Positions 1 to 63,871 of a stretch of 63,871 nt of DNA are shown here, piece by piece. The stretch is from a virus (taxonomy: Duplodnaviria; Caudoviricetes): the IMG/VR virus record IMGVR_UViG_3300025012_000086, positions 1 to 63,871 of that record; one strand, written 5' to 3'. How positions within the stretch are numbered: the first letter of the stretch is position 1; every line of letters begins with the position of its first letter. The position numbers and the translations under genes were made by a program. The notes below the pieces were generated by a model, which made no database searches, was not told the DNA's origin, and saw only the letters and a program-made list of their open reading frames with translations.

Positions 1-176
1 TGACAGCCAAAGAGGAAGACGTTTCCAGCCAGGTGAAGAGGGAGGAAGCCAGAAAGAAGCTCTTCCCCGAGGAGTGGACCCCGAGGGCTGAGAAAGAACT
101 CCAAGATGCCAAGGCTGCAGCAGCTGCAGTAGCCAGGCCCAAAGTCGTCACCGCCCCAGGGTCGGTTGCTGTCGGC
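1..176 (+). repeat. Flank A, copy 1 (diverged direct repeat of 62940-63115) inside the giant gene
   Basis: Manual codon alignment: 53/58 aa identical, differences mostly synonymous; 35-bp exact run GCTGCAGTAGCCAGGCCCAAAGTCGTCACCGCCCC. Confidence 0.95.
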
Positions 177-3100
177 AGGTATTTCAAGACTACACCAAAT
201 AGCTCGACCATTGAGGTGGCGAAGCTACTTCCCAGGAGCGAACGTATCGATCCTGGGAAATTGGCGTCGGCTCAGTCGTTGATGGATAAAGCGGTAGCTG
301 GTATTGGTCAGAAAAGAGAACCGTTACGAGTTATTAAAAGGGATGACGGGACAATTAAGGTGTTGGACGGAAATACCACCATACACGAGTTGGCGGCTCG
401 TGGTGAGAAATATGCAGAGGTGCAGTTCGTCCAGAAAGCCACACAGGGTAAGTCTGCCAGCAAGAGCATGGATGCTTTATACGATAGCGCCATGGCGGCT
501 GTCGGCTCAATAAATAAGCATGTTGGCGAAATAGCCGAGGAAACTGGTGGGACGGTAAAATTACGCCCGTTCGAGGGTGGTCTTAAGAAAAGAGAGACAG
601 CAGAGCTGAAGCTTAAAAACAAATACGGTGGTAACGTTTCGATGATTGACGATGTGGTGGCGGCAACAATCATCTACAAAGATTACGACCACATGAAGGG
701 GGCTTTTGACAAGATAAAGAAACAGGAGAATGTTCTGTCGTGGAAAAACAGATACGACCAGGAGAGTTTGGGCGGGTATAGAGATATCCAGTTCACTATG
801 ATCGCCGACAATGGGCATATTTACGAGATGCAACTCAACACAGAACCCATGATGCAGGCTAAAAAACAACTACATGCCCTATACAAGGTGACAGGACTCC
901 TGACTCACGAAAATATAGATAGTGAAATAAAAGCATCGGCACTAGACAGGCTCAACGATCTCATGAATTACGGTTATGATGCCGCACTATCATTAGCCAA
1001 TGGTGGCAGTCAGGATGCTGTCGAAGATTTTCGCTCTGAATTATCTGGCATCGCTGAAGATTCGGCAAGAATTTTAAGTTTAGTTAATGAGTCTGTGACC
1101 TCTGACCGTCTCTCCCCGTCAACCAAGAAGATTCTCCTTGATTTTGTGTCCAGAACAAATAAATCACTACCGTCACCTAACAACACTTCCGTTGATACCA
1201 TATCAGACCCCCTTGTCGCTGGCTCTACTCCAGTGAATATTTTAACCAAACAAAATAATAATGTCAACAGAAATCTAAGTGAGGGCCAAGGTGGGCAAAA
1301 AGCTGCCGAGAAAATTGCCCCAAAAACCAGGCAATTTGAGGGCAACAAAGTCTTTACCGCCGACAAGGTGGAGAGCGCCAGGAAGAGCCTCAAGGATGCC
1401 CGTGGTAGGCTGAGCGCCGGAGTTGACCCTGAGCTGCTGGGTCACGTCATCACTATCGGTGGGGCTTATTTTGAGCAGGGCGTAAGGGATTTCGCCGAGT
1501 GGTCGGGCAAGGTGATCGCCGACGCAGGGGAGCATTACCGCAAGTACCTCAAGGAGGGATTCGAGATAGTAAGGAACCATCCTTCATTCTCGAAACAAGA
1601 AAAGAAGATCGGCGATTTCTTTAACTGGGAGCCGCCGACAGACGCCAATGGCAAGATCAAGGGGGCGCCGCCGAACGTCAATTCCAAGGAAGATCTCGAT
1701 AGGATGAGGCTGAAAATCTCACGGCTCCTGAAGGAGGGCGAGGTGGGCCGCTTCTGGTACGAGAATTCCTCCAATGCCATTCTCAAGGCGATGAACGGCG
1801 ACGTAGCCAAGGCCGAGAAATTCATCCAGCTCATAGCCATCTACTCGCCGCAAGCCCAGGTCCAGGCCAATACGGTGTTCGCCGTCAAGGCATGGAACCA
1901 GTTCGTCAACAACGTTCCGAGGGATCAGTTTAAGGTCAAGACCGCAGACCAGGATGGAAAAGCGGTCGATGTTCTCTATGACAACAAGCCATTCGACGGC
2001 AGGAAGACCAACAGTTTCTATATCAATCTCGTCAGCCAGATCATCTACAACGACCCGACAGCCATCGCCAAGATGGACCTCGACTCCTCCACCGTTGCGC
2101 TACTTAAGGAAAAGGCCACAATCGACATGTGGATGAAGCGGGCTTTCGGCTACGACGACATCGTTGTCAGGGACGATAAGGGCACCGGTCAGTACTCATT
2201 CATGGAGAACGAGATACTCAGGGTAACCGATAGGCTGAACGCCAGTCTCAAGAGGGGCGACAAGAAGTGGATTCCGTTCCAGGTGCAAGCCGCTGTTTGG
2301 ACGGCGATGAAGGCCAGGTATGAGGATGCCGTGGTCAAAACCAAGACCTGGAGCGAGTCGGTCAAGAAGGGTTACTCATTTATCGGAGATAACGGCAGGC
2401 CAGAGTTCAAGAAGGACGCAGAGTCACTGAAGCAACACCGTAAGATCTGGCACCGGCAGGCCATGTTACTACCGGCGAGAAAGGCCAGGGAGAATGCAGA
2501 ACTTACCGCAGCAGATTTCTCGACGTTCATCAACAGGGCTACATCGACAATCACCTGGGAGGCGATCCCTAGCTCTTCGTTTGAGTACGATATATTCAAT
2601 GCCTCGCCAGCAGTTAAGCGCATGTTTACTTCTGAGGCTAGGGGGCTGCTGCTGTCGAATGACGGCGCTGACATGTTAGCGCAGAGACTCGGGGTGTCAA
2701 TCTCCTTCGTGAGCGATGGAGCTGGTGCCTACGGTGGTAACGTCAACCCTAACAGTCTCAGCCATGTGGTCCTGGCGAAAGAGGGCGGTGAGTTTGTCCG
2801 CGACAACGCCAGGGATTACGCTCTCGCGATCCAATACATTTTTAAACAGGATGCGGTTCCATGGTTCAGGGCTGATGCGGCTATGCTGTCGAAGGTCAAT
2901 CAGGATAAGCAGAAATTCCGGGTGGTCAACGAGAGGGGCACAACTATCTCACGTCACAATTCCCTGGCCGAAGCCCAGGCTGCAGCGGCAAAACGCGGTG
3001 AATCATTCTCCGTGAAGGGCGGTAAATATGCTCGGGGTGTGGTGGTAGAATTCTCGGAAAACATCACAGAAAACCTAGAAAATAAAGTCCTGGCAGCACT

Positions 3101-6100
3101 CGGTGAAGGAGCTGGATTTACTAGGATTTCTAACAACCAGATCGCGATAATAAATTTCAGGGACGACTCGACGGGTGTGCCGTTCGTAGATGACGAAACT
3201 TTCATGGGCGGGGTCCAGTCATTCCTCGACAACCATGGTGCCGATCTCGGTGTTGCCGAGGCGAAATCCATGTGGGCCGAAGGGGAATATGGATACGTCC
3301 ACAACTGGAGCGAAGACGGTAATGGCGAAACGATTCTCGATAAAGGAAGCATCGGTGAACGATCAGATCTACAACGGTGGCTTCGTGATAGGCGGTCAGA
3401 CTTCGAAAGTCTTATCCAGCAATACTCGGGCGAAAACCTCAAGCTCCGTGAGCAAGAAGTCAAGGAATTCGAAAAGCTCGGTGGAATAAAATTCCAGGCC
3501 ATAGAGGTTTCAATCCCCCTCGACTCAGACGGAAATATGAACCTGGTTCACTGGTCACCAGTTCCAGGTATGAAGACTATTGATCCAGACAGATACGGAG
3601 AAGGCATTTCAGGGGCCGAGGCGAAGAGACAGCATGCCGATCCAGACAACTGGGTCAACAGGACATATTACGGGATAGGGGGCGGTGGATACCGCAAGGA
3701 AGTGGGCCTCGGCCAATACCGATACGAGGCCAAGGTTCCTCCCTCGAAGATGTACGATTTTGCCAAAGACCCAGAAGGGCTTAGAGCTAAAGCTCAGGCG
3801 GCTAGGACACAGAATCCATTCATTAATGCTACCAACCTGTACGAGAAATTCATCAAGGACGCTGGATATCTTGGCTACTGGTCAGACATGAATGGTGGAA
3901 AGGTGGCTGCTATTTTTGGCAAGATCACCCCAACCAGGGAGACATTACAACCAGAGGCCGGGGTTAAGCTGCAGGCTGGACTTGGTAAACTCTCTTCAGG
4001 GCTTCCGCGAACAGTATTCGATAGCCTCCTCTCTAGCCTAAGCCCTGGCCAAAGGAGTGTGGCATCCAAGCTGGTAAGCAGCGGCAAGGTGGTGCTTATG
4101 ACAACCGACGAAGCCATAGCCGAAGCCAAGGAAGCCGGATATTCCAAGGCCGAGCTTGATGCAAATCTCGTGCCAATCGGAATAGAGATTCCCGGAAAAA
4201 CCATACTGGTTCCCGAGAACATCCCCAGCGGCGAGTTATGGGGGTCACTGCGTCACGCAATAGGCACCCATATCGGCAGGATGATGGCCAATAGCGCTGA
4301 ATTCCAGATGATGAAGAAAACCATCGATAGGCGGCGCGGAGAAAAGTCAGACACCGGGGATGCTATCAGGCGGGCAATCGAGCAGATTCCAACCGGCACG
4401 GCCAAGGAGGATTTCAGCGAGGAGATCCTTGCCTACATGGTGAGTACGTCAGAGGACGTCGGGATCGTCAGGCGCATTATTGCGATGATAAAAAGTATGG
4501 TCACGCGCTTCGGAGTTTCGTACAAGATCTTCAACGAGAAGGACTTCAAGGCTCTGGCGGATCTCGCGATCAGGAGGGAAGCACGCAGTGACAAGCCGAC
4601 AATGTTTGACATCGAAGGGATAAAGTTCCAGATGGCTGGCAGGGAAAGCCTCACCACCGGCATCAATATGAGAGACGCCAAAATCTTCCTACGAGATAAA
4701 GGCGTACAGTTGAGTAACGTAGAGCCAGACGATTATCTTAAGCTCGCAGTGTCTCACGGCTACCTCAAGGACGAGGGCAAGCAGCTTTCCCTAATGGAGA
4801 AAGCCCAGGCGATGAAGGAGGGTGGTGCTGACAGGAAATCGATATGGGATGAAACCGGCTGGTGGGAGATGGTTCCAGGTGAATGGCAGTACGAGATTGA
4901 CGACTCCACCGGTAAGTGGGACGCCAGGACTTGGGGCATGATGAAGCCCAATGCAGCCGTGCCTCTTCCTGAGGTTTACAATAATCCACCGCTGTTTAAG
5001 GCGTACCCGTATCTCAAGGAAGTGAGGGTCATTGCAGCGAAGCTCGATCAGGGCCATCTCGGCGGCTGGGACCAGGAGGGAAATATCAGAATCAATATAA
5101 CCCTGTTTGACCCAGCAGCAAGAACAGTCCTTGAGCACGAGATGCAGCACGTCATTCAAGATATCGAGAACTTCTCGAAGGGCGGAAACGTCGCCAATCA
5201 GATCAAGAAGAACCAGGATAAACTCACTCAGCTCGATAGGCAGATAGCCAGTATCAACGAACAAATGTCGTGGATCGCAGCAAACGGGCCACAATACCAG
5301 GGCCAGCTCGTACCTGAGGCCAGGAAGCTCTACGATTCCCTCATGGAAAGCCGAAGCGTACTTGGCGCTGAGTGGGTCGTACTGTCTGGCAACATCAACA
5401 GTATCAGCCACAACGAATACAAACGGTTGACGGGTGAGGTACAGGCCAGGCTGACACAGGCCAGGCTTGGCATGTCGAAAGCGGACAGAAAGAAACATCC
5501 GCCGTGGGAGACTCTTGAGGGAATGCTCATGGGTGAGGGGCTGATGGGTATGAATCAGAAGCCAGAGGATATCCTCATCTCCCGGAAGGACGCTACTTCC
5601 GCAGGTTGGGCTGACTCATACACGCCTACCCCGGCAGTCGGCTCAGTACATCCTGCAGTGACCTTCCTGGATAGGATGGCCAATACAGTTGATTTCAAGG
5701 GCAAGTTTGACGAGATCGCCACCTACTTCTGGAACAGGGATAAAGCGATTGAGCGGGTGCAGGAGAGTATAGGTCCGCAGCCAATCGAGCGGGATCATGC
5801 CACCCTGAAAGGCCTTGTCGGCAAGATTATGGCCAACGACGTTAAGCAGTTTGACAAGAATGTCCTGCAGCCGTTCCTCGATTTCCTGGCAAAGCACAAG
5901 ATCTCTATCCAGGATGTTGAGGAGCTGGCACATGCCCAACACGCACCTGAACGCAACCTGCAGATGCGCCGGGTAAACGCCAGGCGGTACGTTGACAACC
6001 TCCTTATTTTCATGACCGACGCCGAGAAGCGCCCGTGGCAAGACAAGCTCGGGCTTATCCAGGATGAATTCGTCATGAACGACCAGACCAGAAACAAGAG

Positions 6101-8537
6101 GCGCGACAACACAATTGCCCTGGTTGAGGAGATGGCCGACACCGTGCGGAGTCAGCGGGCGCAGGTTGACCAACTCGCCAAAGAATTTGCCGCTAGGGTC
6201 TTCACCGCTGAAGAGATCAAAAAAGGCACACCGGAATTCCTGCAAAACCGTCTGCTCAATATGTATGAGAGGCTGGAAAAACGCGAGTCCATTATCGCCC
6301 ACTGGGATGATGTCAAGGGTAGACTCTCGGGAATGACAAATGGACAGGCCAGAGCTATAGAGGACAGATTCCAGGGAAGACAAGAGGTTTACCGGGCAGC
6401 AGAGATGATGCGGTCAATCAGTCGTGCCGCTCTCGATATCAACCATGAGGCAGGGGAACTGACCGATGACGAGTACTCGGCGATCATCGGCACCTATCAG
6501 TACCACGTGCCCCTCATGAGGGAAGAGGCCGATGAAGGGAAGACGCCAACCGGCAAGGCCGGGGTAGGGCCACTTGGCAAGCCGATAAAGATCGCCTATG
6601 GATCTACCAAGGGCGTGGCGCACATACTTGGCCACGTGGTTGACAGATACCAGTCCGCCCTCACACGGAGGCGTAAATTAGAGGCTGGAAGGGCGCTGTA
6701 CGAGATGGTGAAACAAAACCCTGATGAAGGTCTATGGTCAATCGGCGAGCTTGAGAAGGCCCCATATCTCGATAACGAGGGCAATGTCAGATTCTACCCG
6801 GACCAGCAGCTGGACCCGAAATACCAAACCTACGTCAAGGTCGATGGCGTCAAGCACATTATCGAGGTGGCGAAGGATAACCCTATGGCGGTTCGCTTCA
6901 TGGAGGCTATCAATCGCCAGGTCACCCCGCTCGGTCCAATTATCAGGGCGTCTGGTCATGTCACGAGGATACTCGCCAGGCTGTCCACCACATGGACCCC
7001 AGAGTTTACCCTGCCAAACTTTATCCGCGACTTACAGACAGCCATGGTCAATATGTCATCGACCGAAGCAGCTGGTATGCAGTCGAAAGTATTCGGGAAT
7101 ATCCGTAGCGCTGTTGCTGGTATCTACCGCGAGGAGCGCGGGAAACCTTCAGGCCAGTGGGGCGCTATCTACCGTGACGCTGCAGAGAACGGCGTCATTA
7201 TGGGATGGATGCGGTCGTATGATGACGTGGCCCAGTTGTCAGAGAAGATCCAGTCGGACCTTGAGATGAAGAAGGGCGGGCACAAGATCAAGGAGAACTT
7301 CATGCGTCTCGGTAATTTTATCGAGAGCGTCAACCTATCTGTCGAGAACGGCGTCAGGGTGGCAACATATCAGGCCCTGGTAGAATCAGGGATCGACAAG
7401 CGTAACGCGGCCCGTATTGCCTCCAACCTGACAGTTGATTTCACGAAACACGGTACGGCAGGGCCAGCGATGAACTCGCTCTGGATGTTCGCCAACGCCG
7501 GAATACAGGGCAACGTGCGGATACTACAGGCCGTAACATCCTCGCCGACTGTCAGAAAAACGGTAGTTGGTATCGCTGCATTTGGAGCATTCGCAAGCTT
7601 CCTTGGCGCTATTGCTGGCGGTGACGACGATGACGGGGAGTCCTACTATGATAAGCTGAAGCGGACAAACCCGGCGCTGTTTGAGCGCAACATAGTGCTC
7701 ATGGTTCCCGGTGGCGAGGGCAAACATATCAAGGTTCCTATGGCCTACGGGTACAATATCTTCTTCAAGTTTGGCGAAGAGATAGGTAGCGTCATGCGGG
7801 GGCAGAAGCCCGTAGAGGCGGCTATCAGATGGGGCAAGGCCTTCATTAATAACTTTAACCCACTGGCCGCTGGCACCATCCTGCAAACCGTGGCACCTAC
7901 CCTTCTGGACCCGCTTGCCCAGGTAAGAGAGAATGCTGCATGGCACGGTGGTCCTCTCATGCCTGCCGGTAACCCGTGGGCGAATCAGCCAGACAGCGAG
8001 CTTTATTTCAAAGATGTAAACCCGGCGTCTAAGGCGGTGACCGAGTGGCTCAATAGACATACCGGTGGTAGTAAGTACCGGGAAGGGGCGATCTCTGTTT
8101 CGCCCGAAACTATCGAGATGCTGGTCGAGACATTTACTGGCGGTGCCGGTAAGATGGCCAAAGACGTACTGAATCTTCCGTTCGCAGTAGCAGATGGCGA
8201 TCTGTCGATCCGAAATGTCCCAATAGCCAGGAGGTTGATAGGCACCATGCCCACAGGAATAAACCGTCAGATCTACTTTGAGAACCGCGAGGAGATGAGC
8301 ACCTTCGTTCGCGAGCTGAAGAGTGCAACCAAGGACGACAGACCAGGACTGATTCGCGAGCCGCTATACAAGATGGTCGGTGCCTTTGAGAGGACCGAAG
8401 AGAGAATCCGGGATCTCAATAGGCAGAAAAAAGAGATCGTCAGTAAGAAGGGCAATACTGATAGGATCGATAAGCTGATCGAGGACGCGCAAGTCGATTT
8501 TAATAAAAGATACAACAAGGCCCTTGGCCGAGATTGA
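3..8537 (+). CDS. Giant polyvalent virion/ejection protein, 5'-truncated (ParB-like, RelA/SpoT-like, HhH glycosylase-like, ART-like, LPD23 + zincin MPTase, C-terminal LPD38-like)
   Basis: Frame open from base 3; motifs VLDGNT, LKKRETAELK/IDDVVAATI/GYRD/EMQLNT, WY..YSPQ..KT.SFY..TIDMW..QAAVW, LVHWS..RTYYG, IWDETGW..WQYEIDD, HEMQH..GEVQAR, IKVPMAYGY; last gene of the ejection-protein cluster. Confidence 0.85.
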   Translation, partial: TAKEEDVSSQVKREEARKKLFPEEWTPRAEKELQDAKAAAAAVARPKVVTAPGSVAVGRYFKTTPNSSTIEVAKLLPRSERIDPGKLASAQSLMDKAVAGIGQKREPLRVIKRDDGTIKVLDGNTTIHELAARGEKYAEVQFVQKATQGKSASKSMDALYDSAMAAVGSINKHVGEIAEETGGTVKLRPFEGGLKKRETAELKLKNKYGGNVSMIDDVVAATIIYKDYDHMKGAFDKIKKQENVLSWKNRYDQESLGGYRDIQFTMIADNGHIYEMQLNTEPMMQAKKQLHALYKVTGLLTHENIDSEIKASALDRLNDLMNYGYDAALSLANGGSQDAVEDFRSELSGIAEDSARILSLVNESVTSDRLSPSTKKILLDFVSRTNKSLPSPNNTSVDTISDPLVAGSTPVNILTKQNNNVNRNLSEGQGGQKAAEKIAPKTRQFEGNKVFTADKVESARKSLKDARGRLSAGVDPELLGHVITIGGAYFEQGVRDFAEWSGKVIADAGEHYRKYLKEGFEIVRNHPSFSKQEKKIGDFFNWEPPTDANGKIKGAPPNVNSKEDLDRMRLKISRLLKEGEVGRFWYENSSNAILKAMNGDVAKAEKFIQLIAIYSPQAQVQANTVFAVKAWNQFVNNVPRDQFKVKTADQDGKAVDVLYDNKPFDGRKTNSFYINLVSQIIYNDPTAIAKMDLDSSTVALLKEKATIDMWMKRAFGYDDIVVRDDKGTGQYSFMENEILRVTDRLNASLKRGDKKWIPFQVQAAVWTAMKARYEDAVVKTKTWSESVKKGYSFIGDNGRPEFKKDAESLKQHRKIWHRQAMLLPARKARENAELTAADFSTFINRATSTITWEAIPSSSFEYDIFNASPAVKRMFTSEARGLLLSNDGADMLAQRLGVSISFVSDGAGAYGGNVNPNSLSHVVLAKEGGEFVRDNARDYALAIQYIFKQDAVPWFRADAAMLSKVNQDKQKFRVVNERGTTISRHNSLAEAQAAAAKRGESFSVKGGKYARGVVVEFSENITENLENKVLAALGEGAGFTRISNNQIAIINFRDDSTGVPFVDDETFMGGVQSFLDNHGADLGVAEAKSMWAEGEYGYVHNWSEDGNGETILDKGSIGERSDLQRWLRDRRSDFESLIQQYSGENLKLREQEVKEFEKLGGIKFQAIEVSIPLDSDGNMNLVHWSPVPGMKTIDPDRYGEGISGAEAKRQHADPDNWVNRTYYGIGGGGYRKEVGLGQYRYEAKVPPSKMYDFAKDPEGLRAKAQAARTQNPFINATNLYEKFIKDAGYLGYWSDMNGGKVAAIFGKITPTRETLQPEAGVKLQAGLGKLSSGLPRTVFDSLLSSLSPGQRSVASKLVSSGKVVLMTTDEAIAEAKEAGYSKAELDANLVPIGIEIPGKTILVPENIPSGELWGSLRHAIGTHIGRMMANSAEFQMMKKTIDRRRGEKSDTGDAIRRAIEQIPTGTAKEDFSEEILAYMVSTSEDVGIVRRIIAMIKSMVTRFGVSYKIFNEKDFKALADLAIRREARSDKPTMFDIEGIKFQMAGRESLTTGINMRDAKIFLRDKGVQLSNVEPDDYLKLAVSHGYLKDEGKQLSLMEKAQAMKEGGADRKSIWDETGWWEMVPGEWQYEIDDSTGKWDARTWGMMKPNAAVPLPEVYNNPPLFKAYPYLKEVRVIAAKLDQGHLGGWDQEGNIRINITLFDPAARTVLEHEMQHVIQDIENFSKGGNVANQIKKNQDKLTQLDRQIASINEQMSWIAANGPQYQGQLVPEARKLYDSLMESRSVLGAEWVVLSGNINSISHNEYKRLTGEVQARLTQARLGMSKADRKKHPPWETLEGMLMGEGLMGMNQKPEDILISRKDATSAGWADSYTPTPAVGSVHPAVTFLDRMANTVDFKGKFDEIATYFWNRDKAIERVQESIGPQPIERDHATLKGLVGKIMANDVKQFDKNVLQPFLDFLAKHKISIQDVEELAHAQHAPERNLQMRRVNARRYVDNLLIFMTDAEKRPWQDKLGLIQDEFVMNDQTRNKRRDNTIALVEEMADTVRSQRAQVDQLAKEFAARVFTAEEIKKGTPEFLQNRLLNMYERLEKRESIIAHWDDVKGRLSGMTNGQARAIEDRFQGRQEVYRAAEMMRSISRAALDINHEAGELTDDEYSAIIGTYQYHVPLMREEADEGKTPTGKAGVGPLGKPIKIAYGSTKGVAHILGHVVDRYQSALTRRRKLEAGRALYEMVKQNPDEGLWSIGELEKAPYLDNEGNVRFYPDQQLDPKYQTYVKVDGVKHIIEVAKDNPMAVRFMEAINRQVTPLGPIIRASGHVTRILARLSTTWTPEFTLPNFIRDLQTAMVNMSSTEAAGMQSKVFGNIRSAVAGIYREERGKPSGQWGAIYRDAAENGVIMGWMRSYDDVAQLSEKIQSDLEMKKGGHKIKENFMRLGNFIESVNLSVENGVRVATYQALVESGIDKRNAARIASNLTVDFTKHGTAGPAMNSLWMFANAGIQGNVRILQAVTSSPTVRKTVVGIAAFGAFASFLGAIAGGDDDDGESYYDKLKRTNPALFERNIVLMVPGGEGKHIKVPMAYGYNIFFKFGEEIGSVMRGQKPVEAAIRWGKAFINNFNPLAAGTILQTVAPTLLDPLAQVRENAAWHGGPLMPAGNPWANQPDSELYFKDVNPASKAVTEWLNRHTGGSKYREGAISVSPETIEMLVETFTGGAGKMAKDVLNLPFAVADGDLSIRNVPIARRLIGTMPTGINRQIYFENREEMSTFVRELKSATKDDRPGLIREPLYKMVGAFERTEERIRDLNRQKKEIVSKKGNTDRIDKLIEDAQVDFNKRYNKALGRD
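1010..1201 (-). CDS. Nested antisense small protein (63 aa), candidate antitoxin/immunity for the RelA/SpoT-like domain
   Basis: ATG at 1201, AAGGGGG SD 6 nt upstream, sigma70-like promoter at 1239-1267; MVSTEVLLGDGSDLFVLDTKSRRIFLVDGERRSEVTDSLTKLKILAESSAMPDNSERKSSTAS; function inferred. Confidence 0.65.
   Translation of the reverse strand: MVSTEVLLGDGSDLFVLDTKSRRIFLVDGERRSEVTDSLTKLKILAESSAMPDNSERKSSTAS
1239..1267 (-). promoter_or_regulatory. Antisense sigma70-type promoter embedded in coding sequence
   Basis: Minus strand TTGACA-ttattattttgtttggt(17)-TAAAAT. Confidence 0.75.
1295..1520 (+). repeat. Flank B, copy 1 (repeat of 63646-63871; last 99 bp identical)
   Basis: Both encode ..KTRQFEGNKVFTADKVE.ARKSLKDARGRL.AGVDPELLGHVITIGGAYFEQGVRDFAEWSGKVIA; 1422-1520 = 63773-63871 exactly. 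Confidence 0.95.
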
Positions 8538-8593
8538 TTGTCAAGAAAAAAGAAACTATATTCTTTAAACAAGGATTTTACCGGAGGACTCCA

Positions 8594-8854
8594 ATGGCAG
8601 CACCTAAAGATTTTCTAAGAAAGAATGGCGAGATGGTTCAGGCGTTCCCGCTCTACTCGGGACAGGTTAATATCCTTGCCGCCGCAGGGGCAAAGCACAC
8701 GAACTGTTTCTGTTGTGCTATCGATGGAACATTTACTGTGACATTCGCAGATGCAGTTTCTGCGTCGATAGCTATGTTCGCTGGTGATGTGTTTTCAATT
8801 CCTGGTGGCGGGACCGTATTGGCCACTGGTGGCGCATCATTCCATTATGTATAA
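8594..8854 (+). CDS. Small putative virion/tail protein
   Basis: GGAGG SD before ATG 8594; beta-rich composition; precedes fibre-like gene. Confidence 0.55.
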   Translation: MAAPKDFLRKNGEMVQAFPLYSGQVNILAAAGAKHTNCFCCAIDGTFTVTFADAVSASIAMFAGDVFSIPGGGTVLATGGASFHYV

Positions 8855-8863
8855 GGTGCGGCT

Positions 8864-10561
8864 ATGATACACACAAGATCGATATCGATGGCAGGTATGC
8901 GTCGGAATAATAACCCGCCAAGATACGGTATGGTTGCCGGTTTTTCTACAAGGGGTGGATTGGTTGATTATATCGGCGAATCAAGCATCCTCTACCAATC
9001 CGGTGATGCCTCGACATGGCAAACTACAGCGGTGTGGGGTTTCGAGCGCAACGCTGTAACCATCGCCTTGGATACCGCTCTTGGTGGCGGGGTCCTGTTC
9101 GTAGGTGAGACTCCCAAATATATGACCTGGGGGCAATGGATGATCATTGCCGAAATCAACGTTGATTATTTGTTTATCGGACTGAGGGGGATTGCCGGCT
9201 ACGACACGGATCAGGCGGCAAACGCAACGAGTATCAGGCGATACTTGAACTCAGTCGATGAGGAGTTGTTCATCTCCGATATCTTCAACGGCTTCGACCT
9301 CAATGGCTACACTGCTGCGAATCCTCCTGTTGTGCCGGATCAGGATGGTAAGCTGAGGATCTCTGCTGCCGGAAATATTGCAGTATCAGGAGGGTTGTTT
9401 GTCGAGGCAAGCAGCACATGGCTAGAGAAAACCCCTGCACCCACCAAGAAAACCATCCGCACCCTCACAGGCTCCAAGGTCATCTACGCTGATGCCGATC
9501 CGACTGCATGGAGACGTGCTGCTATTTCCCCCACCCGGACGAACAAATGCACATGCCGGAAAATTAATCCAGTAGATACGACCAATATCTCAAAGGGCGG
9601 GGCTGCTGCTGCTACCCTAGCGGTTGTCGATTATGCAGCTGCTCTGGCTACAGCCGGATTAGATAAAATTTGCACAAGCGGAAAGGTCTACAAACTGGAC
9701 AACAGCGCAGGGACAGGAGCAGCATCGGTTTCGATTGGTGGACAATGCGGAAATACTAACCCGCACAGTTTGTCGATATGGGTAGCTGGCTCTGGAACAT
9801 ATCGCTTCGGGCATAGCGGGGCTGCTGGCTCTTATGGGGCTATACCAGCAAATCTAACGGCGGTGGTACGAGAAAACCAAACTGTAGATAATGTAGTAAG
9901 GCAAGCTTATTTGGAGATTGCACAGGGATCATTAGTTTACTTTATTCTCCCGCAACTCGCAGAGGGAGCGTTCTGTGTCGGACCAATAATCGCCGCCGCC
10001 GATCCACTGGCGTCTGTCACCAGCACCGGCGCGGCGATGTCGAAATCAACCACTGGATTGCTTCCGATGGTGAGTGCAACCGAGGCGCAGAATTTTGGGA
10101 TTTATGCACGATTCAATCTCAAGGCGGCTGGGCAGGTTGCAAAACTCCTGGCATGTTATACGGATGCGAACAACTGCACTTGCCTTGATGTCACGGCAAC
10201 CACTGTCGTTTTTAACAAGCGCCTGGCCGGTACTGACATTCCTGTAAACCGCGCACTCACCCACGCTGCAAACGCGCCGATTGATGTGCTGGCCATTCAA
10301 ACCGATATGGGCATGTCTATCAAGGTTAGGTCGTATTCAGGCGGGTCGTGGAGTGCCTGGAGTGCCTGGACCGACGACGAGACTGCAAGCGGGAAACTCG
10401 CAGCAAAAATAGCGGCAACTCTCGAACTCGGTGCGGCAAACTCAGCGAGTCATATGTACGGCAATGTTCCGCTCGAATCCATCCTCAGACTAGGCAACCG
10501 AACAACCCTTGCTGAATACCAAGCAGTAGCCGAAGCGGAGGTTAACAAGATCAATGCATAA
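8864..10561 (+). CDS. Putative tail fibre/spike or receptor-binding protein
   Basis: 565 aa, A/G/T/S-rich, lectin/carbohydrate-binding-like character, late-operon position. Confidence 0.55.
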   Translation: MIHTRSISMAGMRRNNNPPRYGMVAGFSTRGGLVDYIGESSILYQSGDASTWQTTAVWGFERNAVTIALDTALGGGVLFVGETPKYMTWGQWMIIAEINVDYLFIGLRGIAGYDTDQAANATSIRRYLNSVDEELFISDIFNGFDLNGYTAANPPVVPDQDGKLRISAAGNIAVSGGLFVEASSTWLEKTPAPTKKTIRTLTGSKVIYADADPTAWRRAAISPTRTNKCTCRKINPVDTTNISKGGAAAATLAVVDYAAALATAGLDKICTSGKVYKLDNSAGTGAASVSIGGQCGNTNPHSLSIWVAGSGTYRFGHSGAAGSYGAIPANLTAVVRENQTVDNVVRQAYLEIAQGSLVYFILPQLAEGAFCVGPIIAAADPLASVTSTGAAMSKSTTGLLPMVSATEAQNFGIYARFNLKAAGQVAKLLACYTDANNCTCLDVTATTVVFNKRLAGTDIPVNRALTHAANAPIDVLAIQTDMGMSIKVRSYSGGSWSAWSAWTDDETASGKLAAKIAATLELGAANSASHMYGNVPLESILRLGNRTTLAEYQAVAEAEVNKINA

Positions 10562-10898
10562 GACAATCATATTTAAAATTCTCGGAGATCCTGAAGCCTC
10601 CCTCCCGCTGGCCGCTCAGGAATGCATAGCACTCCTCGGAGCAGGTGCAAATACCGATCCTGGCATAATTGAGGAAACATTTGCCCTCTGTAACACTCCG
10701 GTGCAAAACGGCTATATCCGCGTGGTTGCAACTGAGGAGTTCGCCAATGCACTGGAGCAGGTCAATGCCTCGGGCTACCAATCCCCGTACATGCAGATGG
10801 TTATGGTAGAACACGACGGACAGACTGAGTTTGTCACTGCTGAATCTGAGGGTGCGCGAGAATTGCTCGGGTATATGGCGGATTTGCCGATTATATGA
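10554..10898 (+). CDS. Hypothetical protein
   Basis: Overlapping start/stop coupling in operon. Confidence 0.6.
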   Translation: MHKTIIFKILGDPEASLPLAAQECIALLGAGANTDPGIIEETFALCNTPVQNGYIRVVATEEFANALEQVNASGYQSPYMQMVMVEHDGQTEFVTAESEGARELLGYMADLPII

Positions 10899-11290
10899 AG
10901 TCTAGATATATCACTATAAATGGTACAGCAGAGCAGCAGGCAGCACTACTCGCTAAACTGCACATGCCTCTCGACGAGATAGTGGAGCGGGTGGAAAACG
11001 CTCTTGATATGTGGCCGGATAACCTGCGTATCAGCCTCTTGCTTCGAGACAAAGCTAAAGGGGTACAGGACATCTACAAGCAGAGATACGGCAAAGAGAG
11101 CGACTACAAGGCATTTATCAGCCTGGGCAGGCTGGAGATTGTGCTGTCGATAGCTGATACCTCTATCCAGGTGCTGGCTCATGAGATCGGGCATGCTGTT
11201 GTCGAGCGGTTTTTTGGTAAGGAAAAGCGGCCACCGTATCACATCCATGAATTGTTGGCACAGTACGCTGAGAAGCATTTCAATGACTGA
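10895..11290 (+). CDS. Small zincin-like metallopeptidase
   Basis: VLAHEIGHAV HExxH motif plus downstream HE. Confidence 0.6.
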   Translation: MKSRYITINGTAEQQAALLAKLHMPLDEIVERVENALDMWPDNLRISLLLRDKAKGVQDIYKQRYGKESDYKAFISLGRLEIVLSIADTSIQVLAHEIGHAVVERFFGKEKRPPYHIHELLAQYAEKHFND

Positions 11291-11341
11291 TTAGAAACTA
11301 TAATCGGTCATCGCAATATAACAATTTAATGGAGTATTTAT

Positions 11342-11566
11342 ATGTTGAAGTCAGGATTCAAATCGTCAGAGTTTTATGCCATTGCTGGATACGCTGCAGC
11401 GAATTATCTGCATATCGATCTCAATAAGGTCATGACTGCAGCAACCGGGATCGAGGGGGCGATTACCAATGGCGTGGCCGGTATTGACGACCCGTTTATC
11501 AAGGCCCTGGTCGGTGGATTCGTAGCATTCCGCTTCTATCTGAAGTACAAGGAAGCCCAAAAATGA
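11342..11566 (+). CDS. Small membrane protein, holin-like
   Basis: GGAG SD; K.G.KSSEF N-terminus, hydrophobic segments, basic C-terminus. Confidence 0.45.
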   Translation: MLKSGFKSSEFYAIAGYAAANYLHIDLNKVMTAATGIEGAITNGVAGIDDPFIKALVGGFVAFRFYLKYKEAQK

Positions 11567-11955
11567 AATACCTGAAGGGCTTGAAATACGTCACCGCTGA
11601 ACCAATTGTCAGGCAGACCAATATCAAGGGGCACTCTATCCTAACAAGGTTTGGGAGTCTCGACGTTGATGGGAAGCTTACGATATTTGACTGGTTCCCG
11701 TGGGACGGCAACTCAGGCCCTGTTCCAAACTGGAGGTCAACACTCGAAGCGTCTGCGGTCCACGACATACTTTGCAACTGGATCAACGACGGACTATTGC
11801 CGATATCACTTCAACCAATGGTTGATCAAGAATACTACAACATCTGTGTCGAGCACGGCCTGTGGGAGTGGGTGGCTAAGGTCCGCCTTATCGCCATAAG
11901 ATGGTATATGCTCGGTAAGAAGAAGAGCTTCCACCGGAAGGTATACGAAGCGTGA
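11563..11955 (+). CDS. DUF1353-like protein
   Basis: F.WDG.SGP..AS.VHD.L motif. Confidence 0.65.
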   Translation: MKYLKGLKYVTAEPIVRQTNIKGHSILTRFGSLDVDGKLTIFDWFPWDGNSGPVPNWRSTLEASAVHDILCNWINDGLLPISLQPMVDQEYYNICVEHGLWEWVAKVRLIAIRWYMLGKKKSFHRKVYEA

Positions 11956-12239
11956 GGTACGTTATGAATCTATTTCAGGAATATTGGCAAATATTTCTCG
12001 GGCTACTTGCTGGCACGGTGTGGTCTATCCGTCTGGAGGGCAAGGTCCAGGGGATGGAGAAGAGGGAGAAGGAAGATCCGGCAATCCGCAAACAGCTATT
12101 TGAGCTTTATGCCAAGACCGAGAGGGAGAATGTCACCCTGCGCCTCGATATCCTGGCTGGAGAAGTGAAGGCCCTGAAGGACACGGTCGAGGGTAATCAT
12201 AGTGAGGTCCTCGACCGTATAGCAGAATTAAAGAAGTGA
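11952..12239 (+). CDS. Membrane-anchored coiled-coil protein (possible lysis accessory)
   Basis: N-terminal hydrophobic helix then coiled coil; end of late operon. Confidence 0.45.
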   Translation: MRYVMNLFQEYWQIFLGLLAGTVWSIRLEGKVQGMEKREKEDPAIRKQLFELYAKTERENVTLRLDILAGEVKALKDTVEGNHSEVLDRIAELKK

Positions 12240-12464
12240 TTACTTCTTGGCAAGCCCAACCATCGCAGCGATTCCGTCAGCCACGGCGTCGCTGAGCTTT
12301 TCCTTCGTCACGAGCAGATTGGAGTAGTCGATCATCTGCTGTTCAAATCGCTCCCATTCATAATCCCTCCCACCGGCAGGGTTTACAGCCACCCCAGGCA
12401 TATTGATGCCCATTATGTTTGCTATCCTCGCCAGAAGAAACGCGTGACATCCTTCCTTGTTCAT
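12240..12464 (-). CDS. Hypothetical protein
   Basis: Coupled to upstream resolvase. Confidence 0.55.
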   Translation of the reverse strand: MNKEGCHAFLLARIANIMGINMPGVAVNPAGGRDYEWERFEQQMIDYSNLLVTKEKLSDAVADGIAAMVGLAKK

Positions 12465-12973
12465 ATTGACCTTTGTAATTTGAATTCAGATTTCTTTCCA
12501 CCTATGAGCACGGCATGACGTATGAGAATGGCGTCGGCAATATGCTCAAAGTCCTTCTTAAATTTCGGGAAAGCTGCATGCGGGTATTTGGCCCTGGCCC
12601 AGTTCATCACGTCGTCCTTGTCGGCCATGCTATCGTGGAGTACCCTCTTCTTGGCCTCCCGTGGGTATACCCCAGTGATAGGGATGTTCCTGGAGTCGAT
12701 CACGCCAATGACTACTCCAATTGCCAGGTACATGGTGGTGCAGGCCTTGGACGACAGTGACCCGGTCGGAAATTCCATATTGACACCGGATACATCCATG
12801 AGTAGGTCGCGAACGCTGACGGTCAACTCCGAGGCATTCAAGGCGTATCCGGTGCTTACGTCGCAGCACCCGCATTCTACGATTCCTATGCATCCGAAGT
12901 CGGCCAGGCACTCCTCCTCCCAGAGCGCCCAGCCGGTATGTCTCAGTGCAACGTCGAGTGACAGGTATCTCAC
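12461..12973 (-). CDS. RuvC-like Holliday junction resolvase
   Basis: LSLD....TGWA, central E, K..V, HIADA. Confidence 0.75.
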   Translation of the reverse strand: MRYLSLDVALRHTGWALWEEECLADFGCIGIVECGCCDVSTGYALNASELTVSVRDLLMDVSGVNMEFPTGSLSSKACTTMYLAIGVVIGVIDSRNIPITGVYPREAKKRVLHDSMADKDDVMNWARAKYPHAAFPKFKKDFEHIADAILIRHAVLIGGKKSEFKLQRSI

Positions 12974-13818
12974 TGCAGATCCTCGTAAGTCTCCTGGAGA
13001 ACCATCCGATCCTTCACACCAGCCAGGGACATGTTGACGCCAGACGGGAGGAGTATAGCCCTTACATCGTGGGCCTTCGACGGAAAGCCAGCAGCGGCCA
13101 GCACGGCCAGGGCGTGGATCACACCGGCAGCGAAGCCGTCATTGTAGATCGAAATCAGCGATGGGCTGTCCTTCGGAATGACGTCGTTGATTGAGGCCTT
13201 GGTCTTTCCCTCGTCCTTGGCCTTCTCGACAGCCTCCTCAATCCTCTTCTCGCCATCCTTGGCACCGTGCTTCCTGATAGCGCGAGCCGCCGTAGTAGGA
13301 GACACCTCGCCCTTTACGATCATCTCAGTGACCGCTGGCGACGCAGACGAAAGCGCCAGGATATCCTGCAGTTTCGACGGAGAGAAGCCGGTCTTGGCGC
13401 AGATCTCTTTCGAGGTCCAGCCGAAGTCGAGAAGCTGACGCACCGGCCTTGCCATCTCGTGAGGGGTAAGTGGTTTGCCGCCATTACGGACAAGCATGGA
13501 AAAGATGTGTTCGGCGGGCGTGGCATGGCGATCCTCTACGCGCACCGGGACTCGTTTGATTTCCGCCCCCTCAGAAAGCGCCAGGTTGACCGCTGCTAAA
13601 CGACAGTGACCGTCCGTGACTATGGGTACATCTCCGTCCATGCGCACCGTGAGGGGCTGTTTGACGCCAACCTCCTTGATACTGTCGGCCAGCTCCCTGA
13701 TATGCTCACGAAGAGCCGGGGTATCGTCACGGACATTCCACCCAGGTTCCTCCCTGAGCAGTAGCGGGTTGATCCAGAACTCGTCCTTCCTGTCGGCAAT
13801 ACTCTTGATTCCAGCCAT
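12970..13818 (-). CDS. ParB/Srx-like protein with HTH
   Basis: LADSIKEVGVKQPL..TDGHCRLAA; HTH GWTSKEICAKTGFS. Confidence 0.8.
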   Translation of the reverse strand: MAGIKSIADRKDEFWINPLLLREEPGWNVRDDTPALREHIRELADSIKEVGVKQPLTVRMDGDVPIVTDGHCRLAAVNLALSEGAEIKRVPVRVEDRHATPAEHIFSMLVRNGGKPLTPHEMARPVRQLLDFGWTSKEICAKTGFSPSKLQDILALSSASPAVTEMIVKGEVSPTTAARAIRKHGAKDGEKRIEEAVEKAKDEGKTKASINDVIPKDSPSLISIYNDGFAAGVIHALAVLAAAGFPSKAHDVRAILLPSGVNMSLAGVKDRMVLQETYEDLQ

Positions 13819-13821
13819 TGT

Positions 13822-14241
13822 TTATTTAACCTCCTGCCCATGCAGTTTTCTGTGATGTTTAAAACATAGCCACTTAACCACCAGTGGCAACGAATAGTCG
13901 TCGTGGTGGGCCTCAGACTTGGTATCTCCGCACACCTCGCACGGCATCCTTATAACCCTGCCGTCCCTTACGGCGTTGCCAAGGATCTGGTTAGCCTTGT
14001 ATCTGTCGCGGTGCAGAGTTCTGCGCCTTGCCTGATATTGGATTTTCTTTGCACGACGCTCCGGTATCTGCTGCCTATTGCGGTCATAGGCTTTGTGTTT
14101 TTCCGGATCATCTGCATAGTTCATTGCGGCATCCGCCCTGGTGCATTCCTTGCACTTATTGAGATGGCCGTCGGCCATTTTTGGGTGCTTATAAAAATCA
14201 TCCAAATCTTTCTCACCACCACACTTGAAACATATCTTCAT
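13822..14241 (-). CDS. Zn-finger HNH-like endonuclease
   Basis: CxxC pairs, CEVCG..EAHHDDY..WLC..HH. Confidence 0.7.
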   Translation of the reverse strand: MKICFKCGGEKDLDDFYKHPKMADGHLNKCKECTRADAAMNYADDPEKHKAYDRNRQQIPERRAKKIQYQARRRTLHRDRYKANQILGNAVRDGRVIRMPCEVCGDTKSEAHHDDYSLPLVVKWLCFKHHRKLHGQEVK

Positions 14242-14265
14242 AAGTACCCGAAATGGTTATATATT

Positions 14266-14667
14266 CTAAAATGGGACATCTTCTCCGGTTCCGGTATATC
14301 CGTTCGGAGTCTCAGGTTCCCCACCGGCTGACTCGCCCTTGTCGTTGGCAAATTTGACAACCTCCATCTCGGCAAGGATGATCTCGACATTGTACCGCTC
14401 AACGTTAGCCTGGTCCTTCCATTTCTTGGTCTGGATCTTACCGGTAACGAGGATCTTATCTCCCTTATGCAGGATGTCGCCGCAGATCTCGGCAAGCTTA
14501 CCCCAGGCTACGCACCGATGCCATTCAGTCTGCTCCTGCCGGTTACCCTCCTTGTCCTTATACCGCTCAGATGTAGCCATGGAGAAGTTACTGACGGCAG
14601 TGCCGCTTTGAGTGTAGCGAATCTCCGGATCTTGGCCAACGTTTCCCGACAAAATTACTTTGTTCAT
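14266..14667 (-). CDS. ssb: Single-stranded DNA-binding protein
   Basis: MNKVIL.GN.G.DPE.RYT..TEWHR..GKLAE, acidic tail ending DVPF. Confidence 0.95.
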   Translation of the reverse strand: MNKVILSGNVGQDPEIRYTQSGTAVSNFSMATSERYKDKEGNRQEQTEWHRCVAWGKLAEICGDILHKGDKILVTGKIQTKKWKDQANVERYNVEIILAEMEVVKFANDKGESAGGEPETPNGYTGTGEDVPF

Positions 14668-14697
14668 CTTACTCCTTTTTGTAACTGATTTTTGATA

Positions 14698-15444
14698 TCA
14701 GTAAACGATTTTCAGAAGGTCTGTTTGACCAGTCGCCACCCTTACGATGACGGATCTTGCAGCACCCTCAGACACCCCGCACTCAAGCAGGAACTCCATT
14801 ACCTTGATATTCACCTGACGCTTGCGGTCGATGCTCGGGTCAAGCGGTTGAATTATTCCACCGGGATTCCCGCCAATATCAGCCGCTGGTTTGGCACCGA
14901 CGATCTTGGCTACCTCTTCGGCCACCTTCACCTTCATTTCCGCAGCCTGGACCCGGCTGTTCGCCTCATCGATCAGCCGCCTGGTATTGTTGTGCTCGAT
15001 TGCAGCGTCCCAGTCGGCGAGATATTTCTCCTTCGCCAGGGCCTCTTGCTGCAGGCGCTCAGCTTCCGCCTTGTATGCGTTTACCGGGGTAAGAACTTCC
15101 TGGCGCAGCACCTCAAGGTAATCGCGAGCCTCCTTGCGCTTGTCGTCAGTTACCTTGATTGCCTTCTTCTGTCCAGCAACAAGGCTTTTGCCGAAGCCGT
15201 CGATCAACTCAGAGGTCTTGTTTATTTTTGTACCAAGCGCAGCAAGTTCTTTCCTCCCCCCTGGCGTGGTCGAGTCAATCGTGATGACGATAGAGTCGGT
15301 TCGCTTCCTGACCTCCGCAAGCACTGTGGGCAGGGTGGCAGGGTCGGTATATACCTTCGCCAGAGTTTGTTCGTTGAGGACCGCCACCAAGGAATTCTCG
15401 ACTGCATCTGCTCTAACCTCATTCCCATCCATTTCATTCATCAT
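14698..15444 (-). CDS. Coiled-coil phage protein
   Basis: 248 aa helical ORF in recombination operon. Confidence 0.55.
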   Translation of the reverse strand: MMNEMDGNEVRADAVENSLVAVLNEQTLAKVYTDPATLPTVLAEVRKRTDSIVITIDSTTPGGRKELAALGTKINKTSELIDGFGKSLVAGQKKAIKVTDDKRKEARDYLEVLRQEVLTPVNAYKAEAERLQQEALAKEKYLADWDAAIEHNNTRRLIDEANSRVQAAEMKVKVAEEVAKIVGAKPAADIGGNPGGIIQPLDPSIDRKRQVNIKVMEFLLECGVSEGAARSVIVRVATGQTDLLKIVY

Positions 15445-15524
15445 TACCCCCTTTTATTGATAGTCAGTTACAATCAACCAACAGGCGGCAAGTAAGATTT
15501 GCTACCGTCTGCTGTGTATTTCAG

Positions 15525-15815
15525 TTATATCGAAACCAACTTCCTGCCATTGTTTTCGTCGTCAGCAATTTTAACTCCAGGGACAAACGTAATAGCCTCA
15601 GCGACAGAATAAGTCCCATCTATGTTGCGTTGCTGTGTGGTCACCTGAACAATACACCCGTGAGGCACCTCACATGCTTTTGTGCTTTTCATCCATCCTT
15701 CGTTTTCGCTTGATGCCTTGCAGAGAAGTCGAAACATGTCTCCGTTGCCGACTACCCTGATGTCTTTTACGTTTTGTCTTGCGCCAGATACGTCCGAATT
15801 GTGTAGTGTTTTCAT
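15525..15815 (-). CDS. Hypothetical phage protein
   Basis: AGGA SD; LLCKASS.EGWMKSTKA. Confidence 0.6.
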   Translation of the reverse strand: MKTLHNSDVSGARQNVKDIRVVGNGDMFRLLCKASSENEGWMKSTKACEVPHGCIVQVTTQQRNIDGTYSVAEAITFVPGVKIADDENNGRKLVSI

Positions 15816-15832
15816 GAGTTATTCCTTTTTTG

Positions 15833-16009
15833 TTATTTGGCTTTTTCAGCTAGTGCATCAAGCGTTGCGGCTATCTCGCTAAAGTCTCTCTCTACGTAAG
15901 CCATTGATTGGCCCAACGCTTCCCTTTGTTTGTTCTCTGATTTCATCCCTTCCATTCTTGCCACTTCTGCCATTGCTGAAATAAATATTTCAACCTGCCA
16001 ATCAAGCAT
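15833..16009 (-). CDS. Hypothetical protein (58 aa, below ORF-track cutoff)
   Basis: AAGGAG SD, MLDWQVEIFISAMAEVARMEGMKSENKQR... Confidence 0.6.
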   Translation of the reverse strand: MLDWQVEIFISAMAEVARMEGMKSENKQREALGQSMAYVERDFSEIAATLDALAEKAK

Positions 16010-16050
16010 TTGTTTCTCCTTTGCTTTGGTTGATACTACTTTCTAATCAA

Positions 16051-16266
16051 TTAGCCCTTTATCGTATACCCGCGTTCGAAAGCTATTTCAAGCTCACCTA
16101 CCGAAGCGTCGAGGATCTTGCCGCCGTCGATAGAAACCATCACCAGTATCTGGCCCAATGGGCCATAGTGGAAATCGAGAGACATGTCGCGGTGACTTGC
16201 GACACCCGTGGCGCGAGAAACTGCGCGTGAAGCGATCTGATCTATTAGGAATTCTTGCCTGTTCAT
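16051..16266 (-). CDS. Hypothetical protein
   Basis: GAGG SD, fits leftward operon. Confidence 0.5.
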   Translation of the reverse strand: MNRQEFLIDQIASRAVSRATGVASHRDMSLDFHYGPLGQILVMVSIDGGKILDASVGELEIAFERGYTIKG

Positions 16267-16392
16267 AATCCACCTCTCTGTCTAAGTATTCGGAGGGAAG
16301 CCCGCCGACCGGATCAAGTATTGTGGATACTCTTCTTACCTCCATCTTACACTATACAGCGTGGAGGTCAAGATAAAAATGCAATGGCAAAC

Positions 16393-16422
16393 AAAAAAGG
16401 GTGCCCCAGATTAAGGCACCCT
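16393..16422 (-). terminator. Intrinsic terminator
   Basis: AGGGTGCC/GGCACCCT stem followed by T-run on minus strand. Confidence 0.6.
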
Positions 16423-16430
16423 GTAAGGTG

Positions 16431-17321
16431 TTAATATATTTCACCACCCTGGATCTTAAACAACTTGGCATGGAACGTCCCGTTGCGGCCATAGTCAACA
16501 GTGGCAAAACCCTGTGACCAATTGTTGAGTGGGGCGTAGTCCATTGGTCCGCCCAGATATCCGACAGCGCCAACCCATAGCGTTGACCCGTCTATTCGTT
16601 TGAATATTTTTTCCTGCACCCTGTGATGGTGGCCAAAGATGCAATGGTCGAGGACATATTTGAACATGACGTTGGTGACGTAGTCAGCGTTTCCACCAGT
16701 AGGTTTCTCGTGCCCGTGGAGATACCAAAGTTTGCCGATAGAGAAGAAGTCCTTGCGGTATTCGATATCGAGGGCGCTAAGGTCCAGCTTATTGATCAAC
16801 AGATCATCCACTAGGTCTGCTATTTCCACAGCGTTTTCCAGTACGTAGCGCTCAAGGTGGCTCTCGTGGTTACCCTCCTTGAAAATCATCTTAGCCTTCG
16901 GGTGTCGCTTGCGCAGATCGGTTAGGAATTCACGCCCCATTTTCAGCTCGCCCTTGATATCGTGCTTCCCTGTCTTCTTGGTGAATCTTGAGCACTTGTA
17001 AAAGTCCATCATGTCGCCGTCGATAACTATGGTGTCTGGCTTGTACTCATCAGCATAGCCGAGGGCTGCGTCAACAGCTATCTGGTCGTGAAAAGGGATG
17101 TGGATGTCGCAAATCAAAAACACCTTCTGACCAACGAATGAATTATCGTTCTGTACCTTCAGCTGAATTATATCCTTATGCTTCAAACCCCAGTCGTATA
17201 GACGAGCCTGTGCCGTACTACAGCCCATTGTCTCTCGTATCTTGTTGCGGGAAAATATTTCATCCCGCCTTCTGAATTCCCTGTCAAGGGCTATAAGGTG
17301 CTGCCATTGGCCTCTATCCAT
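16431..17321 (-). CDS. Calcineurin-like metallophosphoesterase
   Basis: DIH, GD..D, GNHE, HGH, GHHH motifs. Confidence 0.9.
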   Translation of the reverse strand: MDRGQWQHLIALDREFRRRDEIFSRNKIRETMGCSTAQARLYDWGLKHKDIIQLKVQNDNSFVGQKVFLICDIHIPFHDQIAVDAALGYADEYKPDTIVIDGDMMDFYKCSRFTKKTGKHDIKGELKMGREFLTDLRKRHPKAKMIFKEGNHESHLERYVLENAVEIADLVDDLLINKLDLSALDIEYRKDFFSIGKLWYLHGHEKPTGGNADYVTNVMFKYVLDHCIFGHHHRVQEKIFKRIDGSTLWVGAVGYLGGPMDYAPLNNWSQGFATVDYGRNGTFHAKLFKIQGGEIY

Positions 17322-17847
17322 TTGTCTTCCCCCGAAATTGTTTTATAAACGCTGCAGCGGACGAGTTGTTGTCGTCATACGGGAAACCGAGACACTGCTC
17401 TGCGGCATACCTATGACATACCGCTTCGGCGATGTCGTGGAATCTGCCAAGGAACACCTGCTTGCCATGGATGGCTATTTGCGCCTGCCATCTCCCCCGG
17501 CTTCTGCATATTCCACAGACCCCAGTAGTGTTGTTGCTGTTGAGGCTTCTGTTTCTCTGCTGCTGCTGGTGTGTCACAACCCGCAAATTTTTACGCCAAT
17601 TATGATGCCTAATTCTGTCTTCATGGTCAACGGTGTCACAGTTATCAATATAACCATCGGTATATATTATAGCTAGTCGATGCGCACCATACATATAACC
17701 ATCTATTTTCACAACAACATATCCATCGCTATTAACACAACCTGCGACTTCACCAACGGTAGCGCCGTGAACATACTTTCTCCACGTGAACAAGCCAGTG
17801 TTCATGTCGTAACAAAGTAGCTCCCTCAACCTGTCTTGCGTTATCAT
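17314..17847 (-). CDS. HNH endonuclease with AP2-like domain
   Basis: AHRLA..DHEDR...N...NLR..N.TGV.G. Confidence 0.85.
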   Translation of the reverse strand: MITQDRLRELLCYDMNTGLFTWRKYVHGATVGEVAGCVNSDGYVVVKIDGYMYGAHRLAIIYTDGYIDNCDTVDHEDRIRHHNWRKNLRVVTHQQQQRNRSLNSNNTTGVCGICRSRGRWQAQIAIHGKQVFLGRFHDIAEAVCHRYAAEQCLGFPYDDNNSSAAAFIKQFRGKTNG

Positions 17848-18440
17848 TTCATCCTTGATACAAGCTCGTCAAGCTCGCGACAGAAACAAATTAGTTCGTG
17901 GCGTAATTTCGAGATAAGAATCTCATCTCTGGGTATTCTCAGGATTAATGGCACCTCGCTCTCGTGGTATGAGATGAAGTACCACCACGGCCTGCCGGTC
18001 ACCAACATGCAGCCCTGGACCTGCAGAAGATACTTCGAGGGAAGGACGCCACGGCGCAGGTATTCAATATGGGTCTTTTGCTCGGGAGATTTGGCCTCGC
18101 ATCCTCCTTCCTGGCCGATAAGACCATCGGGGGAACAGCCGTAGAGCCGGTCATCAGACAGACAGAATCCGACAGGGGTAATCTCCACATCCTCCACCAT
18201 GGAGAGCACGGCCAGCGCCTTAGGCTCATTGCGAATGCCGTCAGACATGGGGTTGGACACGAAGGCCTCCTGCATCTGCCCGGTTATGCGCTCCTGGGCG
18301 AGGATCTTCATGTAGCCGTCACGCTGACCGCTCCTCGCCCCCTTGGTTGTCATGATATGAGAGAACTTCGAGGCGGTGGGCCTCCCTACCCTCGCCTCGT
18401 ACCATTCCGGGGTCCGTTGATCACAGTCGATTATGATCAT
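17844..18440 (-). CDS. YqaJ/lambda-exonuclease family
   Basis: QRTPEW..R.G..TAS, SPDG, E.K.P, Y..QVQ; start MIIIDC. Confidence 0.9.
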   Translation of the reverse strand: MIIIDCDQRTPEWYEARVGRPTASKFSHIMTTKGARSGQRDGYMKILAQERITGQMQEAFVSNPMSDGIRNEPKALAVLSMVEDVEITPVGFCLSDDRLYGCSPDGLIGQEGGCEAKSPEQKTHIEYLRRGVLPSKYLLQVQGCMLVTGRPWWYFISYHESEVPLILRIPRDEILISKLRHELICFCRELDELVSRMK

Positions 18441-19282
18441 TTTTTCTGCCCCTCTTTGAATTCCTTGTAAGCCTTGCATTCGCCTGAGCAGGTAGCCGCC
18501 GAGCACATTTCCCCGGAGAGCATGAGGCCTGGAACTTGCGGGCACTCGAAGGTTGCGACCGCTGGCTTCTCCTCGACCTTAGTTTCGGTCTTGGTTTCCG
18601 GCTTTTTCCCGGCCATCTCCTTCTCTTTCTTCTTCTTTTTGATAGCGATCTGCTTCATCAGACCGGCTACATTCTTCGCCTCGATCTCGCTAAGCTCTTT
18701 GACGCCAGCCAGGTCTTTGAATTTGATCATATCCGCGCCGCTATCAACCAGCTCCTTCTTCATCGTTTCGAGCTGGGAGGCACTGATAAACACCTTCTTG
18801 TCCTCAGGTTTTTCGCCTTCGACTTCTCTGTACTTGGAACCGTCCCATAGTCCAGCATAGACGTCAGCAGCGACACCGAGCATCTTCATAGCTACCGACA
18901 GGGCGTCGGTAATAGCCATCTTGAAAGCCTCGTCGGAGGAGTAGAGTCCATTGGTTTCTTTCGCCGTGAACATGGAGCCACCAAGGCCCGGTATCGGTTC
19001 AGACCACACACCGTCAAGCTTGTACAGAAGCTCGATAGTGGCGAACGCGCACACTTGACCATCGACCGCAGCTTCAAGCCACTTTTCGGTAACCCTGTAC
19101 TTCCAGCCGAAGCCGCACGGCCCAAAGGTTTGCGTCATGGCCATGTAGCGCCACTGGGGGTTGATGTCGGTCTTGCCCTTCAGCCTGCCAGCCTGAATCG
19201 GGCGCAGGAATTGACCTGGGGGCTTCTCGACGCTATTCCATACCCTCATGTTTTTGTCAACGCTTTCTTCTTTTTCCGCCAT
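18437..19282 (-). CDS. Rad52/Sak-like single-strand annealing protein
   Basis: FGPCGFGW..KMA.TDAL..LGVAADVY; adjacent to exonuclease. Confidence 0.75.
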   Translation of the reverse strand: MAEKEESVDKNMRVWNSVEKPPGQFLRPIQAGRLKGKTDINPQWRYMAMTQTFGPCGFGWKYRVTEKWLEAAVDGQVCAFATIELLYKLDGVWSEPIPGLGGSMFTAKETNGLYSSDEAFKMAITDALSVAMKMLGVAADVYAGLWDGSKYREVEGEKPEDKKVFISASQLETMKKELVDSGADMIKFKDLAGVKELSEIEAKNVAGLMKQIAIKKKKKEKEMAGKKPETKTETKVEEKPAVATFECPQVPGLMLSGEMCSAATCSGECKAYKEFKEGQKK

Positions 19283-19574
19283 GGATGTCTCCTTTGATTG
19301 GTATGAGTCCGTTCTCATACATTATTTCCTGGGTACGAAACACACCTTCGTGATGCATAATCAGCAGCTCTTCACGGGTGAATCCCGGATGGCCATGATG
19401 TAAAACATTATGACACGACGAGCAACAATATGCAATAAAAAAATCAAGTCTTTTTGTCCCGACGCCACCGCCGTCAAGATGCGCCGGTACGGTAGTCTCG
19501 GGGTTGAAATTACACACCCCTGGAATCCTAACCTGGCACATCTGCCCCTTGGCGCTGTCGGTTAATTTACTCAT
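19257..19574 (-). CDS. DUF1364-like Zn/HNH-type nuclease
   Basis: SAKGQ.CQVRIPGVCNFNPETTV.AH..CS.CH. Confidence 0.75.
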   Translation of the reverse strand: MSKLTDSAKGQMCQVRIPGVCNFNPETTVPAHLDGGGVGTKRLDFFIAYCCSSCHNVLHHGHPGFTREELLIMHHEGVFRTQEIMYENGLIPIKGDIHGGKRRKR

Positions 19575-19681
19575 CAGAACACGAACGATACCAGGCCAGT
19601 GGCGATACAGGCGACAATTACCAGGAGTGTCCAGCCGATGTCGGCCCATCCGTAAATCCCAAACTCAGCAAGCTTTTTCAT
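19574..19681 (-). CDS. Small membrane peptide (35 aa)
   Basis: Coupled starts/stops, MKKLAEFGIYGWADIGWTLLVIVACIATGLVSFVF. Confidence 0.45.
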   Translation of the reverse strand: MKKLAEFGIYGWADIGWTLLVIVACIATGLVSFVF

Positions 19682-20118
19682 CTTCCCTCCTTCTCTGCCT
19701 GTTCCAGCATAGCGTTCCACATCTCGTCCTCGTTTGGCTCGGGAATGTAAAGGCTCAGGAACTCCGCAGCAAACTGTATGATCTGCCGGTAATAGGCTAT
19801 GAACTCCTTGGTTGACAGTGAAGTTGTTGACTTCACGGTGGGGATCGGCCCCTTGTCATAGGACTTCAAGAACTTATCTTTAAAGAAGGCGTGGATTGAT
19901 TCCTTCTCCTGCCCGGTAAACTCGGAGATCATCTTATATGGTCCGCCGAACAGATAGCTATTCTGCTGGATCGATCTCTTCTTCTTTTTTGGACCGACAG
20001 TCATGGTCACTTCAGTTCCCTCGAAAATCTTCAACGCAGTCGTCCAGTTATACCGATTACTCGGCACGAAAGCGCCATCCTGGATACCACCATCAACTTG
20101 TACGTCACGTTTTCCCAT
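19678..20118 (-). CDS. NinB/YbcN-like recombination protein
   Basis: KRSIQQNSY..STTSLS.KEF..Y...I. Confidence 0.7.
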   Translation of the reverse strand: MGKRDVQVDGGIQDGAFVPSNRYNWTTALKIFEGTEVTMTVGPKKKKRSIQQNSYLFGGPYKMISEFTGQEKESIHAFFKDKFLKSYDKGPIPTVKSTTSLSTKEFIAYYRQIIQFAAEFLSLYIPEPNEDEMWNAMLEQAEKEGR

Positions 20119-20140
20119 AGGGTCACCTCACTTTTCCTAC

Positions 20141-20212
20141 AATATACCGGGCAGGAAAGATTGTGTCAAGATAAAAATAACCGTTGACATTTTTTTTTAT
20201 TGGTGGTAAGAT
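20141..20212. promoter_or_regulatory. Divergent sigma70 promoters
   Basis: Leftward TTGACA-17-TATATT (20169-20141); rightward TTGACA-17-TAAGAT (20184-20212). Confidence 0.8.
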
Positions 20213-20244
20213 TCCATCAAATACTTAAGCGATTGGAGATAGAT

Positions 20245-20787
20245 ATGATAGACCATTCTGAATTACGTAAGCTGGTAAAGTATAGTAAAATCACCGGATT
20301 ATTCACGTGGAAAAAAGCCAGGCCTGGTGTCGGCGTCGGCGAGCAATGTGGCCACGTGGACAAGGACGGCTATGTCCGCATACGGCTGGCTGGGCGAAAA
20401 TACTACGCTCAAGTCCTGGCGTGGTTCTACGTTACGGGCGAATGGCCAACTGGCCAAGTCGATCACCGCGACAGGGTGCGGACCAATAACAAATGGAGAA
20501 ACCTACGGGATGTTGAGCCAGTCGTCAACGCCAATAATCGAGGGAAGTTCTCGACCAACACGTCGGGAGTTTCCGGCATTGATCGTTCCAGGGGCAAATG
20601 GAGGGTTCGAATCACGGTCGAGGGGAGGAGGGTTCAAGTCGGGATGTTCAGCAGGTTTGACAAGGCTCGATCAGCTCGACGGGAAGCCTTGTTGTCGGTG
20701 TCGGTCGATCAATCTTCTTTCTCTTCCCCGGCTCAGTCTTTTTCTCTTTCGGCCAGGAAGGAAGTTTCTAATGGCTCAGATGTTTGA
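20245..20787 (+). CDS. HNH endonuclease with AP2-like domain
   Basis: DHRDRVRTNN..NLR; GGAG SD before ATG 20245. Confidence 0.85.
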   Translation: MIDHSELRKLVKYSKITGLFTWKKARPGVGVGEQCGHVDKDGYVRIRLAGRKYYAQVLAWFYVTGEWPTGQVDHRDRVRTNNKWRNLRDVEPVVNANNRGKFSTNTSGVSGIDRSRGKWRVRITVEGRRVQVGMFSRFDKARSARREALLSVSVDQSSFSSPAQSFSLSARKEVSNGSDV

Positions 20788-20983
20788 TCAAGCTATTTGC
20801 CTTCATCCAGTTCTTTCCTGGCTGGAGAATCCTAAGACCGCTCAAGCACTCCCTACGGCACTATACAAAACTATCGCTCCGAAAATTTCAACTTCAAACA
20901 ACTGTTTGAAAGACAGTAATTACAATAATATACAAGGCAAAATGTATCATAAGTATCTGTAATCTCATAGGAACACAAGAAAA

Positions 20984-22510
20984 ATGGTAAAATCTTATTC
21001 AAGTGAAAAAATATTCGAGAAAAGACAATATCAGCTTGACGCCGTCGAGAAAGCAAGGTACAATGTAGGGCTTGGTCATAAGCGTATTATAATTCACGCT
21101 CCGACCGGTTCCGGCAAGACCAAGATCGCAAGCGACATCACAGTGTTAGGGAGGGCCAGGCAGAAGAAGATCCTGTTCCTGGCAAACCGGCGCGAGCTTA
21201 TCTTCCAGGCGAAGAACACCCTTGAGGAAACCGGCCTCAACTGCGGCCTGATTATGGCTGGTGAGCCGCACAATCACGATGCCGATATTCAGATCGCCAG
21301 TATGCAAACGTACATCAGGCGGATGGACCTTGACGAACTGAAGTTCAATCGGTGGTGGCATGACGCGGATATCATTTTCGTTGACGAGTGCCACACCTCG
21401 ATCAGTCCCTCGTACATGAAGATCCTTAAGGCGTACGGAGATAGGGCGGTGGTTATCGGCCTCACCGCAACCCCTTGCAGATCTGACGGCAGAGGCCTGG
21501 GAGAATACTACTCCAAGATAGTCAAGACTGTCAGTATCGGCGAGCTTATCAAGCTTGGGTACTTAGTACCATTTCGGTATTTCGCGCCATCTATCCCTGA
21601 TTACTCTGATGCCCCTCCTCTCGTGAATGGTGACTACGCCATCGGCTACTTGGGACAGAAGCTCAACCAGAAGAAACTGATCGGCGACATCTACGACAAC
21701 TGGTCACAGATCTGCCCAGACCGCCCGACGATAGTCTTCGCAACCACCATCGCCCACTCTATCGCGCTCGAACAGCAATTCCTCTCACGTGGCATAGACG
21801 CCAGGCACCTTGACCATAAGACCCCCAAGGACTACCGGGCGGACTCGCTCGACAGGTTTAATAATGGGCGGCTGCAGGTTCTGATCAACCACGGGATTCT
21901 CTGCGAGGGAACTGATCTACCACCGGCCTCGTGTATCATCCTTGCCAGGGGCACTAAGTCGTTAGGCAGGTACATCCAGATGGGTGGTCGTGGTTCCAGG
22001 ACCAGTATGGAAACTGGCAAGCGCGACTGTATTATCCTCGACCACGGCGGCTGCATAAACGAGCACGGCTTTCTGGAGACTGATTACGAGTGGACCCTGG
22101 ACGGCACCAAGAAGGCATGGCAGGAACAGAAGCACGAAGTAGAGGAACATAAGCCTATGATCTGCTCCTCCTGTGGTGCTGTTATGGACGGCCTGACCGT
22201 GTGTCCAGACTGCGGATCTCCCATGAAAAGGTATGGCAAGATTCGCGAGGTCCAGGACGGCGAGTTGAAAGAAGTCGGAAAGAAAGAATTTACCATGGCC
22301 GACAAGAGGCAATTTTACGGCATGTGCGAATTCTACCGCATTGAAAAGGGATATAGCGAGGGTTGGGCCTCCCATAAATATCGTGATAAATTCGGGGTCT
22401 GGCCAAACCAGATCAAGGACACAATGCCAATACAGCCAGATCAGAAGTTCTTGAACTGGATCACGTATTGCAATATCAAACATGCGAAATCAAAAGGCAA
22501 ACATGCGTGA
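20984..22510 (+). CDS. Superfamily 2 DNA helicase (YejH/RadD-like)
   Basis: APTGSGKT, DECH, TAT, QMGGRGSR, C-terminal Zn finger. Confidence 0.92.
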   Translation: MVKSYSSEKIFEKRQYQLDAVEKARYNVGLGHKRIIIHAPTGSGKTKIASDITVLGRARQKKILFLANRRELIFQAKNTLEETGLNCGLIMAGEPHNHDADIQIASMQTYIRRMDLDELKFNRWWHDADIIFVDECHTSISPSYMKILKAYGDRAVVIGLTATPCRSDGRGLGEYYSKIVKTVSIGELIKLGYLVPFRYFAPSIPDYSDAPPLVNGDYAIGYLGQKLNQKKLIGDIYDNWSQICPDRPTIVFATTIAHSIALEQQFLSRGIDARHLDHKTPKDYRADSLDRFNNGRLQVLINHGILCEGTDLPPASCIILARGTKSLGRYIQMGGRGSRTSMETGKRDCIILDHGGCINEHGFLETDYEWTLDGTKKAWQEQKHEVEEHKPMICSSCGAVMDGLTVCPDCGSPMKRYGKIREVQDGELKEVGKKEFTMADKRQFYGMCEFYRIEKGYSEGWASHKYRDKFGVWPNQIKDTMPIQPDQKFLNWITYCNIKHAKSKGKHA

Positions 22511-23429
22511 CATCAAAGAAGAAGTAATCGGTAGATGGACGTCGATCTTCGAAAAATTCGGCATCAATGTCGGCGACGGCAGGCATACAGAATGCCCCTT
22601 ATGTGGATCACCAGGCCACAAGAAGCCCTTCAGGTACGACAATATTGACGGAACAGGTTCGTGGATCTGCAACTACTGCGGCGCTGGAGACGGCTGGCGA
22701 CTCCTCATGCAAAAGCTCGGAGTGGACTTTGCCGGTGCGGTCAAGGAGGTGTCGAACGTGATAGGGGTGTGTGAGGTCCGGAAGGGTGGCAGCGAAAGCA
22801 AAGCCTCCCCGGAAGCGCTTAGGAACCTGTTTAAGAATTCGGCCCCATTACGTCACGGAGACATCGCCAGTTGGTATCTGCAGAACAGGGGGCTTAGTGT
22901 ATTCCCTCCGACCCTGCGATCAACCAAGAGGTGCTGGGAAGCCGAGAAAAGGGCATTCCGTGATGCGCTACTGGCAGTGTTTCACTCTCACCAGGGCCAG
23001 GCCCTCACCATTCATCGTACCTACCTCAACAGCGACGGCGAGAAGCTTGGCGACATCCCTGACCCCAAGCGGATCATGCCGTCTCTCGGAAAACTCTCTG
23101 GCGGTGCCGTGCGGATCTTCGAGGCAACAGAAGTCCTTGGGATAGCCGAGGGGATAGAGACATCCATAGCAGCCTATCAGCTCTTCGACGTTCCGGTGTG
23201 GGCAGCTCTTACAGCTCAGCTCCTGGAGTCGTTCGAGCCTCCCGAGACGGTAAAGGTCATGCACATATTTGCCGATAACGACAAGAATTACCACGGACAA
23301 AAGGCCGCATACGCCCTGGCTCATCGCCTTATAATTGAGGCAGCTCGCGCCAAGAGGGAGATTGAGGTATTTGTCAGGGTTCCCGAGGCGGTTGACACGG
23401 ACTGGCTGGACGTCCTGAACGCAAGGTAA
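22503..23429 (+). CDS. DNA primase (Zn-binding + TOPRIM)
   Basis: H..CP.C..C..CG.GDG; AEG.ET; ADND. Confidence 0.88.
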   Translation: MRDIKEEVIGRWTSIFEKFGINVGDGRHTECPLCGSPGHKKPFRYDNIDGTGSWICNYCGAGDGWRLLMQKLGVDFAGAVKEVSNVIGVCEVRKGGSESKASPEALRNLFKNSAPLRHGDIASWYLQNRGLSVFPPTLRSTKRCWEAEKRAFRDALLAVFHSHQGQALTIHRTYLNSDGEKLGDIPDPKRIMPSLGKLSGGAVRIFEATEVLGIAEGIETSIAAYQLFDVPVWAALTAQLLESFEPPETVKVMHIFADNDKNYHGQKAAYALAHRLIIEAARAKREIEVFVRVPEAVDTDWLDVLNAR

Positions 23430-23433
23430 AAGA

Positions 23434-23467
23434 AAAGGGCCGTCAAGATCAAACCTGACGGCCCTTT
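23434..23467. terminator. Bidirectional terminator
   Basis: AAAGGGCCGTCA/TGACGGCCCTTT stem between convergent genes. Confidence 0.75.
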
Positions 23468-23489
23468 AGTAATCTGAAACCTGCAGCAA

Positions 23490-23834
23490 CTACTGAACTA
23501 TCTCATTCCCCCAGTTTTCCCAGGAGTGGTCGATCATGATTTCTTTCGGCGCGACTCCATAGCCGCCATCGGTGATCCACCACGGCATCGAGTCAACCGG
23601 CACCAGGAAGAATTCGTCAAGCTTCTCGTGTCGGATAGTCTGTCTGAATTGCACATCACGTTCACGCCTGTCGTTATCAATCCATGCCGGTGGTTTGATC
23701 CCCATTACTCCGTGGACCCAAAGCCACTGATCGAGACGCCTGCAGCACAGGGTCATGTTGGCCATTGCCGTCCCGACGATATGTTCACGCTTGACCTTCT
23801 TTGTAGGTGCCGGTAAGAGGATGATGTCGCCCAT
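23490..23834 (-). CDS. Hypothetical protein with own promoter
   Basis: GGAGG SD, promoter and terminator flank it. Confidence 0.65.
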   Translation of the reverse strand: MGDIILLPAPTKKVKREHIVGTAMANMTLCCRRLDQWLWVHGVMGIKPPAWIDNDRRERDVQFRQTIRHEKLDEFFLVPVDSMPWWITDGGYGVAPKEIMIDHSWENWGNEIVQ

Positions 23835-23890
23835 TAAAACCTCCAGTAGAATGTTGTTTGTTTTCGGGGTGATTCCCCATTCATGTCACC

Positions 23891-23919
23891 ATTATATACC
23901 GATATAACTTCTATGTCAA
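23891..23919 (-). promoter_or_regulatory. Perfect consensus sigma70 promoter
   Basis: TTGACA-17-TATAAT on minus strand. Confidence 0.85.
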
Positions 23920-24006
23920 CATAAAAATAAATGTTGTATTTTCCCCGTTATCATGTTATATAAATACATAAGGACATAAGTTTTCAACCACAACAACGGA
24001 GGCCCC

Positions 24007-24417
24007 ATGAGAGAGTTCGAGACAGGAGCGACACGTGATGACGATGACGGAAAATTCGACTATGAAGGTTTCTTGGCACCGACCGTACTGGAGAGGTTCG
24101 CGGCCTACATGCACTTTCACCGCAAGCAGGCCAATGGCCAGTTCAGGGACTCAGATAACTGGCAGAAGGGAATCCCGAAGAAGCAGTACATGAAATCGAT
24201 GTATCGCCATTTTATGGACGTGTGGATGTTCCACCGTGGATACACGAGTCGAAACGGGGTGCTTATAGATATCGAGGAATCACTCTGCGCTCTGATGTTC
24301 AACGTTATGGGATATCTCTACGAAGTGCTCAAGAAGCGAGAGAGTGAGCGCAATGTCTTCGAGGTGGCTCGTCGGATGTGCGCGGAAAGAAATCACCCAG
24401 ACGAAGGGAGTTATTAA
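24007..24417 (+). CDS. dATP/dGTP diphosphohydrolase (DUF5664-like)
   Basis: FETGA.RD...GK..Y..NW.KG.P....S..RH. Confidence 0.75.
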   Translation: MREFETGATRDDDDGKFDYEGFLAPTVLERFAAYMHFHRKQANGQFRDSDNWQKGIPKKQYMKSMYRHFMDVWMFHRGYTSRNGVLIDIEESLCALMFNVMGYLYEVLKKRESERNVFEVARRMCAERNHPDEGSY

Positions 24418-24432
24418 TTCAAAGGCTGTGCC

Positions 24433-24690
24433 ATGAAACTTACAAAAAAACAACTGACGGAGGAATTCGGTGCGCACTGGATAATCAGAAAAATTGATGT
24501 TTTCGCCGCTTCGGAACACGGCAGGACCACCTGGACCTTCAACCTGAGAAACGTAAAACATCAAGGGATGGTTATCTACCTGAACGAGATCCAGGGCGGT
24601 GCCGTGTTTATCGAAGAGGTCTACGAAAGGCTTTTAGATATTCACGAGGAGATGGAAAATGTGCAGATGCAAGGGAGAATCAGGCAATGA
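24433..24690 (+). CDS. Hypothetical protein
   Basis: Operon-packed ORF. Confidence 0.55.
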   Translation: MKLTKKQLTEEFGAHWIIRKIDVFAASEHGRTTWTFNLRNVKHQGMVIYLNEIQGGAVFIEEVYERLLDIHEEMENVQMQGRIRQ

Positions 24691-24998
24691 GTCAGATAAT
24701 TCAGGGCAAAAAGGGCGAAAGGACGGACAATGTGGCGATTCTGGAGCAGGTTGCCCTTGTCGAGGGGGTGGAGACAGTTCTCCTTGCTGTGGGGGAAATT
24801 GTCGAGACGAGCAGGGGGCGGGAGGTTGTCCCTGTAGCGGAGATCCAGGGGATGGCAATCCCAAAGGCGGCAATTGACGACGGCACCTGTAACAAGCAGG
24901 CCATGTACGAATGTCTCATGCAGGACTGGCTGAACTTCAAGTACGGCATGCGCCCGGTCCGCAACGAAAGAATCATCATCCCAGGAGGCCGAGCGTGA
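24687..24998 (+). CDS. Hypothetical protein
   Basis: ATGA overlap. Confidence 0.6.
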   Translation: MSQIIQGKKGERTDNVAILEQVALVEGVETVLLAVGEIVETSRGREVVPVAEIQGMAIPKAAIDDGTCNKQAMYECLMQDWLNFKYGMRPVRNERIIIPGGRA

Positions 24999-25000
24999 GA

Positions 25001-25225
25001 ATGCATCCTTCGATCATGGCTCTGATATGTTTCGTCTCACTTATCGTCTGCGCCATGATAGCCGACACGGTACAGAAGCGCGATAGGTCGCAAGTGGTAA
25101 AGAATTCTCCCCCGGTAGATATAACCCTGACAATCCAAATGCAGGATACAAGCGGAAAGCTTACGCCAGTGCTATCGGGGTGCCTTATTATTCCTGGCCA
25201 GGAGGATGAAGATGAGCACAGTTAA
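25001..25225 (+). CDS. Small membrane protein
   Basis: N-terminal hydrophobic helix, GGAGG upstream. Confidence 0.5.
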   Translation: MHPSIMALICFVSLIVCAMIADTVQKRDRSQVVKNSPPVDITLTIQMQDTSGKLTPVLSGCLIIPGQEDEDEHS

Positions 25226-25475
25226 GAATACCAAGGAAAAGTCATGGTGGGAGATCGAGGCTGACGGCAAGATCATCGGGATTATGGAAGAGTCAGGATC
25301 TACCCCCGGAGAGATCAAACGCCTTGAAAATCTGCAAGGCATATCGATCAGGCCAGCAACCCCGGAAAGCCTTATTAAGTTTGGGGCCAAGACCGTCATA
25401 CCGAAGAGTAAGGTGATGCAGTTTGAGCTTGCCTTTGAGATCAGCGAGTCGAAGAAGAAGAGGTATTATTCTTGA
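25206..25475 (+). CDS. Hypothetical protein
   Basis: GGAGG SD. Confidence 0.55.
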   Translation: MKMSTVKNTKEKSWWEIEADGKIIGIMEESGSTPGEIKRLENLQGISIRPATPESLIKFGAKTVIPKSKVMQFELAFEISESKKKRYYS

Positions 25476-25500
25476 CATATCGCGATTAAAGAGGTAGGAT
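25472..25500 (+). promoter_or_regulatory. Sigma70-type promoter
   Basis: TTGACA-17-TAGGAT. Confidence 0.6.
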
Positions 25501-25582
25501 ACAGGATAAGGATAGCGATACTGGCCATTCGGTATATCGCGAGTGGCCAGTACTTCATCGACCTCTACAACTTCATTAGGAT

Positions 25583-25837
25583 ATGGAGGGGATTATGGCG
25601 GTAGAAATAGACTGGGGGCAGAATCAATGGTTCGTGAAGAACGCCCATGACTTGCTCACTGAAGAGTTTAAGGAGTGGTGGATAGACACCGAAGGAGATC
25701 CGCCAGACCCGAGGGAGGAGTCAAAGAAAACCTGCGGCGAGTACTGGCGTAAGTGCGGTTATTGCTTGATAGGGTGGCATGCTCACCAGATGGAATCGGG
25801 CGACGACTGCGAAGTTCAACCTCTTGATTTCGGGTAA
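25583..25837 (+). CDS. Hypothetical protein
   Basis: ORF downstream of promoter. Confidence 0.55.
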   Translation: MEGIMAVEIDWGQNQWFVKNAHDLLTEEFKEWWIDTEGDPPDPREESKKTCGEYWRKCGYCLIGWHAHQMESGDDCEVQPLDFG

Positions 25838-25839
25838 TC

Positions 25840-26193
25840 ATGTCCGAGCAAAGAAAACCAGACGAGGTATATCTCAAGAGGGTCAATCGGGATGATTTCG
25901 TTGGCAGGACCGAGGCCTTCAGTATGAAGATCGAGGCCTTCCTGGCGTGGCACTGGGCAATGAACTGGACGCCATCGAGCGTTCTGTTCTGGCCAAAGCC
26001 TCCCCTTAAAAACGACGACCGTAGAGACTTCTGGCGCTCAATGTATAGGGTCAGGATCGACGGCAAGTGGTTTGGCAAGAATACCAAGTACACGCTCCTT
26101 ACCAGGGATCAATTCATTGATCTGCTCGGCAAGGCAAGCCCGGAATACATGAGTACTCACACCTGGGAGGGTGACGATGGTGGAGATGACTGA
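25840..26193 (+). CDS. Hypothetical protein
   Basis: Operon-packed ORF. Confidence 0.55.
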   Translation: MSEQRKPDEVYLKRVNRDDFVGRTEAFSMKIEAFLAWHWAMNWTPSSVLFWPKPPLKNDDRRDFWRSMYRVRIDGKWFGKNTKYTLLTRDQFIDLLGKASPEYMSTHTWEGDDGGDD

Positions 26194-26569
26194 TTTCCTT
26201 GGAAACTCAATCCAGTTCTGCGACGTATGCCCTGAATGCAAACAACGGCCCGACATATACCATATGGGGCCAGACTGGTGGACGGCAATATGCTCTGATA
26301 GCTGGTGCAGCTCTCGTCCTGCTGCTCTTGGTTCGACCAAGAAAGAGGTTATCAAAAACTGGAACACAAAAATGGAGGCGTTACGCTATGAGTCGGAAAA
26401 GAGAATATCGTCCGAGGAGCAGAAACCAAATCAGCCTGGATTATCTCACGGACTATCGGAGGCCGAGAAAATTGTGGTGGGTCAAGAAGCCAGCGAAGCC
26501 GCATCCGGAAATAACTCAGGTCGTCGCTCTGACGGCTGGAGGACGTCACGCCTGGTGCGCAACGATTGA
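26171..26569 (+). CDS. Lar-like Zn-ribbon protein
   Basis: CP.C...P..C...C..KKE.I..WN. Confidence 0.5.
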   Translation: MTMVEMTDFLGNSIQFCDVCPECKQRPDIYHMGPDWWTAICSDSWCSSRPAALGSTKKEVIKNWNTKMEALRYESEKRISSEEQKPNQPGLSHGLSEAEKIVVGQEASEAASGNNSGRRSDGWRTSRLVRND

Positions 26570-26629
26570 CGGCTCACTGATCCGTAAGCCAGTTGACAAG
26601 GTGCCAAGACACCTCTGTTAAAAGGGCAA

Positions 26630-26676
26630 AAAAATAACGGGGTCGGCTGGAATTACCAACCGACCCCGTTATTTTT
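26630..26676. terminator. Bidirectional terminator
   Basis: AAAAATAACGGGGTCGG/CCGACCCCGTTATTTTT perfect stem between convergent operons. Confidence 0.85.
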
Positions 26677-26682
26677 CGAGAT

Positions 26683-27141
26683 CTACTTTATAATATAGAA
26701 GTTATTCCCGTCTCTGGTCCATCCCTGCTCTCTCATGGCCTCTGCAGGGGGCACAGCTACGAAATGCCCGGTAAGCGGCTGAACCGTGTGAGTCCTCATC
26801 CAGTGCAGGCTGGCAGAACGCCCAAACTCTGAACGAGGTTCGAGGATCAGGACACTTTCCTGGTCATGCAGTTTGGCGAGCTGAAAAACAGCATCGCTGG
26901 TGGCTTTGTAGTACAGCCACTCGTCGGCCTTCGGGAAAACCGCGTAACTAATTTCCCTCTTACCATCCCAGCTACCTTCGACCTGCTTGATATTGGCGCA
27001 GCGACCGAGACGAGCCTTCACATACTCCATTTCCTGGCTGGCATTCCCAGAGGTATTGACGGCGAAGATGAAGCATACGTCGTTGAATCCACCTTCACTG
27101 TTGTTATGCCGTGCCTTAAACTCCTGTAAGCTATTCCCCAT
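26683..27141 (-). CDS. S-adenosylmethionine lyase (T3 SAMase)-like protein
   Basis: EGSWDG.RE.S..V..LA..HDQESVL pattern; GGAGG SD; early operon. Confidence 0.6.
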   Translation of the reverse strand: MGNSLQEFKARHNNSEGGFNDVCFIFAVNTSGNASQEMEYVKARLGRCANIKQVEGSWDGKREISYAVFPKADEWLYYKATSDAVFQLAKLHDQESVLILEPRSEFGRSASLHWMRTHTVQPLTGHFVAVPPAEAMREQGWTRDGNNFYIIK

Positions 27142-27152
27142 GACAACCTCCG

Positions 27153-27362
27153 TTAATAGTTGAAGGACCATTCCTCGTAATTGTCGTTTTCCGTGGCTAG
27201 CTCAACCTGATACCAGTCGAGTCTGTTCGCCCAGAAATCGAACTCTTCCATATCGACGCACTGAGCAAGCTTAATCCGGTGTTCCCGGATCTCTTGCTCA
27301 AGGTGCGCCACCAGATCTTGGTGCCACAGGATCTTTTCCGTGGCGCTTGGTCGGAATTTCAT
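27153..27362 (-). CDS. Small acidic early protein
   Basis: GGAGG SD, coupled. Confidence 0.6.
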   Translation of the reverse strand: MKFRPSATEKILWHQDLVAHLEQEIREHRIKLAQCVDMEEFDFWANRLDWYQVELATENDNYEEWSFNY

Positions 27363-27568
27363 AAGGCCTCCATCATGTGAAAGACACAGAAGCCGATTAT
27401 GACCGCCAGCCTCATGAGACTTTCGTCCTCATCAACATGGATAGTCAGTACCCCGTCATCGGGATTGATCGCCCCCCAGACACACTTTCCAGGGTTTTCG
27501 TCAACAAGCTTCATCAGCTCGGCAGTTTCGAAAGCTGTCGGCAGTCTATGCGAATGAGATTGCGTCAT
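27359..27568 (-). CDS. Small early protein
   Basis: Coupled ORF. Confidence 0.55.
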   Translation of the reverse strand: MTQSHSHRLPTAFETAELMKLVDENPGKCVWGAINPDDGVLTIHVDEDESLMRLAVIIGFCVFHMMEAL

Positions 27569-27758
27569 GACCTTCAGTCTCCTCTACCATGTTGCTATGG
27601 GAAGTGAATTGTATCCCGTTATCTCTGCCCCAGCGAACCGCGTCCATCCTGACCCTGAAGCCTTCCTTTACCGTCTTGACGATCTTGCCAGTCTGGTCAT
27701 CCCGAAGGAGGACAGACCAGCTCTTGTAACTGGTACGTTCCGCAACGTAATATCTCAT
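27546..27758 (-). CDS. Small early protein
   Basis: GGAGG SD. Confidence 0.6.
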   Translation of the reverse strand: MRYYVAERTSYKSWSVLLRDDQTGKIVKTVKEGFRVRMDAVRWGRDNGIQFTSHSNMVEETEGHDAISFA

Positions 27759-27761
27759 GGC

Positions 27762-27896
27762 CTACCTCCTCGCAATCTGCTCAGCCAGTTGGACGGCGAA
27801 TTCAGCCGCCTCCTGTATCGAGTCACAGCTCACTGTGATTTTCAACTCGTCACACTTTACTATCCAGTAGACATCAAATTCTATTGTTATCTTCAT
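27762..27896 (-). CDS. Small early protein (44 aa)
   Basis: GAGGA SD, MKITIEFDVYWIVKCDELK... Confidence 0.5.
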   Translation of the reverse strand: MKITIEFDVYWIVKCDELKITVSCDSIQEAAEFAVQLAEQIARR

Positions 27897-27899
27897 GGC

Positions 27900-28073
27900 C
27901 TATCCTCTTGCGTTGCACAGGCCCATGTCGATAAGGTCGGAAGCCAGTCGGCCATACGACCCTTGGAGGTGCCAAACCGTTCCCTCGTCTATAAGCTCTT
28001 GGAAGAACTCAACGATTTCTTCGTCTGTCATCTCGCCATTCTCATAAGCAATAATCTTGTCAATGTAATCCAT
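27900..28073 (-). CDS. Small phage protein (57 aa)
   Basis: AAGGAG SD; MDYIDKIIAYENGEM..FFQELID.G.VW.LQG.YGR.A. Confidence 0.65.
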   Translation of the reverse strand: MDYIDKIIAYENGEMTDEEIVEFFQELIDEGTVWHLQGSYGRLASDLIDMGLCNARG

Positions 28074-28175
28074 AGTAATTCTCCTTAGTTAAGTATACTT
28101 ATTATTAAAATCTTCGGGTCTTGATTAGCCTCGCCTTTCGTCGTCCAGTCTCGCCCTGGGTCATTCTATGTCTCC

Positions 28176-28204
28176 AATGTACACCTTGGTCCGGACGGTG
28201 TCAA
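28176..28204 (-). promoter_or_regulatory. Early leftward promoter
   Basis: TTGACA-17-TACATT. Confidence 0.7.
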
Positions 28205-28372
28205 TAGCTTTTTTTCGTGAATGCGATTTTTTTTGTGCATGGTCCGCAAGTATGTATTAAGGTTGTCTTATAAACACAGCACCACCGCCGTACCAAGGCG
28301 TCGTTGCAGCAGGATTCGCTACCTGTCTCAGGCCGTGGCCTTAAAAAAGTCACGGCCACTTGCGAGGAATAA

Positions 28373-28516
28373 ATGGCAAAACGAAAACTTAAAACCTGCT
28401 GGTCCTGCGTCTGGCATCATGAGCACAGATACCGGCTGACCGCGTTCCTGTGCTGCAAGGTAGCCTGCGCCTGCTACTGGCTGAAATACTACTGGAGGAA
28501 GGCATGGGATCGATAA
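28373..28516 (+). CDS. Cys/Trp-rich 47-aa peptide
   Basis: GAGGA SD; MAKRKLKTCWSCVWHHEHRYRLTAFLCCKVACACYWLKYYWRKAWDR. Confidence 0.45.
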   Translation: MAKRKLKTCWSCVWHHEHRYRLTAFLCCKVACACYWLKYYWRKAWDR

Positions 28517-28941
28517 AGAGGGACACAATCGACGTCATCAGGGGAGCGGCCAGATCGGTCAAGCGTGAAGAGAATTATGAGCGCCATATGTACAAGGATT
28601 CCATGGGGATCTGGACCATAGGCTACGGCTTCAACCTTGAGATAGGCATAAGCGAGGATCTGGCGTCGAGGATCTGCGAGATGATCATCGAAGACCGGGT
28701 GAACGACGTGCTCACCGCCTGGCCATGGATGGAGAACCTGACCCCGGCCCGCCGCGAGGTGTTCTATGAGATGGCGTACCAGATGGGGGTTGAAGGGCTT
28801 TCTGAATTCAAGGACACCCTCAAGGCCGCAGAGGCTGGCGACATTCCCGGAGTTGTAGCCGGGATGAAGGATAGCTTGTGGTATCGTAAACAGGCCAAGA
28901 ATCGAGCTGGCCGACTCATCAAAAAATACGAAAAAGGATGA
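28504..28941 (+). CDS. T4-like lysozyme (GH24) endolysin
   Basis: E-x8-D-x5-T catalytic triad, TIGYG, DSLWY.Q..NRA; GGAGG SD. Confidence 0.9.
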   Translation: MGSIKRDTIDVIRGAARSVKREENYERHMYKDSMGIWTIGYGFNLEIGISEDLASRICEMIIEDRVNDVLTAWPWMENLTPARREVFYEMAYQMGVEGLSEFKDTLKAAEAGDIPGVVAGMKDSLWYRKQAKNRAGRLIKKYEKG

Positions 28942-28944
28942 AAC

Positions 28945-29511
28945 ATGACAAAGATCACCAGTATTATTCTCGGCATCGCGCTCGGCCTCATGGCCATGTC
29001 GCTCACCGGCTGCATCCAGGGATTGACCGGTAATATCGGCGAAACCAACAAGCATATAGCCACCTCGAACGAAAATATGTTCAAAGGGTTCGCCTCTGCC
29101 GTCCAGGCCTGCAAGACAGAGTCCTGTGTCACGGCAATCGGCATGGCCTTTGCCGGTGGCATGGGCAGACAGCAGTTCATGCGACCAGACACCCTGCTTG
29201 ACTGGATTCGGGCGCTCAATCAACCGCTCGACACGCTACTCCGTTACACTGACAGGCGCGGCCAGGAAGGCGGTGGCGGCGCTACCGGTAGCCTGGTGCT
29301 GAAAGGCAACCAGAACGTTGTTAACGTCGGCAATACCGCAGAGGTCAAAGGCGGCGGATCTCTCATCCAGGATCTGAGTACCGACTCGAAGCCATTCCAC
29401 GAGCAGCACACCTGGAACCAGGATGGGCAAAGCAGCGGCAACGGCACCACCGACAGGCACGACGTCAATCCTCCTCCTGTAGAAGAGGCACCGGTCGGAG
29501 AGGCCCTGTAA
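28945..29511 (+). CDS. Lipoprotein (spanin-like or exclusion protein)
   Basis: Signal peptide with LTGC lipobox, directly after lysozyme. Confidence 0.6.
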   Translation: MTKITSIILGIALGLMAMSLTGCIQGLTGNIGETNKHIATSNENMFKGFASAVQACKTESCVTAIGMAFAGGMGRQQFMRPDTLLDWIRALNQPLDTLLRYTDRRGQEGGGGATGSLVLKGNQNVVNVGNTAEVKGGGSLIQDLSTDSKPFHEQHTWNQDGQSSGNGTTDRHDVNPPPVEEAPVGEAL

Positions 29512-29512
29512 C

Positions 29513-29788
29513 ATGCACGGCATCGAAACCATTCAACGGATGAACGAGGACCGGCAGAAGATTGCGGACCTGGAGCGTCAGGTCAAGCAGCTCAAAATTA
29601 ATGAGCATTTCCTCCTTGATGCCGTAGATCAGATCCACGACTGCATATGTCCAGGGAAAGATGGCGACTGGCAGGCGAGGGCCAGGCAGGCGGTCCAGGA
29701 GGCCAGGAGTCTGAAGGTCATGCTTAACGACCGAAGACGGCTGTCGGAATACAACAGGGTTTCCGACGAGTTTGGCAATGAGTGTTAA
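29513..29788 (+). CDS. Hypothetical protein
   Basis: Coupled ORF. Confidence 0.5.
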   Translation: MHGIETIQRMNEDRQKIADLERQVKQLKINEHFLLDAVDQIHDCICPGKDGDWQARARQAVQEARSLKVMLNDRRRLSEYNRVSDEFGNEC

Positions 29789-29850
29789 GAAGGTAGCTTC
29801 CGATATATCGGAAATCATATGGGGCGGCATAGCATGGGGGGCTATATGTT

Positions 29851-30075
29851 ATGTCGTCCTCGATCAAGCAATCATATTGTTCGCGAGGTACTATGGCTGA
29901 AGAGGCGATCATGAGCAGGGCAGAATTGATGGAGGCCCTGAGGAGATCCGAGAAGAAGGTGGAGGAGTTGCTCACTTCCATCCTGGCTGGCAATATCGCT
30001 CCGAAGTGTGATGAGTGTCAAAAAAAGAGGAATGACTTCCTCGCAAATGCCCTGGATGAGGGCGCAAGGAGATAA
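29851..30075 (+). CDS. Hypothetical protein
   Basis: CxxC; start uncertain. Confidence 0.45.
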   Translation: MSSSIKQSYCSRGTMAEEAIMSRAELMEALRRSEKKVEELLTSILAGNIAPKCDECQKKRNDFLANALDEGARR

Positions 30076-30080
30076 GCAAC

Positions 30081-30563
30081 ATGTATCCCGAGTTTCAAGA
30101 CCTTCCGAAATACCGTTCCCATAAGATCGTTGCCGCTCTCAAGATCGGCCAGGTAAGCTGCAGCTACCAGGACATTGATAACGAGGGCCACAGGGCCATG
30201 ACCGACGTACTGATCACCCCGGACAACGAAAAATTCGCACCGTTCAACGTGACCCCCGACTGGTGGCATAAACACCTCCCGGCAGCGGGCGGCTACTTCG
30301 TCGTCTATAAAGACGGGTACTCGTCCTACTCCCCGGCCCCGGCATTCGAAGAGGGCAATGCCGAATGCCCAGATCTCGACCCCGATTGGCGCGAAAAGGC
30401 CCTCCGCAAGGCCTTGCTGTCGGTTGCCGCTATCGAAGACACCGTCGAAAGCCTTGAGGTGATGCTCGACACCACGAAGGCTATGGCCTGTATGGTAACC
30501 CCGGACATCAGCGAGCCGATAATCAACGCTGTGAAAATTCTGATCGAGACAAGGCGGGGGTAA
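30081..30563 (+). CDS. Phage protein of unknown function
   Basis: PKY.SHK.V.ALKI..GGY.V.Y.DGY.S.SP..FEEG. Confidence 0.65.
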   Translation: MYPEFQDLPKYRSHKIVAALKIGQVSCSYQDIDNEGHRAMTDVLITPDNEKFAPFNVTPDWWHKHLPAAGGYFVVYKDGYSSYSPAPAFEEGNAECPDLDPDWREKALRKALLSVAAIEDTVESLEVMLDTTKAMACMVTPDISEPIINAVKILIETRRG

Positions 30564-30565
30564 CC

Positions 30566-30832
30566 ATGGCTATTCGGATTGGTCACAAGGGTGTATGCGG
30601 AGGACTCTGCGGTTTCTGGCGGCAGGAGCCTGACTACAACCCGAAGTGGCCATCCGATAACTATGTCGGCCCCAGCGGTCTTGCCGTTGAGCCTGGCGAG
30701 GACATCCACTGCGGAAAGTGCGGATGCCGGGTGGAGATATCGGACATGGTCTGGCAGGGCAAGATTGTCACCCCGGACTTCTCAAGGATGCTCAGCCAGA
30801 ACCGCACCGATGGTCGAGGATTCACTTCATAG
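30566..30832 (+). CDS. Zn-finger hypothetical protein
   Basis: H...CGG, C..C. Confidence 0.5.
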   Translation: MAIRIGHKGVCGGLCGFWRQEPDYNPKWPSDNYVGPSGLAVEPGEDIHCGKCGCRVEISDMVWQGKIVTPDFSRMLSQNRTDGRGFTS

Positions 30833-30841
30833 GAGTTAAGC

Positions 30842-31009
30842 ATGTGTAATCACAATAGAGTTCAGGTTCTTCGTCGTGACGGTAAAGTCAGCCTGTTTGA
30901 GTGTATAGACTGCCTGCTGGTCACTGAACACCCAGGCAGGACCGAGTGGAGAAGCCGTAAGGCTGAAGACCCGGAAGCCAAGAAGCCCGAAGAAAAGAAG
31001 GCCGAGTGA
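30842..31009 (+). CDS. Small Zn-ribbon protein (55 aa)
   Basis: AGGAG SD; C.H..C..C. Confidence 0.5.
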   Translation: MCNHNRVQVLRRDGKVSLFECIDCLLVTEHPGRTEWRSRKAEDPEAKKPEEKKAE

Positions 31010-31017
31010 AAAAATGA

Positions 31018-31046
31018 TTGACACCTCTGGATTATAGTGGTAACAT
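31018..31046 (+). promoter_or_regulatory. Sigma70-type promoter
   Basis: TTGACA-17-TAACAT. Confidence 0.6.
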
Positions 31047-31060
31047 GGCCTTAAGTATGG

Positions 31061-31654
31061 TTGATGTTAAACTTAATCTGGAGGGTCAAAGTGAGCAATG
31101 CAACAATAGTCACGGTTCGAGGAAGAGTATTCGACTACCACAAGCCGCACAGCTATGAGTACGACATCTACGATATTTCCCATTCCCTTTCCAAGATCTG
31201 CCGGTTCGCCGGTAACACCTCAAGCTTTTACTCTGTCGCTCAGCATTCGGTGATCGTCGCCAAACTGGCAGCGAAGATCCATCCGGCACTGGCCAAGATG
31301 GCCCTGCTTCACGACGCGTCCGAGGCATTCATGAATGACATGCCGTCACCGCTCAAGAAGCTTTTTCCGGAATTCTCAGCAATCGAAGACAATATCCTGG
31401 TGGCGGTGTATAATTACTTCGATGTCAATATGCCGACAGATTACCCCGAGGTGATAAGTCCAGTGGTTAAAAAGATCGACCGGGAAGTTGGTATTGCCGA
31501 GATGCGCGACTTGTTCGACGGGAGAAATAGTCTTGTGACTGCAATTATTGGTGAGGCAGAGTACATACCTCAGATAGTTCCGCTCAACCACGAGGACGCT
31601 AACGGCATGTTTCTCCGGGCATTTTTCGACATCTGTAAAGGGAAATTTAATTGA
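31061..31654 (+). CDS. HD-domain 5'-deoxynucleotidase (YfbR-like)
   Basis: ICRF.G..YSVAQHS..LLHDASEA..D.PSP.K; likely start GTG 31091. Confidence 0.85.
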   Translation: MMLNLIWRVKVSNATIVTVRGRVFDYHKPHSYEYDIYDISHSLSKICRFAGNTSSFYSVAQHSVIVAKLAAKIHPALAKMALLHDASEAFMNDMPSPLKKLFPEFSAIEDNILVAVYNYFDVNMPTDYPEVISPVVKKIDREVGIAEMRDLFDGRNSLVTAIIGEAEYIPQIVPLNHEDANGMFLRAFFDICKGKFN

Positions 31655-31685
31655 CATTAGGCCATAAGTATATAGAATATAAGAT

Positions 31686-31913
31686 ATGGCCAGGACTTAC
31701 AGAAAATATCTCACGAGGACACCGCGCAGGGAAATGGTGCGCGAGCCACGGCGAATGAAAATATGGCAGGACCGAGAGTCAAGAAATAGGCGTCCAAGTC
31801 GTGGATGTCTAAATCATGGCTCATGTGAATACTGCGAACGCCAGCGGAGATATAATTCAATCAGAAGGATAGAAGCTGCTATCCAGGAGATGAAAGACCA
31901 TGGCACCGAATAG
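31686..31913 (+). CDS. Basic Zn-binding small protein
   Basis: C.NHG.C.YC; TTGACA-16-TAGAAT just upstream. Confidence 0.6.
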   Translation: MARTYRKYLTRTPRREMVREPRRMKIWQDRESRNRRPSRGCLNHGSCEYCERQRRYNSIRRIEAAIQEMKDHGTE

Positions 31914-32054
31914 ACCGCACAGGAAGGGCAGAATCACCCCGAATATGGAAGGCAATGCAGCGTACAAAGCCCTCTCCAAGAAGCCGCGCAATAAAAACTT
32001 GTTCAAGATCCCTGGACCGACCGAATACGAGAAGAAGAATCTGTGCGATAAACC

Positions 32055-32540
32055 ATGAATTACATCAGCAATAACGCCCATATATCACTGGATGGCCAGT
32101 ATCGATACACCCTGGAAAGAGAGTGGGACACCGGCCAGGGAACATGCGTTTTTATCGGCCTCAATCCGTCCACCGCTGACGCCAAGGACGACGACCCAAC
32201 GATTAGGCGATGCGTGGCTTTTGCCAAGAGTTGGGGGTATAAACGCCTCGTGATGGTCAACGCCTATGCATTCAGGGTTACCGACCCCAGGCATCTCAAG
32301 ACGCTGACTGACCCGGTTGGCCAGGTAAATGACATAGTTCTCAGGGGCATCTGCAGTGAAGCCAAAATGGTAGTAGCCTGCTGGGGAAATAATATTGAGA
32401 GAATCCGCCAGGACAATATACTCCTCCTGCTGGACAACCTACACGTACTTCGACTGACCAAGAAAGGCTTCCCCGCACATCCACTTTATCTCCCCGGCAA
32501 CCTTACCCCGGTTGTATGGGATCACTATCTGAGGTTCTGA
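32055..32540 (+). CDS. DUF1643 family protein
   Basis: YRY.L.R.W..FIGLNPSTAD..DDPT.RR..WG..HPLY. Confidence 0.9.
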   Translation: MNYISNNAHISLDGQYRYTLEREWDTGQGTCVFIGLNPSTADAKDDDPTIRRCVAFAKSWGYKRLVMVNAYAFRVTDPRHLKTLTDPVGQVNDIVLRGICSEAKMVVACWGNNIERIRQDNILLLLDNLHVLRLTKKGFPAHPLYLPGNLTPVVWDHYLRF

Positions 32541-32888
32541 ATGAAGATCGAGAAATGGCCGGGTCCAGGCGAACAAACATGTTCCACTGGCGGGCACAAG
32601 TTTTCCGTGGCAAGGCTGATCGAGCTGTCGAAGAGTCTCCCGGTAATGGAGATCCCGCTCGACCACCTAAACGTCTATTACACCTACAAGAACATGTCCC
32701 TGCGGATGTTCGTGTCCCATATGCAGGCTGTGCTGGATGCCGACATGTCGTGCCCCATTATCCTGGACGAGGATGGAGAGATCCTGGACGGCAGACACCG
32801 GGTAATGAAGGCCATGCTCCATGGCGACAAGACGATAAAAGCTGTCCGCTTTGACGAAAACCCAACACCCGACTGGATTGAGCCATGA
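32541..32888 (+). CDS. ParB-like nuclease-domain protein
   Basis: PIIL...G.I.DGRHR.MKA. Confidence 0.7.
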   Translation: MKIEKWPGPGEQTCSTGGHKFSVARLIELSKSLPVMEIPLDHLNVYYTYKNMSLRMFVSHMQAVLDADMSCPIILDEDGEILDGRHRVMKAMLHGDKTIKAVRFDENPTPDWIEP

Positions 32889-33235
32889 AAGGAAAAAGCT
32901 CTTGCCATATCCCGAGCGACAAATACCGGGACGGCTGGGACAGGATCTTTGGCCGTGAGGAGAAACCTGCAATGAAGATGAAGAGAATTTTTCCACCAGT
33001 GCCAATCGGCGGCAAGCTCTGGGCCTACGACATTCCCAAGGCTGTATATGAAACCATCCGGGACGAAGTCATCGCAGCCATTGGCCAGGAGGCCGAGAAG
33101 ACGTACCTGAAAGCGGTAGCCGATGGAAGCCCAGACCTTACCGAGGTTATCCATGAACTGCAGGCGTATCTGAGGAAGTTGTCCGATAGGGGTTATCAGG
33201 CGAGGAATAACTTCCATGTGCTTGAGGGAACATGA
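32885..33235 (+). CDS. Hypothetical protein
   Basis: Coupled ORF. Confidence 0.55.
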   Translation: MKGKSSCHIPSDKYRDGWDRIFGREEKPAMKMKRIFPPVPIGGKLWAYDIPKAVYETIRDEVIAAIGQEAEKTYLKAVADGSPDLTEVIHELQAYLRKLSDRGYQARNNFHVLEGT

Positions 33236-33489
33236 AACCGTTGAATGGTACTAAGTACAGGAAGCTGTCGAAGGTGGCTCAATCAATCCTGGCCGACATT
33301 GCCAGATCACCTATACCATGCTTAGAATTAAATCCAGGAGTGGTGAACAGGCTAGTAGGCGGCGGATACACGAACGTCATGCACTGCCCTTCACCATACA
33401 AATCACATAACGGTGGGACTTGTCCCTTCCTGGTGATAACATCGAAAGGCATGAGAGAGGTACAGCAATGGCAGCTCCGAGAAAGGTAG
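33232..33489 (+). CDS. Hypothetical winged-helix-like protein
   Basis: Coupled ORF, ..IT.KG.. C-terminus. Confidence 0.45.
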   Translation: MKPLNGTKYRKLSKVAQSILADIARSPIPCLELNPGVVNRLVGGGYTNVMHCPSPYKSHNGGTCPFLVITSKGMREVQQWQLRER

Positions 33490-34133
33490 ACTACAAAAGC
33501 ATTGAACCAGACTGGATAGCCGGGATCAAGTCGATACAGGAACTATGTTCAGAGTATGAGGCGCGAACGGGCACCAAGGTAACCAAGGCGTCACTGATCA
33601 AGCACTTCAATAAAGCTCAAATACCTCGCGACGTTAAGGCAAGAATCATCGCTCGCGCAGAGGCCATGGTAACCGAGAGAGAGGCCATGGTAACCATCAA
33701 AGAAGAGCGATTGAATGAGATGGACCGTAAGCAGCGGAACAGAGCTGTTGAGGACGCCACGGTACTGAACATAGCTGACCGGATATCAGCCGAGAGATCC
33801 GATGTAGTCAAGGCCAGGAACATAGTCCAGAAGATGTGGGACAAGGTATCCGCCATGGATGACATGGAAGCCGAGCTGCAGACCCTTGGCGAATACCTTC
33901 GAGATCCGTCTGAGAGCTTCGACAAGCTGAACGACATCTACGCCAAGGTCATATCCTTCCCCGGCCAGGTTGATTCGATCAAGAAATTGGTTGACTCGCT
34001 TCGCAATTTAGTGTTGCTCGAACGTGAGATCTATGGTATAAAGGTAGGTGAAGGCGAGGGCAATAAGCGCCACGAGAGTATCACGATCAGGTGCGTCCCG
34101 GCCCCGAGGCGAGACGAGGAGGATGACGAATGA
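33468..34133 (+). CDS. Terminase small subunit
   Basis: DY..IE.DW.AG..S N-terminal HTH, I.K...K....RD, LL.ER..YG C-terminus. Confidence 0.65.
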   Translation: MAAPRKVDYKSIEPDWIAGIKSIQELCSEYEARTGTKVTKASLIKHFNKAQIPRDVKARIIARAEAMVTEREAMVTIKEERLNEMDRKQRNRAVEDATVLNIADRISAERSDVVKARNIVQKMWDKVSAMDDMEAELQTLGEYLRDPSESFDKLNDIYAKVISFPGQVDSIKKLVDSLRNLVLLEREIYGIKVGEGEGNKRHESITIRCVPAPRRDEEDDE

Positions 34134-34336
34134 GGCGTGGTGAAATCCTCCCCGGCATGTACGTTGAATACCAGGGAGCGACCGGCGTTGTCATGTACCC
34201 GCTTAATATAAGCGAGAAAGGCCTCGTCACCATACTCTTAGACGAGGGGTATCAAGAGCGCTGGCCGCTGTCTGGAATCAAGGAAGTTTTCTGCATAGCC
34301 CTACTGGAGGAGCCAGATGCAACTGGGGAAGTATAA
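34130..34336 (+). CDS. Hypothetical protein
   Basis: Coupled ORF. Confidence 0.5.
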   Translation: MRRGEILPGMYVEYQGATGVVMYPLNISEKGLVTILLDEGYQERWPLSGIKEVFCIALLEEPDATGEV

Positions 34337-34508
34337 GGTCGAGAAGAAGGTGGCGAAGACCGGCAAGTGGGCCTCCACCAGCTTTGACGGAAAAGTATTC
34401 ATCAAGCTCTTCGGCATTGAGCGGCAGGTTGACGCTGAGCACAACCAGACCCTCATGTATTTCATCATCATCGGCAAATATGCCATTACCATTGAGAGGA
34501 CCAAATAA
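34317..34508 (+). CDS. Hypothetical protein
   Basis: GGAGG SD. Confidence 0.5.
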   Translation: MQLGKYKVEKKVAKTGKWASTSFDGKVFIKLFGIERQVDAEHNQTLMYFIIIGKYAITIERTK

Positions 34509-34720
34509 TGGAAGGAGAGGCTAAGATCTGCAGGATATGCCACAGTAAAGAGCAAGACCTGTTCCTGTGCGACGGGCTTGTGTCGCCGACATTCCCCAAG
34601 CTGGCCAAGAGCCTGAAGTGCCTCTACGGCCATTTCGATATCGACTTTGTCGAACTTGGTCCTGCCGCTGTTGGTTTCTGGCGCAACCTGCTCAAGGTCC
34701 AGCTTGAGGTCCGGTCATGA
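34508..34720 (+). CDS. Hypothetical protein
   Basis: TAATG coupling. Confidence 0.5.
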   Translation: MEGEAKICRICHSKEQDLFLCDGLVSPTFPKLAKSLKCLYGHFDIDFVELGPAAVGFWRNLLKVQLEVRS

Positions 34721-34908
34721 TGATGGTAATGATGCTCCTACAATGGAGTGACGCCTCGATTATGCCACACAACCGGGCAACCAACAAGCTAGTGAATACC
34801 CTTACCGGCAGGCTGACCTTCGACCAGTGCATCTTCATGGTGGAGCTGATGTGGCCCGACTACGCCAGTGACGTGAAGAGGAAGAGCGGAGGCTCGCTGC
34901 ACCTATAA
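34717..34908 (+). CDS. Hypothetical protein
   Basis: ATGA coupling. Confidence 0.4.
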   Translation: MMMVMMLLQWSDASIMPHNRATNKLVNTLTGRLTFDQCIFMVELMWPDYASDVKRKSGGSLHL

Positions 34909-35106
34909 TCCTGGCTCGAGAAAATCCGGAATGACACTCGCAATGATGCTGTACCAATGGGCCGAATGTGCTGGTTATAACAACTACAATCAGACGACCC
35001 GCTACGTCATGGCCGTGGTGATGACCAGGATGAAACAAGGTGCGTGGCGCAAGGTCCGTTACGAGATAATGAGCGGCTGGAAAAGCGGCGACAACAGGTG
35101 GTAGCT

Positions 35107-35373
35107 ATGAAAACAATGCGTGAGCTGGTAGAAGACAAAGTCATGGAGCTTTTCAGGGAGGGCTACGAAGAGGGCCTGGAGGCCTTCCACGAGCCGGTCA
35201 AGGTGACGGATATAGAGAGACGCATTTTGGCTTATCCGCACCCCAGGGTGATCGTTATCAACCCTGGACACCTTGAAGCGCTCTTCACGATGATCGAGGC
35301 CAGGGTCAAGTGCGCATATGACGCCGAGCTGCTCAAGGTGCTCGACGCCCAACTCTGTCAAGCATACAGGTGA
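35107..35373 (+). CDS. Hypothetical protein
   Basis: Operon-packed ORF. Confidence 0.5.
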   Translation: MKTMRELVEDKVMELFREGYEEGLEAFHEPVKVTDIERRILAYPHPRVIVINPGHLEALFTMIEARVKCAYDAELLKVLDAQLCQAYR

Positions 35374-35376
35374 GCC

Positions 35377-35583
35377 ATGCCGCACGGTAAGAACGTCATA
35401 CACCGCATACACGACGGTATGCAATTCTTCTTCTCCCCCGAGTCTGCACGGTTCGAGTTTGTCGGCTTCTATTTCGACCACGACAACATCTGCAGGCCAA
35501 TCCATGCCCAGTCGATCTACGGCCAGCACATCATGGCGTGGTTGGGCATCGAAACCGATGACAGCGGAATGCCGATAATATGA
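35377..35583 (+). CDS. Hypothetical protein
   Basis: Operon-packed ORF. Confidence 0.45.
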   Translation: MPHGKNVIHRIHDGMQFFFSPESARFEFVGFYFDHDNICRPIHAQSIYGQHIMAWLGIETDDSGMPII

Positions 35584-35954
35584 GAGATCCCATAGACATC
35601 AACAGGGTAATTCACAAGATGTGGCCAGACAAGTACCGGGTGAACGCCAGGATCAGCGTCAAGAGCTACGTTCGCCACATGCCCGACATCGACAAGGAGA
35701 TCCGCGCCATGCTTTCCCACGGCATAGCCGACGCCTTAGTTAATCGCCTGAAGGACGGCGGATTTTTTGAGCGCATTATCCCGGACCATGATAGAGTGAA
35801 TTGCAAATACTGCAGAGAGGAAGAGTATTCGTACGGCCCTCGCGCCGTGGACTGGAGAGACGATATCCTGTACCACGGAGAGGTATACGCGTTCACCAAA
35901 GAGGAGCTGAGAGAATTCCTGGTGGCTGTGTTAGGTGAGGCCCTATCGGAATAA
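35580..35954 (+). CDS. Hypothetical protein
   Basis: ATGA coupling. Confidence 0.55.
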   Translation: MRDPIDINRVIHKMWPDKYRVNARISVKSYVRHMPDIDKEIRAMLSHGIADALVNRLKDGGFFERIIPDHDRVNCKYCREEEYSYGPRAVDWRDDILYHGEVYAFTKEELREFLVAVLGEALSE

Positions 35955-36376
35955 TGGGATTCGTTTACGCTATTCATCATACGCCTACTGGTTCAAGGTA
36001 TATCGGCAGCACGGTAAACTTCGCCAGGCGCACCAAGGACCACGTCAACAGGCTTCGCAGTGAAAGGCATCATTGCGAGGCCCTGCAGTCGTTATGGAAT
36101 TCCTGTGCGCAGTCCGAATTCGAGTGGTATGTTATCGAGGAAACTGATCGGCACGAGGAGCGGGAACAGTTCTGGATAGACTTCTTCGGCGAAACCCTCA
36201 ATACCATTAAGATAGTTGGTGAGGTTCCGACGTGTCGCCGTAGGCCTAAGCCAGCTAAAGCTGAGTCCAGGATTGATCGATGGCGCAAGAAGGAGGCTGA
36301 CAGGCTCGAAAGAGAGGCTATGGCCGAAGTTGAGATGTATGTTAGGTACTTCCCCGATAGGTGCCGAACCAAGTAA
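35954..36376 (+). CDS. GIY-YIG endonuclease
   Basis: GFVYAI....YIGST....R...H..L..HH..LQ..N..REQ.WID..N. Confidence 0.85.
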   Translation: MGFVYAIHHTPTGSRYIGSTVNFARRTKDHVNRLRSERHHCEALQSLWNSCAQSEFEWYVIEETDRHEEREQFWIDFFGETLNTIKIVGEVPTCRRRPKPAKAESRIDRWRKKEADRLEREAMAEVEMYVRYFPDRCRTK

Positions 36377-36427
36377 CTGTTATCCGACAACTATCAAAAG
36401 TTCAACAAACCAGCCAATGGAGCGAGA

Positions 36428-37114
36428 ATGAAACTGAAAAGAAAGGTCAGGCGTCTGGAGCAGGGCATCACCATGCTTCGTGTTGACATGAGCAAGAAGC
36501 TGTCCAGGATCGAAGGTCTGCTCAAGGTCTTCATGAAAGACATCGGAGTGGACGTGCCCACTGATCACGAGGGGGCTTGCGTAGCCGCCTTCAAGAAGAT
36601 GCTGGATCAAATCGAGCCACCCATCATGCTCCCCAAGGCTATGCCCGAAGTGAAAGGCGACACCATCCGCTTCCGCCGCCGTGAGCTGCCTGGCGCTGAC
36701 ATCCTGGTATCCGAAGGCCTGACACCTACTCCCGAGACAATCAAGGACTTTAATGACGACATGCTTTGCCAATGCCCGCAATGTCGTGAGTACCGAGCCA
36801 ATGAACGTGTCAGGGAGCGCTTCGAGGGTATGCTACTTTCGAGCGAGGACGTAGCAGCCAGCCTTATCAACTTCCCGGACGACCCGGTCATGTGGCCCGA
36901 GGACTGCCAAGTGTTTATCGGCATCGACCCAGGCGTTGAAGACTGGAGTGGCATTGCCATGGTCAGGGATAACCCGGATGACGCGATGATCGACGCCATG
37001 ACATTCGGCACCGGCCTTTACAGAAGCTTCGGCCCTATCAAGACCGGAACCTACTTCACCGCATTGGCAACAGAGTCCACGGTCATGAAGGCTCTCAAGG
37101 AGATGAATGAATAA
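36428..37114 (+). CDS. Mosaic protein containing a major-capsid N-terminal fragment
   Basis: Residues ~54-105 align by eye with MCP residues ~17-84 of this phage. Confidence 0.6.
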   Translation: MKLKRKVRRLEQGITMLRVDMSKKLSRIEGLLKVFMKDIGVDVPTDHEGACVAAFKKMLDQIEPPIMLPKAMPEVKGDTIRFRRRELPGADILVSEGLTPTPETIKDFNDDMLCQCPQCREYRANERVRERFEGMLLSSEDVAASLINFPDDPVMWPEDCQVFIGIDPGVEDWSGIAMVRDNPDDAMIDAMTFGTGLYRSFGPIKTGTYFTALATESTVMKALKEMNE

Positions 37115-37547
37115 AGATAACTGGGAACGCAAGCTGGTAAAGTATTGGTCAGGCATGAACTACTCGCTGGTTCAGGTCCAGCCGAGAAAGATCATCGGTG
37201 CCAAGATGAGGGTGTTCGTGCATAACGTGCTTTCAATCCCTGGCCAGAAGAGACTATTAGAGGGCAGATGATCGGCAAAATCCTTCTGTTCACATCGCTG
37301 TGGATAATCATAGGCCTCATCATCTTCCGTGTCTGCAATGACGCCAAGAGGGACGGCTGGTGGCTTCACGACGAAGATCCGGAATGAGCGACATGCATAG
37401 ATGGTCACGACCATGGAAGGCGGCGAGGAGCACAGGGGAATAACCAAGTACCCGTCAATATATAACCGGCTCGATTCGACTGCGACATCCCTCTCGTCGG
37501 GGGTAAATCGCCTCTGCGTTTTTTCTGTGCAACCGATCAATGGTCAT

Positions 37548-37583
37548 GGTACTGTACAATCTAATGATGAATTGTACAGTACC
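37548..37583. repeat. 13-bp perfect inverted repeat (terminator or operator)
   Basis: GGTACTGTACAAT-N10-ATTGTACAGTACC followed by T-rich tract. Confidence 0.7.
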
Positions 37584-37602
37584 TTTTCCTTTTGGAGGAC
37601 CG

Positions 37603-37839
37603 ATGAAAGAGATTATCAAATTTGTTACAGAGGATGGCCAGGAGTTTGTCTCCGAGAACGACGCGCTGAATCACGAGATCAATGTTGACCTCATGATGCT
37701 CATGCCGGATAGCGAGGATTCCAGAGCCATGAACTGGACCAGGTTAGAGATCGCAATGTGGGTCAGGCGTAACATTGCGGCAATTAATGTAGCTATCTCC
37801 ATGGACCGGATCGAGTACCGGATTCCCAGGATCGAATAG
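37603..37839 (+). CDS. Hypothetical protein
   Basis: GGAGG SD; F.TEDG.EF..E..A..HE. Confidence 0.6.
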   Translation: MKEIIKFVTEDGQEFVSENDALNHEINVDLMMLMPDSEDSRAMNWTRLEIAMWVRRNIAAINVAISMDRIEYRIPRIE

Positions 37840-37879
37840 CCGACAAGAAACACCACAAGCAGAGGAGCTTCACGGTAGT

Positions 37880-38089
37880 ATGAAAGTATGCAACGACTTA
37901 CGAGAGCGGCAGTTTACGACCAACAGTACGACAGGCAAGCGCTGCCGCTACATTGATGAGTTTGACGAGCTGGACATAGGCACGGTGTACGACCACGGTG
38001 ATGGCTGGTACATCGTAGAGAAGAAGTATCAGAACGGTGACGAGCTGGTAGACGTCCCGGCTGAAAACGTCAAGGAGGTAGAACGTTGA
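37880..38089 (+). CDS. Hypothetical protein
   Basis: Operon-packed ORF. Confidence 0.5.
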   Translation: MKVCNDLRERQFTTNSTTGKRCRYIDEFDELDIGTVYDHGDGWYIVEKKYQNGDELVDVPAENVKEVER

Positions 38090-38271
38090 CACTGAAACAG
38101 AAGATCTGTGGATTCAAAGGCCATGAGTTTGAGCTATTCGCTGCGCCCACTGCAGCCAAGCGCACTGCACACGTCAGGCTTATCTGCAGCAAATGCGGAT
38201 TCGGCACCGCCTGGTATTCACTGCGCAAGGCCACGAAGACGACTGACCTGCTGCAGGCCAAGGAGGAATGA
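38086..38271 (+). CDS. Small Zn-ribbon protein
   Basis: C...GH..C.KCG. Confidence 0.55.
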   Translation: MTLKQKICGFKGHEFELFAAPTAAKRTAHVRLICSKCGFGTAWYSLRKATKTTDLLQAKEE

Positions 38272-38696
38272 TGGACGGCAATATCTTTCGTGGCCTCTTC
38301 GCGAGACTGGAGGCAAACCGCAAGGCCGCTCTCGACAAGCAGGCCGAGGCCGAGAAGGACAGCAAGGAGCTTCTCGACCTGGAAAAGGCCCAGCACAGCC
38401 AGTTCCGCGCCAGGATGGAAGGCCTGCGCATCAAGTGCGAATTCTTCCGTGAGAAAACACCCCATGGGTCTTTCGAGATACTCATGGGCCGCAAGGTCAT
38501 GGTAGAGAGAATCTACGTTGACCCCGAATTCATGGACGTCGGCGTCTGCTTCGTATTCTGGGACAACACCGGTATCATGAGACGCAACCGCATGTCCATT
38601 GAGAACTTCAGCGCTGGATGTGACCGCAGCAGTCACTGGTCACCAACCCAGCAAATCACCGCCAATCAAGGCCCAATGATCACACCTATCTATTGA
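38268..38696 (+). CDS. Hypothetical protein
   Basis: AGGAGG SD. Confidence 0.55.
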   Translation: MMDGNIFRGLFARLEANRKAALDKQAEAEKDSKELLDLEKAQHSQFRARMEGLRIKCEFFREKTPHGSFEILMGRKVMVERIYVDPEFMDVGVCFVFWDNTGIMRRNRMSIENFSAGCDRSSHWSPTQQITANQGPMITPIY

Positions 38697-38897
38697 GAGG
38701 AGTACCATGAAACTCGAAAGACTGAATCCGATTATCGTTCCCACCAGCCAAAGCTACAACTCGGTCAAAGCCGCCCTCCTTCCCCAGCCAGATTCCGGAG
38801 AAGCGTCCGTCGACAGAACAAATGTGAATGCCCCATAGGTGTTGATGGCAACACCAGAGATCCGGCGAATACCAGGCTCACAACCTGGTAGCCGTTT

Positions 38898-38946
38898 AAC
38901 CCACTTGAGCCAACTTACCTGGAACCGGCTCAAGTGGGTTTTTTTA
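38898..38946 (+). terminator. Intrinsic terminator before terL
   Basis: AACCCACTTGAGCC/GGCTCAAGTGGGTT stem + T-run. Confidence 0.85.
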
Positions 38947-38975
38947 TTGACCTAGCAATAAGCATGCCATATATT
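38947..38975 (+). promoter_or_regulatory. Promoter for terL (near-leaderless)
   Basis: TTGACC-17-TATATT, ATG 7 nt downstream, no SD. Confidence 0.5.
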
Positions 38976-38982
38976 TTCCGGT

Positions 38983-40302
38983 ATGATCAAGACGTATTCA
39001 CAAAGAGATCTTGTCCTCGACATACCGGATAAATTCCTCTTCCTGTTCCAGCCAAAAGACTTCAAGGTGGCCAAGGGTGGACGGTCAAGCGCCAAGTCCT
39101 GGAGCTTCGCCCGCGCTCTCGTCGTCATAGGCTACGCCGAAGAGAAGCGTATCCTCTGCACTCGTGAAGTCCAGAACTCCATTGACGAATCGGTATACCA
39201 GCTACTCAAAGACCAGATCCGCCTACTTGGCCTGGACTGGTTCTATACCCCGTTCCGTGACAGGATTGTCGGCCAGAATGGTACGATCTTTGCATTCGAG
39301 GGACTGGCCACTCACACTATCACCTCCCTGAAGTCATACGAGGGATTCGATATCTGCTGGGTAGAGGAGGCTCACGCCGTCAGTAAGCGGTCATGGGACG
39401 TCCTAATCCCGACCATCCGGAAGGAAGGGTCCGAGATCTGGGTCACCTTCAACCCCGAGCTGGAGAGCGACGAGACGTACAAGAGGTTCGTTACCGAAGC
39501 TACGCCTGACCGGTATTATGTGGTTCATGTCACCTGGCGGGATAATCCCTTCCTCACCGCAAAATCGAATGCAGATCGCCTGGAGTGCAAGCTCAAGCGC
39601 CCAGACGACTACGACAACATCTGGGAAGGCCGCTGCAGGCCTGCCGTGGCTGGAGCCATCTACTACAAGCAGATGGACGAAATGCTGCGACAAGGCCGCA
39701 TATGCAACGTTCCTTACGACCCCTTCCTGAAGGTACACGTCATATCCGACATCGGCCTGAACGACACCACAGCGCTTATCATGGCACAGCGCCGCGCCTC
39801 CGAGATCAGGATTATCGATTACATAGAGGACAACCGTAGGACGTGGGACTCGTACTCAATCGAGCTGAAAGAGCGCAAGTACAACTGGGGTAGGCTCTGG
39901 CTCCCACATGATGGCTTCGCCGCCGATATGAAGAGCAACGGCAAGTCGTCCGCAGACATCCTTCGCAAACTTGGCTGGGACGTGCCAGACCGGGAGGAGA
40001 TCGTAGAGCGTTCTATCGAGGAGGGCATTAAGGTCGCTCGCATGACCATGCCCAGGATCTACGTCGATGTGAAGAAGGCCGCACGGCTCATCGAATGCCT
40101 CAAGCGGTACAGGCGGCACGTCTCGAAACAGACCCTCGCCGAGACAGGCCCGGTCCACGACGAATTCAGCAACGGTGCCGACTCCTTCCGCTACCTCTGT
40201 CTCAACATCGAGAAGATGACCAATGAGGAACGCCGTGGCATGCGCATGCCGAACAGGTTTACTCGCTACGGTCAGCCGCTGGATGACGGCGTCGGTTATT
40301 AG
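38983..40302 (+). CDS. terL: Terminase large subunit (PBSX/SPP1-like)
   Basis: GGRSSAKS Walker A, WVEEA Walker B, FNP, DIG..D, SNGADSFRY. Confidence 0.95.
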   Translation: MIKTYSQRDLVLDIPDKFLFLFQPKDFKVAKGGRSSAKSWSFARALVVIGYAEEKRILCTREVQNSIDESVYQLLKDQIRLLGLDWFYTPFRDRIVGQNGTIFAFEGLATHTITSLKSYEGFDICWVEEAHAVSKRSWDVLIPTIRKEGSEIWVTFNPELESDETYKRFVTEATPDRYYVVHVTWRDNPFLTAKSNADRLECKLKRPDDYDNIWEGRCRPAVAGAIYYKQMDEMLRQGRICNVPYDPFLKVHVISDIGLNDTTALIMAQRRASEIRIIDYIEDNRRTWDSYSIELKERKYNWGRLWLPHDGFAADMKSNGKSSADILRKLGWDVPDREEIVERSIEEGIKVARMTMPRIYVDVKKAARLIECLKRYRRHVSKQTLAETGPVHDEFSNGADSFRYLCLNIEKMTNEERRGMRMPNRFTRYGQPLDDGVGY

Positions 40303-40309
40303 GAACTAT

Positions 40310-40840
40310 ATGAAAATATTGGATAAATTTAAAGAAGTACTTATCTATAACGAAACTACCGGGGTTTTCACGTGGAGAGTAACCACAAGCTCCAGGGCAT
40401 TGGCAGGAAGCGCGGCTGGATGTGTCAGCAGTAGTGACGGCTATATCTACATCCAGTACGCCGGAGATAAGGTCCAGGCCCACAGGTTGGCTTGGTATTT
40501 TATCCACGGCTATGACTCGGAATTTGAGATCGACCACCGCGATAGGGTGAGGACGAATAATGCACCAGACAATTTGCGTGAGGCGTCGAGGCAATGCCAG
40601 TCCCGAAATTGCGGTATGCTGTCAAACAATACGTCAGGAATTAAGGGCGTATCGTGGTACAAGCAAACCAACAGGTGGCAGGTCCACATAAAAGTCAACG
40701 GTAAACAAATTCGCCTGGCCTATGTCAAGAACCTACTCGATGCAGCTTACCTTCGCTACGCTGCCGAGCAATGTCTTGGGTTCGCTGATTGCGACACCAT
40801 GTCCAGCGCGAAGGCCTATATCGACTCCCACAAATACTGA
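40310..40840 (+). CDS. HNH endonuclease with AP2-like domain
   Basis: AHRLAW..DHRDRVRTNN..NLR..NNTSG.KGV. Confidence 0.88.
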   Translation: MKILDKFKEVLIYNETTGVFTWRVTTSSRALAGSAAGCVSSSDGYIYIQYAGDKVQAHRLAWYFIHGYDSEFEIDHRDRVRTNNAPDNLREASRQCQSRNCGMLSNNTSGIKGVSWYKQTNRWQVHIKVNGKQIRLAYVKNLLDAAYLRYAAEQCLGFADCDTMSSAKAYIDSHKY

Positions 40841-41014
40841 TTGCCTCAAATACAGGGCAAAATTTCACCTACTTTTTTGCCCTTCAACCGCAGCATGCAT
40901 TTTTCTTGCCATTTTTACGAATAATACTTGTCTTCACCAATCTGGTGATTAGAATTTTGACATGAACGTAATTAGTACGATTCTTGCAATAGCATAATCC
41001 ATGCCGAGAACAAT

Positions 41015-43531
41015 ATGACACCGGAAGATAACGAGCGGAAAAAAGTTATAAGAGAGATGCAGCGCGAAGCCGAAGGGCTGCTTGCTCAATCCGGTCTGCA
41101 TGAGATGCCAGACGGAACCCTCATGAACAATGAGGAGATGGCCGTTGATTCCAGTAGCCAGTACGAGCCGCAACAGGAGCACGGGCCGTCAGACAATCCC
41201 ATGGAACCTGACATAGAGGACGATGAGGCCAGCGAGGCCCAGCAAGAGGCCATCATGGCCATTGCCCATTCGATTCTGAAGACCAGGGAAGAGGCCATCC
41301 AGTACCGCTCAAACTCCGGTATCGAGCGCTGGTGGAGGATCAGTGAGCAGATGCTCGACTACTCCCAGGATCTGGAAATGGCACCGGCAATGATCGACTA
41401 TGCTGCAGGCACCGCCCCCGTCCCGAACACCGGGGTCCGCCGCTCAAGAGTCGTTATGAATTTGGTAAGGGGCCGATGCGAGGTTTCACTCGGTCGCTTC
41501 GAAGATATCCTTCTTCCGGTTAGGGATCGGAACTGGGGATTCAAGATTACGCCGAACCCCGAGGTCATGAAGATGGTTGGGGATCTGCGCATGGCTACGT
41601 CAGGCGGTGCCCCCGTCATGATGTCGAACGGCGCACAGGCTAATATGGACCAGGTCGCAAAGGCGATCAAGGCCAAGGCCGAGAAGGCTATGGTGGGTAT
41701 GGAGAAGGTTGTCCACGACGCCCTGACCGAGTGCAGCTTCAACAGCGAAGAGCGTAAGGTTATGGAGAACGCCGTCAACCTTGGCACCGGCATCCTCAAA
41801 GGACCGTGCATCTCCCGCAAGCTCAAGAAGGTATGGAAGCGTCAGCAGTCCGCCAACCCGGTGGAAGGTGGACCTCCTGTGTGGGTTAGGAACCTGGAGT
41901 ACAAGGAAGACAATAAGCCGATATCGGTATCCGTTTCGCCATGGAATGTGTATCCTTCTGCGGACTGCAAGGGTGAGCCGAGCAAGGGCAGCTACGTCTG
42001 GGAGAAGGACACGATCCGCCCCAGGGATGTTCAGCGCCTCATAGGTTTACCAGGCTACAGCACCAAACAGCTTGAAGCAGTGCTCGAAGAGGAGCCGAAA
42101 CGGATCATGGTCACCTACGACCAGCACGGCAACTACATGAAGATCCAGGAGGAGAATGCAAACCTGGGTGAGGTTTATGACCTCTGGGAGTACAACGGAG
42201 AGGTCAGGCGCGAGTACATGGAGCTGTTGGGCTGCACATGTCCCATCGGTAGACCCGTATCAGCCAGGATAGTATTTATCAACGACCGCCCAGTAAAGGC
42301 CACGCTGAACCTGCTCGACACTGGCGATCTTCCCTACGACTTCTTCACCTGGACCAATATCTCTGATGTCCCGTGGGGAGCTGGCGAGCCGATCAAGATC
42401 ATGTGGGCACAGCGTATCATCAATGCCGTATGGCGGCAGATGTGCGACAATGCCGGTGACTCTGCGGGCGCGAATATCGCGATCATGGGCCTTGAGCCTG
42501 ACGATGGCGTCTGGGAAATCAGCGGCAAGAAGTTGTGGAGATGGGACGGCGAGACGGACCTTGACGATATCCGCAAAGCCATTACCCAGGTCCAGGTAGA
42601 GAACAATCAAGCCCCCCTTCAAGCCATGCTTGAGCTGGCCCTGAAATTCATCGACTTGATGACGGCCACTCCAACCATATTCCAGGGTGAGGCCAAAGAG
42701 GCACCCGACACTCTCGGTGCCACTAATATCGTGGTTGACTCCTCGAACGTCACCTTCCGCTCCAAAGTGAAGCGATGGGATGACCAGGTAACCACTCCGC
42801 ACCTTCGGAGATGGTACGATTTCGAGATGCAGTACCATGAGGACGATTCGATCAAGGAAGACCTCGACGTTGATCCACGTGGCGCTTCGGTCCTGTACGA
42901 GAAAGACCAGATGCGTCAGCAGATCCTCCAGATCTTCCAGCTGAAAGCAGACCCTGACATCAACAGGAAGACCGACTGGGACAAGGCTATCGAGCTGTTC
43001 TACTCAGCCAGCCACCTGGACATTATCAAGGATCAACCGGCAGAGGGTGAGCAGCAGCCACAAGGACCGCCGAGTCCTGACCAGATCCAGCTACAGGTTG
43101 CGCAGGTACGGGCCGACAGCCTTATGCAGGTAGCCATGCTTAAGCAGCAGCAAGCCGAGGCAGAGATGGCCTTCAAGTCCACTGAGGCCGACAAAGAGCG
43201 ACAGCATGAAGCGGCTATGAAGCAAGCCGACCTCCAGATCAAGATGATGGAGTACGCCGAGAAGCGGAATATCAACCTCGACAATCTCAGGGTCCAACTG
43301 GCTCTTGGCGGCGAGGGGATGAACATGCAGTGGAAACTGGCCAACCAGGGCCGACAGGATTCCATACAGGAGCGACAGGAAGGCCGACAGGATTCGAAAG
43401 AAGAGCGAGCTGAAGAGATGAACGAGCGTAGGGTAGAGCGATCAGAAAATCGTGTCGCCACCCCGCAAGTCGCCACCCCTCCGACCGAACCTCCAGGCAG
43501 GGCACCCGTAGGTGAGGCCTACCCGAGATGA
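41015..43531 (+). CDS. Portal protein
   Basis: 838 aa after TerL; LGTG..K, VSPWN.YP, WG.G, TLGA; Q-rich helical barrel tail as in P22-like portals. Confidence 0.85.
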   Translation: MTPEDNERKKVIREMQREAEGLLAQSGLHEMPDGTLMNNEEMAVDSSSQYEPQQEHGPSDNPMEPDIEDDEASEAQQEAIMAIAHSILKTREEAIQYRSNSGIERWWRISEQMLDYSQDLEMAPAMIDYAAGTAPVPNTGVRRSRVVMNLVRGRCEVSLGRFEDILLPVRDRNWGFKITPNPEVMKMVGDLRMATSGGAPVMMSNGAQANMDQVAKAIKAKAEKAMVGMEKVVHDALTECSFNSEERKVMENAVNLGTGILKGPCISRKLKKVWKRQQSANPVEGGPPVWVRNLEYKEDNKPISVSVSPWNVYPSADCKGEPSKGSYVWEKDTIRPRDVQRLIGLPGYSTKQLEAVLEEEPKRIMVTYDQHGNYMKIQEENANLGEVYDLWEYNGEVRREYMELLGCTCPIGRPVSARIVFINDRPVKATLNLLDTGDLPYDFFTWTNISDVPWGAGEPIKIMWAQRIINAVWRQMCDNAGDSAGANIAIMGLEPDDGVWEISGKKLWRWDGETDLDDIRKAITQVQVENNQAPLQAMLELALKFIDLMTATPTIFQGEAKEAPDTLGATNIVVDSSNVTFRSKVKRWDDQVTTPHLRRWYDFEMQYHEDDSIKEDLDVDPRGASVLYEKDQMRQQILQIFQLKADPDINRKTDWDKAIELFYSASHLDIIKDQPAEGEQQPQGPPSPDQIQLQVAQVRADSLMQVAMLKQQQAEAEMAFKSTEADKERQHEAAMKQADLQIKMMEYAEKRNINLDNLRVQLALGGEGMNMQWKLANQGRQDSIQERQEGRQDSKEERAEEMNERRVERSENRVATPQVATPPTEPPGRAPVGEAYPR

Positions 43532-43791
43532 GCGAGATCGACAACCAAGAAATTGAGCTGGTAATTCCCGCCTATTTTGACGAGAGTTCCCAGACGTGGG
43601 CTGCAATCAAGGAGATGCTCGAATCCCTCCTGGCCGAAACAAGGAAGCGAAACGACTCTTTCCGCAATACGCCGGATCAAACCGCCGCCATTCGTGGAGA
43701 GGTCAAGCTGTTAAAGCAACTGTTGAAGATACCTGAGAAGGTAAGAAAAGGCCGCGAAAAGCGCCCACAAACTATCCGCCAGGACTTTTAA
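43528..43791 (+). CDS. Small head-associated protein
   Basis: Between portal and scaffold; R.RND..T..IRG. Confidence 0.6.
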   Translation: MSEIDNQEIELVIPAYFDESSQTWAAIKEMLESLLAETRKRNDSFRNTPDQTAAIRGEVKLLKQLLKIPEKVRKGREKRPQTIRQDF

Positions 43792-43817
43792 GCCGCTGCC
43801 GGGGAGAGGAGTAATCC

Positions 43818-44723
43818 ATGTTCGAGGAAGAAACCGTAGTACCGCAAATGTCGCAAGAAGAGATCGACCTCCGGAATGAACTGAATAAGGAAGTTTTCGA
43901 AGGGGCCGAAGGTATTGAAGCGCTGCCGCCTGCACAAGCCGCCAGTGAGGAAGATGCCGCTGCCCTCGAAGCCGCCAAGAAAGCAGAGCAGGAGAAAGAG
44001 GTTGACCCATGGGAGGGTGTTGCACCAGTCCTTCGTCAGGCGATTGAGAGTATCCAGTCGAGACTTGGCGGATTTGACGCTTTCGGCGAACGGTTGAAAC
44101 AGGCCGAGAATCGGGTTGGTGGAATTGATAACAGGCTTCGGGATATGAAGGCCGCATTCCCGGCTGCAAAGCAACCAACCAGACAAGATGTAGAAGCCGC
44201 CCTGGCGAGCAATGCTGGATTCAAGGTATTCAGCGAAGACTTTCCTGATCACGCAAACGCCTTCAAAGAGATCCTGATCGCCACCTCATCCGGTGCCGGT
44301 CCCGCTGGGATGTCGATGGAGGATGTTCAGAAAATGCGCGATGAGATGAACACCAACTTCGAGGAACGCCTGAATAAACAGCAGCTCGGATTCGAGCTAA
44401 AGCTTCTCCGTAGCAAGTACAAGAACCATGTCGCACTGATCAAGGAGCCGACCTTCGAGCCGTGGCTACAGACTCAGTCTCCCGAGATGAAGGCGAAATT
44501 TGGTTCATTTGATGCCCTGGATGGTATCGACCTCCTTGACGAGTACACAGCGTATAAGGCGAAAGCCGCAGCGCTGCCGAATACCGCGAAGGAGCGACAA
44601 GATAGGCTGGCATTAGCCGCCGAAAATAAACGTACCACCACGGCAGTGAAACAAAAATCCGAGGCTGACATGACCGAGGCAGAATACCGCGATCATGTAT
44701 CCAAACAAATTTGGGGGAAATAA
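43818..44723 (+). CDS. Capsid scaffolding protein
   Basis: Acidic, helical, immediately upstream of MCP. Confidence 0.7.
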   Translation: MFEEETVVPQMSQEEIDLRNELNKEVFEGAEGIEALPPAQAASEEDAAALEAAKKAEQEKEVDPWEGVAPVLRQAIESIQSRLGGFDAFGERLKQAENRVGGIDNRLRDMKAAFPAAKQPTRQDVEAALASNAGFKVFSEDFPDHANAFKEILIATSSGAGPAGMSMEDVQKMRDEMNTNFEERLNKQQLGFELKLLRSKYKNHVALIKEPTFEPWLQTQSPEMKAKFGSFDALDGIDLLDEYTAYKAKAAALPNTAKERQDRLALAAENKRTTTAVKQKSEADMTEAEYRDHVSKQIWGK

Positions 44724-44726
44724 GCA

Positions 44727-45758
44727 ATGGCCACTCAAACCTATTCTCTTGTTCCGGGCAGGAACCTGATTCGAGCAGAACTCGAAATGCTGAAGTATGC
44801 CGAACCCTACTTTGTGTTGGGATCTTTCGGTATGCAGAAAGAAATGCCGCTCAACAAAACGGAGACGCTGGTCTTCCGTCGAGTTGACCCGTACAATATG
44901 GCCGCAAACGGAATCGCCAATATCACCGCCACCGACTTCCTGTTGGCAGAGGGTGCTATCCCGACTCCTTCGACCATTAGCTACACCGACGTTTCCGTCA
45001 CCCTGAAGCAGTACGCCGTCCTCTTCAAACTGACCTCCAAGGCCGCTTTGATGTACGAGGATGACATCCCGAACGACATGAAAATGCTCACCGGGAAGAC
45101 CATGGGTGAGGTTGCCGAACTCGTCGCATTTGGCGAATTCAAGGCAGGAACGACCGTCGTGTATGCGAACGGGGCCAGCCGTGGAGCTGTTAACACCGCG
45201 ATCTCCATCAGCAAACTCCGGTCCATTACCCGTACCCTGGAGAACAACCTGGGTGCGAAAGTGACGACTTCCATCAAACCGGGTCCGAACTTCGGTACGA
45301 CCGGTGTCGCCCCCTGCTTCGTCGTCTTCTGTCATACCGACTGCGCCGCTGACGTCCGGGATCTCCCGAACTTCACCGACCGCATCAAGTACGGCACCGC
45401 GATCAAGCCGGTACACGACAGGGAATTCGGTGCATGCGAGGAATTCCGGTTCGTAAGCTCGGCCCTGCTCCGTCCTTTCCTGGCCGCTGGATCTGCCACC
45501 CTTAACGGGATGAAGAACAGCTCCGCAGCCGTTGACGTCTACCCTTGGCTCGTTATCGCCGAGGAGGCATGGGGCCACGTATCCCTCAAGGGTCATGGCA
45601 AGACTTCCATCTCTCCGACCTATCTGCCGCCCAGCCAGAAGAGTCATGCAAACCCCAGCGGAACCTTCGGGTACGTTGGTGCTGACTTCTGGTATGCGCC
45701 GGTACGGGCAAACGAGAACTGGTTCGTCCGCTTCGAGTCTGGCGTAACTGACCTGTAA
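44727..45758 (+). CDS. Major capsid protein (N4-gp56 family)
   Basis: MP.N...T..FRR, L.EG..P, V.L.QY, E.G..E..RFV, DVYP. Confidence 0.9.
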   Translation: MATQTYSLVPGRNLIRAELEMLKYAEPYFVLGSFGMQKEMPLNKTETLVFRRVDPYNMAANGIANITATDFLLAEGAIPTPSTISYTDVSVTLKQYAVLFKLTSKAALMYEDDIPNDMKMLTGKTMGEVAELVAFGEFKAGTTVVYANGASRGAVNTAISISKLRSITRTLENNLGAKVTTSIKPGPNFGTTGVAPCFVVFCHTDCAADVRDLPNFTDRIKYGTAIKPVHDREFGACEEFRFVSSALLRPFLAAGSATLNGMKNSSAAVDVYPWLVIAEEAWGHVSLKGHGKTSISPTYLPPSQKSHANPSGTFGYVGADFWYAPVRANENWFVRFESGVTDL

Positions 45759-45812
45759 GATCTGACCGCGTAACTGACCAAGCTCTGACCAAGTTTTGAC
45801 GAGCTTGGTCAG
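45742..45812. repeat. CTGACC direct/inverted repeat cluster at MCP end
   Basis: GCGTAACTGACC x2, CTGACCAAG x2, inverted GAGCTTGGTCAG. Confidence 0.6.
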
Positions 45813-45846
45813 TAGCGGATACAAACCCTTTGAGAGGTAAACGAAA

Positions 45847-47148
45847 ATGGCTGAGAGTATCAAAAAAAGAGCGTCGAGCCTGGCAAACATCGCCGACGCC
45901 TTTCATATCAGAAAAATCTGGGAGTCGATCAAGACCGAGCTGGACGCCCTGCGAACCGTAGCTAACGAACTTCGCACCGACCACGCCACGTTCAAGACCG
46001 CTGCAGATGGGGTTGAAACCCTTATTGAGGAGCTGCATGACGACCATGCTACCGCCGTGACCTGGATGACTGAGGTTGACGCGGATAGTGACGTCATGGG
46101 CAATATCGTCTCGTTCAACATGGCTGACGGTGTCATCGGTGGCGACTTCACTATCGCTGGAACCGCAGCAGTAACCCTGCTCGGTGCCGGTCACATCCGC
46201 TATCGTATCGGCGGGCAGGAATACTACGCAAACCTGGACACCACGATCACCTTGCAAGACTCGGGCGATATCGTGCAGAACAAGTACGGCGCATGGAGAA
46301 TTCTGATCGACCGAGCCGGGGTTGTCACCACCCAGGATACTGGCGCTCAGATGGCTTTCGATAACGCAGAGGACGCATTGCTGTGTCTGTCCGCAGTAGC
46401 GCCGACCGCCAATACCGCAATCATTGGATACTTCACGGTAACCGACGCCGGGGCTGGTGGTTTCAATATCGGCACCACGAACACTACTGGCGGCACCGCC
46501 ACCGAAGTGGTGTATACCGTACGGAATGCCCCCAAGAAGGCCACTGGTTTGACCGTAGCGAACGGCGCAGCCACTGCCGTAGGTACTACCCCGGAACGGT
46601 ATGCAACTGGCACCAAGGACGTCATGCTGAACGGTGTGAGGATTTCCCAAATCGCAGCAGAGGCCGACAAAGTATTCGATGACGCAGACACCATCGGTCA
46701 GGCACAATTCGGCGGATGGCTTATCGTTACGAACCTGGCCCAGAACGCAACCTACGCCCTGGCCTCAAACGGCATCGCCGGAACCGTAAGCGCAATGACT
46801 CACGCCAGCGCCGCAGCAGCGGACACAGCCCTTGGTCTTGTGGCTGATCGCCTCCCGCCCATGTTCTGTCCCATCGCAAAGCTGGTGGTAGAGAACCTGA
46901 AGGGCGGTGGCTGGGCTGCGAATACCGATGACCTCGACGGGGTTGACGGCAACGCTACCTTCACCGACGCAACCGTAGGCACCTGGAGTAGAACCGCCCT
47001 TACCGGCTTTGACTCCCACAAAATCACCCCGGATTCCATCCCGGCAAACATTACCGCACCGTTGGTTGCTGGCCTCACGGCACCGAAACCGGCATCGGCA
47101 CCTGCGACTCTTTCCGCCGCAGCAACAACTGAAGTCCTGACTTCATAA
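45847..47148 (+). CDS. Capsid decoration/head fibre-like protein
   Basis: A/G/T-rich, directly after MCP. Confidence 0.55.
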   Translation: MAESIKKRASSLANIADAFHIRKIWESIKTELDALRTVANELRTDHATFKTAADGVETLIEELHDDHATAVTWMTEVDADSDVMGNIVSFNMADGVIGGDFTIAGTAAVTLLGAGHIRYRIGGQEYYANLDTTITLQDSGDIVQNKYGAWRILIDRAGVVTTQDTGAQMAFDNAEDALLCLSAVAPTANTAIIGYFTVTDAGAGGFNIGTTNTTGGTATEVVYTVRNAPKKATGLTVANGAATAVGTTPERYATGTKDVMLNGVRISQIAAEADKVFDDADTIGQAQFGGWLIVTNLAQNATYALASNGIAGTVSAMTHASAAAADTALGLVADRLPPMFCPIAKLVVENLKGGGWAANTDDLDGVDGNATFTDATVGTWSRTALTGFDSHKITPDSIPANITAPLVAGLTAPKPASAPATLSAAATTEVLTS

Positions 47149-47185
47149 CAGTATAGAGAAACTAACAATCTCAAGGAGTAAGATT

Positions 47186-47662
47186 ATGAATAACCTGAAT
47201 GACGATCCCCGTGGCGGAACCATGTGCCTGTCGAAAGCCGGTCTTGTGATCGGTGACGGTGCCAAAACTGGACCCGCGATTGCCGCGCCGAATGGAGCCG
47301 GTATCGACTTCGTGATCGACGGTATCGCCTATCACAAAGCAGACGCTGCAACCGTCCTGCCCTTGTCGGCTGACACTGTACAGGCTGCAGATACCACCTG
47401 CATCTACCTGATGCAGGTTGACTCTGGTGGAAACGTCACCAGCGTCAAGGGCGTCGAGGTTCTGAATACCAGGCTGGTTGCCGGTATTGGCCGTCTCGAA
47501 TGGCCTACCCCCGACGCGAACAAGTGCCCGTTTGGCGCAGTCAAGGTGAAAACCGTGGCGGTGACCTTCACCCCCGGAACCACCGCGCTCGACGCTGCTG
47601 GTGTAACCGAAACCTATTACGACATCGCAATGGGCGTTCCGCTGGTTGGTTTGACGTCCTAA
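47186..47662 (+). CDS. Capsid decoration/cement-like protein
   Basis: AAGGAG SD; beta-rich; head operon. Confidence 0.55.
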   Translation: MNNLNDDPRGGTMCLSKAGLVIGDGAKTGPAIAAPNGAGIDFVIDGIAYHKADAATVLPLSADTVQAADTTCIYLMQVDSGGNVTSVKGVEVLNTRLVAGIGRLEWPTPDANKCPFGAVKVKTVAVTFTPGTTALDAAGVTETYYDIAMGVPLVGLTS

Positions 47663-47696
47663 GATAAGTCATATTATAGGTATGACTTGGTAAACT

Positions 47697-47734
47697 ATAA
47701 TGGCCGGGAGTGTTATTATGCTTCCGGCCATTAT
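47697..47734 (+). terminator. Hairpin/terminator after head genes
   Basis: ATAATGGCCGG/CCGGCCATTAT stem. Confidence 0.55.
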
Positions 47735-47757
47735 TCTAAAACAGTAAGGAGAATATC

Positions 47758-48210
47758 ATGGCCCGTAAAGAAACCGACGTAACCATTAAAAATGCAGGTC
47801 AACCACTTACCATGCCAGAGATCGGCACTGGCGGCAGAAATATCGAGGTCATCCATGATTTCGACCCGACGCAGATTGAGGACTTCGAGGCCTTTATGAA
47901 TCAGATCCTGGTGATTATGGTTTATGAAGACAACCAGGAAGGCGCACTCAGAGTTATCACTCCTAACGTGAATGGCAACACTCAGCCTATCATGCGTGGA
48001 GTCAAGCAGAAAGTAAAGCGGAAATACGTCGAGGCCCTGGCCCGTTCCGTTGTAACGAAGTTCGACCAGAGACGGCAAGATCCTTTCGACCCGGCAAGCC
48101 TGGTTATGGTGCCTGTCACAAGACAGACCTACCCGTTCACGATCATCGCAGACCCTGACCCGCGTGGCGGAATCTGGCTTGAGATGGTAATGACCCAAAC
48201 CATGAGGTAA
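47758..48210 (+). CDS. Virion-associated hypothetical protein
   Basis: AAGGAG SD; VNG...I.RG..YVE.LAR..YPF. Confidence 0.6.
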   Translation: MARKETDVTIKNAGQPLTMPEIGTGGRNIEVIHDFDPTQIEDFEAFMNQILVIMVYEDNQEGALRVITPNVNGNTQPIMRGVKQKVKRKYVEALARSVVTKFDQRRQDPFDPASLVMVPVTRQTYPFTIIADPDPRGGIWLEMVMTQTMR

Positions 48211-48212
48211 TT

Positions 48213-48881
48213 ATGGATCGTCTGTTGATGTCGCAGAGATTAAGCAGGAAGGCCGGTGTGAACTTCGCCGGTCCTACCACAACCTTGGGTCAGACAGGTC
48301 AATTCCTCCAACTCATCGACTGGCTGGACGAGGCTTATAACGACATCCAGGGTATTCACACGACCTGGCAATTCCTGCGGAAGGAATTCAGTAAGGTGTT
48401 GACCCCGGCTGACGGATCTTATACTGCGACAGATCTGAGTATATCAGACTTCCAGGAGTTTGCGCCAGAGGACTGGCGGATCTTCCTGAATGCATCAGAC
48501 GAATCAGAGATCTACTACATGGAATGGAAGGACTTTCGGCTTGCCTATCAGATCGGCACCAGCTTGACCCAGACGGGCAGGCCGATAGCTTTTTCCATCA
48601 AACCTGACGATACTGTCGTCCTTTACCCCATCCCTGATCTGGCCTATACCCTCAAGGGGGAGTACTTCCGCGCCCATCACGAGATGACTGCAGACGCACA
48701 CGAGCCTCTATTTCACAAGGATTACCACTGGATAGTCATATGGAAGGCCCTGACCTACTATGCTGTCGAGTATGGAGAGCCTGACAAGTTCGCTACCGGA
48801 ACCAGGGAGTGCAGGAAGCTGCTTCGCCGAATGGAGAAGAAGTACCTCCCTAGAGTGACGTGGGGGGAACCGTTGGTATAA
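48213..48881 (+). CDS. Head-tail adaptor
   Basis: W.FL, G.P..F..P...LYP.PD..Y, H..IV..AL. Confidence 0.7.
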   Translation: MDRLLMSQRLSRKAGVNFAGPTTTLGQTGQFLQLIDWLDEAYNDIQGIHTTWQFLRKEFSKVLTPADGSYTATDLSISDFQEFAPEDWRIFLNASDESEIYYMEWKDFRLAYQIGTSLTQTGRPIAFSIKPDDTVVLYPIPDLAYTLKGEYFRAHHEMTADAHEPLFHKDYHWIVIWKALTYYAVEYGEPDKFATGTRECRKLLRRMEKKYLPRVTWGEPLV

Positions 48882-50944
48882 TGGCTAGGCAATCTTCCGC
48901 CCCAAGGGTGGACACGAAATACATCGAATACAAGGGCGGGCTTGACACCGAGACAGCCAGGGTGCAAATACCCTCTGGCACAGTCAGGGAGTCGAAGAAC
49001 GTCTATCAGCGCATCAATGGCGGCTACCGTACCACTGGCGGTTACGAGCGCTTCAGCGGGAAACCCAAGCCTCATGACGCGGTGTATCAAATCATCGCCG
49101 TCACCATTACCGGGTCCATCAACGCGGGCGACACAGTCACCGACAACGACGCCTCAGGATCTGCCGTGGTTATCGTCAACGCCACCACCTACCTCGTGAC
49201 CACGAAACTCTCAGGCACCTGGCACCTCCACGGTGGAGAGGTCAAGGTGGGCGGTGTCACGCAGGCCACCATGAGCGCCATCCCGGCTGCTCTGGCCGCT
49301 TCCACGAGACTACTTGACGCCCAGTACCTGAATCTCGCCGCCGACAACTACAGGGCCGATATAGCCCCTCCTACGGGGTCAGGATCGATCCTTGGGGTAT
49401 GGTTCTTCAAAGACAACTGGTACTGCTTTCGAAACAACGCAGGCGGCACCGCAGTCGGTATGTGGAAAGCTTCGGCTGCAGGATGGGCCGCAGTGGCCCT
49501 TGGCCTCAGGCTGGACTTCACGTCTGGCGGAACCTACGTGATCGCGGATGGAGACACTATTACCGGGGAAATCTCAGGCGCAACCGCAGTTGTCGGCAGG
49601 ACTGCCCTGGCTACAGGATCATGGGCCGCTGGCACGGCTGCAGGGCGGATGGTATTCGCGTCCCAGACCGGCACCTTCCAGGCAGAAACCCTGAGGGTTG
49701 GAGCCAACCTGAACGTTGCCACCATAGCCGGGGATTCGGCTGCTATCACCATCCCTAATCCTGGCGGGAGATATGAGTTTGCGAACGGTAACTTCACCGG
49801 ATCTGAAGATACCCAAAAGATGTACGGGTGCGACGGCAGGAATCTTGGCTTCGAATTCGACGGCACAAACTACATGCCAATCGAGACAGGGATGACCTCC
49901 TACCCCACTCACATCTTTATCCACAAGCAGCAGCTATTTTTCTCCTTCCGTGGGTCAGCGCAACATTCACAGCCTGGACTTCCGTATGAATGGACTCTGG
50001 TTCTCGGCGCAGGCGAAATCGGCCTTGGTGATCACATTACCGGGTTTATTTCCCAGCCAGGATCTGATGGAACAAGCGCATTGACGATATTCAGCACAAG
50101 CGAGGTATCGATCCTGTACGGGTCTAATATCAGTGACTGGAACCTCGTCTCATTTAAGCAGAATCTTGGTGCCCTTGAGTGGACTTCCCAGAGGATAGGC
50201 GATACGATATTCGTTGACAACCGTGGAATTACCAAACTGAGCGCCGCGCAGGTATACGGCAACTTCTCCGATTCCACTATGTCTGTGAAGTTTGACAGCT
50301 ACATGGATTCGAAGAAAAATCAGATCACCGCCACAGCGATCAGCCGCGAGAAGAACCTCTATATGATCTTCTTCGATGATAAGACCGCCCTATTCTGCAC
50401 CATAGTTGGCACTAAACTTGTGTCTGCTATGGAGCAGGAGTTCAACGACAAGGCGGTATGCATCTGCTCGGCAGAGGACAGCGGCGGTAATGAGTTTGTA
50501 ATGATCGGAAGCGACGACGGAAACGTCTACGAACTGTTCCAGGGAACCAGCTTCGACGGAGACGCAAGGGCCTGGTATTTCTACCTTGCCCACGACAGTC
50601 TTGGTAGTCCGACGTTCTACAAGAGATACATCGTCACGACACTAGATGTTACAGGGTTAGGGTACGCAAGCTTTCAATTTGGCTACAGTCTGGAATATGA
50701 ATCTGCCTACACACCGCAGCCAGCCCTAACAACCAGAGAGATTACTCTCGGAGACGTATTCTGGGGGTCTTTCACTTGGGGGCAGTTTTATTGGGACGGC
50801 CAGGTTCTGGTGCCAGAGAAATTCCCCACCATGGGACTTGCCACTAATATCGGCCTGAAGTTCGCAGGGTCCAGCGACTATGATGCAGAGCTTACGTTCA
50901 ACGGGAGCCTACTGCAGTTTTATATGACAAAGAGCACGAGGTGA
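48881..50944 (+). CDS. Tail nozzle / P22 gp10-like protein
   Basis: GGL..N...GY...GY.RF N-terminus, beta-propeller character. Confidence 0.7.
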   Translation: MARQSSAPRVDTKYIEYKGGLDTETARVQIPSGTVRESKNVYQRINGGYRTTGGYERFSGKPKPHDAVYQIIAVTITGSINAGDTVTDNDASGSAVVIVNATTYLVTTKLSGTWHLHGGEVKVGGVTQATMSAIPAALAASTRLLDAQYLNLAADNYRADIAPPTGSGSILGVWFFKDNWYCFRNNAGGTAVGMWKASAAGWAAVALGLRLDFTSGGTYVIADGDTITGEISGATAVVGRTALATGSWAAGTAAGRMVFASQTGTFQAETLRVGANLNVATIAGDSAAITIPNPGGRYEFANGNFTGSEDTQKMYGCDGRNLGFEFDGTNYMPIETGMTSYPTHIFIHKQQLFFSFRGSAQHSQPGLPYEWTLVLGAGEIGLGDHITGFISQPGSDGTSALTIFSTSEVSILYGSNISDWNLVSFKQNLGALEWTSQRIGDTIFVDNRGITKLSAAQVYGNFSDSTMSVKFDSYMDSKKNQITATAISREKNLYMIFFDDKTALFCTIVGTKLVSAMEQEFNDKAVCICSAEDSGGNEFVMIGSDDGNVYELFQGTSFDGDARAWYFYLAHDSLGSPTFYKRYIVTTLDVTGLGYASFQFGYSLEYESAYTPQPALTTREITLGDVFWGSFTWGQFYWDGQVLVPEKFPTMGLATNIGLKFAGSSDYDAELTFNGSLLQFYMTKSTR

Positions 50945-50948
50945 TTCG

Positions 50949-52280
50949 ATGCCGAATGAATATTACGACAGCACTGGGGCGCCAGCGAATAACTCGCTCG
51001 GCAATCCGGCATTGATAAGAGCTGAATTCGACGCCATCGAAACCGGCTTCGCCAAATTGCCACCGCTCGCCACTCACGCCAATGAAGCGGTGTTCGTTAA
51101 TGCCGGTGCCACTGCCCTTGAATCACTCACTGCAGCCAACGCCAGAACTAGGCTGGGTGCCGAGGCTTCCGCTAATAAGGATGCCAGCGGCGGATTTGTG
51201 GGCCTCACTTTGTTGAAAATCAATTTCAAGAACGTACTCGACACATTCACGTCATTCCTGACAAACTCTAATACAGCGTCAAGAACATACACTTTCCCGG
51301 ACAGCGACGGAACGATAGCGCTAACCACCGACATGCCGCTGAATGGGAGAAAGAATTGGATTATCAACGGAGACTTCAGGTTATGGAGGAGGAATACTTC
51401 CCATACGGTAACCGGTTACGGATCTGACGACAGGTGGTATGTAGGCAGTAATGGGACAACGTTCACCAATAGTAGGCAGGAGTTCTCCCTAGGGCAAACA
51501 GACGTGCCGGATCAGCCAAGATATTACTGTAGGCTGGTTACCGTGTCTGCGGCTGGCGCTGCTAATTATTGCAACAAGGAACAGCGCATAGAAGGAGTCC
51601 ACGTGTTGGCTGGGACCAGCGTAACCCTGTCATTCTACGCCAAGTCCAGCGTCGCCTCCAATATATCCGTTGAATTTGTACAGAATTTCGGTACTGGGGG
51701 TGCTCCGTCAGCTACGGTCACCGGGATAGAGGTAAACAAGATCGCTATCACAACCAACTGGGCGCAGTATACAGTAACCGCCTCGATACCGAGTATTGCC
51801 GGAAAGACACTGGGAACGGACGATAATGATTACATGGCAGTAATATTCTGGGTTGATGCTGGGGCTGATTTCAACGCAAGAACCGACACTCTCGGTCAGT
51901 CTAGTAATACCTATGAATTCTCTCATGTCCAGCTTGAGATTGGCTCATCATCCACCGAGTTCGAAAGAAGAATGGTTGGTGAGGAACTGGAATTGTGCCA
52001 GAGATATTTTCTCGGAAATTCATATGCTTCAGACACTCCAAGATTAGCATTTTCCGGAGACGTTACAACGGCTATAGACTATATAGCTAAGGGGAATTTC
52101 CCGGTAGCGATGAGGATAGCCCCAACAGTTACGCTTACACATAGCGCCAGCAGTAGGTTTGATGCAGTCGCTGGCACTGCGGTAGTTACATCTGTGTCGG
52201 TGGAGGAAACCAGGACCAGCACCAGTACCGGGTCTGCTGGATATTTCGTTAGCACGTATACAGCAGACGCGGAGTTGTGA
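50949..52280 (+). CDS. Tail fibre protein 1
   Basis: N-terminal RAEFD.IE.GF.KLP anchor; N.IING.F..W; QLE.G...FE.R..EL..CQRY. Confidence 0.75.
   Translation: MPNEYYDSTGAPANNSLGNPALIRAEFDAIETGFAKLPPLATHANEAVFVNAGATALESLTAANARTRLGAEASANKDASGGFVGLTLLKINFKNVLDTFTSFLTNSNTASRTYTFPDSDGTIALTTDMPLNGRKNWIINGDFRLWRRNTSHTVTGYGSDDRWYVGSNGTTFTNSRQEFSLGQTDVPDQPRYYCRLVTVSAAGAANYCNKEQRIEGVHVLAGTSVTLSFYAKSSVASNISVEFVQNFGTGGAPSATVTGIEVNKIAITTNWAQYTVTASIPSIAGKTLGTDDNDYMAVIFWVDAGADFNARTDTLGQSSNTYEFSHVQLEIGSSSTEFERRMVGEELELCQRYFLGNSYASDTPRLAFSGDVTTAIDYIAKGNFPVAMRIAPTVTLTHSASSRFDAVAGTAVVTSVSVEETRTSTSTGSAGYFVSTYTADAEL
51261..51314 (+). repeat. 54-bp exact repeat, copy 1
   Basis: Identical to 52596-52649. Confidence 0.95.
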
Positions 52281-52283
52281 TTT

Positions 52284-53618
52284 ATGCCAAACGAATACTA
52301 TAATCCAACCGGCGTTCCTGCGGACGGCTCCAGGACTGGCAGTCAGCCTGTCAGGGCGGAATTCGACCTAATTGAGGCTGGAGCTAACAAGCTTCCGCTT
52401 ATAGCCAGCCATGGTAGCCAGGGGATTTCCGTTAACGGAGCAGCAGATGGTCTTGAGTCGATTTCCAACGCCGCATACAATTCAAGAATAGGATCTCTCG
52501 ACAGCACCAAGAAGGATGCCGCAGACGGTTACGCAGGCTTGACCCTGTTGAAAATTAACATAATTAACGCTATTGGAACCATAGCCTCATTTTTCACAAA
52601 CTCTAATACAGCGTCAAGAACATACACTTTCCCGGACAGCGACGGAACGGTGCTGACCAAAGAGAATACCCTTAACTGGGCTAGGAGAAATGTAATAATA
52701 AACGGCGGATTCAATATATGGCAGAGGGCAACCACCCAGGTTGATACCGATGGGTATTACTCTGACGACAGGTGGCTCAACGGTAGATGGCAATCGCTTG
52801 CTACACACACCAGAGAGAGCTTTACCAATGGCCAAACCGACGTACCTGGAAATCCAAAGTTCTTCTCAAGAACCGTGGTTGCGTCGTCACCTGGCGCAGA
52901 TCATTACTGCCACAAGGAACAGAAAATAGAGAATGTTGAGACGTTGTCTGGGGGGATGGCGACGCTATCTTTTTGGGCCAAATCAGACGCCATTAGGAAT
53001 ATGGCGATTGAGTTGTATCAATTCTTCGGAACTGGAGGGGTGGTTCCGTCCGATACGGTATACGGCATAGGCTCACAAAAAATAAGTTTAACTGCTTCGT
53101 GGCAGAAGTTTACGCTGTCCATCGATATACCATCCGTCTCTGGAAAGATAAAAGGCAATACGTTCGACGAATGGAATGGTAACGACTACCTATCTCTGGT
53201 ATTCTGGTTTGATGCTGGTGGTGATTTCGACTCAAGGACTGCGTCTCTTGGCCAGCAGTCGGGTACTTTTGACATAGCTAACGTACAACTAGAGAAAGGT
53301 TCGTCGGCTAGCGAGTTCGAATTATACTCACCGCAGACAGAGTTGAAAATGTGCCAAAGATACTACCAAACTGTCGAGGTGTTATTTAGCGGCAAAGTTA
53401 CCTCTGGACAGACCTACAGAATGATAACCGACCTGCCGGTAATGCCAAGGGCGTATAATTACGGCAGGGATACTTTGTCGTCTAGCGATATAAACTTTGG
53501 CACAACAAGTTCCATTGGTGCATGGACTCACTTCTATTATTTTACGGCAGTTGCCAACGGGTCGGGCATGGGGCAATATAGGTCTACAATATATATTGAT
53601 GCTGAGCTGGAAAACTAA
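52284..53618 (+). CDS. Tail fibre protein 2 (paralogue)
   Basis: Colinear with fibre 1 over full length. Confidence 0.75.
   Translation: MPNEYYNPTGVPADGSRTGSQPVRAEFDLIEAGANKLPLIASHGSQGISVNGAADGLESISNAAYNSRIGSLDSTKKDAADGYAGLTLLKINIINAIGTIASFFTNSNTASRTYTFPDSDGTVLTKENTLNWARRNVIINGGFNIWQRATTQVDTDGYYSDDRWLNGRWQSLATHTRESFTNGQTDVPGNPKFFSRTVVASSPGADHYCHKEQKIENVETLSGGMATLSFWAKSDAIRNMAIELYQFFGTGGVVPSDTVYGIGSQKISLTASWQKFTLSIDIPSVSGKIKGNTFDEWNGNDYLSLVFWFDAGGDFDSRTASLGQQSGTFDIANVQLEKGSSASEFELYSPQTELKMCQRYYQTVEVLFSGKVTSGQTYRMITDLPVMPRAYNYGRDTLSSSDINFGTTSSIGAWTHFYYFTAVANGSGMGQYRSTIYIDAELEN
52596..52649 (+). repeat. 54-bp exact repeat, copy 2
   Basis: Identical to 51261-51314. Confidence 0.95.
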
Positions 53619-53646
53619 GCAGGATAGTTAACTTGAGAGTATAATT

Positions 53647-54099
53647 ATGTATGAATTCGAGGACGGCAGTAGGAAGAGGGTCAGAAACACCATTACTGGG
53701 GAGAGAAATATTTGTCCTGGAAGCTGGAAATGGGATGAATATAGGAGATGGGTCAATGGTGGCGGTATGACCAATGATTTCAAGGTCGATAAAACCGATG
53801 AGATAGAGCGCGATGTCGCCAGTGCCATAGCCGACCTTGAATCTGCGATGCATGAAGATGTTATGGTAGACGGTGAGCTTATCAGGGCCACCCCGATGGA
53901 GAGATCCAGGTTGGCTGGAATGCTCGCCATGGCTTCGCTCGGATTGCTACCAAACTCTGAGATCATGATGTCGAATGGAAAGGTCAAGGCTGTTGGAAGG
54001 GACGAGCTTCAAAAGATAATCACCGCTATCCTGGCTAGGGATAATGAGCTTTTAAAGTCTGCGGTTGATTCCGTAGCTACTGCAAGAAAGGCCAAATAA
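53647..54099 (+). CDS. Tail fibre assembly/chaperone-like protein
   Basis: W.EY..W..GG N-terminus; follows fibres. Confidence 0.5.
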   Translation: MYEFEDGSRKRVRNTITGERNICPGSWKWDEYRRWVNGGGMTNDFKVDKTDEIERDVASAIADLESAMHEDVMVDGELIRATPMERSRLAGMLAMASLGLLPNSEIMMSNGKVKAVGRDELQKIITAILARDNELLKSAVDSVATARKAK

Positions 54100-54103
54100 G
54101 CAC

Positions 54104-56668
54104 ATGGCATTTCGTGGCTTCAATTCAATCAACGAGTGGCAAAACGCAATATCTCCACTCGTTGATGATTACAAGAATCTTAGGTATGATTACGATGCTA
54201 AGGACGCAGAGATAAACCAGCTTAATCTGGCAGCGTACAATTTTCGCATGGCCAATAAGGAGGCCTTCGATAAATTCAGAGATGCTCACAATAAATCAGA
54301 AGAACTGTATCGTAAACTTATAAGCGATGGTATTGACGCTTATTCGATACAAACAGATCCGTCACACGGCTGGATTGCCGCCAGGGCCGAGCGTGACAAC
54401 CTCGCCATACTGTCAGAGAATCATCCAGATTATGAGTCTATAAAGGCTGGCAGGGTTAACGCCATAAAAGAGAAGACTGCCATCGACATTAAAGCCAAAG
54501 AAGTGGCGAGGAGCATAGAGTCTGTCGGAGATAGAATTAATGTTTCCGGCGGATACGAGTCTTCTGGAAGAAAGTCTGACTTCGAAATGGAGTTCGACAA
54601 ACAGCTTAGTGAAATAAATACAAAAAAACAAGAGATAAAACAGGAGTACGAGAGGGTTACCGGCGAGCCATATGACAAGATGTCAAAGGCAAGCCCAGCC
54701 TCATCAGTTGCCATCAGGGCGTTGGCTGAATTACAGGAGAGAGAGAGGGTTCTTTGGGCATTCAGGAAGTCGCAACCAAAGCAGCTCGCCCCAAGGACAG
54801 ACCCCACGCCTAGCAATATCGATAAGATGGATTCTCAGATAGAGGCTATGAATAATGAAATAGCAGAGCTTGAGAAAATTTGGCTTTCTGGTAACAAGTA
54901 CGATCAGCATCTTATCCGATTGATAGCCAGCGGTGTAAGGACCGACGTTGGTATTCTAAGCGCAAGGCGCGACGCTGTCGTAACCGAATTCCAGAAGCTT
55001 CCGCAAAAACCAAGCATATCTGGCCAGCCAAGCAAGACATACAAAACTAAGGCTCAGGTGACGGCGTCTGGAGGAGCGACTAAGACTAAGGCCATTCCTG
55101 TTTATGGAAAGTTGAAGATAACGCCGTTGCCACGCGGCCAAAAACCTGATACAGAAATAGAGCTTCCTGAAGCGTCTATCGATCCAGTCCTCGACCCGCA
55201 AGACGCAGTATTGGATATGCCGCTTCCCGAGTCTGACGTACAGCCAGCCACGCAGGACCAGCCAGAACAACCACAGACCTACGATGACATCGACTCTCAG
55301 CTTCGTGATATAAACGAACAGAGAGCGGCATTGATAAAAGATTATGAGGCAGCAACTGGGCAGCGGTATACCGGAACTCTGAAGGGAGAAGAGGCTTCGG
55401 CCTACGTTCCACTACTCAGGGAGCTTCAGGAGAAGGAGCGTATCTTGTGGGCCTCCAGAAGGGCGGTTTCTGGCCAATTCGAGCTTCACGACGCAGACGA
55501 TATACAACCCAGCCAGGAAGACGCGCCTGTAGCGGATATCATAGAGCCAACTCCGCAACCAGTCCAGCGTGGTGCGGCAGAACAGAACGTCATACTCGAT
55601 GAGCAGACATTCACCGACCCCCGGAAGTTATACGCAGACAGATTGTCACCAGAAAGGCTGGCCTCAATAGAAGAGGCGTTCTCTTCCATCGCTACATTAA
55701 AGGGCTTTCTCTCCAGTCAGAATATCGACTATAGCGAACAGGATATCCAGGTTGGCGGGATTAACGCTGAGCCTAGTGGTGGTGAACTACTTTTGCGTGA
55801 CCAGGTGGTTATCGATTATCAGCCACCTCCCAGCCAAGGCGGTATTACTATTGAGCCTGAATTGACTTTAAGGCCCACCGGCTTTACAGTTACTAGAGAA
55901 AAACAACCGAAATTGAAATTGCCAAGGGGGGCTACCTATATGGCGGAACCGGATTATTTCGAACAAGTTCCTGGATTCAAGCTGCCGCAGGGCCAGTCAA
56001 CCCAGTCGGCGGCGACACCAGTAAAACCAGATGAATCATATATCAAGCCAGGACTCGCCACCGTTGAGGGGCGGGTTGAAAACCTTATCAGGACCGATAA
56101 TCCGCTTACTCAGGCGGCTGCTGCTGCCGCTGAAAGGAAGTATCAGGCTAAGGGGCTACTGCAATCGTCAGGTGCCGTCCAGGCCGGGGTTGGTGCTGCT
56201 ATGGAACAGGCTGTCCAGATCGCAACGCCTGACGCAGCGCTCTATGGAGGTCTTGCGCAACAGCGGCAACGTACCGACCTTGAGACATCCGTCAACAACC
56301 AACTCGCAGAAATCGAGCGGAAGAAGTTTGAAAACAACGCGCTGATCACAGCCTCCCTGTCTTCTCAGGATATTTCCGGGAAAAAGGAACTCCAAACCCT
56401 GGCCGATACCGCAGCCAAGGAGAGGATACAGCTTGAGAATGAGTGGAAGGACTACCTGTCTCAGAGCCAATACGACACCGCTGAAACCCAGGCCCTCATG
56501 CAGTCAGCTGGGGCGATGGGCCAGGAGCTTACCGGCAGTATCGAGCGCCTGCTCAGGGATACCAATATCGTCAATAAGCAGGACGCCATCGCTGCCCTTA
56601 TGGCCCAGTATAAGGCGCAGCTCAACACTGTGGCCGCTACCGCAGGCATAACTCTTGAATGGGACTGA
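54104..56668 (+). CDS. Internal virion/ejection protein
   Basis: C-terminal GLLQSS.AV.AG...A..IA.PDA..Y; helical. Confidence 0.6.
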   Translation: MAFRGFNSINEWQNAISPLVDDYKNLRYDYDAKDAEINQLNLAAYNFRMANKEAFDKFRDAHNKSEELYRKLISDGIDAYSIQTDPSHGWIAARAERDNLAILSENHPDYESIKAGRVNAIKEKTAIDIKAKEVARSIESVGDRINVSGGYESSGRKSDFEMEFDKQLSEINTKKQEIKQEYERVTGEPYDKMSKASPASSVAIRALAELQERERVLWAFRKSQPKQLAPRTDPTPSNIDKMDSQIEAMNNEIAELEKIWLSGNKYDQHLIRLIASGVRTDVGILSARRDAVVTEFQKLPQKPSISGQPSKTYKTKAQVTASGGATKTKAIPVYGKLKITPLPRGQKPDTEIELPEASIDPVLDPQDAVLDMPLPESDVQPATQDQPEQPQTYDDIDSQLRDINEQRAALIKDYEAATGQRYTGTLKGEEASAYVPLLRELQEKERILWASRRAVSGQFELHDADDIQPSQEDAPVADIIEPTPQPVQRGAAEQNVILDEQTFTDPRKLYADRLSPERLASIEEAFSSIATLKGFLSSQNIDYSEQDIQVGGINAEPSGGELLLRDQVVIDYQPPPSQGGITIEPELTLRPTGFTVTREKQPKLKLPRGATYMAEPDYFEQVPGFKLPQGQSTQSAATPVKPDESYIKPGLATVEGRVENLIRTDNPLTQAAAAAAERKYQAKGLLQSSGAVQAGVGAAMEQAVQIATPDAALYGGLAQQRQRTDLETSVNNQLAEIERKKFENNALITASLSSQDISGKKELQTLADTAAKERIQLENEWKDYLSQSQYDTAETQALMQSAGAMGQELTGSIERLLRDTNIVNKQDAIAALMAQYKAQLNTVAATAGITLEWD

Positions 56669-56669
56669 G

Positions 56670-57203
56670 ATGTTTATAGCCAAGCCATCGATACACCGAT
56701 ACTCCATCATCGACGCCGGGCGACTTACCAGGTTATTCAGATCTGACGGAATATTTTTTGCTTCAGGTGATGATTTTTCCGACATAACCAAGCTCGCAGC
56801 TTTCGTTGAGAATAACCTGCGAACTGACCACGTGTATATTCTCGGAAAAGACCCCAGGTATGAGGCTTTTGTTTTCCTGCCGATGCACACTACCTCGTGC
56901 TTCTCTGCGCATTTCGCCGTCAAGGACGGGCACAGGGGTAGGGAGGCATTCGGCCATCTCGTGGAATCCGCCAAATGGGTATTCTCAAACACGCCATGCA
57001 GGGCCATAATGGGATTCATTCGAGCGGCAAACAAGGAGGCTCGCATGATGGCTTCACATGTTGGGATGAAGAGGATTGGGAGAACAAATGGAACCATGAA
57101 GTTTAATGGAGAGATGGTTGATGAAATTATCTACCAATGTACCATTAATGACTTTAATGAAAAATATGGCCGCACCCTTGGGGCCATAGTGAAGGAGATC
57201 TGA
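56670..57203 (+). CDS. GNAT-fold acetyltransferase-like protein (P22 gp14-like position)
   Basis: H.A...RG..W.F..I...N..A...A...GM...G. Confidence 0.65.
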   Translation: MFIAKPSIHRYSIIDAGRLTRLFRSDGIFFASGDDFSDITKLAAFVENNLRTDHVYILGKDPRYEAFVFLPMHTTSCFSAHFAVKDGHRGREAFGHLVESAKWVFSNTPCRAIMGFIRAANKEARMMASHVGMKRIGRTNGTMKFNGEMVDEIIYQCTINDFNEKYGRTLGAIVKEI

Positions 57204-57205
57204 TT

Positions 57206-58207
57206 ATGCCTTGGTTTGGAGCGATAGGTGCATATGTTGCTGGTGCCGTAGGGGTCGCCTTGGCTTCCGCCAGTATTGCTGCTGTTGTAGTTGGTGTTGT
57301 CGCGACCGCCGTTGTCGGAGCTGCTGTTGGCGCTTTGTATGCAGGAGTTACTGGCGGTAACATCGGCAAGGGGGCTTTGTGGGGGGCATTTGGCGCTGTG
57401 GCCCTGGTTGCCGGTGGGTCAGTTATATCCAGCCTTGTTGGCGGTGGAGCTGCCGCTGGCGGCGGTGCGGTGACTGTCGGCAATACTGTTGGCGGCGGTA
57501 CAACAACAATAGGCACTGGCGTGATAGGAGGCGGCGGCGCTGCTGGTGGTGGTCTTTTTACCGCCTCAAACGTAGTCGGAGCGGCAACCGTTGTCTCGTC
57601 TCTCGGCTCAGCCTTTATGAAGGGAAAGGCCGAAACCAGCAATATGGAAAGCACTATCCAAGGCCAGAAAGACATGCAGGCTGAATCGCTCGCTTCGGCT
57701 GAAAGGATCGCCGCAGCAAACCGCGAGGCAGCAATGAAGCAGGCCGAGCTTTCCGCCCAGGTTTCCAGAGAGAAGACCGCAGCAGAGGTCGCCCAGGCAG
57801 AAGCAGAGCGGGGGCAAAAGGCAGAACAGTTCTCTAAGGAATTCGAAGAGAGCGTGTTCCGTGATAGGACCGACAGGGAAGAGAAAGAAAAGGCCAGATT
57901 GGCTCTTGAAAAAGGGGTGACCGAGGGAGCGCAATATGCTGCGGGAACCACTGTAACGGCCTCCCCGGTAGAGGTCAACCGGAGGCGTAAGGAGTTGCTC
58001 AAACCTTCCTGGCTGGCTGCTGAAGAAACCCAGGCAGGAGTAACGGCCACTGGTCCGCAGGAGGGACTCACCCCAGGAGGCCCTGGAGGGGCACCGGCTC
58101 CAGGGGCACAGCAACAGGTCGCTCAGCAGGCTGGGCCAGCACCAGGTACACCGACTGTAGTTCCTACTGTGCAGCCGCCCCAAACCGGGTTGCTTGGAGT
58201 TGCGTAA
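57206..58207 (+). CDS. DNA ejection/pilot protein
   Basis: Gly/Ala-rich hydrophobic N-terminus then coiled coil. Confidence 0.6.
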   Translation: MPWFGAIGAYVAGAVGVALASASIAAVVVGVVATAVVGAAVGALYAGVTGGNIGKGALWGAFGAVALVAGGSVISSLVGGGAAAGGGAVTVGNTVGGGTTTIGTGVIGGGGAAGGGLFTASNVVGAATVVSSLGSAFMKGKAETSNMESTIQGQKDMQAESLASAERIAAANREAAMKQAELSAQVSREKTAAEVAQAEAERGQKAEQFSKEFEESVFRDRTDREEKEKARLALEKGVTEGAQYAAGTTVTASPVEVNRRRKELLKPSWLAAEETQAGVTATGPQEGLTPGGPGGAPAPGAQQQVAQQAGPAPGTPTVVPTVQPPQTGLLGVA

Positions 58208-59293
58208 ATGGCCGCGAGCGAATCGACAAAGGCCAAGGTGGCCGCGCTGCTGCAGCGGGCAGAAGAAAGGAAGACCGGCAAAAGCTCATCCGCCACTGTA
58301 CCACAGCAGACCGCCAGGGAGGCGTACGGAGATTACGTACCGTTGGAGTGGGGCAAATACTATCACTTCAACACCCCCCAGAAGCAGTACCAGGAGAACC
58401 AGGGAATCCTTTCGGTCGAGGCCGACCCACTGGCATTTGATCAAGTTGCGGCAGACAGCCTCGCCGTTGACTTTGATCCGCTATCGCCTGAAGCCTCAAG
58501 GAGGGTTGCGAGCAAGTATAAAAACTACAGCAACATAGCGATGCTCCCAGAAGAGGCTGCGGCGTTCAACGTAAATCTCGATGCGCACAGAGAAGCCGAC
58601 CAGCGGGCATACGATATATTGAAGGGATACCACGGCCAATTTAGGCAATCACTTGACGCCCGTGATTCACAGGAAAAAACTTTATTCAACCAGGCTCTTG
58701 GAGACATAAGCGCGGCTGCGGCAAGCATGAGGCCTGGCTCGGTTAGTATGAATGTGCCGATGGTAAATGTCAGGGTTGTCAGTGGTGGTAGTAATATTGA
58801 GGCTACATATAACGTTCCCCAGGCGGTTGCCGATGCCCTTGCCAAGCAAAAGAATTTATATACCACCCAGACCGACGAGGGTTTCAACGTCGATGTCAGG
58901 ATGAAGGGCGGGGAGAAAATTGGCCAGAAGCTGCACGACGCCTTACGGGACGCAGAGATCCAGACAAGGGAGAAGCTGGCGCAGTCGAAGTCGCAGGCCC
59001 AGGCAGCGGCAGAGGCCGCTGCTGCATCAGCTCGCGAGGATTTCAAGTACGGGCAATACCAAGGGCTTGTCAACGCCATAAACGAGAGTAGGACGCAGCG
59101 AAACATCCAGGTGGCTGCATTCGATCAGGAGTTTACGCAGGGCCTCGACCAGTATAGGCAAATAGGCCAGCAGTGGGGTAGCTACCTTAACGATAAGATT
59201 GTCGATCAGGCAAAAACCAAGGAAAGTACCGGTAAGGCCATTGCCCAGGTAGCTGGCAGCGGCATACTCGGCTATTCATTGAAGAGAGGATAA
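58208..59293 (+). CDS. Putative ejection protein
   Basis: Helical, in ejection cluster. Confidence 0.5.
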   Translation: MAASESTKAKVAALLQRAEERKTGKSSSATVPQQTAREAYGDYVPLEWGKYYHFNTPQKQYQENQGILSVEADPLAFDQVAADSLAVDFDPLSPEASRRVASKYKNYSNIAMLPEEAAAFNVNLDAHREADQRAYDILKGYHGQFRQSLDARDSQEKTLFNQALGDISAAAASMRPGSVSMNVPMVNVRVVSGGSNIEATYNVPQAVADALAKQKNLYTTQTDEGFNVDVRMKGGEKIGQKLHDALRDAEIQTREKLAQSKSQAQAAAEAAAASAREDFKYGQYQGLVNAINESRTQRNIQVAAFDQEFTQGLDQYRQIGQQWGSYLNDKIVDQAKTKESTGKAIAQVAGSGILGYSLKRG

Positions 59294-59294
59294 A

Positions 59295-60065
59295 ATGGCA
59301 CAGGAAATGCAGATGAGTCCCAACGCCGCAGCAGCGAAAGAGGAACCGGGGATGTCGGGACAGTTACGGCCTGGTATTCTGGCTGGCAAGGGTGTTGTTC
59401 CTGAGCCTACCGAAAAGATAGAGGAGATCGATCAGGACATGTCGAGCGCCAAGGAGCAGTTGACCCCGGAGGAAGTGGCTCAGCTTGACGCCTACGCCGA
59501 CAATGCCACCAACCTGATATTCTCCGAGAAGACGCAACCGGCGATACTGCAGCAACTGCAGGCAAGGAAGAATCCGGTGGAGAATGTGGCTTATACCGCA
59601 AATCACGTCCACAAGATCCTGTTCGATGGACTCACGAAAAACGGTGAGAGCATGACCGACAAGACCATGTTTCTGGGAGCAACCCATGTCGTATCAGAGC
59701 TACATCTTCTTGCCGAGGCCGCTGGTCTGTTCACGCTCTCGAACGAAGAGAAGCTGAACGCCTTCCAGTACACCCTGCTCATCTACTTCAAAGAGGGGAT
59801 GGAGAGCGGTAAGATCGACCCGGTGGAGCTTCAGAAGGAACTTGAGCCGTTGATGACCGACGAGCAGCGACAGTACGGCATGATGGCCATGTCGCAAATG
59901 GACGACATTTCCAAGACGGCACCGCCCAGCGGTCAGAGATGGGCAACCCCTGTCGGCAAGATGCAGCCTGGCGCAAAACCCCAGCCTGGACAACAGCAAC
60001 CACAGCCAGCTCAACGGGCTTCGGCTGAGATCCCACCTGGACTTATCGGTCAGGGAGGTATGTAA
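59295..60065 (+). CDS. Virion-associated hypothetical protein
   Basis: Ejection cluster position. Confidence 0.5.
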   Translation: MAQEMQMSPNAAAAKEEPGMSGQLRPGILAGKGVVPEPTEKIEEIDQDMSSAKEQLTPEEVAQLDAYADNATNLIFSEKTQPAILQQLQARKNPVENVAYTANHVHKILFDGLTKNGESMTDKTMFLGATHVVSELHLLAEAAGLFTLSNEEKLNAFQYTLLIYFKEGMESGKIDPVELQKELEPLMTDEQRQYGMMAMSQMDDISKTAPPSGQRWATPVGKMQPGAKPQPGQQQPQPAQRASAEIPPGLIGQGGM

Positions 60066-61096
60066 TGGCTAAAGACTACGCAGCGTGGGCCGGGCTTCTC
60101 GGAGGGGTTGCAGACCTTGGGAAGGATTATCAGAAGCGGCAGCAAGCCCTGGAGGACGAACAATTGCGCGTCACCCAGGAGATGAGGAAGGAACAGGCCA
60201 TGCTTACCAGACAGCAAGCTCTGGCTAAATTCCAGTACGACCTTGGTGCGGACGAGAGGGCAGCTGAGCGTGCCCATAAATTCACCAAAGAAGAGCAGGA
60301 AGCCGAGGACAAGAGGGCTGAGCGTGAGGAGCGCAAGTCTGAACGAGAGGAGCGGTCCAAGCGTGAAGAGCGTCAGGAGAAGAGATCCCAGGAATCCCTT
60401 GATATTCAGCGGAAACAGGCTGATAAACCTGGGGAGCTGGAGCGTAAGCTTGAACAGATCGAGAAGTCTGATCTCTCCCCGGAAGAAAAGGCTACCGCCA
60501 AAAGGAATGCCCTTGGTGCCACAAAGGGGAACCTGACCGAATTCCAGGAGTCGAGGCTTCGCTCCGATCTGGCCAAGCTCGAAGATACCGGGATCGATGA
60601 AACCAATATAGCGCAGGTTAACAGGTTGCGTCAGCAGTTAGGCGAACCACCCCTCTCGAAGAAGGTTAAAACTCCTGCAAAAAAAGGAATATTGGGATTC
60701 GGAAGCCAAGATGAGGAAGTGGAGTTTACAACTGACCAACCCGGTGGTATAGTATCTTCTGGAGGGGGATCAGAAGCCGCCGCTCCTGGACTCGACAAGT
60801 ATCAGTCGATGCTCAAACAGTCTGGCGGTATAGTTGAGATGGCCGGTCCTCCACCGACAGCACCCGCTCCACCCGCAGGCGAAACAGCGATGACGCCAGG
60901 CGAAGAAGGTGGCGGGCCACTCATCGCGCCAGAACAACTGGAGAAACTGGATACAATGACAGTTCCCCAGCTCCAAGCCCTGAAGATGGGACTTCTCGAA
61001 AGCGGTGATAAAGCTGCCATACAGTCAGTAGAGGGACAAGCCCTACTGCAGCGGATCAATCAGTTGATCCAGCAGAAATCACAACTCGTGAGATGA
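60065..61096 (+). CDS. Putative ejection protein
   Basis: GLLGG N-terminus, E/R/K coiled coil. Confidence 0.55.
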   Translation: MAKDYAAWAGLLGGVADLGKDYQKRQQALEDEQLRVTQEMRKEQAMLTRQQALAKFQYDLGADERAAERAHKFTKEEQEAEDKRAEREERKSEREERSKREERQEKRSQESLDIQRKQADKPGELERKLEQIEKSDLSPEEKATAKRNALGATKGNLTEFQESRLRSDLAKLEDTGIDETNIAQVNRLRQQLGEPPLSKKVKTPAKKGILGFGSQDEEVEFTTDQPGGIVSSGGGSEAAAPGLDKYQSMLKQSGGIVEMAGPPPTAPAPPAGETAMTPGEEGGGPLIAPEQLEKLDTMTVPQLQALKMGLLESGDKAAIQSVEGQALLQRINQLIQQKSQLVR

Positions 61097-61099
61097 TCA

Positions 61100-63871
61100 A
61101 TGATCCCATTCGAGCAGATCGAAGGCCTACCTGAATATCAGAGTGCCACCCCGGAACAAAAGCTCTCAGTCCAGAACGAATACGCCAAAGACTTCTGGAC
61201 TGAGGTTTATCAAGACCAGGAATTCCAAGCAGCACCAGAAGAAGAGCGGAACCAGCTGATCAGCACTTTCGACCAGCGTTTCGGCCCAGACGTCCGTGGT
61301 TTTGTAGAGGAACAGATCGAGGGAAGCCGTCGAGGGTTTCTGGCGAATATGTTCGCCCTCGTGAAGTCCGGTGGAAAGGCGACTCTGGCAGCTTCCAGGA
61401 TTGCCGACGACATGGCCAGCGGTGAGCTTGACAGCAATACAGCCTCCATCCTGGCCGAAAGCATCCTTGCCGAACAGAAGAAATATACCCCGGAAGAATT
61501 GCGAGAGCTACAGGAGGCAGTGGTCGAGCCGTCCGAGGAATGGGAGAAGGCCGAGGGCCTTAGCGAGAAAGCCAAGGCCGCATGGGACATGATCAAGGCT
61601 GTTGCCGGTCAGGCTGCTTTCAACCCCAAGGGCATGGCCTATATGACCGCCGAGCAGGCTGGCAACATCGTTCCTGGTATGGCCGGTATGGTTGGCGGTG
61701 CGAAGGCTGGGGCCGGTGTCGGTAGTGTCGTTCCAGGCGTAGGGACAGCCGCTGGCGCGACGATAGGCGGTGTCGTAGGTGGCTTTCTTGGACAGTGGGG
61801 GATCGAGGCTGGATCTGAATTTCGTGGCATGGTGGCACAGGAATTGCAGAGACGAGGCCTGCAGCCAACCGAGGAGAACGTCCTTGAGATACTGGCTGAC
61901 GATAAATTCGTTGAGGAGTCAATCGATAACGCCAGGGATAAGGCCACGGCCACATCCGCCGTAAGCGCAGCAATGAACGTTGCCACCGGCAGGATTGCCT
62001 CCGTCCCTTTCAAGGCAGCGCAAAAAGAGGCCATCGCCAGATTGGGTGCCGATGCTACGGCTGACCAGGTCAGTATGGCCACCAAGGAGATCCTCGCCTC
62101 CAGGACACTGACGCAGCGGGCAGCTACCGGCGCAAAGGCCTACGGAGCACAGGTTGCCGAGGAACCATTATCAGAGGCCGCTGGCCAATATGCCGGATAT
62201 GGCAAGGTTGATCTGGGGGAAGTTGGCCTTGAGACTCTTGGCGGCATAGGTGGATCTGTCGCAGAAACGCCAGCAGCCATCTCTTCATTCGGTGAGGGCG
62301 TCAAGGCTGGCACTCAGCAGCAGGCACCTCCTCCACCCCCTGAACCTATTGATGTAAAACCGGTCGAGCCGGTATCTATTCTGGCCGCAGAGAGCCTTGA
62401 GGAGGCTATAGGCGCTTTCAGGAATTCCCTCAACGTGAACCAGGAGCCAACTCCAGGAGCAGAGCCAATAGCGACGCCGTGGGGAACAACCGCAGAGGAT
62501 TCCGCCAGAGTATTCGAGGAGGCTGGTATCACTCAGGCCGAAGAAGACATAGCGGCGCGTGAGGCCGAAGGCGACATAAGAACAAGGAGACAGGCCGACC
62601 TTGAAGAGGCGTTTGCCGGGGAGTTACAGCCGTCATCTGCGCAGGAATCAGCCGAGGTGTTCGCCGCCTCGCCAGAGACAGGTCTTGAGCAGAAGCTTGG
62701 CCGGGTCGAAGAGGGTGCAAAATTCGCCGGTACTGAATACGCTAAGCCGCCAGTGGCCAAGACCGAGAGGCGTGAAGCTGCGGAGGAGGCATTCACGGAA
62801 GCGCCTGCAGAATTTGCCAGATCGAGCGGTGCCCCATTTTCGAGCGAGAAGGCCCTCAGGACGAGCGCTAAGCAACGCGGGGTGGATCTATCAGGTTACA
62901 ACGTGATCGAGCGACAGGGTGGCTTTGTGGCTACTCCTGTGGCAGCTAAAGAGGAAGACGTTTCGGCGCAGGTAAAAAGGGAGGAGGCTAGGAAGAAGCT
63001 GTTCCCGGAGGAATGGACCCCCAGAGCCGAGAAAGAACTTCAGGACGCCAGGGCTGCAGTCGCTGCAGTAGCCAGGCCCAAAGTCGTCACCGCCCCTAAG
63101 TCAGTTGCTGTCGGCCAGGAAGTTGCAGTGGAGCCAACCGAACCGCAGAAAGAGGCCGGGAATTATAAAAAAGCACATGTCTCTATCGACGGCCTTGATA
63201 TCAGCGTGGAGAATCCGGTAGGCAGTGTTCGTAGTGGAATCAGCAAAGAGGGCGAGCCGTGGTCAACCGAGATGAAGAGCGACTACGGATATGTCCGTGG
63301 AACCAAGGGGTACGACAAGGATCATCTCGACGTATTCATCAAGCCAGGCCATGCTGGCGGAAGCGAGAATGTCTTTGTCGTCAACCAGTATAACCAGGCT
63401 GGGAAATTCGATGAACACAAGGTCGTGCTCGGTGCTCAATCCGAGAGAGAGGCCATGGAGATCTACAACTCCAACTATGCGAAAGGGTGGACTGGCGGAA
63501 AGTCGGTAGTCTCTATGCCGATGGCCGAATTTAAGGAGTGGTCTAAGAGTGGGGGGCCTGCTCGTGGCGCTCTTACACAGGGGGCGGTCAAGACCGAACC
63601 CACCAAGGCCGAGCCGCAGGAGGCTGACGTTGCCGAGATAGTAGAGCAAAAAACTGCAGAGAGAATTGCCACAAAAACCAGGCAATTTGAGGGCAACAAA
63701 GTCTTTACCGCCGACAAGGTGGAGAATGCCAGGAAGAGCCTCAAAGATGCCCGTGGTAGACTGGGCGCCGGGGTTGACCCTGAGCTGCTGGGTCACGTCA
63801 TCACTATCGGTGGGGCTTATTTTGAGCAGGGCGTAAGGGATTTCGCCGAGTGGTCGGGCAAGGTGATCGCC
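61100..63871 (+). CDS. N-terminal part of giant polyvalent protein (924 codons, runs off the end), with InPase domain
   Basis: Not in ORF track; ATG 61100 MIPFEQIEGLPEY..; 63116-63645 encodes AGNYKKAHVSIDGLDISVENPVGSVRSG..W...M..DYGY..GT.G.D.DHLDVF..FDEHK. Confidence 0.85.
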   Translation, partial: MIPFEQIEGLPEYQSATPEQKLSVQNEYAKDFWTEVYQDQEFQAAPEEERNQLISTFDQRFGPDVRGFVEEQIEGSRRGFLANMFALVKSGGKATLAASRIADDMASGELDSNTASILAESILAEQKKYTPEELRELQEAVVEPSEEWEKAEGLSEKAKAAWDMIKAVAGQAAFNPKGMAYMTAEQAGNIVPGMAGMVGGAKAGAGVGSVVPGVGTAAGATIGGVVGGFLGQWGIEAGSEFRGMVAQELQRRGLQPTEENVLEILADDKFVEESIDNARDKATATSAVSAAMNVATGRIASVPFKAAQKEAIARLGADATADQVSMATKEILASRTLTQRAATGAKAYGAQVAEEPLSEAAGQYAGYGKVDLGEVGLETLGGIGGSVAETPAAISSFGEGVKAGTQQQAPPPPPEPIDVKPVEPVSILAAESLEEAIGAFRNSLNVNQEPTPGAEPIATPWGTTAEDSARVFEEAGITQAEEDIAAREAEGDIRTRRQADLEEAFAGELQPSSAQESAEVFAASPETGLEQKLGRVEEGAKFAGTEYAKPPVAKTERREAAEEAFTEAPAEFARSSGAPFSSEKALRTSAKQRGVDLSGYNVIERQGGFVATPVAAKEEDVSAQVKREEARKKLFPEEWTPRAEKELQDARAAVAAVARPKVVTAPKSVAVGQEVAVEPTEPQKEAGNYKKAHVSIDGLDISVENPVGSVRSGISKEGEPWSTEMKSDYGYVRGTKGYDKDHLDVFIKPGHAGGSENVFVVNQYNQAGKFDEHKVVLGAQSEREAMEIYNSNYAKGWTGGKSVVSMPMAEFKEWSKSGGPARGALTQGAVKTEPTKAEPQEADVAEIVEQKTAERIATKTRQFEGNKVFTADKVENARKSLKDARGRLGAGVDPELLGHVITIGGAYFEQGVRDFAEWSGKVIA
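62940..63115 (+). repeat. Flank A, copy 2
   Basis: Diverged repeat of 1-176. Confidence 0.95.
63646..63871 (+). repeat. Flank B, copy 2
   Basis: Repeat of 1295-1520; terminal 99 bp exact. Confidence 0.95.

Follow-up and report, generated by a model that had tools for sequence, protein, structure and literature searches.

The DNA analysed here, hereafter the window, is a viral record of 63,871 nt that opens inside the gene of a large polyvalent protein, and all features of the locus are collected in Table 1. The protein comprises at least 2844 residues and carries both LPD38 and LPD23 in a phage genome, which together assign it to the large polyvalent proteins. Because the record is circularly permuted, its N-terminal part is found at 61100-63871, and the genes around it encode terminase, tail fibre, helicase and primase. 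Large polyvalent proteins are packaged and ejected together with the phage DNA. Single-protein scans of viral_contigs and genome_contigs revealed no close relatives, and blastn against the phage collection returned no match.

Table 1. Features of the polyvalent gene, the exchangeable cassette and its alternative form (positions in the window)
Feature	Positions	Strand	Basis
Large polyvalent protein (virion-associated, DarB-like), C-terminal 2844 residues	3..8537	+	LPD38, LPD23, DUF7178 (Pfam); PHROG 'DarB-like antirestriction' family
Cassette A, in-frame exchangeable module of lower G+C, in part of the population only	177..1294	+	run X1 contigs; GC
ParB/Srx-like domain, cassette residues 5-90	189..446	+	AF2 pLDDT >90; Z 10.6-8.4; SbnI profile match
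Tas1-family toxSAS (RelA/SpoT-like pyrophosphokinase) domain by sequence, cassette residues 95-280	459..1016	+	sequence profile; AlphaFold model
+ frame read-through of nested gene and control region, Ser/Thr/Asn/Lys-rich poorly ordered spacer	1010..1294	+	pLDDT 52-69, then <50
Nested antisense gene, 63-aa protein, proposed Tis1-like immunity protein	1010..1201	-	ATG 1201, stop TGA 1012-1010
Shine-Dalgarno (SD) AAGGGGG, 6 nt 5' of ATG	1208..1214	-	sequence; GGAGG at homologous place in 9/11 modules
Sigma-70-type promoter-like site TTGACA-N17-TAAAAT, end 37 nt before ATG	1239..1267	-	score 11/12; homologous sites in relatives
Left flank of cassette site, second copy	62940..63119	+	85% identical to 1-179
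Cassette B, alternative at same site, InPase (inorganic pyrophosphatase) domain	63120..63645	+	PF18823, E 1.1e-51
Right flank, second copy	63646..63871	+	95.6% identical to 1295-1520

An earlier sequence-only reading had described the beginning of the window as a variable cassette and as a portable module that can be inserted in frame, and both descriptions hold. In a contig of run X1, position 176 is joined to 1295 with 530 other letters in between, so that cassette A is replaced exactly, while a second X1 contig carries 128-1350; the two forms thus occur in one run, at depths of 16.2 and 12.2. Of the 18 runs listed for this sequence none is an RNA run, and the four compared with the window, X1 among them, consist of DNA contigs. 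The G+C content of cassette A is 0.454 versus 0.535 in the remainder of the gene, and at the 3' end of the window the InPase cassette B occupies the same site. The stretch 177-1294 is therefore an in-frame cassette that is polymorphic in the population, with exact limits at 177 and 1294.

On the + strand, cassette A begins with the ParB/Srx-like domain, which matched the structures of the serine kinase SerK, SbnI, Noc and ParB (Z 10.6-8.4) and the profile of SbnI (E 3.4e-6). The RelA/SpoT-like domain proposed from the sequence proved to be real, with an RSH fold at 459-1016, and its Pfam RelA_SpoT match (E 6.7e-5, 23.6 bits) is below the 27-bit cut-off. The AlphaFold model of cassette residues 95-280 showed the RSH/SAS synthetase fold, with Z-scores of 14.3 to SAS1 (5ded_H), 14.1 to Tas1 (6ox6_A) and 13.2 to CapRel (7ztb_B), 25% identity to Tas1 in the structural alignment and Foldseek E-values of 8e-7 to 1e-6. 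When the profile of 20 aligned sequences (alignment A2) was compared with PDB sequences, Tas1 (6ox6_A) was matched at E 2.2e-21 (80 bits), exceeding the next sequence, SaSAS (8.7e-9), by thirteen orders of magnitude. K137, K145, D159, G200, G213, E217, K229 and Y236 are invariant in all 20 sequences, and Q219 is kept in at least 90% of them. The motif E-x-Q aligns with E-I-Q of Tas1; the catalytic acids D159 and E217 we take to be the Asp of the G-loop and the Glu of the ExQ motif. By sequence, the domain belongs to the family of the (p)ppApp-synthetase toxin Tas1, its nearest solved relative, and the enzyme would most likely produce (p)ppApp from ATP and thereby drain the ATP of the cell.

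The sequence-only reading had further recognized a complete expression unit on the minus strand behind this domain, and every element of it was found in its place: TTGACA at 1267-1262, a 17-nt spacer, TAAAAT at 1244-1239, the SD, the ATG at 1201, the stop codon and a 63-aa product. RSH-only relatives stop at profile position ~270-290 and are without the spacer stretch 1010-1294 in which this unit lies. The promoter-like site is the top one of nine in the first 9 kb and one of four sites scoring at least 11/12 in the entire window on both strands. Complete units, defined as a promoter of at least 11/12 with SD, ATG and an ORF of at least 50 codons, occur three times in the window, the other two preceding the ordinary early genes 23490-23834 and 19678-20118; by synonymous shuffling of the gene a complete unit appeared in 3 of 1000 cases. 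The open 63-aa frame by itself is no evidence for a gene, because the + protein forces it open: it was open in 1000/1000 synonymous-codon shuffles, and in other parts of the polyvalent gene the same antisense phase has stop-free runs as long as 197 codons.

Recurrence of the unit was followed with a DNA pattern taken from the RSH core and blind to the small gene, which revealed 30 loci, eight of them with the full module (seven distinct). A first DNA pattern (K/R-V-x-D-G-N-T-T) gave 41 loci with the module in only four, and a 3-sequence alignment was also used for the homologue scan. The resulting set of 11 distinct modules consists of the seven pattern loci, the window, L009 and two bacterial loci. 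Whether antisense ORF, SD and promoter recur in homologues had been put forward as a check on the reading. Each of the 11 full modules for which DNA was available has, at the homologous place, the SD, the ATG and a small-gene frame that is open and keeps the antisense phase, even where the + proteins are only ~25-35% identical. The full module is also present in ~20 further proteins, outside the set with DNA. In ten modules (the length in L084 being excluded) the small ORF spans 59-76 codons. A promoter-like site of 9-11/12 with a 17-nt spacer accompanies it in 7 of the 9 viral modules, and in one more a perfect TTGACA is paired with a weak -10. In the L009/L082 subgroup the site is poor (8/12), and the promoter is therefore not a universal feature. 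In the module, the ParB/Srx-like domain is always N-terminal to the toxin. An HMM search within 1.5 kb of 22 RSH-only relatives detected no homologue of the small protein, and hence the family is tied to this module and not to the toxin family at large.

A possible relation of the small protein to the small ORFs that overlap the stop codon of the RSH-only toxins L052, L061, L067, L070 and L059 was considered. By eye these ORFs share W-x-[DE]-[VI]-x-D ... I-S-E-E with the small protein, and hhalign comparison with it gave probabilities of 1-1.5% (P 0.035-0.05). The small-protein HMM found no match in these five loci, and a profile of the stop-overlapping ORFs did not find Tis1.

The signals of the antisense unit were also evaluated with the + protein held fixed, using 2000 synonymous shuffles per locus and counting the promoter and SD+ATG+ORF together. 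Both signals reappeared in 8 shuffles for the window, 5 for L053, 58 for L056, 10 for L055, 9 for L054, 0 for L078, 4 for L060, 3 for L062 and 115 for L009. Codon choice points in the same direction, as the Val codon under the -35 is GTC in nine of nine cases (base rate 0.20-0.49), and in 9/11 modules the + strand carries CCTCC, whether the residues encoded there are Pro-Pro, Thr-Ser or Ala-Ser (CCT has a base rate of 0.11-0.36 among Pro codons). An origin of the conserved hexamers as a mere by-product of + peptide motifs was rejected on the shuffle and codon tests. The antisense signals are, as judged from codon-level comparison, under selection independent of the sense protein.

Copies of the small protein are not confined to the module. 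At E <=0.01, 37 proteins of 48-124 aa were matched, including a RefSeq hypothetical protein of an isolate, WP_028323126.1 of Desulfatirhabdium. In five bacterial genomes the small-gene profile found 12 stop-free matches, of which two are partial. Only two of the 12 are in an intact module, and in three places the opposite frame of the bacterial copies is broken by a stop. A bacterial remnant retains the ParB-like part and the small gene and has lost the RSH core. Among toxin-less copies, L079 belongs to a co-directional operon of small genes, and L081 is situated beside DUF29 and an MmeI-like methylase; the copies in co-directional operons are without the promoter, and conservation at the protein level is seen in copies outside the module. 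Copies without a toxin are usual for immunity genes, and in degraded toxin-immunity loci the immunity gene persists after the toxin is lost. Recurrence, fixed-protein shuffles, codon choice and the copies elsewhere together uphold the earlier claim of a nested antisense gene with a host-type promoter, and the gene is very probably real.

The small protein was modelled with AF2 from nine sequences as four beta strands and one helix, with pLDDT 78.6 overall and 88-92 at residues 11-50. This agrees with the suggestion that the S/N-rich linker of the + protein was shaped by the antisense gene, the linker itself being predicted as poorly ordered (Table 1). The top structural match among 48,161 chains was Tis1 (6ox6_B), a weak match (Z 4.5, rmsd 4.2, 55 aligned residues) under the tool's guide values and with five other rows within 1 unit. 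Foldseek placed Tis1 second among 350,542 chains (prob 0.72, TM 0.53, rmsd 3.0) at a non-significant E of 1.3; both rankings come from one model and carry weight only in the rank and identity of the match. Profile A6, built from 28 aligned small-protein copies of 59-81 aa, yielded 0 PDB matches at E up to 10, to Tis1 or any other solved chain, and comparison with Pfam gave chance-level matches only (best E 0.017) and no family. An ESM Atlas search with the small protein gave no usable match. When the toxin domain (A2 residues 88-285) and the small protein (A4) were modelled as a complex, the score was 0.01 against a mark of 0.32, a value that speaks neither for nor against binding.

Taken together, these observations suggest that 177-1294 is probably a self-contained toxin-immunity cassette in the frame of a polyvalent protein, with the small protein as the antidote. 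The immunity function assigned to the small gene by the sequence-only reading appears reasonably likely given a toxin of the Tas1 family by sequence, the weak top fold match to Tis1 and the toxin-less bacterial copies. The + strand specifies a ParB/Srx-like domain and a Tas1-family pyrophosphokinase. Read on the other strand, the last ~95 codons of the cassette very probably make up a small gene in its own right, with a control region that provides a sigma-70-type promoter and a ribosome-binding site ahead of its ATG. The polyvalent protein reads through the small gene as a disordered Ser/Thr/Asn-rich spacer; what allows this is that third codon positions coincide in the two frames and that the composition of the small protein keeps the opposite frame free of stops. 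Tis1 inhibits Tas1 through occlusion of the acceptor site, and the 63-aa product, presumably transcribed and translated, may likewise bind the toxin domain and block its activity. Since the promoter resembles the early promoters of the phage, host RNA polymerase would express the small gene without any need for late transcription, and every cell that contains the phage genome would then also contain the antidote. A newly infected cell, into which the toxin is presumably ejected with the DNA, would meet the toxin before the antidote. As a counterpoint, a toxin made late in the lytic cycle might need no antidote.

A more elaborate reading of this timing is tentative. Antisense nesting would make the toxin portable, since weapon and antidote on one in-frame piece of DNA could be swapped into any ejected polyprotein; the pair might act as a timer, in which the ejected toxin immediately drains ATP in the new host and blunts ATP-dependent defences, and the antidote, made from the early-type promoter of the incoming genome, subsequently turns the toxin off and frees replication. 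Antidote copies kept in bacteria without the toxin could serve as a defence against such phages.

It is rather unlikely that the nested gene is real and selected and its product is something other than the antidote of the neighbouring domain. Such a product might act in regulation, in superinfection exclusion or against host defences, or it might be a partner of the ParB-like domain and simply travel with the cassette. The lack of a sequence link to any immunity family, the weakness of the Tis1 structural match and the varied neighbourhoods of the toxin-less copies (the small-gene operon of L079, DUF29 and the MmeI-like methylase of L081) would fit such a role. However, the small gene directly follows the toxin domain in 11/11 full modules, one remnant retains it after loss of the RSH core, and the chain ranked first of 48,161, Tis1, confers immunity to Tas1, to which the toxin is closest among solved structures. 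An antidote thus remains our preferred role for the small protein.

That there is no antisense gene at all, the ORF being a shadow of the + frame and the signals by-products of a Ser/Pro/Asn-rich linker with the motif [M/I]-x-x-P-P ... N-I-T ... V-N, is very improbable and strongly disfavoured. The forced-open frame, in the shuffles as elsewhere in the gene, is what such a shadow would give, the + motifs recur in distant homologues, and a conserved + protein yields a conserved antisense peptide because third codon positions coincide; yet the signals are rare when the + protein is fixed (0 to 115 of 2000 shuffles per locus), synonymous positions are fixed as well (the GTC codon; CCTCC over differing residues), the small ORF is uninterrupted even in places that have a broken + frame or no big gene, and the small protein has a confident fold. 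Least credible is a promoter that chiefly makes antisense RNA controlling the polyvalent gene by transcriptional interference or mRNA pairing, with the peptide secondary: the promoter is directed against a long late gene, and with no terminator-like site on the minus strand after the small ORF transcription may continue antisense to the RSH-coding region, but the conserved SD and ATG, the protein-level conservation outside the module and the confident fold would be left unexplained, and the co-directional operon copies are without such a promoter.

The toxin-immunity cassette, as we interpret it, shares features with several known systems. Tis1 is encoded by a separate gene adjoining the Tas1 gene. 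The cassette resembles this type VI secretion effector and its immunity protein (PDB 6OX6) in its toxin domain, whose closest solved relative is Tas1, in the small size of the partner (63 aa here and 59-76 aa in the other nested copies; 76 residues in the Tis1 chain) and in the pairing of a delivered toxin with a private antidote, a role proposed here. In contrast to that pair, the putative antidote gene is on the opposite strand and within the very ORF that encodes the toxin domain, the small protein has no detectable sequence similarity to Tis1, and delivery would be by phage ejection and not by a secretion system, with the ParB/Srx-like domain preceding the toxin. The immunity gene of pore-forming colicins is opposed to the toxin gene and has its own constitutive promoter, which makes immunity independent of toxin induction. 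Modular pyocins, in the available text of PMC5358913, have the immunity gene on the opposite strand downstream of the toxin gene. These bacteriocins share with the cassette an immunity gene, putative in the cassette, that is transcribed against the toxin gene; their immunity gene is outside the toxin coding sequence, whereas here the toxin-bearing ORF reads through it.

Toxins with the RSH fold that are neutralised by a small structured protein are also represented by the toxSAS modules FaRel/AT2faRel, FaRel2/ATfaRel2 and CapRel. In the portion of PMC11782079 available, Tis1 or Tis1-like domains neutralise those toxSAS that make (pp)pApp, the toxin FaRel is flanked in one operon by two antitoxin genes, of which AT2faRel has a Tis1-like domain, and the antitoxin of CapRel is fused in cis; none is described in that portion as antisense within the toxin frame. 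The polyvalent proteins and MuF fusions of Iyer et al. 2017 (PMC5512222) are the same giant multidomain class, with RelA/SpoT, InPase, ParB-like and LPD38 domains and domain shuffling. However, the terms antisense, overlapping gene and opposite strand do not occur in that paper, which names no immunity partner for the RelA/SpoT domain and describes neither cassette exchange within one population nor a nested gene. In a full-text literature search, outside which ~1.7 million PMC articles lie, neither an immunity gene nested antisense nor a link between (p)ppApp and polyvalent proteins was the subject of any paper.

To our knowledge, bacteria and phages have only a few conserved protein-coding genes that lie antisense to another gene, and these are disputed. 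The present locus offers an example that has a clear functional rationale, recurs in distant relatives and comes with natural controls in the form of copies without the sense gene. For annotators it is a warning that genes may be concealed opposite the Ser-rich 'linkers' of polyvalent proteins. The small proteins now listed as 'hypothetical' form a new family (59-81 aa among the 28 aligned copies, 48-124 aa among the database matches), and for the toxin-less copies in Desulfobacteraceae-type genomes a function as anti-phage immunity genes is suggested. The proposed cassette would explain the tolerance of phages for a potent ATP-draining toxin in a virion protein, and it would illustrate a way of swapping toxin cassettes in frame together with their antidote.

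Inspection of the sequence confirmed that the minus-strand promoter, Shine-Dalgarno sequence (SD), ATG, stop and 63-aa product that the sequence-only reading had placed inside the polyvalent-protein cassette (177-1294, +) all lie at the positions claimed (see the table). Within the giant ORF, 1216-1236 (+) holds an inverted repeat of 7 pairs with ATATTTTAAC after it, which was flagged as terminator-like; read on the minus strand, this repeat would fold into a hairpin in the nested gene's 5' leader, and by eye it is not conserved in the homologous locus L002.

Features of the cassette, the nested unit and the remainder of the record
Feature	Position	Strand	Details
ParB/Srx fold	cassette residues 5-90	+	Z 10.6-8.4 to Pyrococcus protein, serine kinase, SbnI, Noc, ParB (AlphaFold2 model)
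Small-alarmone-synthetase fold	cassette residues 95-280	+	Z 14.3 SAS1; 14.1 Tas1, 25% identity; 13.2 CapRel (AlphaFold2 model)
Two helices, pLDDT 52-69	cassette residues 279-326	+	AlphaFold2 model
Disordered stretch	cassette residues 331-373	+	AlphaFold2 model
Promoter-like TTGACA-N17-TAAAAT	1267-1239	-	
Shine-Dalgarno AAGGGGG	1214-1208	-	
Small gene, 63 aa	ATG 1201, stop 1010	-	
Polyvalent protein, C-terminal 2844 residues	3-8537	+	LPD38, LPD23, DUF7178 (Pfam); PHROG family named DarB-like antirestriction
Polyvalent protein N-terminus	61100-63871	+	continues into ORF 3-8537
Alternative cassette, 526-base insert between duplicated flanks	63120-63645	+	InPase domain PF18823, E 1.1e-51
Near-consensus sigma-70 promoter, 12/12	23891-23919	-	divergent intergenic, early/replication region
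Near-consensus sigma-70 promoter, 11/12	20141-20169	-	divergent intergenic, early/replication region
Near-consensus sigma-70 promoter, 10/12	20184-20212	+	divergent intergenic, early/replication region
ParB-like partition protein gene	12973-13818	-	
HNH endonuclease gene	17317-17847	-	
GIY-YIG homing endonuclease gene	35954-36373	+	

The open antisense ORF alone is no proof of a gene. The antisense and + frames have their third codon positions in common, an antisense stop can arise only where the + protein has Tyr, His or Gln, and the stretch 1013-1201 stayed open in 1000/1000 synonymous-codon shuffles; gene-wide, the same antisense phase contains only 60 stops in 2845 codons and stays free of stops for as many as 197 codons at a stretch. 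Ordinary dual-frame dN/dS is powerless here because a conserved + protein automatically yields a conserved antisense peptide. The complete unit (promoter of at least 11/12, SD, ATG and an ORF of at least 50 codons) arose in 3/1000 shuffles of the polyvalent gene, and only two further complete units occur in the window, each ahead of an ordinary early gene.

The layout of -35 box, 17 nt, -10 box, 37 nt and ATG was retained in the homologous loci L002/L053 and L003/L056 (59% and 66% protein identity), and across those 23 codons the + proteins of the window and L053 share only about 40% identity (counted from the codon table), with indels on both sides. Distant modules were sought with a DNA pattern of the RSH core that was blind to the small gene, which gave 30 viral loci, all 30 with the RSH domain and eight with the full module (L054 and L057 were equal in the output, and two others equalled L002 and L003). 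The distinct viral modules, the window, L009 and the bacterial loci L082 and L084 made up 11 distinct modules, and in every one an SD and an ATG open that antisense phase at the corresponding site, with small ORFs of 59-76 codons in the ten other than L084. In 7/9 viral modules a promoter-like site scores 9-11 of 12 and has a 17-nt spacer; in L062 a TTGACA is paired with a weak -10, and in L009 just TTGACT with a poor -10. The L009/L082 subgroup has a poor promoter. At 22 loci with the RSH domain only, no homologue of the small protein was found within 1.5 kb, which ties the small-protein family to the full module rather than to the toxin family in general.

Synonymous shuffles (2000 per module, + protein fixed) were scored for a promoter-like site matching or exceeding the observed one together with SD, ATG and ORF in the homologous zone. 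Both signals appeared in 8 shuffles for the window, 5 for L053, 58 for L056, 10 for L055, 9 for L054, 0 for L078, 4 for L060, 3 for L062 and 115 for L009, counts that are not independent trials because the lineages compared have common ancestry. At 25-35% protein identity, unselected synonymous positions should be randomised despite this ancestry. The + codon beneath the -35 box is GTC at 9/9 valines (GGC and ATC in the remaining two modules), and CCTCC occurs on the + strand in 9/11 modules, over Pro-Pro, Thr-Ser or Ala-Ser; base rates are 0.20-0.49 of Val codons for GTC and 0.11-0.36 of Pro codons for CCT. Given this synonymous codon fixation, the most plausible reading of the + motifs '[M/I]-x-x-P-P' and 'V-[N/K]', recurrent in distant homologues, is that the ribosome-binding site, start codon and -35 box of the antisense gene have left their imprint there.

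The small gene was also found outside intact modules. A profile of nine peptides retrieved 37 proteins of 48-124 aa at E <=0.01 among 874 candidates, including WP_028323126.1 (hypothetical protein, Desulfatirhabdium butyrativorans) and two MAG proteins. Eight loci of bacterial genomes were fetched: L082 and L084 carry the full module in an open frame of 1219 or 1696 residues, within which the small gene is nested; the rest match the module profile on the opposite strand just over its overlap with the small gene. The small gene is one of a series of co-directional small genes in L079 and comes after two + strand genes in L083, and L081 (Desulfobacteraceae MAG) carries two convergent toxin-less copies, 2923-3216 (+) and 3648-3911 (-). 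The L081 copies have a DUF29 gene on one side and an MmeI-like N6-methylase/restriction gene on the other, surroundings that resemble a defence island. In five whole bacterial genomes the small-gene profile gave 12 matches (two partial), 12/12 without stops; just 2 of the 12 lie in the full module, and the opposite frame holds a stop at 3. At G001:C11:45281-45821, a remnant in a bacterial genome, the ParB-like part (profile 1-85) is followed by 65 bases and then the small gene's shadow (267-331), the big frame being broken by TGA and the small gene intact, an arrangement that indicates loss of the RSH core and retention of the small gene. Seven of 201 genomes sampled from the same order hold the small gene. 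Recurrence in distant modules, the fixed-protein shuffles, synonymous codon fixation and these copies argue that the nested antisense gene, as originally proposed, is very probably real.

Relatives of the cassette + protein numbered 1161 at E <=0.001 and 184 at E <=1e-10 among 1.84 billion representative proteins, many within proteins of 1000-5900 residues. An alignment of 20 sequences of the module has K137, K145, D159, G200, G213, E217, K229 and Y236 invariant and gave an AlphaFold2 model with pLDDT 80.9 and pTM 0.76; the best solved relative of its profile by sequence is the (p)ppApp-synthetase toxin Tas1 (E 2.2e-21; next match 8.7e-9). Near the module end (columns ~385-400) a + strand motif 'P-S-x-S-K-N-x-S' is widely conserved, and the opposite strand of this DNA codes for the nested protein's N-terminal strands; the motif might possibly function in the big protein too, e.g. 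as a processing site. RSH-only relatives stop at profile position ~270-290, without the stretch covering the nested gene. Their toxin domain is C-terminal in a 286-590-aa protein followed by a 56-86-aa ORF, starting 13, 38 and 14 nt before the toxin gene end in L052 (1779-1973), L061 (1059-1265) and L067 (1811-2029), and 61 and 21 nt past it in L059 and L070. By eye these ORFs have a W-x-[DE]-[VI]-x-D ... I-S-E-E motif in common with the nested family, which hhalign did not confirm (P ~0.04).

The AlphaFold2 model of the small protein (nine sequences; pLDDT 78.6, residues 11-50 at 88-92) consists of four strands and then a helix, and is more confident than the + frame model of the same DNA. 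Its top match among 48,161 representative chains was 6ox6_B, the immunity protein Tis1 co-crystallised with Tas1, at a weak score (Z 4.5, rmsd 4.2 Å, 55/76 residues) with five other rows within one Z unit. Foldseek against 350,542 chains ranked Tis1 second, with the highest probability (0.72) and TM (0.53), at rmsd 3.0 Å and a weak E of 1.3. The weak match carries weight because the closest solved relative of the toxin is Tas1. A PDB sequence search found no similarity of the small protein to Tis1, and no Pfam family was found for it. In PMC11782079, (pp)pApp-producing toxSAS are described as neutralised when Tis1 or a Tis1-like domain occludes the acceptor site. It is reasonably likely that the small protein is the antidote of the Tas1-like domain.

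The cassette is a real, exchangeable unit. In sequencing run X1 one contig carries 128-1350 (depth 12.2) and a second joins 176 to 1295 via 530 other letters (depth 16.2), replacing exactly 177-1294, and the InPase cassette occupies the same site, which bears out the portability proposed earlier. Both flanks are duplicated at the window end (1-179 vs 62940-63119, 85% identity; 1295-1520 vs 63646-63871, 95.6% identity), the left flanks diverging by 15% and the right by 4%. The two ends are alternative versions of one polyvalent-gene site, InPase vs ParB plus Tas1-like, so the 'linear' record is a merger of two variants that co-exist; it is circularly permuted, since the polyvalent gene begins at one end and continues at the other. 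A contig of run X5, from another study, covers 1-2400 with 15 differences, the first listed at 1554, and is identical to the window across the left flank, cassette and beginning of the right flank; the cassette may have spread recently across diverged backbones. The G+C of the cassette is 0.454 vs 0.535 in the remainder of the gene. The window, a virus record of 63,871 bases, also encodes helicase, primase, terminase, tail and tail-fibre genes, and no integrase was seen among 57 ORFs scanned. A 114-aa gene, a NinB-like gene and helicase-primase genes lie behind the three near-consensus promoters of two divergent intergenic regions.

The toxin family, its occurrence in polyvalent proteins and Tis1-type immunity are already known; Iyer et al. 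(2017, PMC5512222) include RelA/SpoT, InPase, ParB-like and LPD38 among phage-type polyvalent-protein domains. Immunity genes on the opposite strand downstream of bacteriocin genes are likewise described in PMC5358913, whereas the candidate antidote gene here is nested inside the toxin-bearing ORF. Full-text literature searches and word look-ups in PMC5512222 returned nothing on an antisense protein-coding antidote nested in a toxin-bearing ORF and conserved across distant phages or prophages, on in-frame exchange of a toxin-antidote unit within one population, or on the nested small-protein family and its toxin-less copies in bacterial genomes.

The cassette would thus combine weapon and antidote within one in-frame piece, with the antidote gene's reverse complement translated as a disordered spacer of the big protein. 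The antidote promoter is of the same type as those of the phage early region (12/12 at 23919, 11/12 at 20169), and host polymerase would therefore be expected to make the antidote independently of late transcription. The antidote might act during virion production, as the sequence-only reading held; it might serve as a timer following ejection into a new cell; or it might act against related phages in cells that carry the phage genome.

Follow-up and report, generated by a model that had tools for sequence, protein, structure and literature searches.

ORF228, found in groundwater metagenomes in a phage whose capsid is of the N4-gp56 type, encodes a mosaic of a basic helix, a module very probably derived from the major capsid protein (MCP), a cysteine cluster and an acidic beta-rich module. 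Comparisons at the sequence level strongly support descent of the MCP-like module, about 55 residues long (residues 51-106), from the N-arm helix and E-loop of the N4-gp56 capsid family, and we tentatively propose that ORF228 mimics the contact arms of the MCP toward the capsid lattice, which would entail binding to the MCP and an effect on assembly. The analysis was performed on a stretch of 63,871 nucleotides (IMG/VR record IMGVR_UViG_3300025012_000086), referred to here as the window, in which ORF228, its parts and the MCP gene are located as follows.

36419..36422, + strand: Shine-Dalgarno-like GGAG, read in the sequence, 5 nt before the ORF228 ATG
36428..37114, + strand: ORF228 in the ORF listing, ATG start, 228 aa, pI 5.0
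36431..36541, + strand: long basic helix at the N-terminus, residues 2-38, probably a coiled coil
36578..36745, + strand: module very probably homologous to the MCP N-arm helix and E-loop (residues 51-106)
36767..36784, + strand: cysteine cluster C114, C116 and C119, invariant in both alleles
36863..37081, + strand: acidic beta-rich C-terminal module (residues 146-218), which holds the 'terminase-like' and 'portal-like' motifs
36905-36907, + strand: fourth conserved cysteine, C160, invariant in both alleles
44727..45758, + strand: MCP gene, N4-gp56 family (TIGR04387 197.8 bits; phrog_1357 5.3e-35)
44766-44981, + strand: MCP segment apparently copied in ORF228 (MCP residues 14-85)

The open reading frame was found where the original prediction had placed it (36428..37114, +, 228 aa), and the peptides quoted from it (36587-36631, 36911-36934 and 36983-37015), the quoted MCP motifs (44775-44978) and the 'portal' motif (41759-41791) were likewise in place. 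The 3' end of ORF228 is overlapped by 8 nt by the next small ORF. A second intact allele, P0002 (267 aa, 63% identical to ORF228), is carried by the contig L001. Comparison of the two alleles gave a dN/dS of 0.25 (dS 0.66, dN 0.17), and each of the three indels that separate them (18, 13 and 9 codons) preserves the reading frame. Given the GGAG before the start codon, the second intact allele, the dN/dS value and the in-frame indels, ORF228 is a real gene under purifying selection. The same two intact alleles, dN/dS and indels disfavour the suggestion that ORF228 might be recombination debris kept in frame, and P0002 is an intact homologue under purifying selection of the kind for which a search had been recommended.

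In the databases searched, the ORF228 family consists of two alleles. IMG/VR contained two identical copies of ORF228 and the L001 contig, a word-indexed search of 5.8 billion clusters returned ORF228 itself and P0002, and the profile version of this search (E<=10) returned the same two among 4,962 candidates. An exhaustive phmmer search of 1.84 billion representatives returned ORF228 itself and P0003, a protein to which we return below, and tblastn against 50,697 phage records identified no further members. Sequence searches of Pfam and PDB with ORF228 gave nothing meaningful, PHROGs gave nothing below E 0.05, and a language-model search (Atlas) with the whole protein gave no usable match. 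In PADLOC-DB (anti-phage defence), LmuB was the only match to ORF228 (E 0.035, 10.4 bits) and P0002 had none.

ORF228 residues 51-106 match residues 14-85 of the phage's own MCP, to which the module is 33% identical. BLASTP aligned ORF228 57-106 with MCP 20-85 (31.6 bits, E 1e-5; 22 identities over 66 columns, 16 gap columns), and the Smith-Waterman score of the pair corresponded to a Gumbel p of 1.6e-5. Because the pair had been picked out from a scan of the whole window, all 320 window ORFs of at least 60 aa were compared with one another: the ORF228/MCP pair ranked 8th, the seven pairs above it were true paralogues or their antisense frames, and it was the best non-paralogue pair, the next chance pair reaching 26.6 bits. 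The alignment of P0002 with the MCP kept this register (30.8 bits, E 2e-5). The tip of the E-loop is shortened in ORF228, and P0002 has an 18-residue insertion at exactly that gap which brings further matches to the MCP, such as the family-invariant P55.

Profile methods gave the same pairing. In hhalign, a profile of the two alleles matched an alignment of 32 MCPs with a probability of 90.3% (E 1.5e-6) and an MCP alignment of 10 sequences, made independently, with 84.5% (E 7e-6). In a calibration with 20 families from the phage's packaging/structural module, the MCP scored 45.0, TerL 24.0 and an 838-aa ORF 21.4, and the remaining 17 families scored between 11.4 and 18.2. Among 120 MCP homologues, 118 were matched by ORF228 at E<=10, 117 of them in the same register, and some of these homologues (best 37.7 bits, up to 41% identity) outscored the phage's own MCP. 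When 11,106 stop-to-stop frames from 82 related loci were searched with the ORF228 profile, the first non-self matches were MCPs (E 7.6e-4 to 3.5e-3); when 11,426 frames were searched with an MCP N-terminal profile, the best non-MCP matches were the two ORF228 alleles (E 0.0018 and 0.09; noise began at 0.37). TIGR04387, the N4-gp56 MCP family, was alone among 18,950 NCBIfam models in matching ORF228 at E<=1 (E 0.0014, residues 70-110, 18 bits and thus far short of the 60-bit cut-off), and it was also the top NCBIfam match of P0002 (E 0.078, 12.2 bits). Identities were found on 9 of the 11 aligned columns that are invariant in the MCP family and on 13 of the 39 other columns (Fisher p 0.0055); the N-arm/E-loop signature residues kept in ORF228 are L22, P41, T47, F50, R52, E75, G76, P79 and I84. 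Between the alleles, w of the MCP-like part is 0.22-0.24. The similarity to the MCP asserted in the original prediction therefore holds (BLASTP E 1e-5, hhalign 84-90%, same pairing in the reciprocal searches), and the homology, whose statistics are good but not overwhelming, is very probably genuine.

It is accordingly improbable that ORF228 is a plain ORFan with a coincidental likeness to the MCP, even though several results would suit such a reading. The alignment is short, with its 22 identities and 16 gap columns, and was singled out by a reader who had scanned the whole window; one of 2000 shuffles of ORF228 equalled its Smith-Waterman score. Moreover, tblastn of ORF228 against the six-frame window did not list the MCP match at E<=10, the NCBIfam match stayed at 18 bits against a 60-bit cut-off, and with a full-length MCP HMM ORF228 reached 6.2 bits, a score exceeded by one of 10,000 shuffles, P0002 ranking first with 13.9 bits. 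What argues against coincidence is that independent routes agree on one register, that the extra residues of P0002 add matches including the invariant P55, and that the identities cluster on the family's invariant positions (p 0.0055).

The phage's MCP (343 aa) has 1,399 homologues at E<=1e-10, and its Foldseek matches are N4-type and N4-like capsids (B2, Moo19, N4 and DEV; E 1e-18 to 3e-13). In its AF2 model (pLDDT 70.4), a helix at 12-28 comes first, then a loop of low confidence flanked by strands 49-54 and 85-90, then a spine helix (116-138); as modelled, helix 12-28 corresponds to the N-arm helix and the strand-flanked loop to the E-loop. According to the parts of the structural reports on N4 and DEV considered here, the N-arm (residues 1-46) extends to adjacent MCPs and the E-loop touches the P-domain of an adjacent MCP (PMC11768535, PMC11445570). 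The hhalign match covers MCP 14-87 only, with no alignment past MCP residue ~95, and none of the 122 residues that follow the module in ORF228 align to the MCP. ORF228 thus stays under the 60-bit cut-off for TIGR04387 and does not contain the complete HK97 fold (P domain, spine helix, A domain); as it has neither P nor A domain, it cannot be a shell subunit.

Outside the MCP-like module, the N-terminal helix segment is the most constrained part between the alleles (w 0.13). Residues 1-45 contain 12 K+R and 5 D+E (pI 10.7), and helix 2-38 alone reached a pLDDT of 50-69 in the AF2 model of ORF228. The hydrophobic heptad spacing that we read in its sequence suggests a coiled coil, and the helix is probably oligomerising. 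The conserved cysteines may form a metal site, which we infer from the sequence. For the protein as a whole, the AF2 monomer model built from the two-allele alignment had an unusable fold (pLDDT 34.7, pTM 0.20), and a complex prediction of the MCP with ORF228 residues 40-130 returned a score of 0.00 that carries no weight for or against binding.

The C-terminal third is acidic (pI 4.1), and its module is 92.7% identical in nucleotides between the alleles (alignment columns 176-230). In the original prediction, ORF228 was stitched from pieces of three virion proteins; this patchwork is not borne out, since the MCP-like piece alone is real, the portal piece being noise and the terminase piece non-significant. 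When ORF228 was compared with the 838-aa ORF by BLASTP, the quoted portal motif pair was not among the alignments, of which the best had E 0.88; the best hhalign match between the two (E 0.073) lies elsewhere in both proteins. The 838-aa ORF itself matched no portal family and nothing in the PDB and is a putative portal from its position only. For the likeness to the terminase nuclease, BLASTP against TerL gave at best 16.5 bits (E 0.73) and hhalign a probability of 0.6-2.6% (E 0.017-0.098) over at most ~40 residues, and no terminase was matched in Pfam, PHROGs or NCBIfam.

The terminase likeness is a weak, non-significant lead, which we keep because of where the alignments start, what they pair and which cluster a language-model search returned. 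The best BLASTP and hhalign alignments both begin precisely where the nuclease domain begins and pair D, G and D of ORF228 with the invariant TerL columns D256, G258 and D261, TerL was second among the 20 families in hhalign (score 24.0, E 0.017), and a language-model search with residues 136-228 placed a Terminase_3C cluster at rank 10 (score 0.92; 137 of 256 features in common). Residues 146-187 might then come from the first strands of the RNase H-like nuclease domain of TerL, an add-on compatible with the other readings of ORF228 that would make it a two-piece patchwork of late genes. We consider this quite unlikely: apart from the low hhalign probability (0.6-2.6%) and the missing Pfam, PHROGs and NCBIfam terminase matches, chance alone would yield an E of 0.017 in roughly one of every three series of 20 comparisons, the language-model score lies in a range reached by 4-10 of 100 shuffled proteins and the feature overlap is low, and a propeller-like repeat in P0003 fits the same residues no worse (69%, 30.7).

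P0003 is a metagenomic protein of 752 aa that contains about six repeats of 46 aa, weakly Kelch-like (Pfam Kelch_6 E 0.011; PDB KLHL20 E ~0.1). ORF228 residues 163-208 align to one repeat unit (hhalign 69%, score 30.7), and the phmmer E of 2.6e-4 (1.84 billion proteins) is inflated by the six near-identical repeats. With an HMM of the P0003 repeat, ORF228 scored above all 10,000 shuffles and P0002 did not exceed the best shuffles listed. Beta-propellers need several blades; ORF228 has one repeat-like unit only and matched no Pfam repeat family at E<=10. Membership in the Kelch/Asp-box beta-propellers was rejected, as there is a single unit and no family profile match. The TerL and P0003-repeat readings of these residues are mutually exclusive, and neither is established.

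ORF228 lies on the same strand as terS and terL and between them, with a GIY-YIG gene directly upstream, in the following neighbourhood.

33420-34133: terS
34801..37576: variable cassette of ~10 small ORFs including ORF228, 2.78 kb, between terS and terL
35954..36376, + strand: free-standing GIY-YIG homing endonuclease (PHROGs 3.8e-12; TIGR01453 E 6.5e-13)
38983-40302: terL, with an HNH endonuclease gene next
Downstream of terL and the HNH gene: the 838-aa ORF, then a 301-aa ORF (putative scaffold), then the MCP gene

The small same-strand ORFs near ORF228 gave no PHROGs match below E 0.005. Between 33 and 41 kb, neither promoters (9 vs 6.4±2.5 in shuffles) nor terminators (7 vs 6.5±2.7) were found in excess. 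Comparison with related contigs revealed that the cassette is variable. In L001, the flanking terL-portal DNA is 98.5% identical to the window and an island at ~34.7-38.8 kb is 83-88% identical; the GIY-YIG gene is missing there, and the 60-aa ORF in its place is unrelated to GIY-YIG. The sibling L005, from a contig of 60.7 kb, joins window position 34801 to 37577, so that 2,776 bp including ORF228 are gone. This joint was present in contigs of three of four runs, alongside contigs of the full form, and its sides are short (22-29 nt). L005, which does not carry ORF228, and L006, which does, encode identical MCPs that differ from the window MCP at 2 of 343 residues. Since the same MCP occurs with and without ORF228, nothing about the capsid requires ORF228, and since the cassette is absent or replaced among siblings, ORF228 is an accessory protein and not a shell subunit. 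ORF228 is therefore a dispensable accessory gene.

For such an accessory protein, we put forward a role at the capsid lattice. The N-arm and E-loop of the MCP are extended elements that grip neighbouring MCPs, and because these arms exist to do so, we propose that the copied module may dock on MCP subunits, capsomers or procapsids. The position of ORF228 between terS and terL, on their strand, agrees with such a role, and a precedent is SaPIbov5 Ccm, an MCP homologue of accessory type by which capsid assembly is redirected (PMC8569155). Such docking, possibly on the MCP of the same phage or on that of a related co-infecting phage, is in our estimate the most likely activity of ORF228, a tentative assignment made from sequence. 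ORF228 could then act as a dispensable, decoration-like factor associated with the capsid or as a factor that modulates assembly. Both the decoy and the dominant-negative factor envisaged in the original prediction would fit the accessory context with its presence/absence polymorphism.

Several observations were also made that speak against a capsid role. Identity of the module to the phage's own MCP is no more than 33%, the tip of its E-loop is deleted, and a competitor for MCP contacts could poison the assembly of the phage's own capsids. A protein difference of 37% between the alleles, next to terL-portal flanks with 98.5% identity, is not as expected from tight co-adaptation to an unchanged MCP. 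The MCPs of L005 and L006, without and with ORF228, are identical.

Among the other explanations that start from a genuine MCP-like module, one holds that recombination, illegitimate or associated with an endonuclease, brought a 5' fragment of an MCP gene into the accessory island, where it would now be a plain structural segment in a protein with a function unrelated to the capsid. The island is indeed a recombination hot spot with a GIY-YIG gene directly upstream, identity breaks sharply from 98.5% to 83-88% and the 2,776-bp deletion joint is clean, and the MCP-like part has 73% nucleotide identity between the alleles against 89-93% in the N-terminal helix and the C-terminal module. We nevertheless regard this exaptation as somewhat unlikely, given that purifying selection acts on the MCP-like segment too (w 0.22-0.24) and that 9 of the 11 aligned invariant MCP columns are kept, which suggests that the ancestral local structure or its contacts are still used.

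The remaining alternative is an immune decoy, in which the copy of the E-loop and N-arm would occupy a host sensor of newly made, unassembled MCP without activating it. In agreement with this, near-identical phages either have the island, have a diverged copy in its place or have lost it, and full and deleted forms co-occur in the same runs, a pattern of presence, replacement and deletion that is typical of counter-defence genes. A precedent for a sensor requiring the E-loop is provided by staphylococcal Thoeris, for which, in the portion of the report drawn on here, binding of ThsB1 to the MCP needs an intact E-loop (W84K escapes) and recruitment of ThsB2 relies on the distant P-loop of the MCP (PMC12578639), so that a protein with the E-loop only could bind without activating. 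MCPs are also known triggers of CapRel, Lit (via the Gol peptide), PifA and Pycsar, as described in part of a further report (PMC9712102). On the other side, the same part of that report models CapRel SJ46 to recognise the P-domain rather than the E-loop (PMC9712102), and no decoy mimicking an MCP was found in a limited literature search, in the parts of the sources that it covered. Surface mimicry would be poor at 33% identity to the MCP and with the tip of the loop deleted, and the residues kept belong to columns that are invariant in the MCP family and probably structural. Moreover, the MCP family is the sole family of known function that was matched (Pfam, PHROGs, NCBIfam, PADLOC), and the phage is known from groundwater metagenome sequence alone. 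We thus view an immune decoy as unlikely, and doubt still more that the E-loop/N-arm copy would act as a trigger mimic that saturates an MCP sensor while offering no second, activating surface.

The N-arm and E-loop tie the lattice together, and the E-loop is also required by at least one immune sensor, Thoeris ThsB1, according to the part of the Thoeris work cited above. If the module binds the MCP, as we prefer, it would offer a small natural tool with which to probe lattice contacts of the HK97 type and interference between phages; should it bind a sensor instead, it would stand as the first capsid-trigger mimic. A decoy of this kind would amount to counter-defence by mimicry of a capsid 'PAMP', which we did not find described. 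Siblings with ORF228, without it and with a diverged allele, all with the same MCP, constitute a ready natural comparison.

Capsid-related accessory proteins are known as full-length homologues, for instance vertex paralogues and the satellite protein Ccm. ORF228 resembles the N4-gp56 MCP family (TIGR04387 / PF25209) in the N-arm helix and E-loop, with 9 of 11 invariant columns kept, but the MCP has 343 aa with P domain, spine helix and A domain, which the 228-aa ORF228 does not have, and ORF228 possesses in addition the basic helix, the cysteine cluster and an unrelated C-terminal module. With P0003 it shares the likeness of one repeat unit, single in ORF228 and present in about six copies in P0003. 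As far as the excerpted report describes it, SaPIbov5 Ccm is a satellite-borne homologue of the MCP that is built into capsids and redirects the assembly of helper capsids (PMC8569155). Like Ccm, ORF228 would be an accessory homologue of an HK97-fold MCP; unlike Ccm, which acts on assembly, ORF228 is known from sequence alone, appears to keep the contact arms only and is borne by a phage rather than a satellite. In the E-loop that Thoeris ThsB1 requires (PMC12578639) and in the T4 gp23 Gol peptide that acts on Lit (PMC9712102), a short exposed part of the unassembled MCP is sensed, again on the basis of partial sources; these elements are parts of a real MCP acting as triggers, whereas ORF228 is a separate gene, and the portions of the Thoeris and Lit literature examined describe no separate phage gene that encodes the sensed part of an MCP. 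N4 gp17, as presented in the section of the report used here, is an Ig-like decoration protein whose interface includes the E-loop and which is dispensable for capsid formation (PMC11768535); ORF228 is dispensable as well, but Pfam detects no such domain in it and it is known from sequence and not from virions. No free-standing N-arm/E-loop gene was found described within the partial sources of our limited literature search. Judged by its sequence, ORF228 would therefore belong with the MCP-derived accessory proteins, and its reduction to the contact arms appears to be what is new about it.

The entire terS-terL island behaves as an exchangeable haplotype block. Compared with L001, a sibling-phage contig, the window at 34729-38777 showed 83-88% identity inside the island and 98.5% in the flanks, with a sharp break, and two sub-segments (34927-35107 and 38135-38606) were replaced outright. 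Immediately 5' of terL, moreover, a segment of approximately 900 bp was absent from the window and present in four sibling contigs (L003, L001, L005 and L006), the sibling comparison placing the site of the missing segment as follows:

38769-38838 of the window, against L003:4178-5077, missing-segment site

In the siblings this segment codes for ORFs of 158, 55 and 138 aa, of which, on a by-eye reading of the sequence, the latter two had a membrane-anchored appearance; the 43-aa ORF of the window (38707-38838) is a remnant of the 158-aa ORF.

Four genes of the window belong to homing endonuclease families:

17314-17847, minus strand, HNH endonuclease paralogue
20200-20787, plus strand, HNH endonuclease paralogue
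35954-36376, plus strand, GIY-YIG gene
40223-40840, plus strand, HNH endonuclease paralogue

Pairwise identity among the three HNH paralogues was 31-43%, and three HNH genes plus one GIY-YIG gene are a heavy homing-endonuclease load for a phage of approximately 64 kb.

In an all-vs-all comparison of the window ORFs, the top-scoring paralogue pair (48% identity across 397 columns) was a tandem pair in the structural module:

50949-52280, tandem paralogue, 443 aa
52284-53618, tandem paralogue, 444 aa

[quoted passage not shown]

44613-45890, minus strand, antisense ORF, 425 aa

This ORF exceeds the MCP in length, and length-based gene calling was misled by it; ORF228, the accessory gene with an MCP-like module, is likewise overlain by long antisense ORFs. 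Antisense ORFs of this kind, the 425-aa one included, are probably a codon-usage artefact.

The window ends overlap imperfectly, 63646-63871 matching 1295-1520 (95.6%) and 62940-63115 matching 1-176 (84.7%), and each carries a giant ORF:

3-8537, giant ORF, 5' end open, 2,844 aa
61100-63871, giant ORF, 3' end open, 924 aa

The assembly thus looks circular or concatemeric, closed within one giant gene across strain variation. In PHROGs the giant ORFs matched families of DarB-like antirestriction proteins, of endolysin-type proteins and of minor head proteins, and not an RNA polymerase.

Follow-up and report, generated by a model that had tools for sequence, protein, structure and literature searches.

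The closest described counterparts of the locus analysed here are phage-type polyvalent proteins, whose domains include InPase, RelA/SpoT, DdrB-ParB and LPD38 (Iyer, Burroughs, Anand, de Souza and Aravind 2017, PMC5512222). In the accessible sections of that source, packaging and processing by MPTases were proposed for these proteins, DdrB/DarB of P1 was described as virion material that enters the cell along with the DNA, and orthologous proteins were reported to differ in their domain sets, with up to 50 combinations in the Helicobacter prophage jhp1044 group. Among cultured phages, JC1 encodes a distant homologue, gp69, which mass spectrometry identified in virions; its genome was reported to be terminally redundant and circularly permuted (accessible sections of PMC9144972).

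The window, i.e., the whole stretch of DNA analysed, was the complete IMG/VR record IMGVR_UViG_3300025012_000086 (63,871 nt), and its features are collected in Table 1. A single gene of approximately 3,260–3,460 codons appeared to span both ends of the record, since the ORF at the right end (61100..63871) was open at its 3' end, the ORF at the left end (3..8537) was open at its 5' end, and the two frames matched. Several unrelated effector-type domains were combined in this one frame, namely an InPase domain or a ParB-like plus RSH-like pair, together with DUF7178-like, LPD23 and LPD38 domains; the gene was matched by phrog_10089 ('DarB-like'), and by Pfam for InPase, LPD23 and LPD38. Upstream, on the same strand, lay genes for the terminase large subunit, the major head protein and tail fibres. 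Judged from these matches, the gene closes a virion module and encodes a polyvalent virion protein of the DarB-like kind; by analogy, that family accords with the original prediction that the slot carries payloads within an ejected protein. The four genes ahead of it (57206–61096), and also the region 54104–56668, had no Pfam or PHROGs match. Pfam identified no peptidase family above threshold in the window protein, nor the helicase and methylase domains of P1 DarB; in one relative (P0002), a weak match to DUF6782 ('putative metallopeptidase') fell under its cut-off. The zincin-type motif of the window protein lay approximately 220 nt past the LPD23 match.

Table 1. Position of features in the window (63,871 nt)
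Feature	Position	Strand	Evidence
Flank A1, linker, minor allele	1..176	+	repeat comparison with A2
Cassette 1: ParB/Srx-like (~204-440), RelA/SpoT-Tas1-like nucleotide pyrophosphokinase domain (~387-887), helical tail	177..1294	+	
Antisense ORF, judged no gene	308..673	-	no Pfam match
Flank B1, module of ~90 aa, minor allele	1295..1520	+	repeat comparison with B2
Remainder of polyvalent-protein gene, common to both alleles	1521..8537	+	Pfam, L004 identity
DUF7178-like	~1743-2312	+	Pfam
LPD23	~4779-4913	+	Pfam
HEMQH zincin-type motif	5136-5150	+	motif position
LPD38	~7686-8222	+	Pfam
YqaJ/RecE-like exonuclease	17844..18545	-	PF09588, 69.9 bits; phrog_149
5' part of polyvalent-protein gene, 613 codons, upstream of slot	61100..62939	+	ORF 61100..63871
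Flank A2, charged linker of ~58 aa, major allele	62940..63115	+	repeat comparison with A1
Cassette 2: InPase domain	63116..63645 (Pfam match ~63143-63547)	+	PF18823
Flank B2, start of conserved module of ~90 aa, major allele; gene resumes at 1521	63646..63871	+	repeat comparison with B1

The two ends of the record proved to be imperfect copies of one another. Flanks A and B each occurred twice, once at either end, with 85% nucleotide identity between A1 and A2 (27 differences in 176 nt; longest identical block 35 nt, at 123–157) and 96% between B1 and B2 (10 differences in 226 nt). All 10 of the latter fell at or before position 1421, and the final 99 nt of the window (63773–63871) exactly duplicated 1422–1520. 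The flanks enclosed 1118 bp at the left end and 530 bp at the right, a difference of 588 bp or 196 codons, which preserves the frame; measurement of repeats, lengths and frames thereby upheld the predicted layout of two in-frame cassettes, inserted approximately 614 codons into the gene. The roughly 18 synonymous changes previously counted in the 58 codons of flank A were recovered on recounting, alongside five non-synonymous differences (NG86 dN = 0.058, dS = 0.73, dN/dS approximately 0.08), while dS in flank B was 0.10. The record ends exactly 99 nt past the last allele-specific base, which suggests a vertex of a k = 99 assembly graph. IMG/VR labels the record as linear; its content is that of a closed genome plus an allelic overlap of 1,520 nt.

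The payload at the right end was confirmed as InPase, with PF18823 matching over the whole domain (profile positions 2–135 of 135) at 176 bits against a cut-off of 26.8 (E = 4e-52). Type I pyrophosphatases bind metal through four acidic residues, which are named in PMC5512222. The left-hand payload, cassette 1, was compared with the ParB-like and RelA/SpoT-like domains originally proposed. RelA_SpoT (PF04607) scored 24.1 bits, under the Pfam gathering cut-off of 27; however, a profile of four sequences matched Tas1 (6ox6, E = 2e-10) and SaSAS (8vx3, E = 0.0055) in the PDB, and positions aligned with the R-x-K, D, G-Y and E-x-Q motifs of Tas1 were invariant among the four. Homologues of cassette 1 occurred as stand-alone proteins only twice among 5,639 candidates, and as a consequence the alignment was shallow and the AF2 model weak (pLDDT 61). 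The best Foldseek matches to this low-confidence model were small alarmone synthetases, Tas1 and CapRel; 37 matches had E ≤ 0.001 and those listed were RSH-type synthetases.

The active site of the ParB/Srx fold carries a DGxHR-type motif. Its arginine is described as conserved in the available text of PMC5512222. The same four-sequence profile matched a ParB/Srx-fold protein, SbnI (5ujd, E = 2e-4), which was also found by Foldseek at rank 43 (E = 2.3e-3 over 79 columns, from the model of pLDDT 61), but at the position of DGVHR in SbnI the window and the relative L004 had DGNTT, and a further aligned sequence (P0122) DGNKT, so that the ParB/Srx arginine was not evident. Pfam gave no ParB match in cassette 1, and here the locus differs from described polyvalent proteins, since the DdrB-ParB model was among those without a match; an atlas search with the ParB-like part returned no named or usable match (score 0.78). 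The first domain may thus be divergent or non-catalytic, and from sequence and model cassette 1 is best described as a ParB/Srx-like domain followed by a Tas1/small-alarmone-synthetase-like domain. Comparison by profile and fold places that second domain with Tas1 (6ox6), an exported small alarmone synthetase (8vx3) and CapRel (7ztb); unlike these, it is embedded in a putative virion polyprotein, with the ParB/Srx-like domain ahead of it.

An antisense gene had also been proposed within cassette 1, but found no support. The stretch concerned had no Pfam match, was 1 of 13 open antisense stretches of at least 100 aa within the polyvalent gene, and was closed in L004, where stops interrupted every antisense frame of the homologous stretch (2, 9 and 3, respectively).

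Both cassettes were present in public sequencing runs, examined here as Logan contigs (runs X1, X3, X5 and X7), from which rare variants are dropped. X1 and X3 perhaps derive from the source sample of the record itself and so provide no independent sampling of the population, although their assembly is independent. In X1, a contig of 14,132 nt aligned with window positions 4–176 with 23 differences, carrying A2 nucleotides where these were listed, and was preceded ahead of position 4 by the sequence of 62913–62942; after flank A it contained 530 nt and then continued along 1295–5000 with 10 differences. Those listed were all at or before 1421 and agreed with B2, and their number equals that of the differences between B1 and B2. 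In X5, which belongs to a different study, a contig of 217 nt with B2 nucleotides covered 1352–1568. The interval of 530 nt between A and B was found in contigs of X1, X3 and X5, and loose ends in X7 corresponded to the edges of cassette 2 (63116–63145 and 63616–63645).

Cassette 1 was recovered from X3 as a contig of 1223 nt identical to window positions 128–1350 (k-mer depth 5.6). A second contig from the same run (635 nt, k-mer depth 18.1) shared both its ends with the first and had 530 nt between them, and the two therefore form a bubble; as these are per-contig k-mer depths, their ratio is a rough guide only. Pieces identical to cassette 1 were also found in X1 (641–820) and X7 (610–862), and the lack of cassette 1 contigs over most of 335–1169 in X1, X5 and X7 does not count as evidence for absence of the allele.

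Comparison with relatives showed that either cassette type can fill the single slot. In L004 (protein P0001, one gene of 3440 aa), the N-terminal part was followed by a ParB/RelA-like region (610–975), B (1029–1128) and the remainder of the protein, without flank A, while P0002 (3441 aa) had the N-terminal part, InPase (Pfam, 658–793), B (845–933) and the remainder. Residues 1–598 of P0001 were 74% identical to the 5' gene part of the window. At the nucleotide level, L004 was 94% identical to window positions 1293–8854, with long stretches at approximately 100%. Identity was approximately 100% at 60256–61456, fell to 74–79% from 61456, remained at 66–83% between 61456 and 2092 (across the window ends) and was again approximately 100% at 2092–6292. 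Around the slot, approximately 3 kb of divergent sequence thus interrupts DNA that is otherwise near-identical. In both genomes the G-C content of cassette 1 was below that of the gene (45.4% against 52.6% in the window, and 46.6% against 53.3% in L004). In scans from which records of, or close to, the window's own genome may have been withheld, searching with B and the downstream 500 aa identified one relative, a contig of 60,676 nt (1 of 4 stretches qualified in viral_contigs and 1 of 65 in metagenome_contigs), and the same contig was the only one of six stretches to qualify with the N-terminal part; with cassette 1, neither of two stretches qualified as a close relative.

Taken together, these data are, with high confidence, best explained by a closed genome that wraps around the ends of the record, with two alleles in one slot of the polyvalent gene. 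The first of two readings originally offered, that of two population alleles of one slot, was thus borne out by the X1 contig, the X3 bubble and the occurrence of either cassette type in a single slot among relatives. The closed genome would measure approximately 62.4 kb, with the assembly beginning in the minor allele and finishing in the major allele of the same site, and would probably be circularly permuted through headful packaging. One allele would supply InPase and the other the ParB/Srx-like and Tas1/small-alarmone-synthetase-like domains, with linker A and module B common to both. The divergence pattern suggests that the alleles arose, and were swapped, through homologous recombination when related phages co-infected a cell, the crossovers presumably falling within the conserved flanks. 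By analogy with its family, the protein would be packaged and delivered with the DNA, and its own zincin-type peptidase would perhaps cleave it into separate units; the newly infected cell would then receive a predicted nucleotide or pyrophosphate enzyme that differs between the alleles.

The minor form might instead belong to a distinct but related phage, differing at many positions and merged with the major form by the assembler wherever the two were identical. The deep divergence of flank A would accord with this, as would the mosaic identity of L004 along the genome (65% to 100%) and a variant in X7 with 19 differences over 1838–4072, which shows that several strains circulate; moreover, none of the contigs listed carried A1 nucleotides beyond position 1, so the sequence ahead of A1 is not covered by them. 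On the other hand, B differs at merely 10 of 226 nt, and no second variant was listed past 1421 over 3.5 kb in X1 or X3, in contigs that drop rare variants. A merger of two lineages was therefore considered unlikely, and even so both forms would fill one slot. That positions 1–1421 come from an unrelated phage, joined as a chimera through 99 nt in common, is very improbable. The join is indeed a short exact overlap, and the G-C content of cassette 1 is below that of the remaining sequence, but B1 runs on into the common gene, the independently assembled cassette 1 contig reaches on either side into sequence that the major allele also has, and the cassette found at this position in the closest relative is of the same type.

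The second reading originally offered was that of tandem units, i.e., one very long gene containing A2-InPase-B2 and A1-ParB/RelA-B1 in series, with a linear window broken inside the repeat. In favour of this, both window ends are open frames with the same flanks, and the placement of modules does vary among other polyvalent proteins (of the 80 IMG/VR loci retained, 20 had a B-like module 3' of InPase, 67 nt to approximately 2.7 kb away). However, the X1 contig passes from one cassette and B2 straight into 1422–5000 with no second unit, and tandem units are therefore excluded for practical purposes; the shared ends of the X3 bubble and the single unit in the relatives of 3440 and 3441 aa leave the arrangement scarcely credible. 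A programmed switch inside a single genome, of the shufflon, silent-cassette or DGR-like type, would allow each phage to express either payload. It merits just as little belief, for although silent cassettes are stored in polymorphic toxin loci and the available text of PMC5512222 raises the possibility for some polyvalent-protein loci, the closed genome has one cassette, the record holds no further copy of A or B, and the slot showed no pair of inverted or template repeats.

The original prediction also credited the phage with an exonuclease and a Rad52/Sak-like annealing pair that could use such homology. The exonuclease was substantiated (Table 1), and its partner is a lead only: the adjoining ORF (18437–19318, minus strand) resembled Rad52/22 clusters by language-model features only (score 0.92), Pfam Rad52_Rad22 matched nothing across the record, and a PDB sequence search with the putative annealing protein returned nothing relevant. 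Action of the phage's own recombinase at the slot is speculation.

Relative to described polyvalent proteins, the locus likewise encodes a giant protein of many domains among late or virion genes, with InPase, RelA/SpoT-like, ParB-like and LPD38 domains; it differs from the accounts in the accessible sections of PMC5512222 in that either of two cassettes fills exactly one site within a common pair of flanks, and that the phages carrying them occur together in the same samples. The Lessievirus DarB-like proteins (Bcep22 gp75, JC1 gp69) likewise belong to phages of approximately 62 kb in which a huge gene matching phrog_10089 closes the virion module. They have in common with the window a B-like module (43–47% amino acid identity), which otherwise lacks any Pfam or PHROGs family match; across DarB-like proteins of Lessievirus and other phages, identity of B-like modules was 39–49% among the matches listed. 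Outside B, identity to the window was low, and of six query pieces compared by tblastn with the fetched part of Bcep22 gp75, B alone matched, the N-terminal part, A, both cassettes and the downstream region giving no match. Polymorphic toxins of the Rhs/CDI type offer a functional parallel, i.e., a conserved carrier with an exchangeable enzymatic module between conserved borders, diversified by recombination in a setting of conflict, but here the module is internal rather than C-terminal, the carrier is a phage virion protein, and neither an immunity gene nor a stored silent cassette is present.

A listing-level search of open-access literature for exchange of such cassettes within populations, among polyvalent or DarB-like proteins, gave nothing beyond PMC5512222. 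The slot cleanly illustrates, in a natural setting, the domain swapping that the accessible sections of that paper already document for polyvalent phage proteins. It provides a view of change in domain content at nucleotide resolution and within a single sample, where an enzyme module is replaced in frame and the remaining gene is identical. In the two alleles, nature also supplies payload variants that are otherwise near-isogenic, with which the effects of InPase and of RelA/Tas1-like domains on entry into a cell could be tested. Where the ends of other viral contigs overlap imperfectly, they may mark polymorphic hot spots, rather than fragments.

A further possibility, held tentatively and with some doubt, is that the slot is a standing, balanced polymorphism, in which both cassette types are old, because each occurs in diverged relatives, and persist together in groundwater samples from at least two studies, while A and B serve as dedicated adaptors, i.e., targets of recombination and perhaps sites of processing. 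If this were true, the population would trade injected enzymes, one of them directed at pyrophosphate or nucleotides and the other a maker of alarmone-like nucleotides, against differing host defences, and the locus would be a phage counterpart, at population scale, of cassette exchange in polymorphic toxins.

The two ends of the window were imperfect repeats of each other, in which a linker (A1 at left, A2 at right) and a module (B1, B2) flanked different sequence. The left-end flanks enclosed 1118 bp and the right-end flanks 530 bp, a difference of 588 bp or 196 codons; the frame from 61100 remained open past the right end, that entering at the left end extended to 8537, and both were in register. 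Among the 58 codons of flank A there were 18 synonymous and 5 non-synonymous differences (NG86 dN 0.058, dS 0.73). Flank B showed 10 differences, none beyond 1421, and the final 99 nt of the window matched 1422-1520 exactly. The original prediction had therefore described the end repeats, cassette lengths, frame and synonymous changes accurately, interpreting them as a slot for interchangeable cassettes in an ejected protein, due either to two population alleles or to tandem A-X-B units.

Logan contigs from four public groundwater runs (X1, X3, X5 and X7) were aligned to window 1-5000. A 14,132-nt contig from X1 had 23 other letters on 4-176, those listed being A2 letters, followed after 176 by 530 letters without a match in 1-5000. 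On 1295-5000 it had 10 other letters, the same count as the B1/B2 differences; those listed were all at or before 1421 and all B2 letters. Upstream of position 4 the contig corresponded to window 62913-62942. Therefore, the InPase form continues from the right end directly into 1521 and beyond; the genome is closed, and a second A-X-B unit is absent, which refutes the tandem arrangement. A contig with B2 letters from X5, a different study, covered 1352-1568 and crossed the same junction. In X3 the two cassettes formed a bubble with common ends: a 1223-nt contig (depth 5.6) was exactly window 128-1350, the ParB/RelA-like form, and a 635-nt contig (depth 18.1), the InPase form, had identical ends enclosing 530 letters. 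X1 and X7 likewise contained fragments that matched cassette 1 exactly. X1 and X3 are possibly the record's own source, and so provide an independent assembly, not an independent sample. These contigs showed a single slot occupied by either of two forms that co-exist, with flanks and remaining gene common to both; the reading as population alleles was right.

The InPase-form genome was approximately 62,351 bp; the record is longer by 1,520 nt of allelic overlap, since its two ends represent different alleles and are not identical. It ends exactly 99 nt past the last allele-specific base, which would fit a de Bruijn vertex where two paths merge. Circular permutation, as in the terminally redundant genome of the cultured phage JC1 (PMC9144972), would explain the wrap-around assembly. 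The record, a single IMG/VR virus entry that makes up the entire window (63,871 bases), is labelled linear in IMG/VR, with a CheckV completeness estimate of 100%, although the genome closes.

Positions of the slot components and of other genes in the window
Feature	Position	Strand	Remark
Flank A1	1-176		85% identical to A2 (62940-63115)
Cassette 1, ParB/RelA-like	177-1294		left end
Flank B1	1295-1520		96% identical to B2 (63646-63871)
Module B	1295-1600		conserved, ~90 aa
Cassette 2, InPase	63116-63645		right end
HNH endonuclease genes (phrog_99, phrog_131)	17314-17847, 19257-19649	(-)	bracket exonuclease and putative annealing-protein gene
Two tail-fibre paralogues, adjacent	50949-52280, 52284-53618		phrog_4492

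A search of relatives, as proposed originally, revealed variation at the slot. The only close relative found, contig L004 (60,676 nt), has a single gene of 3440 aa in which a ParB/RelA-like cassette (59% amino acid identity to cassette 1) comes immediately after the homologue of 61100-62939, without linker A, and then B and the remainder. In the more distant protein P0002 (3441 aa; ~60% identity downstream), InPase occupies the slot position, ahead of B; in another homologue, P0003, which may be truncated, the 381 residues preceding B had no match to either cassette or to Pfam families. Identity between the window and L004 was ~100% at 60256-61456 and 2092-6292, and 66-83% in between; therefore, the slot lies inside a divergent island of ~3 kb within near-identical DNA. 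Genome-wide, identity swings from ~100% to 65-85%, e.g., at 6292-6692, 8492-8854 and 55293-59256. This alternation is ordinary phage mosaicism, the slot island being one among several divergent blocks. Cassette-1-like segments occurred in 13 of the 120 homologues listed (of 211), either before or after the shared downstream region, and InPase in two of these 120. A B-like module followed InPase, 67 nt to ~2.7 kb away, in 20 of the 80 IMG/VR loci kept (of at least 548). In farther homologues the modules move independently of each other.

Cassette 2 was a full-length InPase domain, as predicted (PF18823, 176 bits; cut-off 26.8). Cassette 1 scored 24.1 bits against Pfam RelA_SpoT, under the cut-off of 27. 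A profile of cassette 1, its L004 homologue and two near-length homologues (the only ones found among 5,639 candidates) matched the (p)ppApp synthetase toxin Tas1 (E 2e-10) and an exported small alarmone synthetase (E 0.0055), while its first ~90 positions matched the ParB/Srx-fold protein SbnI (E 2e-4). Foldseek with a low-confidence AlphaFold model (pLDDT 61) yielded 37 matches at E <=0.001; matches listed were RelA/SpoT-type synthetases (SAS, Tas1, CapRel), with SbnI at rank 43. The first part of the cassette looks ParB/Srx-like; since the typical arginine was absent at SbnI's position in an alignment check, this label is used and no activity is claimed. Both domains occur in P0122, a stand-alone homologue of 353 aa, and thus behave as one unit. 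P0122 has a hydrophobic N-terminal leader, recalling the exported small alarmone synthetase 8vx3 at the top of the fold search. The predicted antisense gene of the left payload was not supported. That stretch, 308-673 (-), was one of 13 antisense open stretches of >=100 aa within the polyvalent gene and had no Pfam match, and stop codons interrupt all three antisense frames of the homologous stretch in L004. Cassette 1 GC was ~7 points under that of the carrier gene in the window (45.4% vs 52.6%) and in L004 (8744-9841; 46.6% vs 53.3%), which hints at a different origin for the ParB/RelA-like cassette type.

Module B matched no Pfam family. B-like matches were found in DarB-like proteins of Burkholderia, Ralstonia, Pseudomonas, Erwinia and cyanobacterial phages, and within JC1's DarB-like gene; a 1000-aa query matched 62 records, and 17 of the 20 rows listed matched over B (39-49% amino acid identity). 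Module B may be an undescribed polyvalent-protein domain.

The carrier protein contained LPD23, LPD38, a DUF7178-like region and an HEMQH motif, and matched phrog_10089 ('DarB-like antirestriction'). Its gene lies downstream, on the same strand, of the terminase, major head and two tail-fibre genes. The fibre paralogues share DNA repeats D3 and D5 (76% and 72% identity; start-to-start 1335 and 1356 nt), which points to tandem duplication of the fibre gene. A 333-aa Gly/Ala-rich protein (57206-58207) had no PHROG or Pfam match, nor had three further genes up to 61096, directly before the polyvalent gene; by analogy with Bcep22, these four may be internal virion proteins.

Polyvalent proteins were defined by Iyer et al. 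2017 (PMC5512222), with phage-type domains including InPase, RelA/SpoT, DdrB-ParB and LPD38; virion packaging and processing by an embedded metallopeptidase were proposed. In Helicobacter prophages, according to the same source, orthologous polyvalent proteins show as many as 50 different domain combinations; cassette-like recombinational variability is raised there as a possibility. Domain mosaicism in these proteins is an already known kind (PMC5512222); compared with parts of that source, what is new here is a clean example inside individual samples, bounded by defined flanks.

The two forms would be exchanged through homologous recombination when related phages co-infect a cell, crossing over within the flanks or outside them. 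On the right the exchanged segment would reach to 1421; on the left, no listed contig with A1 letters extends past position 1. Of the predicted exonuclease and Rad52/Sak-like pair, a YqaJ-type exonuclease gene was present; the adjoining gene resembles Rad52/22 proteins solely by language-model features, and the Pfam Rad52 model had no match in the record. No link between these genes and the slot was found. In JC1, the DarB-like gp69 was detected in virions by mass spectrometry (PMC9144972). Judging from its family, the present protein would be delivered together with DNA, so that the enzyme introduced into the cell would differ between the forms: InPase might remove pyrophosphate or cleave a nucleotide signal (PMC5512222), and an alarmone-like nucleotide might be synthesized by the RelA/Tas1-like domain.
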